Below are positions 1 through 26,106 of a stretch of DNA of 26,106 nt, one piece after another. The translations under genes were made by a program, and so were the position numbers. The DNA lies in the NCBI GenBank assembly GCA_964494215.1, contig CAZBQU010000002.1, positions 1 to 26,106 of the forward strand, given 5' to 3'. The DNA is from an uncultured Candidatus Saccharibacteria bacterium. GTDB lineage: Bacteria > Patescibacteriota > Minisyncoccia > Phycocordibacterales > Zambryskibacteraceae. The notes below the pieces were generated by a model. It ran no database searches. It saw only the letters and a program-made list of their open reading frames with translations, and had not been told where the DNA came from. How positions within the stretch are numbered: position 1 is the first letter of the stretch; the number at the start of each line of letters is the position of its first letter.

Positions 1-3000
1 TGGCACGGATACCTCCATTCACATCGAGTTTATTTGCAGGATTGGTCGTACCGATACCAACATTGCCAGAAGAAATGACGTTGAATGCGTTGCCACCAAT
101 CGAAGCGAGTGAGGAGAAGAGATTAGTGGAGGAAGCGGTGGTTGAGAACATGGCTGTCGTCGTCGCATTGGTGGTTGTGGAATTACCGCTTACCGTCAGG
201 TTCCCTGTTATGGATGTGTTCTTATTGAGCTGAACGCCGGTCGTATTGGTACCACCAATTTCTACAACATCGCTCGCATTTCCTTTAATGAGGCCGAGGG
301 TGTTGTTACCTGCGGCATTGAGAGCGGCATAGTATTTGTTATTTGATAAACCAATTTCTCCAGAGTTAAAGGCCGTGTATGAGCCGTTACCGATAGTGAA
401 GATACCCGTAGACGAAGTAATACCTACTCGAGCGCTGGCGGCATTAAATATTGTGGTTGTAGGCTCAATGATAAGTTGATCCGATGAGTTGAAATTGAAA
501 AGAGCCTGATCCGCACCGTTAGCTGCGTTCCTGGCATACACTGACTGGTTATTCGGCAGGCGCAAGACGCCAGTGGATGCAGGATTGGTACCGAGAGAAA
601 GCGATGTGCCAACATAGACCGAGCGAGGTCGCGTAGCGCTCGAAGCACCGATGTCTTGAGTATTGTCGGTAGCGAAGGTTAAGTTCCCGGTATTCGAAAT
701 ATCAATAAGAGCGGTGGAGTTGTCGGCACTTCTGAAGTGCAAGCCGCTTGTGCCACCGTAGAGGTATGTGTTTGTTGCATCACCCTGTACGAAATTGTGG
801 CTACTAATCTGATGAATTGTCCCACCCACAAATGAGACTTGGCCGTTTACATTAAACAGAGTTTGATTTACTCCGAGGGTAGTTGCGGCGGAAGTGATTG
901 TGGCCCCACTAAGCAGTGACCAGTTACCAGTATCACTGATCGTCATCAATGCAGAGGCATTGTCTGATTTCCTGAATTGAATTCCGCTCGTACCGCCGTA
1001 GAGGTAAGTTGTAGCAGCATCTCCTTGGACGAAATTGTGTCCTGAAAGTTGATGGATTTGGTTAGTGCCAGAAAGATTTAATACTCCTGAAATTGTTGCC
1101 GCTGGGGTTACTACGCTTGTGCCGAAGTACCCAGTGCGTGGTCGAGTGGCACCGGAGGCGCCGATGTCGTAGGCGTTGTCGGTGCCGGCGATGATATTGC
1201 CGCGGAAGGTCGTGACGCCAGCAACATCAAGCAGAGTGGCGGGGTTGTTGGTACCAATACCGACATTGCCGCCATTTTTAATTATCATTTTGACTCCCGT
1301 ACTATCCCATCCAGAAACAGTAGTTCCCGCCGGACCGCTCAATCCGGTGTGGAAGACAACGTCGCCAGAATATATTCTCATCGCTGCCGCCTCTGATGAC
1401 GTGATGTATTTCCAGCTCCCATCGTAGTGGACGTTGTTACCGTAGAGTGCCTGGGTGCCTACTACGTTTTGCATCGCGACAGTATTGCCGATCTGAAGAG
1501 TCTTCGAGGAACCATCGGCCGCAGCGGGGTTGGTGGTCCCAATGCCAACATTGCCAGTGGTGGCCGCAAGGATCGTCTGTCCGCCCGCATACAAACTTGT
1601 GGTTGTCGCATTTGTAGACGTGCTATTGGTAGAAACAATATTCGTGAGTGTCAGACGGGAAAGAGTGTTATCCCAAAGGAGTGAAGCTGAGTCAGCCAAG
1701 AGACCGCCGGTTGAGACGAATGGCAAGCGTCCGTTTGTAAGCGAGGAGATGGTGGCAGAGCCGAGAGCGGCATTAGTGGAGAAGAGGTTCGTCGAGGAGG
1801 CCGTTGTTGAGAAGAAGCTTGTGGTAGTCGCGGAGGTGCCGGTAGCGCGAGTGAAGAGAAGATCAGTGAGCGTTTGTGATGCGCTCGTGAGGTTAGTGAA
1901 ATTGCCGTTCGTAGAAAAGAAGTTCGTTGTCGTCGCATTGGTCGTCGTCGAGTTACCGAAGATGGCCGAGCCCAAGTTGGCATTCGTGGAGAAGAGGTTC
2001 GTTGAAGAGGCCGTGGTTGAGAAGAGAGAGGTGGTGGTGGCGTTGGTACCAGTCGCGTTCACGAAGGTGAAGTTCTGGAGTGTTGAGGAGCCGGTCACCA
2101 GAAGGTTACCGAGCGAGCCTGTGCCGGTCGAGGTGATGTTCCCTGAACCGGTGTTAATCGTATTGTTGTTTGTAAGAATACCGTTCGTCCACGTGCCCGC
2201 GATCTCGAAGCCCGTCGTTCCGGTGCCTGTGTTGTTGAGATAAATACCACGCTCAGTACTGCCTGTGCCCGTATTTGTAAGCAAGAGAAGGTTCTGGGTA
2301 CCAGAGGTCGTGTTGTTGGTAAGCGCTCCTGAGTAGAGATTCACATTCACGCCGATCGAAGCATCATCAACCGTGTATGTTGAGTTGAACGGATAGTTCA
2401 CCGAGAGATAGCGTGCATCACCCGCTCCCGCATTCCACTGGAAGAGGGCGTTACCGGAACCAGAGTTTCTCTGGAAGACGAGCGCCTTGTACGCATCACT
2501 CGCCTCTGTCGAGCCGACTGTCCAGGTGTTGTTGGACGTAGCACCACTCACAACCGTACCGGAAAGGTTGTTGGCCGTGAGAGTGTCAACGTAGGCATTC
2601 TTCCAGTAATAGCTTGGAGAACCAAGTGAGTTGGCATTCGAAGCAGCTGAGGTGGTAGGACGGAAGGCACCTGTAGAGTCAAAGACAACGGTGTTGTTGC
2701 CTCCCGGGTTAAGCGAGAGAAGTGTTTTCGACCCCGAACCGATACCCGCGCCCGTGACGTTAATCTCAAGAGCGCTATAACCACCACCCGCCGTCGTTGC
2801 ATCGACAAGATCGATTGCTTGCCCCTTCGAAACCTGACCGTTCCCCGCGTTCGCCGTGAGAGACTGGTGGATAAGCGTGCCGTTTCCTATCGCGCTGTCA
2901 TACACCGAGAAGACGTCCCCCGTCGTCACGCTCGAAAGGATGTTGAACGTACCGTCATTCTGCTGGTAATCGTTGACGTAGAGCTCATCGAAGGTGCCTT

Positions 3001-4357
3001 TCGTTGAGAAGAAGTTTGTTGTCGTGGCAGCCGTGCCCGTAGCCTGAGCGAAGGTGAAATTTTGCAACACTGCTGCGCCGTTCAAGAGAAGGTCCGCAAA
3101 GGTGGCCGAGCTGGCCGAGAGCGCGCCGAAGGTGGCGTTGGTTGAGAAGAGGTTTGTACTCGAAGCCGTTGTCGCAAAGGAGTTGGTACTCGTCGCATTG
3201 GTACCAGTGGCATTCGTAAAGAGGAGGTTTGAGAGATCGACGCTTCCACCCGTAAGTGAACCGAAGGTGGCGTTGGTTGAGAAGAAGTTTGTTGTCGTCG
3301 CATTCGTACCCGTTGCCGAACCGAACCCTAGACTTTCGAATCCACCGACGGGACCAATGACCGTGGCGTTGGTCATGAGTGAGTTGCGGAAAATGCCTTT
3401 TTCGGTCAACGCATAAATTGCCTGACCCAGGTTATCTGCATCGGAATCCGACTGGCGAGTCACTGTAGGGCGCGTGTCGGACGTAAGGATCTCATTGCGC
3501 AAAACCGAATTGTTGAAGGTGTTGTAAACCACTCTTGGCTCAGCAATCGCCGAAATCTGCGTGCGGACATACGCCTCAAGCTCAGCCTGCAACTGGCTCT
3601 TGCTCTCGGTAACCGGAGCCTCCGTTCTTGCGACCGTAACCGCCTGAGTGACGCCTACGCTCTTTGGCTCCGCAGGAGCGGTGACAAAGGCAACGCGATT
3701 ACTTGATGTTGTAACTATTTCCTCTGGCGCATCAGTACCGAAGGCAATATTGCGCAAGCTCTTGAATCCATCAACAAAGAATTCTACCGAGCCAGCGAGC
3801 GCATCAAAGAACGACGCCGCGGCCACTTGTGCGCCTGATGCATTTCCTAAGAGCTCAGTGCCAAAAGAAGAAACGAGTCCGATCTTCTCTTCTACATTTT
3901 TTGCGAGCGAGGGCGCTACTTTGTCTACCGTGAGAAAGGATGATCCCACCGCCACGATAAGGGCAAGCGTACCAACAACGGCTCTCAAGACCGTGCGCTC
4001 TGCAAAGCGAGACGCTGGCAAAGCAATCGGCTTCACAAGTTCAGGGATGCGAGGTGCATAATCCGCCTCATAGGCCACGGCCAGATTCTGGAATGTTTTA
4101 ACCGGGGCAGCTTCTCGCGCCTTCGTTGCGACAGGAGCCTCAGGACGAGGCAAAGATTTAACTTTTGCTAGTTCCTGATTTTTCTTGTGTTCGAGGAGCG
4201 AAGCATAGTCCACGTACCAGGTTCGACCAACGAGTTTCCCTGAGATCTTATTTGCGCGACAAAGTTGTCCGAGATAGTCCGAGGTATAGCCAATTTTCTT
4301 GGCAGCTCGGCTAGCCGAGATGTACTCCCTTCCTTCAGAAAATAAGTCAAAATCCAT
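1..4357 (-). CDS. Giant membrane-anchored surface/fibre-like protein with N-terminal HTH (partial, C-terminus runs off the left edge; at least 1452 aa)
   Basis: Hand translation from ATG at 4357 (alternative in-frame ATG at 4363) gives MDFDLFSEGREYISASRAAKKIGYTSDYLGQLCRANKISGKLVGRTWYVDYASLLEH (HTH_17/excisionase-like). A hydrophobic segment VLRAVVGTLALIVAVGSSFLTV follows (3926-3991), then Asn/Thr/Ser/Gly-rich repeats (NATTTNFFST, GNVGIGTTNP). The frame stayed open and consistent at every checkpoint to position 2. It is absent from the ORF track, presumably because no stop lies inside the window. Confidence 0.9.
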   Translation of the reverse strand, partial: MDFDLFSEGREYISASRAAKKIGYTSDYLGQLCRANKISGKLVGRTWYVDYASLLEHKKNQELAKVKSLPRPEAPVATKAREAAPVKTFQNLAVAYEADYAPRIPELVKPIALPASRFAERTVLRAVVGTLALIVAVGSSFLTVDKVAPSLAKNVEEKIGLVSSFGTELLGNASGAQVAAASFFDALAGSVEFFVDGFKSLRNIAFGTDAPEEIVTTSSNRVAFVTAPAEPKSVGVTQAVTVARTEAPVTESKSQLQAELEAYVRTQISAIAEPRVVYNTFNNSVLRNEILTSDTRPTVTRQSDSDADNLGQAIYALTEKGIFRNSLMTNATVIGPVGGFESLGFGSATGTNATTTNFFSTNATFGSLTGGSVDLSNLLFTNATGTNATSTNSFATTASSTNLFSTNATFGALSASSATFADLLLNGAAVLQNFTFAQATGTAATTTNFFSTKGTFDELYVNDYQQNDGTFNILSSVTTGDVFSVYDSAIGNGTLIHQSLTANAGNGQVSKGQAIDLVDATTAGGGYSALEINVTGAGIGSGSKTLLSLNPGGNNTVVFDSTGAFRPTTSAASNANSLGSPSYYWKNAYVDTLTANNLSGTVVSGATSNNTWTVGSTEASDAYKALVFQRNSGSGNALFQWNAGAGDARYLSVNYPFNSTYTVDDASIGVNVNLYSGALTNNTTSGTQNLLLLTNTGTGSTERGIYLNNTGTGTTGFEIAGTWTNGILTNNNTINTGSGNITSTGTGSLGNLLVTGSSTLQNFTFVNATGTNATTTSLFSTTASSTNLFSTNANLGSAIFGNSTTTNATTTNFFSTNGNFTNLTSASQTLTDLLFTRATGTSATTTSFFSTTASSTNLFSTNAALGSATISSLTNGRLPFVSTGGLLADSASLLWDNTLSRLTLTNIVSTNSTSTNATTTSLYAGGQTILAATTGNVGIGTTNPAAADGSSKTLQIGNTVAMQNVVGTQALYGNNVHYDGSWKYITSSEAAAMRIYSGDVVFHTGLSGPAGTTVSGWDSTGVKMIIKNGGNVGIGTNNPATLLDVAGVTTFRGNIIAGTDNAYDIGASGATRPRTGYFGTSVVTPAATISGVLNLSGTNQIHQLSGHNFVQGDAATTYLYGGTSGIQFRKSDNASALMTISDTGNWSLLSGATITSAATTLGVNQTLFNVNGQVSFVGGTIHQISSHNFVQGDATNTYLYGGTSGLHFRSADNSTALIDISNTGNLTFATDNTQDIGASSATRPRSVYVGTSLSLGTNPASTGVLRLPNNQSVYARNAANGADQALFNFNSSDQLIIEPTTTIFNAASARVGITSSTGIFTIGNGSYTAFNSGEIGLSNNKYYAALNAAGNNTLGLIKGNASDVVEIGGTNTTGVQLNKNTSITGNLTVSGNSTTTNATTTAMFSTTASSTNLFSSLASIGGNAFNVISSGNVGIGTTNPANKLDVNGGIRA
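602..1183 (-). repeat. Duplicated 23-aa module TDNxxDIGASxATRPRxxYxGTS (1115-1183 and 602-670)
   Basis: Read directly from the translation. Confidence 0.85.
683..1057 (-). repeat. Duplicated 45-aa module IHQxSxHNFVQGDAxxTYLYGGTSGxxFRxxDNxxALxxISxTGN (923-1057 and 683-817)
   Basis: Two 135-nt copies offset by 240 nt, with many synonymous differences. Confidence 0.9.
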
Positions 4358-4366
4358 GTACATAAA

Positions 4367-4372
4367 ATTATA
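4367..4372 (-). promoter_or_regulatory. -10 box TATAAT, 9 nt upstream of the giant gene ATG
   Basis: The minus strand reads TATAAT-tttatgtac-ATG; no SD motif. Confidence 0.55.
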
Positions 4373-4546
4373 ATTCTCAGCAAGTGAATAACATACGCAA
4401 AAAGGCCTATTTTCTGGGGACAATAAAATTTCATTTTAAGCTTCTGTAGCCTTATAAATTCACGTTTTAAATCCCCTTCATCCCTCTTTTGGGCTGTATG
4501 TTATTTTCCGAAATTATTTCCCTCTCAAAACTATCCCCACTAAACC

Positions 4547-4575
4547 TTGATAGATAATATAAATACTTATAAACT
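4547..4575 (+). promoter_or_regulatory. Candidate sigma70 promoter for the small HTH gene (TTGATA-17 nt-TAAACT)
   Basis: Consensus-like hexamers with 17-nt spacing in AT-rich intergenic DNA. Confidence 0.4.
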
Positions 4576-4627
4576 GTTCTATATAGGATTATTAATGTTT
4601 ATATAAGTTGATACACGTAATAGAGCC

Positions 4628-4873
4628 ATGAAAGAGTTATATTTTTCCATCAAAGAAGCGGCAGAAATTCTCGGTGTTTCGACTCTTACTCTGCGAAATT
4701 GGGACAAATCCGGCAAGTTTCCGGCACAGCGTCATCCCATGAATAATTACCGTGTCTATAGGCTCTCCTCTCTTGAGAAGATCGTTGAGGATATCGAAGG
4801 TGGTACCAACAAATCAAATGCGGAGAAACGCATGAAGAAACTCATCGTTCGACATGAAGAAGATGAGGGCTAG
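4628..4873 (+). CDS. Small MerR/excisionase-like HTH DNA-binding protein (81 aa)
   Basis: YFSIKEAAEILGVSTLTLRNWDKSGK...NNYRVY is a classic MerR/HTH_17 signature; there is no effector domain. Confidence 0.9.
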   Translation: MKELYFSIKEAAEILGVSTLTLRNWDKSGKFPAQRHPMNNYRVYRLSSLEKIVEDIEGGTNKSNAEKRMKKLIVRHEEDEG

Positions 4874-6222
4874 GCGAGCGCCTCTTTCATAAGCTCCTGA
4901 AGGAGAATCGGGTTGGCTCTGCCGCCCGATTTTTTCATCACCTGACCAACAAGGAACTGCACTGGAGAATCTTTTTTCTCTTCACTTAAAACGGCGGCAA
5001 TGAATCCGCGCAACACGTCCCTATCGCTTATCTGCATCAAATTATTTTTCTCTACAATCTCGTGCACATCTCCGCCTTCAGTCTGGAGTATCTTCAAAAT
5101 TTCTTTTGCACCGCGAGAAGAAATTTCTCCGCGAGCAATCATGCGAATCATTTCCACAAAAGCAGCGGGGGCGACAAGCGTCTGGATATCAGAAGCAATA
5201 TAGTTTGATGCAAGCTTCACGAGCGCAGGCTCCCCCAAGGCCCCTGCGACCTCTTCAAAGAAAGCCCCCCAGCTCGGCCGAGTGACATAGATCTCGACGT
5301 GCTCCGGAGTAATCCCGAAGGTCCCCAGACGCTCCCTCTTCTGCCATGGCAGCTCAGGAAGAGAGGCGACGAGCGCCTCGCGAGAGAACTCGGGGACTTC
5401 GGACACGAAGATCTTTGGAAGGTCCGGATCTGGGAAGTAACGATAATCATGGGAATCCTCTTTCGCGCGTTGCGAGAAGGTCTCTCCCCTCTCATCACTC
5501 CAGCCGCGCGTTTCCTGCGCGATCGTTTCTCCCTTTTCGAGAAGCGAGATGTGACGATTCATTTCGAAAGCAATTGCCTTCTCAACGGCCTTAAATGAGT
5601 TGAGGTTCTTCACTTCAACCTTGGTGCCCAAGGTCTCATTCTTCGAGACGGAGATGTTCGCTTCGACACGCATCTCCCCTTTCTCCATGTTGGCTTCGGC
5701 AATCCCAAGCGTTGTGAGGAGAAGCTGAAGCTCCTTGGCGAAGCGTGCTGCATCGGCAGCAGAATGGATGACAGGTTCAGTGACGAGCTCCATGAGTGGG
5801 ACGCCGGCACGGTTAAAATCGAGCAAACTCTCTTCGCCCTTGTCGTGGAGTGAGCGTGCAGTATCTTCTTCAAGATGAACGCGCGTGAGCTTCACTCCTG
5901 CCAATTCTCCACCGGTTACGAGCGGATATTTATACTGGGAAAGCTGGTAACTTTTCGGAATATCAGGATAAAAATAGTTCTTGCGGTCGAACTCAGTGTA
6001 GTCGGCCAAGACACCGCCAACCGCCGCACCGAAGCGCAGCACTCCCTTAACAGCTTCTTTGTTAATTACTGGGAGAGTGCCTGGGTGGCCCATACACACG
6101 GGACAAATGTTTACGTTAGGACGAGTTTCGTCGGGGTCGTTCAAAGAGGCGCAGAACATCTTCGTGCGCGTATTAAGCTCTGCATGCACCTCCAAGCCGA
6201 CCGTCAGCCTATACTCGCTCAT
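4870..6222 (-). CDS. gatB: Asp-tRNA(Asn)/Glu-tRNA(Gln) amidotransferase subunit B
   Basis: Motifs VGLEVHAEL, FDRKNYFYPD, HLEEDT, DFNRAGVPLMELVTEP, DYRYFPDPDL. Start moved to ATG 6222 (MSEYRL), downstream of TGCTATAAT. Confidence 0.97.
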   Translation of the reverse strand: MSEYRLTVGLEVHAELNTRTKMFCASLNDPDETRPNVNICPVCMGHPGTLPVINKEAVKGVLRFGAAVGGVLADYTEFDRKNYFYPDIPKSYQLSQYKYPLVTGGELAGVKLTRVHLEEDTARSLHDKGEESLLDFNRAGVPLMELVTEPVIHSAADAARFAKELQLLLTTLGIAEANMEKGEMRVEANISVSKNETLGTKVEVKNLNSFKAVEKAIAFEMNRHISLLEKGETIAQETRGWSDERGETFSQRAKEDSHDYRYFPDPDLPKIFVSEVPEFSREALVASLPELPWQKRERLGTFGITPEHVEIYVTRPSWGAFFEEVAGALGEPALVKLASNYIASDIQTLVAPAAFVEMIRMIARGEISSRGAKEILKILQTEGGDVHEIVEKNNLMQISDRDVLRGFIAAVLSEEKKDSPVQFLVGQVMKKSGGRANPILLQELMKEALA

Positions 6223-6231
6223 ATAAGCCAT

Positions 6232-6240
6232 ATTATAGCA
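6232..6240 (-). promoter_or_regulatory. Extended -10 (TGCTATAAT), 9 nt upstream of the gatB ATG
   Basis: Perfect TGn-TATAAT. Confidence 0.65.
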
Positions 6241-6271
6241 TTTCTTCCTTACTTCATCCTCCAAGCCCCTT

Positions 6272-7234
6272 CTACGCGAAGCGCTGCGTCAAATATTCTC
6301 CCAAGCGGGCAATGAGGGCGTCATCAACGATCGAAAAGGCAATAACTTCCGGCGATAGCGCCTTGAGGGCAGCGAGCTTCTCCGCTACTTCTTCTTTCGT
6401 CAGAGTATCGGCTTTGGTGAGCACGATAATCTCAGGCTTCTTCGTAATTTCTTTATTATATAACTCGAGCTCCTTGCGAACGATGGCGTAGACGGCAGCT
6501 GGGTCCTCGCTCTCGGCCGAAATGCAGTGGAGAAGCGCCTTCGTGCGTTCAATATGCCTCAAAAATTTATGCCCCAAGCCCTTACCGGCCGCTGCGCCCT
6601 CAATAAGACCTGGGATGTCGGCCAAGATAAGACCATAGAGACTGCCTAGGTTCGGTTCAAGCGTCGTGAAGGGGAAATCCCCCACTTTTGCCCGAGCATT
6701 GGTCACAGCATTCACGAGACTCGACTTGCCGGCATTAGGGAGGCCAATGACACCGATATCCACAAGCAGGAGGAGCTCGATGAGGAAATCTGCCTCCTCT
6801 CCATCAACTCCGTCAGTTGCCTTGCTTGGGGCTACGTTGAGCGAAGATTTGAAGTGGTCATTCCCCAACCCGCCACGACCGCCCTTAAGGAGAAGGACTC
6901 TCTCCCCGTCTTCCAAAATTTCTAACGCGTGCCCCGTCTCCAAGTTCTTCACTCGGGAACCAACAGGCAGCTTGATCTCAATATCCTTCCCCTCCCCACC
7001 TTGTTTCAAGTCTTTATAGCCATCCTCACCACGCTCTGCTTCAAAGATTTTAGTATGACGATACGCGGCCAAAATACCGATGTCACGCACGCCAACAGCA
7101 TAGACGTCGCCGCCCTTGCCGCCGTTGCCGCCCGAGGGGCCGCCCATATCCTTGCCCTTTTCCCGACGCCAACGGACAACGCCGTTGCCGCCGCGACCAG
7201 CCTTGAAGTGGAGTGTGAGTTCGTCGATAAACAT
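6272..7234 (-). CDS. obgE: GTPase Obg/CgtA (short form, 320 aa)
   Basis: Gly-rich Obg fold (AGRGGNG, GPSGGNGGKGG), GLPNAGKS, FTTLEP, DIPG, TKAD. Confidence 0.97.
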   Translation of the reverse strand: MFIDELTLHFKAGRGGNGVVRWRREKGKDMGGPSGGNGGKGGDVYAVGVRDIGILAAYRHTKIFEAERGEDGYKDLKQGGEGKDIEIKLPVGSRVKNLETGHALEILEDGERVLLLKGGRGGLGNDHFKSSLNVAPSKATDGVDGEEADFLIELLLLVDIGVIGLPNAGKSSLVNAVTNARAKVGDFPFTTLEPNLGSLYGLILADIPGLIEGAAAGKGLGHKFLRHIERTKALLHCISAESEDPAAVYAIVRKELELYNKEITKKPEIIVLTKADTLTKEEVAEKLAALKALSPEVIAFSIVDDALIARLGEYLTQRFA

Positions 7235-7240
7235 AGCCCT

Positions 7241-7249
7241 ACCTTAGCA
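7241..7249 (-). promoter_or_regulatory. Extended -10 (TGCTAAGGT), 6 nt upstream of the obgE ATG (leaderless geometry)
   Basis: TGn-TAnnnT followed by agggct-ATG. Confidence 0.5.
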
Positions 7250-7262
7250 TTAAAAGCCTTTT

Positions 7263-8135
7263 TTACGAATTCAGCGCGAGTTCCGCGAGTTTAACGGCAC
7301 CTTCCTTGCTCTCTGCGACGCATAGGAAGCGGCCACGATGGCAGAACACCGCATCTTCCACACCAGTCACCTCTTTCAACGAATTCCCGTCCAAAGCAGA
7401 CCAGGATTCGGGGAAAAGCTTTTTACGCTCGAAGCCTTTGATAGTCTGAGGTACGCCCTTGGCTCCCCAATTCCCTTCTCGTCTTTTATACACTACATAG
7501 ATCGGTTCCGGCTTCCCCACCAGCACAGGCTCCCAAGGCAAACTATCCTCAAGGACGATGATCTGTTTATTCGGCGCAGATTCAAAAATAACCTCGACTT
7601 TCTTCATACCCTCTACTCGTTCTCGCACCTTGCCTATTTCTCGAATGAGAAGTTCCCGAGCGATATTTACCAAGTTCATGAAAATCTTATATAACTCCTC
7701 ATCATCGTGAGTTTCGTTTTTCAAATAAGAATACAGGAAGTCGCTTATCGTATACGGACGAACATTTTCAAAGACCTGCTCGTAAACGGAAATTCCGTTA
7801 TCCGGCGCATCGATCGACATGACCAATTTTTCATCGAGAAGATCCGCTGCTTCTTTATTGCCAGCCAACTCTACCCCGTACTCTTTCCACACGAGGCCAA
7901 ACGAGGCATACGGAATACCGTTAGGTCTCGTGCCTGCCCCTCCTGCCTGGTGATGATCAAACTGTTTACGATCTGGGTCATGCACGAGGCCAACATCAAC
8001 TACGATATCCGCGCCTGCAATCAGGTTCTTATCTCGACTCCGAATCACCTCCGCCTCAGGATATTTAAGAAGAAGCGTTGCTACGGCAAAGATATCATCG
8101 GTATGGAAACTGCCGCTATGCGTGACGATGTTCAT
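7263..8135 (-). CDS. MYG1 family (UPF0160) DHH-type hydrolase/exonuclease
   Basis: IVTHSGSFHTDD, DVG, FDHHQ, YASFGLVWK, AVFCHRGRF. Start moved to ATG 8135. Confidence 0.9.
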   Translation of the reverse strand: MNIVTHSGSFHTDDIFAVATLLLKYPEAEVIRSRDKNLIAGADIVVDVGLVHDPDRKQFDHHQAGGAGTRPNGIPYASFGLVWKEYGVELAGNKEAADLLDEKLVMSIDAPDNGISVYEQVFENVRPYTISDFLYSYLKNETHDDEELYKIFMNLVNIARELLIREIGKVRERVEGMKKVEVIFESAPNKQIIVLEDSLPWEPVLVGKPEPIYVVYKRREGNWGAKGVPQTIKGFERKKLFPESWSALDGNSLKEVTGVEDAVFCHRGRFLCVAESKEGAVKLAELALNS

Positions 8136-8646
8136 AGACCTTGTTCGCCCAGTAGAGAAGGAGGATCGCCGCAATGATGGTTAAGGACATTGTAGGGATG
8201 GTGACGTAGCCATACGCATATACATACAACTTAGCGCAGGAAGCCGTGGCCTCACACGGGATAAGCGGATTGCCACCCCACTGAATGTAGGCGTGGTACA
8301 GGGAGAGGACAAGTCCCATGAGTGAAAGCGGAAGAACGTAGCTGAAGGCTCCTCGATCCTTCTTCACATATCCAACAAAGAAGAGCGCGAGCATAGGATA
8401 GATGGCAACACGCTGCCACCAGCACAAGTAGCAAGGCTCAAAGCCAACACCGTTTGAATAGAAGAGGCTGCCCGCAATAGCGATGAAGGCGACGAAGATA
8501 CCAAGAAGAAGAGCGTGCTTCCCCATGAAGCGAGCAAGATTTCTCCCAAACGTATGTCGGAACACAAGCGCGAGGAATGCAACGACAAGGACAATATCGA
8601 ACGCGACGACAAGAGCTGGCAAGACTGATTGGATGGTAGCGATCAT
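8116..8646 (-). CDS. dsbB: Disulfide bond formation protein B (DsbB/BdbC family)
   Basis: Multiple TM segments, FEPCYLCWWQR, a second Cys pair PCEATASC, and VTIPTMSL. Start moved to ATG 8646. Confidence 0.88.
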   Translation of the reverse strand: MIATIQSVLPALVVAFDIVLVVAFLALVFRHTFGRNLARFMGKHALLLGIFVAFIAIAGSLFYSNGVGFEPCYLCWWQRVAIYPMLALFFVGYVKKDRGAFSYVLPLSLMGLVLSLYHAYIQWGGNPLIPCEATASCAKLYVYAYGYVTIPTMSLTIIAAILLLYWANKVYEHRHA

Positions 8647-8647
8647 A

Positions 8648-9016
8648 TTATTGCGGTAATGAGCAACGAGAAGCAGCTGCGAGATCAGCAAGTGGCACCT
8701 CCCCCGTCTTCACTGTGCCGTCGGGGAACTTCCACGTAGGATATCCAGTAATACCAGCGGCTTCGCAAACAGGCAACTGATTGTTCCCATCGGGAGTGGA
8801 GCACTCGATGTAAGGCAAGAGCTTTGCAGACGCGCCGAACATGGCCTTTTGATTCTGGCAATGTGGGCACCAGAAGGTACCGTAGAAAAGAGTGCCACTC
8901 TCCTTCAAACATGTGGCGAAGGCATCAAGCTTCCCTGGTCGACCAGGCGTACGCACAAGCCAGAAGACAAAAGCCACGAAGAGGATGAGCACGACGACCC
9001 AGGTATATTTTTTCAT
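8648..9016 (-). CDS. Membrane-anchored thioredoxin/glutaredoxin-like oxidoreductase (similar to the VKOR-associated Trx domain)
   Basis: N-terminal hydrophobic anchor, YGTFWCPHC, YIECS...C...GYPTW; six Cys in total. Confidence 0.85.
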   Translation of the reverse strand: MKKYTWVVVLILFVAFVFWLVRTPGRPGKLDAFATCLKESGTLFYGTFWCPHCQNQKAMFGASAKLLPYIECSTPDGNNQLPVCEAAGITGYPTWKFPDGTVKTGEVPLADLAAASRCSLPQ

Positions 9017-9025
9017 ATGTTTTAA

Positions 9026-9031
9026 AGTATA
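9026..9031 (-). promoter_or_regulatory. -10 box TATACT, 9 nt upstream of the thioredoxin-like gene ATG
   Basis: TATACT-ttaaaacat-ATG. Confidence 0.5.
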
Positions 9032-9040
9032 GAAGAAAAC

Positions 9041-9598
9041 TTAGAATTGTGACAGACCACGGAGCGAGAGGCCGACGACGAGAAGAGTAATCATCATGCG
9101 AAGAATCGAGCCGATCACGGTGAGAATAAGGAAGCGCGTAAAAGGCATGCGGATAAAGCCTGCCGCCACGTCGATAGGAATCGACGGCAGGACTGGGAAA
9201 CAGCGGAGAGCAAAGAATGCGGCTTCGTCATAACGCGTATTGGCGAAGTACTGCTTCATCCCTTCTACCTTCTCCCAGCTCACTCGGAAATATTTTCCAT
9301 ATCTTACGATAAGAGGTTTCCCTCCATAGTATGTGAGGAGATAGAACGGGATTGAACCCAACGCCGCGCCGATTCCCACTGGCAAGGCGACGAAGAGGAA
9401 GAGCTTGCCCGCCAAAACGGCCGTAAAGACACCCTTCAAGAACGCAAGCTGCCCTGCGAGCACGAGTGCGAAGGGGAAGACTCCGAGAAGGTCATTCAAA
9501 AACGACGCAAGGAAAAGCGGCCACACACTCGCAGGTCCAGGATCTATGACGAGCCGCTCCGCCGCCACGAGCACATCAATAGGATGGAAGATGCTCAT
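9041..9598 (-). CDS. DedA/VTT family membrane protein
   Basis: GAALGSIPFYLLTYYGG, LRCFPVLP, AAGFIRMPFTRF, IGSILR. Start moved to ATG 9598, 5 nt after the secA stop. Confidence 0.85.
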   Translation of the reverse strand: MSIFHPIDVLVAAERLVIDPGPASVWPLFLASFLNDLLGVFPFALVLAGQLAFLKGVFTAVLAGKLFLFVALPVGIGAALGSIPFYLLTYYGGKPLIVRYGKYFRVSWEKVEGMKQYFANTRYDEAAFFALRCFPVLPSIPIDVAAGFIRMPFTRFLILTVIGSILRMMITLLVVGLSLRGLSQF

Positions 9599-9603
9599 AG
9601 ACC

Positions 9604-12096
9604 TTAACGTTGAGCCGCGGTGAGTCGCATGTGCTCTTCCGTCTTCAAGAGACCGCACTTCTTATACTTCTTACCACTACCACATGGGCACGGTTCGTTA
9701 CGTCCGGCGTCTGAATCCGGAACAGAAGCGCCCGAAAGGCTGACAGCAATCGGCTCAGCGCCAGACACGGGGATAGCTTCCATTGCCTGAGTATCCACAT
9801 TTAAGACGAACTCCCCCACCTGCCGCGCGGTCGAATGCTCCATGTCGCGGAAGAAGCGCAAACCCTCTCTCTTGTATTCCACGAGCGGGTCACGTTGCCC
9901 GTATGCACGCAAGTTCACGCTGTTGCGGAGATACTCCATCATTTCCAAGTGATCTACCCAGAACAGGTCGACGGTGTGGAGGATAAGGCGACGCAAGGTT
10001 TCCTTCGTTGCCTCATTGGTAAAGTCGAGGGTCGCGAACTTTTTGTCAAAAGCTTCATGCACGGAAGGCTCTAAGCTTTCGCGTGTTTCCATAAGATAGG
10101 CACGGATCTCTGCTTCGTTCCCGAGCAAAATGCCGCGTCGACGACCATAGATGATATTTCTCTGGAAGTTAAGAACGTCGTCGAACTCAAGGACGTGCTT
10201 TCTCGCATCAAAGTTGAAGCCTTCAATCTTTTCCTGCGCCTTCTCGAGCGAGTTGGTGATGAGTTTATTCTCAATCGGCTCATCTTCGGCGATATTGAAG
10301 CGGCCCATCATCTTCTTGATCATATCGACAGCGAAGATGCGCATAAGAGAGTCCTCCAAGGAAACAAAGAACTGCGTAGCACCTGGGTCTCCTTGGCGTC
10401 CGGAACGACCACGGAGCTGGTTGTCGATACGGCGGGCGTCGTGTCGCTCCGTACCTAAGACAAAGAGGCCGCCCAAGGCCTTCACTTCTTCATAGGTCTC
10501 AGTGGCCATGGGGCTACCGCCGAGTTTAATGTCGACACCGCGACCTGCCATGTTGGTAGCGATCGTCACTGCCCCCTTGCGACCGGCCTGAGCGATAATC
10601 TCTCCTTCACGTTCATGATTTTTGGCATTCAAAATTTCGTGCGGAATGTTGGCCGCCTTCAAGTACTCACTCAAGAGTTCGTTGTGCTCAATAGAAACAG
10701 TGCCGATAAGGACGGGCTGGCCCTTAAGAGAGAGCTCCTTCACCTTCTTCGCAACGGCCTTCATCTTGCCGGCAAGTGTTTGGAAGATGAGATCACCACG
10801 ATCTTCGCGCGCCACCGGGCGATGCGTCGGAATAACGTATGTTTCAAGACCATACACTTTATAAAATTCTTCCTTCGAGGTAACAGCGGTACCCGTCATG
10901 CCAGCGAGCTTGCCGTACATACGGAAAAAGTTCTGGAACGTGATCGACGCGTAGGTGCGGGATTCTTCTTTGATACGCGCACCTTCTTTAGCTTCGATCG
11001 CCTGGTGTAAGCCCTCAGACCAACGGCGCCCTGGTTGCATGCGGCCAGTGAACGCATCCACGATAACAACCTCGTTGTCGCGCACGACGTATTCTTTATC
11101 TTTGCGGTACAGAGCCTTAGCCTTCACCGCCGTTTCCAGGTGATGCACGTACTTAACGCCTCCTTCTGTATAAATATTCTCAATACCAAGAAGCTTTTCC
11201 GCTTTGGTAATCCCCTCGTCTGTCATAGAAATCGCACGCAGCTTCTCATCGATAGTAAAGTCGGCACCTTCGGTAAGAGATGTCGCAATCCGAGCGAAGG
11301 TCGTATACAACTCACCGGCACTCCCTACGTTACCAGAAATAATAAGCGGCGTTCGAGCTTCGTCGATAAGAATAGAGTCAACTTCGTCGACAATAGCGTA
11401 ATGCCACCCACGCTGCACCAACTGCTTCGGGTCATGGACCATGTTGTCGCGCAGATAATCGAAACCGAATTCATTGTTCGTACCATACGTAATGTCGGCA
11501 CGATATGCTTCCTGCTTCGTCGCGGCACGGAGGAACTCATACACCACTTTGAAAGAACCTTTGTCATCTCGCTCCTTATCTTTCTCCTCATCAACGTGAC
11601 TTTCGTCGTATACAAATGAAGCTTGTGAATTCAACACACCCGTAGTGACACCGAGAGCAGCATACACCTGCCCCATATCGACGGCATCACGGCGAGAAAG
11701 ATAATCATTTACAGTAACGACGTGCACGCCCTTACCGTCGAGTGCCATGAGATACGCCGCGAGTGTAGCGACAAGTGTTTTACCTTCACCGGTTTTCATT
11801 TCTGCAATACCACCATGGAAAAGTGCGAGACCGCCCAAAATCTGAACATCGAAATGACGTTCATGTCTCGTTCGCTTCGCCGCTTCGCGCACAGCCGCAA
11901 ACGCTTCGGGCAAAATTTCTTCAAGAGAAGCGCCCTCGGCAAGACGCTTTTTAAATTCTAATGTTTTTGCTTTAAGCTCGTCGGCAGAAAACTTTTCGTA
12001 CTCAGGTTCGAGTGCGTTAACTGTGGCGACAGTTGAGCGCCACAATTCAATCTTCTTATCTTCCGTGGAGCGGAATAATGAGGTGAAAAAAGCCAT
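9604..12096 (-). CDS. secA: Preprotein translocase ATPase SecA
   Basis: MKTGEGKT, IVDEVDSILIDEARTPLIISG, ATNMAGRGVDI, QLRGRSGRQGDPG and a C-terminal SEC-C-like CPCGSGKKYKKC. Start moved to ATG 12096. Confidence 0.98.
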   Translation of the reverse strand: MAFFTSLFRSTEDKKIELWRSTVATVNALEPEYEKFSADELKAKTLEFKKRLAEGASLEEILPEAFAAVREAAKRTRHERHFDVQILGGLALFHGGIAEMKTGEGKTLVATLAAYLMALDGKGVHVVTVNDYLSRRDAVDMGQVYAALGVTTGVLNSQASFVYDESHVDEEKDKERDDKGSFKVVYEFLRAATKQEAYRADITYGTNNEFGFDYLRDNMVHDPKQLVQRGWHYAIVDEVDSILIDEARTPLIISGNVGSAGELYTTFARIATSLTEGADFTIDEKLRAISMTDEGITKAEKLLGIENIYTEGGVKYVHHLETAVKAKALYRKDKEYVVRDNEVVIVDAFTGRMQPGRRWSEGLHQAIEAKEGARIKEESRTYASITFQNFFRMYGKLAGMTGTAVTSKEEFYKVYGLETYVIPTHRPVAREDRGDLIFQTLAGKMKAVAKKVKELSLKGQPVLIGTVSIEHNELLSEYLKAANIPHEILNAKNHEREGEIIAQAGRKGAVTIATNMAGRGVDIKLGGSPMATETYEEVKALGGLFVLGTERHDARRIDNQLRGRSGRQGDPGATQFFVSLEDSLMRIFAVDMIKKMMGRFNIAEDEPIENKLITNSLEKAQEKIEGFNFDARKHVLEFDDVLNFQRNIIYGRRRGILLGNEAEIRAYLMETRESLEPSVHEAFDKKFATLDFTNEATKETLRRLILHTVDLFWVDHLEMMEYLRNSVNLRAYGQRDPLVEYKREGLRFFRDMEHSTARQVGEFVLNVDTQAMEAIPVSGAEPIAVSLSGASVPDSDAGRNEPCPCGSGKKYKKCGLLKTEEHMRLTAAQR

Positions 12097-12106
12097 ATAA
12101 GGACTC

Positions 12107-12115
12107 ATTTTACCA
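12107..12115 (-). promoter_or_regulatory. Extended -10 (TGGTAAAAT), 10 nt upstream of the secA ATG
   Basis: TGn-TAAAAT; it overlaps the longer start used by the ORF track. Confidence 0.55.
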
Positions 12116-12128
12116 TATTTTACGCCAA

Positions 12129-12168
12129 GAAAAAGCGCTTCCCCTTATACAGGGAGAAGCGCTTTTTC
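12129..12168 (-). terminator. Intrinsic (likely bidirectional) terminator downstream of the Lys-rich micro-ORF
   Basis: Perfect 13-bp arms gaaaaagcgcttc (12129-12141) / gaagcgctttttc (12156-12168), an inner ccct/aggg stem, and T-tracts on both strands. Confidence 0.8.
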
Positions 12169-12184
12169 GTGGGCCCTAAGAGAA

Positions 12185-12274
12185 CTAACGGCTCTTCTTC
12201 TTTTTCGAAACGGCTTTCTTCTTCTTAGGAGCTGCCTTCTTCTTCTTAGGAGCGACCTTCTTTTTCTTTGCCAT
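12185..12274 (-). CDS. 29-aa lysine-rich micro-protein MAKKKKVAPKKKKAAPKKKKAVSKKKKSR (histone H1 tail-like)
   Basis: ATG at 12274 and TAG at 12185-12187, with a 21-nt repeat unit and a terminator 16 nt downstream. 13 of 16 Lys codons are AAG, so long poly-A runs are avoided. Confidence 0.75.
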   Translation of the reverse strand: MAKKKKVAPKKKKAAPKKKKAVSKKKKSR

Positions 12275-12284
12275 TGATGGAATG

Positions 12285-12349
12285 TGTTGCTCTTCGATTA
12301 CTCGGAGAACAGATTACTAGTAACCCTGAGCCGCAGAAGATATTCTGCG
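12285..12349 (-). ncRNA. Candidate structured 5' leader / cis-regulatory RNA (three hairpins)
   Basis: Hairpins at 12332-12349 (CGCAGAA/UUCUGCG), 12310-12328 and 12285-12311 (GUAA tetraloop), found by eye; no known family recognised. Confidence 0.4.
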
Positions 12350-12413
12350 CTTGATTCAATTATCGTATGTATGCGCCGAAACACAATAGGCAAACAGAGA
12401 AAAAAGCCGAAAG

Positions 12414-12422
12414 TGTGGATAA
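12414..12422 (-). promoter_or_regulatory. Perfect DnaA box TTATCCACA
   Basis: The plus strand reads TGTGGATAA in intergenic DNA next to an AT-rich inverted repeat (12424-12442). Confidence 0.55.
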
Positions 12423-12452
12423 CCGAAAAAAATATTTTTTCGAATTTTTTTA

Positions 12453-14492
12453 TTACAGCTGCTTCAAAAGTTCGTCGTACGTCGCAGCGTTTGCAGGATC
12501 AAGTTTTTTTCTCGCCTCGAGAATCGCGCGCACGCGATCCATACGTCCGTTGCCGTAGTACGCAGAAACAATGCGCGAATCCATCGTCACACGATCCAAC
12601 GGAATCAAAGCAAGCATCTCTGCTTCCGCGCGAGTGTTTCTTGCATAAATTGCACCGATGAGATAAATAATCCGAGCTTCTTCGTATTGCGGCGCGAGCT
12701 CATACGCTTCCTTGAACACGGCGAGAGCATTGTCGAACTGCTTCGCACTGATATACGCGGATCCAAGCTCAAAGTAGACCTGTTGCTTTTCTGGCATGAG
12801 CGTGCGAGCGCGAGTGAGATGTGTCATACCTTCGTCGAGGTTCCCCACCAAGGCAAGGAATTGCCCGGCCAAAAGTTCATGGCGTGCGTCAGAGGCATAT
12901 CTCGCATCTTGCGCCGCGATCGTTTCCTTGAGGAAATTGTAAAACTCATTTTTTTTCTCAAGTGCAATCTCACTCTGGAGAATCACGGAGACATTGTTGA
13001 CGGCCTGTTCCGTAGCTTCGATATGTCCAAGATTGCTTGCTTCAAGTGCCGAACGGAAGGAGTCTGTCGCCACGCCATAGTCTTTAACAGAAACAGCTTT
13101 GAGCGCATTCAAGAGAGAAAGATTCCCAGAAAGCGGCCGCCACTCAACGACATAGAGAGAACCAATGAGAAGGAGGGCTGCACCGAGCATCACTGCATTC
13201 CGACCGTTCTCACCCAACTCCTTATGCTTCCACACCGTCTCCCCCGCTGTGCGTCCGTGAATATAAGCCAGCAAGGTGAAGAAAAGTATGTAGCTCACCA
13301 AATGGTCGAAAACAAACATATTGTGGAAGAAGTACGCCGCCATAAGCGAGGTGAGCACCGCCCGTTCGAGGAACGAGAGCGTGGCTCGACGCCAGATAAG
13401 ATACAAGGCCGCTCCATATAAGGAGAGGTACGTAAGGAGCCCTAGGACACCGCCGGCGACAAGCCAGTCAAGAAAGATATTGTGCGCACGGTCAAACCAC
13501 GGTTCGAGAGCGTACATCTTGGCACTGTAATGCTCTTGGAAAACGTACGAGAAGTTCTCCTGACCCCAACCGAGAAGCGGCCGCTCGAGGAATCCTTTCC
13601 ATGCCATTGGCCACACGTAGTAGCGACCCTGCGTCTGCAATTCCGCAGGGCTCAACGTCGCGAAGCGCGAGAGCACTGGGCTCTGCGTCACAAATTCCGT
13701 ATTGCGCGCCAAGAAAAATCCTCCCACAAGCAGTACAACAGCAGCAATTCCCACGAGACTTGCCTTCCGTACGCCTCGGTCGACAGTATTCCAAATGTTT
13801 AAAATAGCGAACACAAGCACCCCACCGAGCAGGCCTAAAATCGCACCACGCGTAGCCGTGTAGTAGAGGATGAAAGTTTGGAAAATGATGAGCCCTCCAT
13901 AGAGCCAGCGCGATTTCTGAATATGTCGTTCGCGGATAAGAAATAGCGCCGCGATAAAGATGTTGAAGAGCATGTACACCGCAAGATACGTCGCGTTACC
14001 GAAGGTGCCGTCAACGCGCACACCGCTTTGTGCGAGACGCAACGTCCCGAGAAGCTGCAAGAGCGCGTGCCCTCCTACGAGGAGCGACGCGATAAGCTCC
14101 GTCTTCCACCACTTGTTCCACAACTCCTCCGTCATCACCGCGCCCGCCACAATGAAATATGCGCCCAAGTGCAGGAGCGAAACGAAGCCGTCCATGCGCT
14201 CGTAGTTCGACCAGAAACTTTTAAGCGGTGCCACACCGAGAAGATCCGCCACGCCGATCACTGCGAGGAAGGCGAGGGCGGCGTAGAGGAGCATGGTCTT
14301 CTTTGGCCTATACGCAGGCACCATCGCCGCGAGCACGAGCCACAACGCGAAGATGATCTCCACCACAAACCGCCACGCAAAAGCTTTCGTCGTTACGTAC
14401 GGAAAGAAAAAGGAGCTATAGGTCAGGAATGGGATAAACGGAACGAGAAAAAGACCCCCCACAACAATACTCTTGAGTGTTTGTCTATTCAT
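12453..14492 (-). CDS. O-antigen ligase family (Wzy_C/WaaL/O-OTase-like) membrane protein with C-terminal TPR region
   Basis: Many TM segments, GTFGNATYLA, TATRGAILG, RYYVW...PLLGWGQENF, AHNIFLDWLVAGGVLG and TPR-like helical repeats. Confidence 0.9.
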   Translation of the reverse strand: MNRQTLKSIVVGGLFLVPFIPFLTYSSFFFPYVTTKAFAWRFVVEIIFALWLVLAAMVPAYRPKKTMLLYAALAFLAVIGVADLLGVAPLKSFWSNYERMDGFVSLLHLGAYFIVAGAVMTEELWNKWWKTELIASLLVGGHALLQLLGTLRLAQSGVRVDGTFGNATYLAVYMLFNIFIAALFLIRERHIQKSRWLYGGLIIFQTFILYYTATRGAILGLLGGVLVFAILNIWNTVDRGVRKASLVGIAAVVLLVGGFFLARNTEFVTQSPVLSRFATLSPAELQTQGRYYVWPMAWKGFLERPLLGWGQENFSYVFQEHYSAKMYALEPWFDRAHNIFLDWLVAGGVLGLLTYLSLYGAALYLIWRRATLSFLERAVLTSLMAAYFFHNMFVFDHLVSYILFFTLLAYIHGRTAGETVWKHKELGENGRNAVMLGAALLLIGSLYVVEWRPLSGNLSLLNALKAVSVKDYGVATDSFRSALEASNLGHIEATEQAVNNVSVILQSEIALEKKNEFYNFLKETIAAQDARYASDARHELLAGQFLALVGNLDEGMTHLTRARTLMPEKQQVYFELGSAYISAKQFDNALAVFKEAYELAPQYEEARIIYLIGAIYARNTRAEAEMLALIPLDRVTMDSRIVSAYYGNGRMDRVRAILEARKKLDPANAATYDELLKQL

Positions 14493-14520
14493 GCCCCATA
14501 TCGTACCATGGTAGCCATAT
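14493..14520. promoter_or_regulatory. 28-bp divergent promoter with overlapping -10 boxes
   Basis: Minus strand: TGG-TACGAT-7 nt-ATG. Plus strand: TACCAT-11 nt-ATG. A 10-bp palindrome TACCATGGTA lies at 14504-14513. Confidence 0.55.
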
Positions 14521-15801
14521 ATGCAGCATCTCCGCTCTCAAGCACACTCCCTCCTCCGCAAAAGCGAGAGCATCTTCAAAACTGATATGGTCTACCTGGC
14601 CAAAGGTAGTTTTTGGTTCGCCTTTTCTCAAGCAATTGTTTCCCTGTCTTCCTTTGGCCTCGCTATTGCCTTTGCCCACTTCCTGACAAAAGAGGCTTAC
14701 GGTCAGTACAAATACATACTCTCGATTGCGGGCCTACTGGGCACAATCACTCTTACCGGGCTGCCCTCGGCGGTCATGAGAGCTATTTCGCAAGGCTACG
14801 ATGGAACGCTTTCATATGCATTTTGGAAAAACATTCGATGGAGTGCCATCTCTGCGTTAGCAGCAGCTCTCTTGGGAGGCTACTATTTCTACAAAGGCAA
14901 CAACTCTCTTGGTATCTCGATGCTCTTCGTAGGATCACTTTGGCCTTTTTTCCAAAGCAGCAACCTATACAACTCATACCTCGTAGCCAAAAAGGATTTC
15001 AAAAGAAACGCAATATATTTTGAAATTATCGGCAACATCTTCCCTATTCTTGCCTTGTTACTCACCATGACCCAAACGGGTAACCCAACCTGGCTCGTGG
15101 CTACGTACCTTGTTTCCAATACCTTCATTGGTCTTATATTGTATAGACGTGTTATCTCAATCTATGCACCACGCGGCCCGATAGATGAACATGCGTTAGG
15201 TTACAGCAAACACCTCAGCTTCATGGGGATCCTCTCCGGTATCGCCGCACATCTTGATCAAATCTTGGTCTTCCAATACATTGGTGCCGCCGAATTGGCA
15301 ATTTATAACTTTGCCACAGCCATCCCCAACCAAGCCAAAGGACCTTTGAAGGGGCTTTCAACATTAATGTTTCCTAAATTTGTTGAGCGAGATGAGAAAG
15401 AAATCCAATCAGGCATGAACCATAAATATCTTGTGATGTTTATGGCGGGCCTCGCCCTCACTATCGTCTATATATGTGCTGCCCCTTATATCTTCTATTA
15501 CTTGTTTCCTCAATACACAGATTCAATCATTTACTCTCAGATTTTTGCCCTGTCTTTTCTAAGTATCACCTTCAATCCAGCGGACGTGTACCTTTCGGCT
15601 AAAAAGAAAATCCATGAACAATATATCGGCACTCTCACCAACGCCGTCATCCAAATAATAATGACATTCGTTGCCATTATTAACTGGGGGTTACTCGGGC
15701 TCATTATTGCCCGCGTCGCTGTGCGCATGCTGGGTAATCTTACCAGCCTTGCCCTCTATCACTACTCAATTAAACGCGATTTGAAACTCCATGGAGAATA
15801 A
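14521..15801 (+). CDS. wzx: Wzx/RfbX-type oligosaccharide flippase
   Basis: About 12 TM segments, LTKEAYGQYKYILS, LDQILV...GAAELAIYNFA. Confidence 0.88.
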   Translation: MQHLRSQAHSLLRKSESIFKTDMVYLAKGSFWFAFSQAIVSLSSFGLAIAFAHFLTKEAYGQYKYILSIAGLLGTITLTGLPSAVMRAISQGYDGTLSYAFWKNIRWSAISALAAALLGGYYFYKGNNSLGISMLFVGSLWPFFQSSNLYNSYLVAKKDFKRNAIYFEIIGNIFPILALLLTMTQTGNPTWLVATYLVSNTFIGLILYRRVISIYAPRGPIDEHALGYSKHLSFMGILSGIAAHLDQILVFQYIGAAELAIYNFATAIPNQAKGPLKGLSTLMFPKFVERDEKEIQSGMNHKYLVMFMAGLALTIVYICAAPYIFYYLFPQYTDSIIYSQIFALSFLSITFNPADVYLSAKKKIHEQYIGTLTNAVIQIIMTFVAIINWGLLGLIIARVAVRMLGNLTSLALYHYSIKRDLKLHGE

Positions 15802-16597
15802 AACTCTTTATTGCATCGGAGACAGTCACGCGAGTTTCTTCTCAGGAACTAACTCAATCCAACCATCCTGGCCACTCCAGGCTCGCAATGTCATCCCTTC
15901 GTTCACGTCCTTTCGTCTTGGAGCGGTACTGGCATACAGCCTTCCCGATCTCGGCACAAAAACTCAAGGAAGAGAGAAGCTCTTTGAAGTTCTCTCCACT
16001 CTCCCCGAAAAGAGTTCTATTTTAATGTGTTTTGGCGAAATTGATTGCCGAGTACATTTAGTTAAACAGGCGGAGCAGCAACATCGCCCGCTCAAGAATG
16101 TAGTCGAGGAATGCGTTGAAAGATATGTGCACGTCTTACAAGAATTGCAACCTCATTTCCATGTTTCTGTTTGGGGTGTTGTACCCTCAACTCCTTCCGA
16201 AGAAATTATCGATGCTCGCTATCCTCACTACGGCACACACATCGAAAGGAACACTGCCACCAAAATCTTTAATGAACACCTCCGCGTTCTCTGCCAGCAA
16301 AAGAATATCCCTTTTATCTCGATCTTTAACGAACTTACTCACAACGATGCTTCCACTAATCCAAAATATTTTTCTGACAAAGTACACCTTTCTCAAAGAG
16401 CCATGCCTCTCGCGGTGCGGCAGATACACGCGGTACTCCCCAACATACCAATACGCCTATTCAACAACAACCTCGTACATCTGCCTTTAAGCTGGGCCCT
16501 TCCTCTCTTTACAATCCGCTGTGAAATTAACACGTTTTGCTATTACTACTACAAGTTCCTGAAACAGGTTGCCAAAAAGATTCTTCGCAGAGCCTAG
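15791..16597 (+). CDS. SGNH/GDSL-family hydrolase-like protein (candidate glycan O-acetyl modifier)
   Basis: IGDSHA, FGEIDCR, DKVHL motifs. Confidence 0.75.
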   Translation: MENKTLYCIGDSHASFFSGTNSIQPSWPLQARNVIPSFTSFRLGAVLAYSLPDLGTKTQGREKLFEVLSTLPEKSSILMCFGEIDCRVHLVKQAEQQHRPLKNVVEECVERYVHVLQELQPHFHVSVWGVVPSTPSEEIIDARYPHYGTHIERNTATKIFNEHLRVLCQQKNIPFISIFNELTHNDASTNPKYFSDKVHLSQRAMPLAVRQIHAVLPNIPIRLFNNNLVHLPLSWALPLFTIRCEINTFCYYYYKFLKQVAKKILRRA

Positions 16598-17223
16598 AGC
16601 TTCGTGACTTTCGCCAATTGAATGACCAAGCGTCCAAACGAAGTGTTGTCAAAAGAGTCAACTACAGGCATAATCTCGACCGAAAATTCATTCCGATCAA
16701 TCGCGTCTACTGTACGTTTAGCGCCAGCGTCGATTCGGTTTGTCCAATAATCATCGAAAATTAAAACGCTTCCCTTATGCATAAACGTCTTCGCATTCTG
16801 CCAATCGCTTTCTACGGTCTCGAGACTATGTCCTCCATCAATAAAGATAATGTCCATCGAAGGATGTTTCCCTTGCTCATTTCTTAAGGTCTGCGTCGTG
16901 TCACCCTTAATTAAGTTAATCGAGGCGCCCGTCTTCAAAAGCTTCGATTGAACAACTTCTTGGGGCGGAGGTTGTTTGGAAACTTCTTTTTGAAAAGTCT
17001 CGGAATCCATCCGCTCAAAGAAATCGAATCCGAAATAATTGATTGTAGTAGGCTTATTGTATCGAGATGCAATCTCGATCATTCTCCTTGCCCTTTCCCC
17101 ACTCCACACACCGATTTCCATAATATTTTTTGGTTTCAACCTTTTAATCTCGGTGAAAATCTGATCATACCTTCGAGGGATATCTTTGGAGCGGAGGATG
17201 TGTTTTTTTATGAAATAAAGCAT
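16594..17223 (-). CDS. Class I SAM-dependent methyltransferase (Methyltransf_24-like)
   Basis: IMEIGVWSG, IFIDGGH, LIFDDY. Confidence 0.88.
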   Translation of the reverse strand: MLYFIKKHILRSKDIPRRYDQIFTEIKRLKPKNIMEIGVWSGERARRMIEIASRYNKPTTINYFGFDFFERMDSETFQKEVSKQPPPQEVVQSKLLKTGASINLIKGDTTQTLRNEQGKHPSMDIIFIDGGHSLETVESDWQNAKTFMHKGSVLIFDDYWTNRIDAGAKRTVDAIDRNEFSVEIMPVVDSFDNTSFGRLVIQLAKVTKL

Positions 17224-17230
17224 ACGGTTA

Positions 17231-17236
17231 AGAATA
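17231..17236 (-). promoter_or_regulatory. -10 box TATTCT, 7 nt upstream of the methyltransferase ATG
   Basis: TATTCT-taaccgt-ATG. Confidence 0.45.
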
Positions 17237-17243
17237 GCGTAAT

Positions 17244-18338
17244 TTACCCTTTTTGGTACAAGCTGATATAACGCTCCGCGGTCTTACCCCAAGAAAATTC
17301 CTTTGCAAAATCACGGGCATTTTCACCAAAATCTTTTTTATGCTCGAGCGTTTTGAGTATCTTATCCGAGATATCTTTGGGATTTTTCTGCTCTGCCAAA
17401 CAGCCGGTCACCCCGTCTTCAATCGCATCCTCAATCCCACACCCCCTACTACCCACACCCGGGATTCCGAATTGGTATCCTTCGAGAAATACAAGACCAA
17501 ATCCTTCAAAGTGGTGGCGGTCGTTACGAGAATTAAGAAGCGCCACATCAGATTTCTGATAGAGATATGACAACGCCTTGTCGTCATGCGCATCGGAAAT
17601 AATCGAAAGATTCTCCCTAACCCCCGCCTGCTCAGCTCTGGTCTTAATCATCTCCACGTACGCCGTGTCTTCGTCAGAGCCCACCACAAGATATGTAAAA
17701 TTGGGATATACATCCTTCAAGAGAATGAGGGCATCGAGTGAATCTTTTTGACCTTTTCGACTTTTAATTGCCCCCACCGTGATAAAGACTGGACTACCGG
17801 CAACGGCAAATTTTGTTTTGAAAAAAGATTCTTCTGCGGCGGAGAGTGCTGGCAACAATGTAGTGCCCAGGTGAACAACTTCAGTTTTAAATCCAAAACC
17901 AAAAATCTCCTCGATACGTTCAGCGACATAGCGGCTAATCGCGAGTATGCGCTGCGCCCTTTTATAAGCCGCGGACATTAACCTCTTCTTCAACTTAGAG
18001 TGGCCAGGGAAGGAATATGTGCCCACCGCATTGATAAAAAGCTTCTTTCTCGTCCCCAATACTGCCCCATAGGCATACAGAGCATACGGCCACCCATCCA
18101 TAGCATGCACAACGTCACAGGACCTCGCATGTTTTCTGACAGTAAGAATATTTCTTAGAAAATTAATAGCTGAGAGGTCATGCAATACAGGAAACTGTTC
18201 AGGGCAGAGCTCCGTAGACCCTCGTGTGACGACACTGAAACACACGCCCCGCCTGCGATATTCTTCAACTACGTTCAATGAATATCTTCCCCAACCAGAA
18301 TGAGTATCAAGCCTGGGAGTAACAATGAGCACCTTCAT
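17244..18338 (-). CDS. Glycosyltransferase family 4
   Basis: ITVGAIKSRKGQ, EGFGLVFLEG, GCLAE, FSW. Confidence 0.92.
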   Translation of the reverse strand: MKVLIVTPRLDTHSGWGRYSLNVVEEYRRRGVCFSVVTRGSTELCPEQFPVLHDLSAINFLRNILTVRKHARSCDVVHAMDGWPYALYAYGAVLGTRKKLFINAVGTYSFPGHSKLKKRLMSAAYKRAQRILAISRYVAERIEEIFGFGFKTEVVHLGTTLLPALSAAEESFFKTKFAVAGSPVFITVGAIKSRKGQKDSLDALILLKDVYPNFTYLVVGSDEDTAYVEMIKTRAEQAGVRENLSIISDAHDDKALSYLYQKSDVALLNSRNDRHHFEGFGLVFLEGYQFGIPGVGSRGCGIEDAIEDGVTGCLAEQKNPKDISDKILKTLEHKKDFGENARDFAKEFSWGKTAERYISLYQKG

Positions 18339-18350
18339 TTCGTGATTTTT

Positions 18351-19451
18351 TTAATCATTTTCAATAAATGAGAGCACGCTCTGCGCACGCCTTTCCCACG
18401 TGTGCTCCTCGGCCTTACGTCGTGCAGCCAGAGAGATTGCCTTTGCCTTTTCAATATTTTCCAAAATATCTTTAATCGCCTTCGCCAAGCCATGAGGATT
18501 ATCGGCTTCAAAAAATACAGCCGTCGTCTCATCAAGAACATCTCTCAAGGAAGGCAGGTCAGCGGCCACGATGGGGCGCGCTGCCGAAAGATACTCGAAG
18601 AGCTTCATGGGAGACGTGTAGAGAAGAGAGTTGTCGTCTTTTGCAGTATTGGGGATCACGAGCACATCTGCTGCAGCCAACCAAAGCGGCTCTTCAGTCT
18701 GTGGCTTAAAGCCCTCAATGATAATATTGGTTTCGGCAGAACATCTTTCTCGCAGACGCTTTACGTCAGTATCTTTTGTTCCTCCCACCAGTACCACGAC
18801 ACAATCCTTAAGATCCGCTGCAGCATCGACGAGCACGTCCACACCCTTCCACTTCTTAAAGTTCCCCCAGTACAAAACAATTCTTTTGTCAGATGGGAGA
18901 TTCAACGCTCTTCTCGCCTCGTCCTTATTCCCCACCTGAAAAAGAGCGAGATTAACAGCATCTGGCGCCACGAGAACGCGACTGGCGGCCACGCCTATTT
19001 GCACAAGCACTTTTTTAATATGGCTCGTCAAGACGACAATTTTCTTCGGCTTATATCCCCATATGTTCACATGCTCGGGCATATGAATCTCAATAACATA
19101 ATTTTTAAAAAACATACCAAGTGCCGGATCACGAGTATACAGAACGTCAAATTTTTTATGTAACAAATACAACTTCACTGATACAAGAAAGGAGTACACG
19201 TTCAATATGTTACAAATTTTTTCTGGTACAAAGCCTCCGAAGAGATCGATTACAGGGAGAGTTTTGATCGTAAAATTGCGCGGCACATTGTAGAACGTAA
19301 ACGGGTCCTCGCTCAAAAGATTCTTGCGTTTCGGCACGACGAGTTCTGTTTCAACTCCTGCCGCAGCAAAGGCGGCGCACATATTCATAATCTGAAACCC
19401 ATGAGCATTCTTTGTCGGTATCCTGACGGGGGTGGCGTATATTAATTTCAT
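18351..19451 (-). CDS. Glycosyltransferase family 4
   Basis: YWGNFKKWKGVD, SPMKLFEYLSAARPIV. Start moved to ATG 19451. Confidence 0.92.
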   Translation of the reverse strand: MKLIYATPVRIPTKNAHGFQIMNMCAAFAAAGVETELVVPKRKNLLSEDPFTFYNVPRNFTIKTLPVIDLFGGFVPEKICNILNVYSFLVSVKLYLLHKKFDVLYTRDPALGMFFKNYVIEIHMPEHVNIWGYKPKKIVVLTSHIKKVLVQIGVAASRVLVAPDAVNLALFQVGNKDEARRALNLPSDKRIVLYWGNFKKWKGVDVLVDAAADLKDCVVVLVGGTKDTDVKRLRERCSAETNIIIEGFKPQTEEPLWLAAADVLVIPNTAKDDNSLLYTSPMKLFEYLSAARPIVAADLPSLRDVLDETTAVFFEADNPHGLAKAIKDILENIEKAKAISLAARRKAEEHTWERRAQSVLSFIEND

Positions 19452-19458
19452 ATAGCTG

Positions 19459-21480
19459 TCAGAACCATTTTTCCAAACGATCCAGTGCAATCCAGAAACC
19501 CTCTCCCCCATTCTCGTGGCCTTGCCAGATTTCTGGTATAAACGATACCCCCGGCGCTACTCGTTCCAAATCGTTTCTCAGCTGCTTAAAATCAATCGTC
19601 CCCTCTCCAATCTGAAGGCCCTCTTCCCCCACTCCAGAACCATCAACCATGTGAATATGAGCCGTATAAGGACCAATAATATCGACATACTCTGTGAGTG
19701 TTCGGCTGAGATGATTGGCCGCTAAGTAGGAATGCGAAATATCGAAGCAAATACGATATCCATACTTTTTACAAAAATCAGCTGTCTCCTCAGGGTCTAC
19801 GAAGAGGTTGTGGAACATCTGCCCACCCAAAAGCCACGGGTAAGGCGGCATGGTCTGAATAATCATCTCGACCCCCTCTTGATCTAATTTGGAAAGAGAA
19901 TCAGCCACTCGAGCATACAGCGCTTCAAGTTCTACCTTCTTGCGTGGAGCATGACGAGTAAAGCCACCAGCGTTAACAATAATCATAGGTCGAGGCGTCT
20001 TAGGGAAAAACTCTTTCATTGCTCGCACCTGATCAACACAACGCTGTAAGTTAGCAATGGATTTATTCCTATAGCCCTCATCTTCTGATGCCAAGTCGAG
20101 AATGTGATCATTTTCAAAAGTCTCCACTCCATGCACCACCAAATCAACATCATACTTTTTATCAAACATGTCCTTAGGGTCAATGAGCAGATCCTGATAA
20201 CTCATATGGAATTCCAACAAATCAGGATTCGTGTATGTAAATATATCCTTAAAATCATGGAAGCGAACGGGAAGCCCCATCGGTCTTTTAAATTTGTAAT
20301 CTCTCGGCTTAATAAGCTTATCGAGCAAATCAGTTGAATAAAAAGGTTCCCCAGAATTAATATCTCGGCGAGCCACCTTACCGATCAATTCCTTTTTCAT
20401 CATAGGAGGCAGTCCTCGGCCGGGGCTTTTAATTGAAAGCATTGCTTCTGTAATCACTTCACCTTTTTTCACGTCTTGAAACGCCACAATACTTTTACCT
20501 AAGTTGGATCTGTTCATCTTCTCCCCCTGAGTCATGGAGCGCCTATCAGCACTCCCAAGCGCCGCCTCAACCTGCCTGATAGCAATGACCATTTCACGAA
20601 ATTCTTCTGGCAAGAGGCTGGCCTTATGATCAGTGCCCTCCATTTCTCGGTCGAGCGTAATATGCTTTTCGACAACCTTCGCCCCACGAGCCACCGCTGC
20701 TACCGCCACGTGGATACCGCGCTCGTGGCCAGAATACCCATAGATTGCAGTGCCCAACCTATTCATGAGTCGCAATTGGATGTCCTGGAATGGTGCCGGG
20801 TACGTCGAATTACAATGCAACAAAATATATTTTGCTCCCAACTTACGGAGGAGCCAGCTCGTTGCTCTTATTTCACTCTCCTCAGACATCCCCGTAGAAA
20901 CAAGGAGGGGTTTCCCACGGGCGATGATGGCCCGCAAAAGGTCATGGTTAGTGAAATCTGGAGAACCAATCTTATAAACTGACATACCATAATCTGACAA
21001 ACGCTTTGCGCTCGCTATATCAAAGGGGGTGCATAGAGGAAAGATGCCCTTACTTTCAGCATATTTGAAAAGTTTAAAAAGCTCCTCTGGAGGCAGATTT
21101 ACCTTGCCTAAAAGATCGAGGGAGTATTGCGTATTGAGATTCTCCTTTGGATTATTTGCCTTGGTCTTTCCATATAGACTCTCCAAGTCACGCATCTGAA
21201 ATTTGACTGCATCAGCACCAGCCTTAACTGATTCATCGATTAACTTTCTAGCGAGGGAGGGGTCACCATTATGGTTAATGCCAATTTCGGCAATGATGTA
21301 CACAGGCTCACCCTGGCCCACATAACGATTGCCAATTTTTATTCTTTTAGGTGAGCCTAGAAGAAGAATTTTGAGCCGCTGGCGAAGCTTCCAGAAAGCC
21401 ACTTTTAATCTCTCTAAATTGGCGTTATTCACAAAATAAGTCACACCAGCATAACTCAAAAATGACCTTAAATCAATCAA
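19459..21480 (-). CDS. neuB: NeuB-family nonulosonic acid synthase + SAF domain + C-terminal sugar-phosphate isomerase/epimerase-like TIM barrel (start uncertain)
   Basis: IAEIGINHNG, AVKFQ, STGMS, LLHCNSTYP, GYSGHE, EKHITLD...DHKASL; SAF (KSPGRGL); C-terminal FDISH, HIHMVD, GEGTIDF, FIPEIW. The TTG start is only the longest option. Confidence 0.9.
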   Translation of the reverse strand: MIDLRSFLSYAGVTYFVNNANLERLKVAFWKLRQRLKILLLGSPKRIKIGNRYVGQGEPVYIIAEIGINHNGDPSLARKLIDESVKAGADAVKFQMRDLESLYGKTKANNPKENLNTQYSLDLLGKVNLPPEELFKLFKYAESKGIFPLCTPFDIASAKRLSDYGMSVYKIGSPDFTNHDLLRAIIARGKPLLVSTGMSEESEIRATSWLLRKLGAKYILLHCNSTYPAPFQDIQLRLMNRLGTAIYGYSGHERGIHVAVAAVARGAKVVEKHITLDREMEGTDHKASLLPEEFREMVIAIRQVEAALGSADRRSMTQGEKMNRSNLGKSIVAFQDVKKGEVITEAMLSIKSPGRGLPPMMKKELIGKVARRDINSGEPFYSTDLLDKLIKPRDYKFKRPMGLPVRFHDFKDIFTYTNPDLLEFHMSYQDLLIDPKDMFDKKYDVDLVVHGVETFENDHILDLASEDEGYRNKSIANLQRCVDQVRAMKEFFPKTPRPMIIVNAGGFTRHAPRKKVELEALYARVADSLSKLDQEGVEMIIQTMPPYPWLLGGQMFHNLFVDPEETADFCKKYGYRICFDISHSYLAANHLSRTLTEYVDIIGPYTAHIHMVDGSGVGEEGLQIGEGTIDFKQLRNDLERVAPGVSFIPEIWQGHENGGEGFWIALDRLEKWF

Positions 21481-21501
21481 TTATCGACATCTTTTAATCC
21501 A

Positions 21502-22206
21502 TTAAACCGCTCTTTTAGTAGCAAAAAAACCATACCCGAGATTGTATTTCATAGAGGGCTTGAGATTACCAAATAACAATACAACCACCCTTTGAAGTAT
21601 TACCTGCATTTTCCAAAAAATACGAGTTGAATACCTTTTTTCCCCTCCTTCAAGCATGGCGAAGAAATGCGATGTCATTTGCGCCAATAAATCGTTCGGG
21701 GTACCGAGAGGCACGATTACTATGTCTACGTACCCAGCGTCAGAAAGCATTCTTCGCAGCGCATAATCTGTATAACGAAAATAATCATATGGCTCTTGAT
21801 GAACCATAAGCATAAATGGAGTGGAACCTACAATAAATCCTCCATTTTCTGTTACTCTAAAACATTCATTTATAAGCATTTGAGGTGCGTATATATGTTC
21901 AAAGGTATTGCTACTAGCCACGACGTGGTATTGGCCATCCTCAAAAGGTAGCCCGTCTTCAAGATTATGGATCACATCCGTTCCTTCATACGGAGCAAAA
22001 TCAATGGCTGTTTTGTTGAATGTCCTATACAAATCCTCAAAATGATGCGCCCCCGAGCCCACATCCAAGAGTTTCCCCGATAGCGATGTCTTACTTATAC
22101 AATCTTTAATAAAAACATACTGGGCCCTTCGAAGGGATGACCATTTTGATTTATCTTTATATCTATCTATTGGGAGTAAATTTTCCGTTTTTTTCATATG
22201 CAACAT
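21502..22206 (-). CDS. Class I SAM-dependent methyltransferase (Methyltransf_11-like)
   Basis: LLDVGSG, NTFEHI, EPYDYFRYT. Start is either at the TAATG overlap (22206) or at 22197. Confidence 0.85.
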   Translation of the reverse strand: MLHMKKTENLLPIDRYKDKSKWSSLRRAQYVFIKDCISKTSLSGKLLDVGSGAHHFEDLYRTFNKTAIDFAPYEGTDVIHNLEDGLPFEDGQYHVVASSNTFEHIYAPQMLINECFRVTENGGFIVGSTPFMLMVHQEPYDYFRYTDYALRRMLSDAGYVDIVIVPLGTPNDLLAQMTSHFFAMLEGGEKRYSTRIFWKMQVILQRVVVLLFGNLKPSMKYNLGYGFFATKRAV

Positions 22207-22979
22207 TACTGCCAAGGCTCAATACCTTTATTACGCACATCTTCAATTATCGTTCCTGCATAATTGAGATCTTTTTGGGAGTCAATATCAATATCACGCC
22301 ACGTATCGAAAAATAGAGGGATGATTCTAGAGCCACTCATAGAATTCTCATTGAGGATGGTTTCTGGGCGAATCACATCGACATATCCCGAATGCCTCCA
22401 TATTTCTGGCAGAAGCTGTCTTGGCAAGTTGTACGGCTCACCATATTTTTCAAACAATTCTGGATATTCTTTTTTTAAAATAGGACGTAAGTACTTCGCC
22501 CCATTATCTAACCGGAACATTTTGAAAGGTGTATGGAGAGGTGCGCACACAGAACGAACAGAGCTGGCCTCGGGATTTTCACGCATCAGTCTCACGCCTT
22601 CATCTATATCAGCACTGGCTTTAAGGGGGGTGGTGGGGCGCAAATGTACCACCATCTCTGGCAACTGCCCCTCATGTTCCAAAAGCCAATTCAAAGCATG
22701 CTCAAACACCGGCAGGTCAGGAGTGGAATCTTCAGCAAGCTCCTTGGGGCGCATAAACAACACTTCCACGCCCTGAGAACGAGCCAGTTCAGCGATCTCT
22801 TCATCATCTGTTGAAATAATCACCCGGTCCAAAGACTTGGCATGTTGAGCGGCCTCAATGGTATAGGTGAGCAGAGGTTTGCCCGCGCAAGGAGCGATAC
22901 TTTTTTTATAGATAGACTTAGATCCCCCTCTGGCTAAAATAACCCCAAGCACTCCTTTTTTCTGAATTTCGTTATTCAT
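22206..22979 (-). CDS. neuA: CMP-nonulosonate synthetase (acylneuraminate cytidylyltransferase)
   Basis: ILARGGSKSI, IISTDD, RPKELA, LRPTTP, DIDSQKD. Start moved to ATG 22979, downstream of TGATATATT. Confidence 0.92.
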   Translation of the reverse strand: MNNEIQKKGVLGVILARGGSKSIYKKSIAPCAGKPLLTYTIEAAQHAKSLDRVIISTDDEEIAELARSQGVEVLFMRPKELAEDSTPDLPVFEHALNWLLEHEGQLPEMVVHLRPTTPLKASADIDEGVRLMRENPEASSVRSVCAPLHTPFKMFRLDNGAKYLRPILKKEYPELFEKYGEPYNLPRQLLPEIWRHSGYVDVIRPETILNENSMSGSRIIPLFFDTWRDIDIDSQKDLNYAGTIIEDVRNKGIEPWQ

Positions 22980-23005
22980 TGGATGACTCACAATATATCA
23001 CCTAG

Positions 23006-24364
23006 TTAAATTAGGTGCATTGCTTTACTGATTTCCTCTACGACCCGGAAACTAGACAAGCCATCTAGTTTAAAACATTGTTCTTCTACTACCCTCTCTC
23101 TCCCGGCCCTATCTAATTCTGGATTAGAAATATAGTTTAAAACAGCCTCCTTAAGTTCTGATTCAGAGTAGACGACTTTCACTCCCCCGGTAGAAAGTAC
23201 GGGCTCAAGATGAGTATATTCATATTGATGACGCATGCTTTTTAGATACGGCGTTCCAAGCTTCTCGTCAAAAGCGATATTGATAATCGGCTTGTTCAGC
23301 GCACAGGCGTCTACTATTGAAGTGCCTTGATAAGAAACTACGACTTCCGAATGCGCGATAAGGCTCGCGTACATATCAAGATCTTCTTTCGTGAATTCCC
23401 TGTCGGTCAGTCTGGCGGACTGAAATTCCACCAATGTAGGGTAGTTCACTACAGTGCTGTTACTAAACTGAACTTTCTTTTCTGTGTTTGGATGAGGACG
23501 CACTACCAGCTGGAAGTTGTGGAGAGCCGGCTCACTTGCAATTAGTTTTTCTAAGGCTGAAGCAATGTAATGATCAAGGTTGCCTGAGCTTAAACCAATC
23601 ATGAGAAAGAGGATAATTTTCTTCTGCGGATCTGTGCCTATTTGGTGAGAAATTTCTTCAACAGAAAGGCGCTTGTCGTTAGTGTAATAATCAAAATGAG
23701 GCATCCCAACAATCTCGACGTCTTTCGGCTGAAAATCGGCCAGAGAAATGGCGTCGCTCTTCATGTATTTGTTATGCACTAAGAGCTTGCCAGGATAGAT
23801 GCGTATATTGCCCTTATTTACCGAAAGATTATCCCATGAACGTATCATACCTATGGTAGAAACCTTACGACTAGACACCTCTCTCAGGAGCATCGAATCT
23901 TGGTCAGAGGTGATACTCGATACGAAAACCAGATCAGGGTTGTATTTTTCGAATAGATATCCCAGTCCTTGAGGTTGCACCAACTTCTTATCTAAATATC
24001 TTATGATATTTCTCAAGAACCTCGAGTGCCCCAACAACATGGTTAGGATCCTATTGAATGCATACCTTAGGTATTTCTTGTGTACGAGATAATTCTCCCC
24101 TTGGATAAGTCTTACTGTTTCAGTATCGACGAAAAAATAATAAAGCTTCCTGAAAAACCTATCTAACGTAGAGGGTTCTGGGAAAGATACTCCTTCATAG
24201 AAGATATTTTCTCCTCCAAATCTGGTCTGATAGTAGTCTTTCTTGAATTCAGGACACAGTACAACGACCCTTAAATCGCTCTCTTTAAGGTACTTAAGAA
24301 TATCGGTAAGAAGAATATTCCTAGCAATATGGCCGTGGAATATACTTACAAACAGCGTCTTCAT
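23006..24364 (-). CDS. GT-B fold protein of the CDP-glycerol glycerophosphotransferase (TagB/TagF)-like family; candidate nonulosonate transferase
   Basis: RSWDNL, VGMPHFD, VRPHP, SEVVVSYQGTSIVDACALNKP; directly upstream of neuA. Confidence 0.65.
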   Translation of the reverse strand: MKTLFVSIFHGHIARNILLTDILKYLKESDLRVVVLCPEFKKDYYQTRFGGENIFYEGVSFPEPSTLDRFFRKLYYFFVDTETVRLIQGENYLVHKKYLRYAFNRILTMLLGHSRFLRNIIRYLDKKLVQPQGLGYLFEKYNPDLVFVSSITSDQDSMLLREVSSRKVSTIGMIRSWDNLSVNKGNIRIYPGKLLVHNKYMKSDAISLADFQPKDVEIVGMPHFDYYTNDKRLSVEEISHQIGTDPQKKIILFLMIGLSSGNLDHYIASALEKLIASEPALHNFQLVVRPHPNTEKKVQFSNSTVVNYPTLVEFQSARLTDREFTKEDLDMYASLIAHSEVVVSYQGTSIVDACALNKPIINIAFDEKLGTPYLKSMRHQYEYTHLEPVLSTGGVKVVYSESELKEAVLNYISNPELDRAGRERVVEEQCFKLDGLSSFRVVEEISKAMHLI

Positions 24365-25164
24365 TTCATTACATAGATACCCGTAGCTCCACTAAACTTA
24401 CTCCTGTGGTCGAAGGAGAGAACGTGTTTCTCTAGCCAATCTATAAATTTGTCTATATTCGCCTGCTTATTAGGAAGTTTTGCATCTCTCAATACGTTCG
24501 GCAGACGCTTTTTAAGGTCAGTGATCATTCTCTCTCCATGACCCCAGTCATGATCAAAGGTTTTCCATGTGAGAGACATCTTGAGTTTCTTGGCAAACTC
24601 CTCAAATTCTACAGGAGTAAGATAATGAAGATCGGCTAATGTGATAGGAGCATCAAAAAGATGAAGTAATGCTTGGAGCACATAGCCACGGGGGTTCATC
24701 CAGTTCGGGCTAGTTGTAACAATTACCCCTCCCGGCAAAAGATGGCGTTTAAAGCTCTTTAAAATCTTCAAAGGATCGTCCAGATGCTCGAGCGTTCCAA
24801 TTGACACTATAACGTCGAATTTCCCTTTAATGGATGAGGCATCCCCAACTTTATATTCTAAGTTTGGATGGTTATAGGTTGCTTCCGCCTCTTTAATGGC
24901 TTCCGGGATATAGTCCATACCGATAATCTTTGCGCCTCTGGTTGCTGCGGCATATGAAAAAAGTCCTGTACCGCATCCCACCTCTAGCACTTTTTTATTC
25001 TTCCAGCTCACAGCGTGGAGTGAAGCCAGCATCTCTTCTGTGAATTTCAAATCCTTGTTCTTGCCGTCTGAATGCTTGCGTTCATTTACTGTATAGACTT
25101 GGGTATAGCCCTTCTTGAAGATGGAGTTATAAGTGGATTTGATGCTTTTATTAGTCTTTTTCAT
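24361..25164 (-). CDS. Class I SAM-dependent methyltransferase (UbiG/Methyltransf_23-like)
   Basis: VLEVGCGTG, GMDY, FDVIVSIGTLEH; ATGA overlap with the next gene. Confidence 0.9.
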   Translation of the reverse strand: MKKTNKSIKSTYNSIFKKGYTQVYTVNERKHSDGKNKDLKFTEEMLASLHAVSWKNKKVLEVGCGTGLFSYAAATRGAKIIGMDYIPEAIKEAEATYNHPNLEYKVGDASSIKGKFDVIVSIGTLEHLDDPLKILKSFKRHLLPGGVIVTTSPNWMNPRGYVLQALLHLFDAPITLADLHYLTPVEFEEFAKKLKMSLTWKTFDHDWGHGERMITDLKKRLPNVLRDAKLPNKQANIDKFIDWLEKHVLSFDHRSKFSGATGIYVMK

Positions 25165-25184
25165 GATATTTTATTTGATCAAAC

Positions 25185-25919
25185 TCATTGCTTTGGTGAA
25201 AGCAGAAATAAAGCTACCCCATCATGAGGAGAGGCGGGGTCACCTTTTCTATCATCAACCCTCGTCCACTCGTTACGATCTCGCCTATAGTAGCAGGATT
25301 GTTCTAATTTGAAATATTTTGATAGCTTCTGTTCCAATTCCTCTCGGGTGTAAACTCTAAACCATATTCCTGGGACATGGGAAAGTGCGTATGGAAAGCT
25401 TACCACTGCCCTTCCGCCTTGCTTGAGACTCTCAGAGATCTTTTTGAAAGCTTCCTCATCAAGTTTATTATCCGAGATATCATCTCCACCATATCTCTTG
25501 GAAAAACCAAAATGCTCTATCGTTGAGAGGCTATAAATAAAATCAAATTTTTCTGAGAAAGAATGAGCCAAGAAATCTCCTTGAAGACTCGTCAGATTCT
25601 TGTGTTTAAAGGGGTATGGGCGGAGATCTATCGCGGTCATATCGAACCCCAAGCTCGCCAATTCCAATGCCGTACTCGATGCCACATGTCCTATTTCTAG
25701 AACCTTTCCTTCTCTTTTAGGAAAGATCGCTCCTATCCACTCATGAAGCATCGGTAGCTCGATGATGCGCTCACTTATGACAAGGTCTTTATTGATATCG
25801 ACATTCTGACCATATTTTTGCATAAGCCAGGCCACTAGGCCCTGCCTACCTATTCTTTCAACAACAACCTTTATAGGATGTTCTAAGGGATACGAGTAAC
25901 TGGCTTTAAATTTTTTCAT
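25185..25919 (-). CDS. Class I SAM-dependent methyltransferase (DUF268-like)
   Basis: VLEIG, AIDLR, FDFIYSLSTIEHFG..RYG. Confidence 0.8.
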   Translation of the reverse strand: MKKFKASYSYPLEHPIKVVVERIGRQGLVAWLMQKYGQNVDINKDLVISERIIELPMLHEWIGAIFPKREGKVLEIGHVASSTALELASLGFDMTAIDLRPYPFKHKNLTSLQGDFLAHSFSEKFDFIYSLSTIEHFGFSKRYGGDDISDNKLDEEAFKKISESLKQGGRAVVSFPYALSHVPGIWFRVYTREELEQKLSKYFKLEQSCYYRRDRNEWTRVDDRKGDPASPHDGVALFLLSPKQ

Positions 25920-26106
25920 ATAAATCTATATATTGCCTTGCTTTGTCTTCCCAAGTATTTTTCGAAGCTAGTTCTGTTGCTCCGAAAGCAAGCTTCTGGC
26001 GGAAAAGATCATTATCAACGATATGGATGATTTTATCCACTATCCCCTTTTCATCTTCTCTCCTAACCAAGAAACCGCTTACTCCATCACAAACCGCATC
26101 ATCTGC
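25906..26106 (-). CDS. Glycosyltransferase family 4, C-terminal fragment (truncated by the window edge)
   Basis: Hand translation ADDAVCDGVSGFLV...NTWEDKARQYIDLYEKI*; not in the ORF track. Confidence 0.82.
   Translation of the reverse strand, partial: ADDAVCDGVSGFLVRREDEKGIVDKIIHIVDNDLFRQKLAFGATELASKNTWEDKARQYIDLYEKI

Follow-up and report, generated by a model that had tools for sequence, protein, structure and literature searches.

What purpose does a domain of DNA-binding type serve at the inner end of a giant surface fibre? This question is raised by the gene at the left end of the DNA analysed here, a stretch of 26,106 nucleotides from an uncultured Candidatus Saccharibacteria bacterium (hereafter the window). 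CPR/Patescibacteria are ultra-small and are thought to live attached to host cells, and to our knowledge almost nothing is known of their attachment organelles and gene regulation. A preliminary description of the window had read on the minus strand one open frame from 4357 to the left edge, with a cytoplasmic helix-turn-helix (HTH) joined by one transmembrane (TM) helix to a huge outer fibre. The features of the locus are listed below; residues of the giant protein are numbered from the ATG at 4363, which gives 1454 aa within the window.

2..4357, minus strand: N-terminal 1452 codons of the giant gene, the frame being open up to the contig edge.
4178..4342, minus strand: winged HTH of excisionase/MerR (HTH_17) type, residues 8-62, predicted cytoplasmic (profiles, AlphaFold2, structural matches).
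4079..4177, minus strand: variable cytoplasmic linker rich in Lys, Arg and Pro, residues 63-95 (mean identity 20%, AlphaFold2 pLDDT <50).
4028..4078, minus strand: conserved short cytoplasmic motif (F/Y)xYExDxxPxLPxLxK, residues 96-112 (mean identity 48%).
3926..3982, minus strand: single TM helix, residues 128-146, predicted N-in/C-out by the positive-inside rule (Kyte-Doolittle 2.17).
3374..3925, minus strand: extracytoplasmic juxtamembrane part and stalk, residues 147-330 (family alignment, conservation).
2..3373, minus strand: repeat fibre rich in Thr, Ser, Asn and Gly, residues 331-1454 (repeats, composition, tail-fibre matches).
4364..4627, no strand assigned: divergent promoter region with conserved blocks over 10 loci (intergenic alignment).
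4628..4873, plus strand: divergent 81-aa HTH protein of MerR/excisionase type with no effector domain (Pfam MerR, E 1.6e-11).

The minus-strand frame covered 2..4423 in the open reading frame listing (1474 codons) and ran off the window. The chance of such an open run is about 2e-31 if equal codon use is assumed. Because the window starts at base 1 of its contig (C2), the gene is truncated by the contig end and not by a stop. Two candidate ATGs were present, an upstream non-conserved one at 4363 and a conserved one at 4357; the latter is the invariant column M3 in the homologue alignment, and in the closest relative an Ile stands at the first position. From 4357 the frame encodes 1452 aa, exactly as first described. 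Contigs from three wastewater DNA runs covered the gene with a small number of substitutions and zero insertions or deletions. Contigs from four public runs on window positions 1-4900 also confirmed the sequence, and none of them bridged the contig end. A frameshift or stop separating the HTH from the ectodomain was sought in the contigs of these runs and in homologues, and neither is present; the layout of cytoplasmic HTH, one TM helix and huge outer fibre was correct and is kept in homologues. The whole 1454-aa protein gave no match in Pfam and NCBIfam.

The rest of the gene probably lies on contig C10 of the same genome (L039:3-2255), as synteny with the close relative G029 suggests. In G029 one gene of about 2,200 aa is followed by TPR, MurJ and LepA genes (767, 563 and 592 aa), and C10 starts with a 5'-open 750-aa ORF followed by the same three genes. 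Colinearity of C2 and C10 with G029 in blastn implied a gap of just about 100 nt, and the genome has a single HTH of the giant-protein type and a single S74 domain. The join of C2 to C10 is supported by synteny; no read or contig bridged it. The full protein would have about 2,240 aa (some 2,200 in round figures), and the window would hold its inner two thirds. The C10 ORF ends in a Peptidase_S74 domain, a self-cleaving intramolecular chaperone by family (PF13884, Pfam E 4.4e-10; 40.1 and 45.3 bits, cut-off 22), and the Ser-Lys motif S-D-x-R-x-K of S74 is present as SDERLK at residue 479 of this ORF. Against PHROG the C10 part matched the tail fibre family phrog_9942 (E 1.2e-24); matches to phrog_18345 and phrog_33119 were obtained too. 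Intact homologues of 1,430-2,452 aa combine the N-terminal module with S74 in one chain.

The outer part within the window agrees with this phage-like end. The repeat-rich, fibre-like ectodomain noticed at first sight was borne out by eight units of NATTTNxFST type, three of GNVGIGT and two long repeats, and by a composition of 16.7% T, 12.1% G, 11.7% S and 11.0% N; the fibre region also holds 45 NxS/T sequons. Tandem Repeats Finder on the DNA found almost nothing, so the protein repeats have diverged at the nucleotide level. Window residues 900-1474 weakly matched phrog_9942 (phage tail fibre, E 3.1e-5). Residues 900-1454 had 111 homologues at E<=1e-10, many of them with PF13884 and some named "tail fiber domain-containing protein". 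Between membrane and fibre, the stalk contains a QLAAxS...GFxxLK helix and a coiled-coil-like SLRxDLKxELExYVRxQI segment, and includes the most conserved outer motif, LRxEILxADTRPTVTRQSxSDVD (3428-3511, minus strand). The same stalk occurs in a paralogous second giant of relatives; G010 carries a giant with the paralogue-type HTH. In the assembled contigs of the source genome neither a paralogue of the N-terminal module nor a second giant gene was found.

The hydrophobic 19-mer at 128-146 is the unique such segment in the protein, and each of 20 homologues likewise has one. A single helix had been claimed at about 123-144; the number holds, but the position is 128-146. AlphaFold2 models a helix at 119-149 around it. 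The net charge on its N-side is +7 here and +3 to +18 over the family proteins. Together these features predict a membrane protein of type II (N-in, C-out) that spans the membrane once and is about 2,240 residues long. On the cytoplasmic side, residues 63-127 are basic, variable and modelled as disordered, and the AlphaFold2 model has no cytoplasmic coiled coil. In alignment A1 the residues Y98, D101, L106, P107 and K111 of the short motif are invariant or nearly so, and the motif is present in distant family members too.

The N-terminal domain was the best conserved region. An excisionase/MerR-like HTH had been proposed at about residues 10-58, and family profiles, predicted fold and structural matches now place it at 8-62. 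Taken alone, these residues matched HTH_17 (PF12728) weakly (E 0.019-0.044; 14.5-15.6 bits, cut-off 27), but 19 of 22 family members matched HTH_17, at best with 1e-5, and relatives reached through the family profile exceeded the cut-offs of both models (HTH_17 43.1 and 41.6 bits, TIGR01764 33.3 bits). The AlphaFold2 model of residues 10-60 is a beta-alpha-alpha-beta-beta-alpha winged HTH with pLDDT of about 90. An all-against-PDB structural search gave Xis, BldC, excisionases and MerR regulators at the top, with Z of 5-6.1 and the whole domain covered; Pukovnik Xis and BldC each reached a VIA Z of 6.1, BldC with an rmsd of 2.0 A over 51 residues. Foldseek on the HTH model returned the same set, TraN and RacA included. 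Searching the HTH profile against PDB sequences gave nothing but spurious barnase matches (E>1), and Trans_reg_C, the OmpR/PhoB-type winged helix, had no match in the giant protein.

A survey of homologues, which the preliminary description had suggested, showed that no other part of the protein is nearly as well conserved as the HTH. Its mean pairwise identity within the family is 72% (other parts 17-58%), and it is 95% identical to the closest orthologue (other parts 46-89%). This strong conservation argues that the domain has an important job. The wing motif GRxW and the residues R19, R36 and K39 are conserved, and the domain has a net positive charge. The recognition helix DYIGQLxR is near-invariant in 324 domain copies from 172 diverse proteins with very different cargoes, and a single shared ligand would explain this better than operators specific to each gene.

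The HTH-TM part proved to be an independent module that is widespread in CPR, judged from its occurrence in sequences. The N-terminal HTH-TM-stalk module is kept in at least 20 database homologues, many of them in long open frames, and in 24 of 36 genomes of the same genus. A search for the HTH-TM module at E<=1e-10 gave 4,057 cluster representatives. Length and cargo were read for the top 150 of 6,695 HTH hits; most of the 149 best-scoring relatives are proteins of about 320 aa with two HTHs and an outer tail of about 50 aa; 142 of these 149 have one TM helix, with a median of 52 aa outside. Since the best-scoring relatives are mostly small, the giant fibre is just one of several cargoes. Tandem pairs of HTHs recur in many family members, so multivalency is a repeated feature. 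Among 301 genomes sampled evenly from the phylum, just 19 had the module at E<=1e-8, which means that its function is no universal housekeeping one. The module-less same-genus genomes G016, G019, G024 and G031 had no gatB match either (E<=1e-30, with the query used), so their lack of the module says nothing on whether it is dispensable. An ESM Atlas feature search with the N-terminal 330 aa gave no usable match, and no description of an HTH-TM-fibre architecture in CPR was found in the literature searched.

The gene is positioned after gatB in each CPR locus read. Its neighbours are secA, dsbB, obg, gatB, murJ and lepA, the synteny is conserved across genomes and the setting is not that of a prophage; it also keeps its place in a block together with secA, dsbB and a thioredoxin-like gene. 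Within the order, the HTH-TM gene pairs with the divergent small MerR gene, as judged from gene arrangement. The small gene was divergent to the giant gene in 14 of 14 loci read, with a mean identity of 87%, and throughout the genus, as in 5 other families, it is found together with the HTH-TM gene. Distant members of the HTH-TM family follow gatB immediately and lack the conserved intergenic region. In that region the conserved blocks lie near the MerR gene (4587-4601, 4566-4575 and 4532-4549) and near the giant gene (4414-4423 and 4365-4382). The block at 4365-4382 includes TATAAT at 4367-4372, which is 9 nt before the conserved ATG; in relatives the distance is 7-11 nt, mostly 7-9. The longer blocks are unique in the genome. 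An inverted TGGGGA(T/C)A pair, considered as an operator, was dropped; it shows no genome-wide enrichment, with 21 occurrences against about 32 expected. A complex prediction of residues 1-127 with the small MerR protein scored 0.00, which gives no verdict and is evidence neither way. The S74 end on the other contig and the tight link to the divergent small MerR gene are additions to what had first been described.

Several known systems resemble parts of this protein. RocS of Streptococcus, RacA of Bacillus and RicO of Staphylococcus all start with a MerR-type winged HTH, oligomerise and are anchored to the membrane (PMC11500499; bioRxiv 10.64898/2026.03.06.710092). According to the RicO preprint, which cites earlier work on RocS, unrelated TM domains can replace the RocS amphipathic helix (bioRxiv 10.64898/2026.03.06.710092). 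The giant resembles these proteins in having, at its N-terminus, a winged HTH of MerR type (about 55 aa) that is joined to a membrane anchor; the fold search with this HTH also picked up RacA, and the function of the three requires multivalency. Unlike them, it is held by an internal TM helix, after which come an extracellular stalk and a fibre of about 2,000 aa, rather than by a C-terminal amphipathic helix or DivIVA binding, and no detectable sequence homology with them was established. RocS and RacA also differ from the giant protein in having a cytoplasmic coiled coil, so its oligomerisation would have to come from outside the cell. With phage tail fibres and endosialidase tailspikes it shares the repeat-rich fibre, the S74 end that synteny assigns to it with its S-D-x-R-x-K motif, and the PHROG matches. 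It differs from them in that the gene is chromosomal, among the housekeeping genes gatB, obg, secA, murJ and lepA and not in a phage or prophage, and that an N-terminal TM helix fixes the protein in the membrane of its own cell, with an HTH on the cytoplasmic side. The best structural matches of the HTH itself, the Xis/BldC/TraN-type binders, are soluble, whereas the domain here is membrane-tethered. TraN and BldC use the winged HTH domain in tandem or as head-to-tail multimers, and this parallels the family members with two HTHs.

We favour a membrane-to-DNA tether over a ToxR-like sensor, and a DNA tether at the fibre base, an option raised in the preliminary description, appears to fit best. 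Our leading reading, held tentatively and at slightly less than even confidence, is that a trimeric fibre clusters HTH heads, predicted to bind DNA, into a tether like RocS, RacA and RicO. The S74 domain would drive trimerisation of the outer part and then cut itself off, as in phage fibres; that both steps occur here is expected from the behaviour of the S74 family. The mature fibre would be a trimer held by three TM helices, which would bring three HTH heads together at the cytoplasmic face. The clustered heads could bind DNA, or another ligand common to the family, with avidity, and the fibre base would thereby be fastened to the nucleoid, comparable to the links between DNA and membrane made by RocS, RacA and RicO. 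As a dedicated local regulator, the small MerR protein would control the divergent promoters. The 149 best-scoring relatives suggest that the module works without a large ectodomain, which speaks for the tether. Against it count the HTH_17 score of the window's own domain, which is below cut-off, the invariant Asp at the start of the recognition helix, the lack of a cytoplasmic coiled coil, the ParB that the genome already encodes and the presence of the module in just 19 of the 301 genomes.

A conserved protein partner would suit the invariant recognition helix equally well. The HTH fold may bind protein, as a docking, assembly or export-quality-control head that recruits, with YExDxxPxLPxLxK, a common partner such as the small MerR protein or a secretion or division component. 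The near-invariance of the surface residues of helix 2 over thousands of proteins, the conserved linear motif beside the membrane, the strict co-occurrence with the small MerR-type protein and the conserved position in the block with secA, dsbB and the thioredoxin-like gene all agree with such a role. We nevertheless consider it somewhat unlikely, as positions that typically contact DNA keep their basic residues (the GRxW wing, R36 and K39), the domain is net positive with a basic linker, the nearest structural neighbours are all DNA binders and no partner has been identified.

It is less probable that the protein is a membrane-tethered transcription factor, in which fibre contact or load would be relayed to the HTH, either tethered (ToxR/CadC-like) or cleaved beside or within the membrane (RIP/MYRF-like); its own divergent promoter may be among the targets. 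In favour of this, the domain that faces the cytoplasm next to the single TM helix belongs to a DNA-binding HTH family, upstream blocks that are unique to the locus are strongly conserved, and the genome encodes M50 site-2 proteases, although for intramembrane cleavage itself the evidence points neither way. The arrangement of ToxR, CadC and TcpP is alike, with a cytoplasmic N-terminal HTH, a single TM helix (N-in) and a C-terminal outer domain. But the HTH is of MerR/excisionase type and not an OmpR/PhoB winged helix as in ToxR, and in place of a compact sensor the outer part is a fibre of more than 2,000 aa or, in the 149 best-scoring relatives, a tail of about 52 aa, hardly enough for a sensor domain. 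In contrast to that of specific regulators, which diversify, the recognition helix does not vary between paralogues and cargoes; distant members directly behind gatB lack the conserved intergenic region, and the small co-occurring MerR protein is a simpler candidate reader of the promoter blocks. The ToxR/CadC-style signal relay put forward in the preliminary description is not favoured, being opposed by the HTH class, the short outer tails and the near-invariant recognition helix.

The cleaved variant can be compared with MYRF, a eukaryotic membrane-bound transcription factor (myelin regulatory factor) in which one chain holds a TM helix, a DNA-binding domain and likewise an S74/ICA domain, the trimerisation and self-cleavage domain of phage origin (PMC3742443, PMC3742440). 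DNA binding by MYRF needs trimerisation (PMC3742443, PMC5436001). Its DNA-binding domain is of Ndt80 type, that of the giant protein of MerR/Xis type. The order in MYRF is DNA-binding domain, ICA, TM, and the cut frees the DNA-binding domain; here it is DNA-binding domain, TM, fibre, ICA, and the cut would shed the chaperone outside. The S74 domain is placed beyond the TM helix at the far extracellular C-terminal end, so its cut could not free the HTH in the manner of MYRF self-release.

A bolder form of the tether, which we regard as quite doubtful, is that CPR bacteria have a dedicated system that wires trimeric phage-derived surface fibres through the membrane to DNA, a bacterial counterpart of the MYRF principle in which the membrane separates the two events. 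S74 trimerisation outside the cell would license DNA binding by three MerR-type heads, and nucleoid attachment, DNA handling or transcription would then depend on fibre assembly or host contact, acting together with the co-inherited small MerR protein.

An artefact, be it a chimeric assembly, a pseudogene or the misreading of a small HTH-TM gene and a fibre gene as one, is hardly credible: the assembly is fragmented with the gene cut by the contig end, one distant locus has a fibre-repeat protein as a separate gene downstream of the HTH-TM gene, and the G029 orthologue has an apparent frame break, but that break is a run of N and not a frameshift, the frame is open over 1474 codons and free of indels in three independent DNA runs, and the module is kept in the database and same-genus proteins counted above.

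A large, conserved and uncharacterised family, with thousands of sequence clusters, places a domain of DNA-binding type directly beneath the membrane, and in the source lineage this domain sits under a giant phage-like fibre. If the head binds DNA, the nucleoid would be physically linked to the surface in cells just a few hundred nm wide, and this would bear on chromosome organisation, DNA uptake and contact sensing. CPR entries annotated as "hypothetical protein" or "tail fiber domain-containing protein" may now be recognised as HTH-TM-anchored surface fibres and not as prophage remnants.

A single frame is open on the minus strand from 4423 to 2 in the ORF listing (1474 codons) and leaves the window at its edge, which is base 1 of contig C2 in an assembly of 513 kb and 58 contigs (92.7% complete). 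The preliminary description had reported this frame as open to the left edge and had placed the start at 4357. Both points hold: there are two candidate ATGs, at 4363 and 4357, and it is the latter that the homologue alignment and the closest orthologue show to be conserved as the start; residues are numbered here from 4363. With equal codon use assumed, the chance of such an open run is about 2e-31. A frameshift in reads had been named as something that would speak against the gene, and it was looked for in contigs of three wastewater DNA runs, where the gene was present with few substitutions and no indels. It is almost certainly not an artefact of assembly or misreading. The assembly is of a size expected for CPR/Patescibacteria, and database homologues of the protein are labelled Parcubacteria or Patescibacteria and are named “hypothetical protein” or “tail fiber domain-containing protein”.

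The head of the protein (residues 8-62), a winged helix-turn-helix (HTH), matched Pfam HTH_17 weakly (14.5-15.6 bits, cut-off 27). HTH_17 was matched by 19 of 22 aligned family members. Relatives found with the family profile scored 43 bits for HTH_17 and 33 bits for TIGR01764, “excisionase family DNA-binding”, in both cases above the cut-off. In the AlphaFold2 model, residues 10-60 form a beta-alpha-alpha-beta-beta-alpha winged helix with pLDDT of about 90. A structural search of 48,161 PDB chains, independent of Foldseek, gave Pukovnik Xis (Z 6.1), BldC (Z 6.1), other excisionases and MerR-family regulators as top matches to precisely these residues, and BldC superposed with an rmsd of 2.0 A over 51 residues. 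Foldseek returned the same excisionase/BldC/MerR set and additionally TraN and RacA. In fold, the head can be placed among the excisionase/MerR winged helices. The likeness to ToxR/CadC drawn earlier is not retained, because the structural and profile matches put the head in a different HTH class.

Mean pairwise identity in the family was 72% for the HTH, and elsewhere 20% (basic linker), 17% (immediately ahead of the TM helix), 31% (TM helix), 24% (post-TM segment) and 58% (stalk motif). Identity to the closest orthologue was 95% in the HTH, 46% in the linker and 67-89% in the fibre. Judged by sequence, the head is the constrained part of the giant protein. A set of 172 diverse proteins provided 324 copies of the head, and in these the recognition helix DYIGQLxR and the Gly and Trp of the wing (GRxW in the alignment of the window's family) are nearly invariant.

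The window part of the protein contains one hydrophobic 19-mer (residues 128-146). A single hydrophobic segment was likewise present in 20/20 database homologues, and its N-side is always positive (+3 to +18), so an N-in, C-out topology is predicted. Head and TM helix are connected by a variable basic linker and, behind it, the short conserved motif (F/Y)xYExDxxPxLPxLxK. On the outer side a helical stalk bears the strongly conserved motif LRxEILxADTRPTVTRQSxSDVD, and behind it a repeat region rich in Thr, Ser, Asn and Gly extends over more than 1,100 residues. The combination of HTH, single TM helix and repeat-rich fibre proposed in the preliminary description is matched by the modelled winged helix, the one 19-mer and these repeats. 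The fibre could be a glycosylation substrate, since it has 45 NxS/T sequons and about 40% Ser/Thr/Asn. A glycan gene cluster is located in the window at 12453-25164, encoding a protein with Wzy_C and TPR, a flippase (Polysacc_synt), two glycosyltransferases of family GT4, a fusion of NeuB with a TIM barrel resembling xylose isomerase, methyltransferases and a Glyphos_transf-like protein.

The probable C-terminal end was identified on another contig of the same genome:
Contig C10, L039:3-2255: 5'-open ORF of 750 aa, probable C-terminal end of the window protein

This ORF shares GNVGIGTTNP repeats with the window protein, strongly matches a phage tail-fibre PHROG (E 1.2e-24), and carries a Peptidase_S74 (S74, intramolecular chaperone) domain (E 4.4e-10) in which the catalytic-type motif reads SDERLK. 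It also contains a coiled coil, four Cys in pairs (residues 464/477 and 652/661) and a Gly/Glu/Pro-rich tail. The close relative G029 has one gene with about 2,200 codons, and behind it stand TPR (767 aa), MurJ (563 aa) and LepA (592 aa) genes; precisely the same three are found behind the C10 ORF. Window residues 861-1454 are 89% identical to the G029 orthologue, and by blastn colinearity C2 and C10 would be only about 100 nt apart. The own genome has one HTH of the head type and one S74 domain, and intact homologues of 1,430-2,452 aa have the N-terminal module and S74 in one protein, one of them also with a right-handed beta-helix. From this gene order, gap, single HTH and S74, intact homologues and shared repeats, we conclude that the full protein probably has about 2,240 aa and runs from the HTH through TM helix, stalk and fibre to S74; the two contigs are joined here by synteny and not by a bridging read. 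The apparent frame break in the G029 orthologue (853-aa and 1,346-aa ORFs, L040:3611-3623) is a run of N and no frameshift.

Divergent to the giant gene there is a small partner:
Window 4628-4873, plus strand: small MerR/excisionase-type gene of 81 aa

It lacks an effector or dimerisation domain, and was divergent in 14/14 loci read with a mean identity of 87%. Within the genus, the genomes with the small MerR are those with the HTH-TM gene, including G010, whose giant gene has the head variant of a second, paralogous gene. Five further families of the order also have the divergent pair, and the cargoes there measure 182 to 2,603 aa. Related genomes are non-independent observations, so this co-occurrence is treated as strong synteny and no statistical claim is made. 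The intergenic region 4364-4627 has blocks conserved across ten loci. On its minus strand, a conserved TATAAT (4367-4372) stands 9 nt ahead of the conserved ATG at 4357 (7-11 nt in relatives, mostly 7-9), and 17 nt further upstream of this TATAAT there is a TAGGTT-like block, also conserved. The distance from TATAAT to ATG suggests a leaderless transcript. The longer blocks occur once in the own genome; with them, the small MerR would be the natural candidate for controlling transcription locally.

A search with a head profile gave 6,695 cluster representatives at E<=1e-3, and 4,057 remained at E<=1e-10. Among the 149 best-scoring relatives, a list which favours two-head proteins because the scores of two heads add up, 142 had one TM-like segment; the medians were 323 aa for length and 52 aa for the part past the TM helix, and the proteins have two heads in tandem. 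Other families of the same order have the head on ORFs of 182 to 6,630 aa, and the module was detected in 19/301 evenly drawn genomes of the phylum (E<=1e-8), concentrated in a few families. By the profile matches and these ORFs, the HTH-TM module is much more widespread than the giant proteins.

The order VTT, two genes, MYG1, obg, gatB, divergent small MerR and HTH-TM gene is shared by the four homologue loci read, of which three belong to the window's subfamily and the fourth is distant. In the window's subfamily the two genes are thioredoxin-like and dsbB, and secA is ahead of the gatB block in all three loci. In the window, the DsbB and thioredoxin-like genes (8116-9016, minus strand) form part of this conserved block next to the fibre gene. 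Other distant CPR contigs (L041:6001-10834; L043; L045) have a two-head gene of about 320-400 aa immediately behind gatB, often followed by a one-head HTH-TM gene with a long ectodomain. In L041, separate signal-peptide proteins follow the two-head gene, one with FTNATGTNSTTTNAF-type repeats like those of the window protein. This separate gene speaks for a fusion or fission event between anchor and fibre, and the same repeats downstream of an HTH-TM gene suggest that the two are functionally tied. Directly downstream, relatives of the window's genus often have another gene, in which two heads of the paralogue type are combined with the stalk motif of the window protein:
L011:11848-17502 and L012:13796-19359: second giant gene, 1,849 to 3,688 aa, tandem heads (PYSAEYLSLLARK...), one TM helix

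A search of the own genome's assembled contigs gave no such gene. G010 has a signal peptidase I-like gene (143 aa) between the small MerR and its 1,522-aa paralogue-type giant (L050, G010:C10:13000-23700).

Starting from the observed domain make-up, predicted topology, conservation pattern, synteny and S74 motif, a mechanism may be proposed. By analogy with endosialidase, tail-fibre S74 and MYRF (PMC3742443, PMC8326128), the C-terminal S74 would trimerise the outer part and then cut itself off. The resulting trimeric fibre would be held by three TM helices, the three heads would be clustered at the inner membrane face, and there they could tether DNA to the membrane as RocS, RacA and RicO do. 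These proteins combine an N-terminal MerR-type winged HTH with oligomerisation and a membrane anchor (PMC11500499; bioRxiv 10.64898/2026.03.06.710092). Their design resembles the HTH-TM module, but their defining cytoplasmic coiled coil is absent from the giant protein, which is anchored by a TM helix and not by an amphipathic helix. A passage of the RicO preprint citing earlier RocS work states that a TM helix can replace the RocS amphipathic helix (bioRxiv 10.64898/2026.03.06.710092). Since ParB is present in the genome, the module does not simply stand in for it.

Such a tethering of DNA is our tentative choice. A docking role of the head with a ligand other than DNA is rather doubtful. Quite unlikely is a tethered or released transcription factor; the genome encodes M50 proteases, so release by intramembrane proteolysis is conceivable. 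We infer that three features, namely the invariance of the recognition helix, the occurrence of heads in tandem and the members that barely extend outside the membrane, are better explained by a shared ligand such as DNA than by a sensor-regulator.

Compared with known S74 proteins, the proposed mechanism differs from that of MYRF, since here the membrane lies between S74 and the head; the outer part belongs to the tail-fibre/S74 group, but it is chromosomally encoded and anchored to the cell. No prior description of the HTH-TM-fibre architecture was found in the literature. On its sequence, we class the giant protein as a new domain combination, representing a family without prior description, to which a putative function only is assigned.

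Follow-up and report, generated by a model that had tools for sequence, protein, structure and literature searches.

We identified a 29-codon micro-ORF, missed by annotation, as a real gene, and found that a large group of ultra-small, Parcubacteria-type bacteria shares it. The gene lies on the minus strand of a 26,106-nt stretch of DNA from an uncultured Candidatus Saccharibacteria bacterium (contig CAZBQU010000002.1 of assembly GCA_964494215.1), hereafter called the window, with secA as its downstream neighbour. Since purine-rich DNA is open in all frames, an open frame alone is no proof of a gene; we therefore used synteny as the gene test, and it is conservation together with transcription that lifts this micro-ORF above chance.

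The micro-ORF and its cassette

The locus comprises the following features, given from upstream to downstream on the minus strand:

12414..12422, minus strand: TTATCCACA, the DnaA-box consensus, upstream of the promoter (motif scan)
12381..12386, minus strand: -35-like hexamer TTGTGT, within a conserved TATTGT(A/G)T block (23-sequence alignment)
12359..12364, minus strand: -10 hexamer GATAAT, within a conserved GATAATTAA block (ATA.T invariant in the alignment)
12275..12352, minus strand: predicted 5' leader of about 78 nt (centroid fold; transcription start inferred from the -10)
12332-12349, minus strand: predicted 5'-terminal hairpin of the leader (centroid fold)
12288-12311, minus strand: predicted second hairpin of the leader, just before the start codon (centroid fold)
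12185..12274, minus strand: micro-ORF, ATG start, 29 codons and a TAG stop (ORF listing)
12125..12172, minus strand: intrinsic terminator with A-tract, GC-rich stem and U-tract (fold and inverted repeat)
12107..12115, minus strand: extended -10 of secA, TGGTAAAAT, ending 10 nt upstream of the probable secA start (12096)
9604..12108, minus strand: secA, the conserved downstream neighbour (ORF listing)

More than half of the 29 residues of the encoded peptide are lysine (16 Lys, with 1 Arg), and none is acidic. Four KKKK blocks occupy residues 3-6, 10-13, 17-20 and 24-27, seven residues apart, and the underlying DNA contains a direct repeat of three copies at 21-nt spacing, with an exact 17-nt identity between 12216-12232 and 12237-12253. 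An earlier sequence-only reading of the window had described all of this, namely an unannotated 29-residue micro-gene with its own terminator, four KKKK blocks, 17 basic and no acidic residues, a 17-nt repeat with a 21-nt period and a strong hairpin after the ORF, and our analysis agrees with it on each of these points, adding conservation and RNA for the gene itself. Two of its observations hold for this copy but carry less weight than it suggested. The micro-ORF does use AAG for 13 of its 16 Lys codons (the other three are AAA), but this is ordinary, because AAG makes up a share of 0.655 of Lys codons genome-wide. Likewise, the heptad spacing of the KKKK blocks is real here but is not a family feature: among 138 homologues, basic blocks are mostly spaced 4-6 residues apart, and a spacing of 7 occurs in 42 of 548 cases.

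Alignment of 23 upstream regions, together with wider sets of loci, revealed a cassette that runs from an AT-rich stretch through the TTATCCACA box, the promoter, a structured leader, the Lys/Arg micro-ORF and the terminator to the -10 element of secA. Three columns of the -35-like block (T64, T65 and G66) are invariant in the 23 sequences, the family form of the element being TATTGTAT, and the spacer between the -35 and the -10 measures 16 nt in the window and 17 nt in most relatives. The leader ranges in the family from about 50 nt, in short-leader members, to about 150 nt, with the second hairpin preceding a CA-rich start region. Two helices are predicted across 14 same-genus leaders, and 7 of 12 pairs show compensatory changes.

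The terminator is formed by a 20-nt inverted repeat (12125-12144 and 12153-12172, 90% complementary). The fold of 12100-12200 reaches -39.8 kcal/mol (z = -4.35), and none of 200 shuffles was as stable. Of 138 homologous loci, 127 have a hairpin with a T-run after the ORF. Beyond it, same-genus loci repeat the arrangement of TGnTAAAAT, a gap of 9-10 nt and ATGGC ahead of secA, and homologous downstream genes match Pfam SecA_DEAD with E values of about 1e-121. The secA start is probably the second ATG (12096, MAFF...) rather than 12108; with the extended -10 ending 10 nt before 12096, the secA mRNA is predicted to be nearly leaderless. Directly downstream of secA, positions 8116-9658 on the minus strand encode a VTT/DedA-like membrane protein, a weakly thioredoxin-like protein and a DsbB-like protein, which together make up a small secretion and disulfide-formation cluster.

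Conservation and distribution

Using the N-terminus of SecA as an anchor, we collected the secA loci of 27 same-genus genomes. A Lys/Arg micro-ORF lay directly upstream of secA in 24 of the 27. One locus was truncated at a contig end, leaving 26 assessable genomes, and the cassette was present before secA in 25 of these; the secA-locus search found no micro-gene in the other one. Same-genus genome G021 has a 241-codon ORF inserted between the micro-gene terminator and secA (L296:1679-2404), with the cassette intact, and by eye this ORF looks like an IS200/RAYT-type tyrosine transposase.

At wider range, sampling one genome per family, about 21 of the 29 sampled families of the order have the cassette ahead of secA. 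Even samples of the same design put it at 5 of 29 genomes outside the order but inside the class, and at 0 of 28 in other classes of the phylum. Two other-order genomes show the order micro-gene, hpf (Ribosomal_S30AE), secA (L249:854-1261 in G380 and L243:2010-2435 in G393). The hpf-secA pairing is known from Gram-positive bacteria; it is retained in these two orders, with the micro-gene at its head.

We also searched 185,579 species genomes with the promoter pattern alone, which retrieved at least 80 loci. Among the matches listed, a micro-ORF was present at 64 of 66 Patescibacteria loci, the other two being unrelated promoters, and was missing from all 14 listed matches outside the Patescibacteria (Bacillota and Bacteroidota). 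At these 64 listed loci the micro-ORF starts 48-173 nt after the -10, its frame is intact in every case despite lengths of 13-62 codons, and secA is the next gene in 58. The Patescibacteria records among those listed are labelled Nomurabacteria, Yonathbacteria, Zambryskibacteria, Paceibacterota and Minisyncoccia, and the best SecA identities among the matches listed, about 70%, are to records labelled Zambryskibacteria.

Protein-based searches fail on the micro-peptide because of its low complexity. A six-frame protein search of 40 relatives recovered only 1 homologue, where synteny shows that almost all of them have the micro-gene, and a protein homology search with a 45-residue family member returned no scored match. 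At E values up to 10, the micro-peptide matched no Pfam or NCBIfam family and no PDB chain. Rfam gave nothing at threshold, its weak matches all falling on the terminator hairpin. None of 15 family members (27-62 residues, the window's included) was found by exact look-up in a collection of 15 billion proteins, and our literature search found no published description of a polylysine micro-gene family. The ESM Atlas contains unnamed clusters of hypothetical proteins of 34-43 residues with similar features, and the nearest named cluster carries PF07382.

Coding signal in the family

The 138 unique homologous ORFs span 13-62 codons (median 24), and those of the genus 13-34 codons. Both ends are conserved (MAKKKK or MAAKKK at the N-terminus, KKRA or KRRR at the C-terminus), and the middle region consists of expandable Lys/Arg blocks with Ala, Ser, Thr, Val or Pro spacers. 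Same-genus ORFs open with ATG GCN followed by Lys codons; across the 138 ORFs the second codon is GCA in 106, and the stop codon is TAG in 88 and TAA in 50. Lys makes up 51% of their residues, Ala 23%, Arg 10%, Thr 5%, and Ser and Val 4% each, in a set from which a filter excluded acidic residues. In the genus and promoter-retrieved sets, where the filters tolerated some acidic residues, their number counted from the conserved M-A start was also zero.

All Lys/Arg blocks fall in the ATG register, and the +2 frame of the same DNA is 23% Glu. Furthermore, many of the Arg codons are CGA or CGC, each two substitutions removed from AAR, and this points to selection on charge rather than on nucleotide sequence. 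The micro-ORF leader contains no clear Shine-Dalgarno sequence; in this genome, however, such motifs precede long ORFs at 12% against a background of 15% (a crude count), so that the missing motif is no argument against translation. From these features we infer that the micro-ORF is translated as a disordered polycationic micro-protein.

Transcription

RNA contigs covering the micro-gene were found in two bioreactor metatranscriptomes and one wastewater RNA-Seq library, one contig in each. They measure 152-155 nt, lie entirely inside 12177-12339 with upstream-side ends at 12325-12339, and differ from the window at a single position (12236 C>T, a synonymous AAG>AAA change in codon 13). In the same three libraries, 11300-12176 and 12340-13100 were silent, except for 30-60-nt pieces of a conserved secA motif that carry several mismatches and come from other organisms. 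This evidence, which consists of assembled contigs without strand information, argues for a discrete short RNA, far above its neighbours in abundance and bounded by the predicted promoter and terminator. A conserved ORF in relatives, transcription or a ribosome footprint, and a frame kept under changes in repeat length were the three points on which the sequence-only reading had staked its proposal; the ORF is conserved, RNA is observed and the frame is kept.

A DnaA-type box upstream of the promoter

Box counts were made on 62 homologous loci fetched without use of the promoter. The TTATCCACA box is perfect in 49 of these, has at most one mismatch in 59 and is reversed in none; shuffled 9-mers, as a control, hit 0.07 loci on average. 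The distance from the end of the box to the -10 is 39-41 nt in 38 of 42 loci, which places the box centre near -57; in the window it is 49 nt. The cassette thus carries one hallmark of a DnaA-regulated promoter, a consensus 9-mer in conserved position and orientation. A dnaA gene is present in this genome, on another contig. We considered the micro-gene region itself as a replication origin and rejected this, as it has a single box, no box cluster and no dnaA on the same contig.

In relative G338, three tandem DnaA-type boxes (TTATCCACC, TTATCCACT and TTATCCACA) followed by an AT-rich stretch lie on contig C1 at about 7315-7343 and constitute a candidate replication origin. If this 598,563-bp contig is a circular chromosome, the cluster is about 130 kb from dnaA by the short way round. 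The occurrence of TTATCCACA in an origin-type triple box suggests that the DnaA of this lineage probably reads it, and DnaA is the presumed factor at the box of the micro-gene.

The motif is not confined to the micro-gene. This genome contains 11 copies where 3.6 would be expected, with copies on contigs C4, C5, C12, C14, C20, C25 and C34. Three relatives (G337-G339) have 20-23 copies against 8-10 for a control pattern, and in them the copies are scattered and do not cluster at dnaA. In this genome it precedes promoter-like sites of type IV pilin, peptidoglycan-binding, PKD-domain and mechanosensitive-channel-like genes. Its presence before surface-protein promoters makes it the marker of a broad regulon rather than a replication-specific one, and the copies may represent a DnaA-type regulon of wide reach in a regulator-poor genome. 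On contig C4 of this genome (G000, 5470-7379), a TTATCCACA box is followed by a non-coding stretch and a 346-codon reverse-transcriptase gene (RVT_1, E = 8.5e-28), an arrangement that may represent a retron-like element or one resembling a group II intron.

Candidate functions of the micro-peptide

As to function, we lean tentatively, with slightly less than even confidence, towards a non-specific polycation for nucleic acid, with DNA as the favoured target. At about 60% Lys+Arg, without acidic or bulky hydrophobic residues and with a five-fold length range, the peptide could hardly form a specific fold or pocket, and lengths of 13-62 residues around a low-complexity middle fit charge-based binding better than a fixed pocket. 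The predominance of Lys, Ala and Arg suggests polyanion binding, and on this general point the sequence-only reading, which had proposed a polyanion-binding peptide, is consistent with the family as a whole. We favour DNA for three reasons: the likeness in style to H1 tails, Hc2 and HupB tails; a plasticity in length that contrasts with Borrelia bS22 (PMC10618245); and a promoter with a DnaA consensus at a fixed, activator-like position. A faint, sub-threshold likeness to the Hc2 profile, confined to longer homologues, points the same way.

Under this favoured reading, a factor at the DnaA-consensus site, centred near -57 on a conserved promoter, would control transcription of the micro-gene. 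The 5'-terminal hairpin of the leader may stabilize the mRNA, and the strong terminator would stop transcription before the promoter of secA. The peptide would then bind nucleic acid by charge alone and neutralize or compact it in the manner of a histone H1 tail or protamine; DNA would be the preferred target, and expression would be coupled to the replication initiator.

The closest bacterial parallels are Hc2 (HctB, PF07382), the tails of HupB/MDP1, and AlgP, which the micro-peptide resembles in being Lys/Ala-rich, in having short repeats that expand and contract and in lacking acidic residues. The family as a whole shows the Lys/Ala-rich short repeats and near absence of acidic residues that are typical of Hc2, and the presumed charge-based binding of DNA would be common to both. 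Hc2, however, is roughly 165-200 residues long, whereas the micro-peptides have 13-62, stand alone instead of extending a folded domain, and come with a conserved promoter cassette and secA linkage. Membership of the Hc2 family did not hold up in the profile comparison: PF07382 gave no match to the window peptide at E values up to 10, and it scored 12.9 and 8.2 bits on two longer homologues against a gathering score of 40 bits. The C-terminal tail of linker histone H1 and the protamines offer a similar analogy, as disordered polycations with Ala/Pro/Ser spacers that would be expected to neutralize nucleic-acid charge, and replication-coupled histone expression would be a further parallel if the micro-gene is truly coupled to the replication initiator. 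The likeness is one of analogy only, with no demonstrable homology: protamines are Arg-rich and the micro-peptide Lys-rich, and Pfam found no match to the winged-helix domain of H1 (PF00538), for which the micro-peptide is too short.

To our knowledge, the nameable bacterial proteins of this size and basicity are all ribosomal (bS22, bL37 and bTHX), which counts against a role on DNA. The alternative that survives best is a tiny ribosome- or rRNA-associated basic protein, like bS22, eL41, bL37 or bTHX, or a polycation that aids rRNA folding in a lineage poor in assembly factors; we consider it unlikely, if by no means negligible. Borrelia bS22 has 30 residues, 61% Lys/Arg and one-residue variation across the genus, and the micro-peptide resembles it and its counterparts (eL41/mS38, bL37, bTHX) in size (most are below about 45 residues), in a Lys+Arg content near 60%, in having been missed by annotation and in its abundant transcript (PMC10618245). 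Moreover, the gene stands directly before hpf, which encodes a ribosome hibernation factor, in two other orders. CPR bacteria have reduced ribosomes (PMC9297842) and few biogenesis factors, about half the usual number (PMC12641178). What speaks against a ribosomal protein is above all variability: tiny ribosomal proteins are near-invariant in length and sequence, whereas the micro-peptide is highly variable, with 13-62 residues across the order and 13-34 among same-genus members, against a difference of one residue in Borrelia bS22. It also lacks the conserved helix-bend motif of bS22/eL41-type proteins and any conserved hydrophobic motif, and it matches no ribosomal or other family or structure in Pfam, NCBIfam or the PDB at E values up to 10. 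The Ala/Lys tail of uS19 reported for Parcubacteria does not, in this genome, share this block structure. We also rejected the micro-peptide as a replacement for hpf, since hpf is present elsewhere in this genome.

A cis-acting leader ORF, in which translation of polylysine would set terminator formation and thereby read-through into hpf or secA, is improbable. Position speaks for it: with few exceptions the next gene after the micro-gene is secA, or hpf followed by secA, whereas its neighbour on the opposite flank differs between loci (MurB, Wzy/TPR or SMC), and as a small conserved ORF immediately upstream of secA it recalls SecM and other upstream leader peptides. Additionally, the gap between the stop codon and the first paired base of the terminator has a median of 15 nt, which a ribosome footprint would span. 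That distance nevertheless ranges from 0 to 71 nt, the terminator is strong (a median of -16 kcal/mol for the hairpin in homologous loci, plus the U-tract), and secA has a conserved extended -10 of its own, about 10 nt before its start, unlike secA downstream of SecM. No RNA contig extends beyond the terminator, and none with read-through turned up; secA was silent in the same libraries. The two genes can also be separated, by the transposase-like gene of G021 or by a 74-codon ORF in genome G032. Finally, the micro-peptide has neither the signal or transmembrane segment nor the arrest motif of SecM-type peptides, and no hydrophobic segment of any kind.

A small non-coding RNA with a functional purine-rich tract and an incidental ORF would account for a short, abundant transcript that is structured at both ends, for a purine-rich sequence open in all frames by default and for an ATG without a Shine-Dalgarno sequence, the last of which says little in this genome. 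We regard it as very improbable, because the leader is followed at a constant position by a conserved ATG GCN, the conserved basic C-terminus runs straight into an in-frame stop, the basic blocks all lie in the Lys/Arg register and none in the Glu register, and Lys interchanges with CGN-encoded Arg. A polycation for some other anionic target, such as the cell surface or the acidic membrane phospholipids used by SecA and DnaA, has in its favour only the conserved secA linkage, the DnaA-type box and the fact that oligolysine generally binds acidic lipids, and is hardly credible for a peptide that has no hydrophobic or amphipathic membrane anchor, no export signal and nothing that links it directly to lipids.

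A charge-based nucleic-acid binder, with DNA as its preferred target, remains our tentative choice, and several observations weigh against the DNA part of it. The TTATCCACA box also precedes unrelated surface-protein promoters in this genome, a nucleoid role leaves the conserved adjacency to secA unaccounted for, and two other orders have the micro-gene at the front of an hpf-secA block. The distribution of HU does not complement that of the micro-gene: HU is present and tail-less in clades with and without the micro-gene, its reading frame measuring about 91-165 codons within the order and, for the most part, about 92-135 in other classes. We rejected the micro-peptide as a detached HU tail or a compensator for HU, given that HU is present and shows no length trend.

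Our search of this 92.7%-complete genome found no spermidine synthase and no member of the Orn/Arg/DAP decarboxylase family. Absence of polyamine genes is typical of CPR bacteria generally, so it does not discriminate between the readings. With no member of the decarboxylase family, the cell may import the lysine that it spends on the micro-peptide. A bolder version of the DNA reading, which we hold to be rather unlikely, is that the oligolysine of Paceibacteria under a DnaA switch would serve as a one-gene, replication-coupled counter-ion for the chromosome that replaces the functions of histone tails or polyamines in cells that seem to make no polyamines of their own. A genome scan turned up only one other candidate of this kind, a small basic ORF of 21 codons with a MAKG start and a Lys-rich tail on the minus strand of contig C8 (5474-5539 on the reverse complement).

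Implications

Very few chromatin or regulatory proteins are known from ultra-small CPR bacteria, and standard annotation does not see genes of fewer than 30 codons. The micro-gene described here is conserved over a large order, together with a promoter, leader and terminator that are themselves precisely conserved, and it yields RNA in environmental samples, yet the 15 members that we looked up are absent from the protein collection. If the micro-peptide coats DNA, it would be the smallest known nucleoid protein and a simple model of charge-based compaction; if it sits in the ribosome, it would be a new lineage-specific ribosomal protein. Either way, the fixed DnaA-type box offers a concrete starting point for studying how transcription is controlled in organisms that so far resist growth in pure culture.

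Follow-up and report, generated by a model that had tools for sequence, protein, structure and literature searches.

Stem-loops at the 5′ end of an mRNA protect it from 5′-end-dependent RNase, as has been established in Bacillus, and the rpsA leader combines efficient S1-dependent initiation with a role as the feedback site for its own nucleic-acid-binding product, S1. To our knowledge, almost nothing is known about the control of gene expression in the ultra-small CPR bacteria. A conserved structured leader in a lineage that lacks the anti-Shine-Dalgarno (anti-SD) sequence, and in which genes are mostly leaderless, is a rare handle on the initiation of leadered mRNAs and on RNA decay.

The window analyzed here (the whole stretch of DNA, 26,106 nucleotides) is contig 2 of a 58-contig, 513-kb genome with a completeness of 93%. 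The similarity of its SecA points to the Parcubacteria, the closest named records being Candidatus Adlerbacteria and Candidatus Giovannonibacteria. The coordinates of the leader, promoter, micro-ORF and secA all refer to the minus strand, on which a gene for a Wzy_C/TPR membrane protein (14492-12453) is followed by a 178-nt spacer, a micro-ORF (12274-12185), a terminator and secA. It was found that a DnaA-box-like TTATCCACA sequence, a -35/-10 promoter, a leader, the poly-lysine micro-ORF and the terminator make up a conserved transcription unit, which gene callers miss. The unit is single-copy, as no second copy of the leader or of the shared motifs was found elsewhere in the genome to which the window belongs, and an RNA search of the sequence found no tRNA or tmRNA. 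The features, in the direction of transcription, are as follows:

12414-12422, minus strand: TTATCCACA box, identical to the DnaA-box consensus; a perfect 9-mer in 25 of 32 homologous loci.
12381-12386, minus strand: -35 hexamer TTGTGT, with CTATTGTAT as the consensus of the family and conservation across about 30 loci.
12359-12364, minus strand: -10 hexamer GATAAT, nearly invariant as GATAAT(TAA) among homologs.
12351-12352, minus strand: predicted transcription start (A), 7-8 nt past the -10 by promoter geometry; a conserved AAG precedes hairpin H1.
12332-12349, minus strand: 5′-terminal hairpin H1, CGCAGAA-UAUC-UUCUGCG, 7 bp with the loop UAUC, in the MFE and centroid structures (probability 0.96 in the window).
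12312-12325, minus strand: A/U-rich element GGUUA-CUAG-UAAUC (CGUUA-AUAA-UAAUU in the family), with conserved flanks; a possible weak mini-hairpin, H2.
12288-12311, minus strand: hairpin H3, UGUUCU.CGA-GUAA-UCG.AGAGCA, with a GUAA loop and the second AGUAAUC (12302-12296) in its apex.
12275-12287, minus strand: unstructured A/C-rich spacer without a Shine-Dalgarno (SD) sequence (family ..CAACACA-AUG), 13 nt here and 7 nt in most relatives.
12185-12274, minus strand: micro-ORF of 29 codons, 16 of them for lysine, starting MAKKKK, from the ORF list.
12127-12167, minus strand: intrinsic terminator of the micro-gene, flanked by an A-tract and, on the opposite side, a U-tract, from the sequence and a terminator scan; an equivalent hairpin is present in all homologs.
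12096-12112, minus strand: secA promoter TGgTAAAAT (-10 at 12112-12107) and likely secA start ATG 12096, from the sequence and SecA alignments.

The leader comprises about 78 nt of 5′ untranslated sequence from the predicted start to the AUG. A DNA search of relatives located the micro-gene and the constant architecture of its flanks, after which a covariance model was built from eight leaders. This model found exactly one sense-strand copy of the leader per genome in 26 of the 37 genus genomes and, with stricter filters, matched 9 of the 151 genomes that had been sampled from the order. On this comparison, the leader is a conserved and genuine structured 5′ UTR that matches no Rfam family: with Rfam 15, neither the window nor 14 homologous loci gave a match at the gathering score, and sub-threshold matches fell only on the micro-ORF, the terminator or the distal upstream spacer, with none on H1-H3.

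A reading of the sequence alone, which preceded this analysis, had proposed a structured leader in front of the micro-gene, and for H1 and H3 the structure proved to be more than chance. H1 is present as described (12349-12332) and begins 3 nt after the predicted 5′ end, if transcription starts 7 nt past the conserved -10; such a start would put it inside the limit of about 4 nt that applies to stabilizing 5′ stem-loops. It has been kept through compensatory changes in 24 homologs (11 of 12 model pairs, with 93% of cells paired), and its stem is 12-20 bp in relatives, much longer than the 7 bp of the window. H3 is likewise present with its GUAA loop and covaries (compensatory changes in five of six model pairs, 95.5% of cells paired in the 24 homologs), but it ends 13 nt before the AUG at 12274 and not 10 nt before it, as the sequence-only reading had it. 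The H3 stems of relatives are GC-rich and differ in sequence (CCCGAC/GUCGGG, CCGCC/GGCGG, GUUCG/CGAAC and others).

Both hairpins appear in the RNAfold MFE and centroid structures, and the window leader has a z of -2.24 relative to dinucleotide shuffles. When H1 and H3 were pooled over the 24-sequence alignment, which was fitted to the covariance model and therefore biases pair counts, 94% of cells were standard pairs and 16 of 18 pairs had double-sided changes. None of 500 shuffles was as good on any measure, and sliding the 3′ partners by 1-3 columns gave 37-61% pairing compared to 94% in register. Independently of the model alignment, single-sequence folding gives both hairpins in most homologs, and all 24 leaders fold better than dinucleotide shuffles (z -2.4 to -6.9, median -4.3), the window leader being the least stably folded of the family. 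The H1/H3 alignment contains about 27 G-U cells, and this abundance of G-U pairs indicates that the structure is specific to the sense strand. Neither in the window nor in homologs is H1 or H3 followed by a U-tract. No terminator was found inside the leader, and nothing spoke for the separate, co-transcribed small RNA that the sequence-only reading had offered as an option.

Two observations concern variant leaders. In a same-genus genome (G015; L046/L013), the leader is 48 nt long and has H1 only, without the A/U-rich element and H3; therefore, both of these parts are dispensable in at least one lineage. In leaders of distant homologs from other families and orders (L006, L007, L015, L080, L081, L085, L088 and L091), which are otherwise unalignable, the motif GGUCG(A/C) recurs, either where the first hairpin starts on its 5′ side or within a long hairpin, in the loop or on the 3′ side.

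The promoter sits about 85 nt upstream of the micro-gene, as had been proposed, and its elements are conserved in about 30 loci, for which the upstream consensus is aAAGTTATCCACA, N16-17, CTATTGTAT, N17, GATAATTAA, N3, AAG. The hexamer first taken for the -10, TACGAT (12367-12362), is present, but the conserved -10 is GATAAT (12364-12359), which overlaps it by 3 nt. The spacer between the -35 and the -10 is 16 nt in the window and 16-17 nt, with variable sequence, across about 30 loci. A generic sigma-70 scan called no promoter because the -35 is weak, and cross-locus conservation was needed to see it. The geometry of these elements would place the transcription start at about 12352.

The distance from the TTATCCACA box to the -35 is 27 nt in the window and 16-17 nt in most relatives; that is, the spacing is fixed at 16-17 nt, with exactly one helical turn more in the window and in its nearest relative, L044. 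Such a fixed spacing, or one turn more, is what would be expected of a protein site held on one face of the DNA. The TTATCCACA 9-mer occurs in 11 copies in the 513-kb genome (e.g., C34:5823(-), C20:5763(-), C20:2805(-) and C12:1943(+)), several of them 30-50 nt upstream of TAnAAT promoters. The genes that follow these copies include one for a type IV pilin-like protein (N-terminus GFTLIELL), two for large secreted/membrane proteins and one for a membrane protein, and the box may be a mark of strongly expressed genes for surface and small proteins, not of genes for replication. Adjoining the box on its upstream side is an A/T-only palindrome, CGAAAAAATATTTTTTCG (12423-12452, minus strand), and relatives have TTTTTGAAAAA-type palindromes at the corresponding position; it may serve the preceding Wzy-like gene as a weak terminator, or it may be an UP-like element. 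A literature search on TTATCCACA in CPR, an ORF upstream of secA and a lysine-rich ribosomal protein of Patescibacteria found nothing relevant.

The A/U-rich element between H1 and H3 is the sole part of the leader that is conserved as sequence. It spans about 12 nt, (A)CGUUA-N4/5-UAAU(U), in which the GUUA and UAAY flanks are fixed and the loop is variable. Considered as the hairpin H2, it has compensatory changes in none of its four pairs, and its predicted pairing is below 0.06 in most homologs, reaching 0.38-0.67 only in the window (0.38), L044, L052 and L042, in all of which the closing pair is G-C.

This element is central to a conformational switch that the sequence-only reading had suggested, in which GGUUACU (12325-12319) toggles between the adjacent AGUAAUC (12318-12312, forming H2) and the second copy (12302-12296) in the apex of H3, opening and closing H3. 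All three segments are present, and the mutually exclusive pairings are real for the window sequence: placing GGUUACU on the second AGUAAUC gives -20.1 compared to -20.8 kcal/mol, a cost of 0.7 kcal/mol, and both states are populated in the ensemble (the adjacent mini-hairpin with a probability of about 0.4, the pairing with the second copy with one of 0.13). L044 retains both copies of AGUAAUC. However, among the 24 homologs the exact second copy occurs only in the window and L044 and is missing from 22 (L026 and L034 have AGCAAUC in the H3 loop in its place), and in 18 of the 24 the 5′ half of the element pairs into the H3 region with a probability of no more than 0.02. Therefore, the switch is not conserved. 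Furthermore, neither state reaches the AUG or makes a terminator, and there is no conserved junction or ligand pocket, the sequence conservation consisting of the one linear element. Judged by its distribution among homologs, the two-state arrangement is a lineage-specific accident of sequence, and a working switch is highly improbable.

As forms of such a switch, a riboswitch or thermosensor had been suggested. The AUG is 13 nt past H3 (7 nt in relatives) and is predicted to be open rather than sequestered, and the H3 stems of relatives are not only GC-rich but stable. Because there is no Rfam match, the start is open, there is no U-tract, and the second AGUAAUC is lineage-specific, a conserved riboswitch, thermometer or attenuator is not supported.

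Two other interpretations of the element were considered and rejected. An internal -10 or sigma-dependent pause is plausible for TAATAAT in relatives, but the TAGTAAT of the window lacks key positions yet keeps the RNA pairing, and this was dismissed as the main interpretation. A triple stop closing an upstream ORF would have no conserved in-frame start.

The conservation of the element at the level of sequence points to a specific binding partner. A regulatory operator can accordingly be envisaged, in which GUUA-N4/5-UAAY, held between rigid hairpins, would be a putative site for a trans factor (the poly-lysine peptide, as in the autoregulation that the sequence-only reading had suggested, another RNA-binding protein or a small RNA) that tunes translation or decay. 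Such an operator would explain why, unlike in the rest of the leader, sequence rather than pairing is kept, with a loop that varies between two fixed flanks. In the window and L044, the element is strengthened to a 5-bp stem closed by G-C or G-U, the order-level relative L007 carries AUUAC-UAAA-GUAAU at the same position, and the extremely basic product of the micro-ORF is likely to bind nucleic acid. However, H2 is without compensatory change and predicted to be unpaired in most homologs, a short, disordered, lysine-rich peptide would be a poor sequence-specific recognizer, no Hfq was found, and the loops of H1 and H3, being variable among homologs, offer no specific site. On balance, we regard the operator as a tentative and rather unlikely possibility, although it is the foremost alternative to the interpretation favored below. 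If the element is a binding site, the leader would be among the first cis-regulatory RNAs defined for Parcubacteria; if it is not, the leader would be an ordinary expression-boosting UTR, and the main value of this work would be the clean annotation of the unit.

How the micro-ORF is translated has to be considered against the initiation signals of the lineage. The impression that most genes are leaderless and that a long leader is exceptional agrees with the genome to which the window belongs, in which the frequency of TAnAAT is highest 6-9 nt ahead of ORF starts (about 9%, compared to 0.3% in controls) and SD-like motifs upstream of ORF starts are not enriched. The 16S rRNA gene is not in this assembly, and the 16S tail was read from L062 (same genus) and L061 (same family). 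In both, the 3′ end after helix 45 is GAGUAAUUCAAUU and not GAUCACCUCCUUA, and CCUCC, the anti-SD, is absent. These tails fit an anti-SD-less subgroup of Parcubacteria that has been described (PMC9297842). As the 16S rRNA of the lineage lacks the anti-SD, initiation must be SD-independent.

At the start of the micro-ORF, positions -8 to +12 are predicted to be 70% unpaired in the window and 64-86% in the family (26 homologs). In 24 of the 26 homologs, shuffling the leader makes the start less open, although the difference is modest (0.76 with the real vs. 0.68 with shuffled leaders) and the homologs are kin rather than independent samples.

The AGUAAUC repeat has the same sense as the 16S 3′ tail of relatives, GAGUAAUUC, to which GGUUACU is complementary; the repeat and the tail have a core of only about 5 nt in common, which most homologs do not retain. 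Candidates for a replacement of the SD signal were rejected: an SD of another sequence that would pair with the changed 16S tail (the k-mers enriched ahead of starts were mostly stop-codon-containing and -10-like words, and no clear signal emerged), pairing of the leader GUUAC with the tail GUAAU (most homologs have GUUAA), and a general rule that leadered genes have a hairpin at the SD-helix position (no upstream peak in the mean pairing profile of 371 non-leaderless ORF starts). For this leader itself, H3 ends at the position of the SD/anti-SD helix and so might replace that helix in an anti-SD-less lineage. A fuller version of the idea is that H3 (7 nt before the AUG in most homologs, 13 nt here) would dock in the 30S platform as an SD-helix substitute that fixes the start, and that GUUA..UAAY might be an operator for feedback by the peptide or by a factor that binds the 16S tail; we give this speculative proposal little credence.

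With respect to the host machinery, RNase J is encoded in the genome (TIGR00649, 469 bits relative to a cut-off of 400), as is a protein containing four S1 domains. In the 93%-complete genome, neither RNase E/G nor Hfq was found, and Hfq was dropped as the protein that would recognize the (AAU)n repeat. The retention of RNase J by CPR bacteria has been described (PMC12641178).

The interpretation that we favor, with moderate confidence, is that the leader is a constitutively folded 5′ UTR, a fixed stability-and-translation module of the mRNA of the poly-lysine micro-protein. The conserved promoter (TTATCCACA box, -35 and -10) would start transcription 3 nt before H1, and H1, by analogy with known leaders, would most likely act as a 5′-terminal stabilizer that hinders the 5′-end-dependent exonuclease RNase J. 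The single-stranded GUUAAUAAUAAU-type A/U-rich element would probably be a landing or standby site for the S1-bearing 30S subunit. H3 and H1 would sequester pyrimidine-rich leader segments that could otherwise pair with the purine-rich ORF, and with these segments locked in hairpins, the A/C-rich, SD-less start region would stay open. This interpretation draws together the conservation of the promoter, the covariation of both hairpins, a start region that is predicted to be open, the lack of SD signals and the RNase J and S1-domain proteins that the genome encodes. Against it, a leader that serves stability and translation has no obvious need for about 12 nt conserved as sequence, the window leader is the least stable of its family, L013/L046 do without the element and H3, and we infer rather than observe the start site and the expression level.

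A further question is whether the micro-ORF is what the transcript is for, since a non-coding or dual-function small RNA of roughly 225 nt could act in trans via the exposed A/U-rich element, with the ORF being secondary. The unit is short and independent, with its own promoter and terminator, and exposes a conserved single-stranded motif between hairpins; in addition, purine-rich repeats are open in every frame, so that the open frame alone is weak coding evidence. However, homologs of the micro-ORF in more than 30 genomes, 18-55 codons long, conserve the ATG and the MAKKKK start, and many of them end in KKKRA followed by the stop. The interchange of Lys and Arg uses CGA besides AGA, which argues for selection on the protein, and no complement to the motif of at least 8 nt was found in the 16S rRNA loci of relatives. 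We therefore think a small RNA very improbable.

In the window (12176-12196, minus strand) and in homologous loci, the last codons of the micro-ORF are often complementary to the bases past the stop, e.g., CGAG-CAUAGU-CUCG, which puts the stop in a hairpin loop. Of 31 loci, 7 show the strict GAG..UAG..CUC pattern, and many more are predicted to form some other small hairpin. This constraint on the RNA may be part of the reason why the C-terminal "RA" is frequent.

The position of the micro-gene raises the possibility that the leader, the lysine-rich ORF and the terminator act in cis on secA, as an attenuator or a SecM-like monitor that sets read-through. The micro-gene is directly 5′ of secA in all 36 loci examined, other families included (SecA identity there 59-64%), and in about 11 of 28 loci of other orders within the class, and the U-tract of the terminator abuts the secA promoter. 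However, the Wzy-like gene upstream of the unit is syntenic too, and the linkage may be mere conserved gene order. The terminator is strong, and its stem begins 17 nt past the micro-ORF stop, beyond the footprint of a terminating ribosome. No antiterminator alternative was seen, and the peptide has no signal or membrane segment with which to monitor secretion.

Furthermore, secA has a conserved promoter of its own. The longest secA ORF starts at 12108, whereas the SecA proteins of relatives align from residue 5, and the real start is probably ATG 12096, about 10 nt past the extended -10 TGgTAAAAT; relatives have the same TGnTAAAAT, about 10 nt and then ATGGCC. A start at ATG 12096 would make secA leaderless or nearly so, with its -35 region overlapping the U-tract of the terminator. 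With this promoter and likely start, secA is a separate transcription unit, and this promoter, together with the distance of the terminator stem from the micro-ORF stop, makes an attenuator or SecM-like role a most unlikely one.

The locus can be compared with several known systems. As with SecM-secA and other upstream ORFs that monitor secretion (MifM, VemP), a small ORF lies immediately 5′ of secA in an arrangement conserved across many genomes; in contrast to those systems, the micro-gene is closed by a terminator of its own and secA has a separate promoter, the peptide is without a signal sequence or arrest motif, and no structure links the ORF to the secA start. Lambda N/boxB, HIV Tat/TAR and ribosomal-protein leaders resemble this locus in that a small, very basic peptide is encoded beside, or acts on, a structured RNA, and the GUAA loop of H3 in the window is of the GNRA type, as in pairs of arginine-rich peptides and hairpins. 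The loops of H1 and H3 vary among homologs, however, the peptide is rich in lysine rather than arginine, and there is no antitermination target.

The E. coli rpsA leader, too, is SD-poor and built of successive hairpins split by A/U-rich single strands, and S1-dependent initiation is proposed here by analogy with it. The two differ in sequence and in loop motifs, the product here is a 29-residue lysine peptide and not S1, and SD-independence, a speciality in rpsA, is the rule in this anti-SD-less lineage. The E. coli ompA 5′ UTR and the Bacillus aprE/ermC stabilizers share with this leader the succession of a hairpin near the 5′ end (here the predicted one), an A/U-rich single strand, a second hairpin and the start region. 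There is no sequence or Rfam relationship with these leaders and no SD in this one, and a stabilizing effect here would be by analogy. RNase E and Hfq, which act on ompA, were not found in this genome, whereas RNase J, the relevant enzyme for the Bacillus stabilizers, is encoded in it. The leader is best filed in the known class of stabilizing and translation-enabling leaders.
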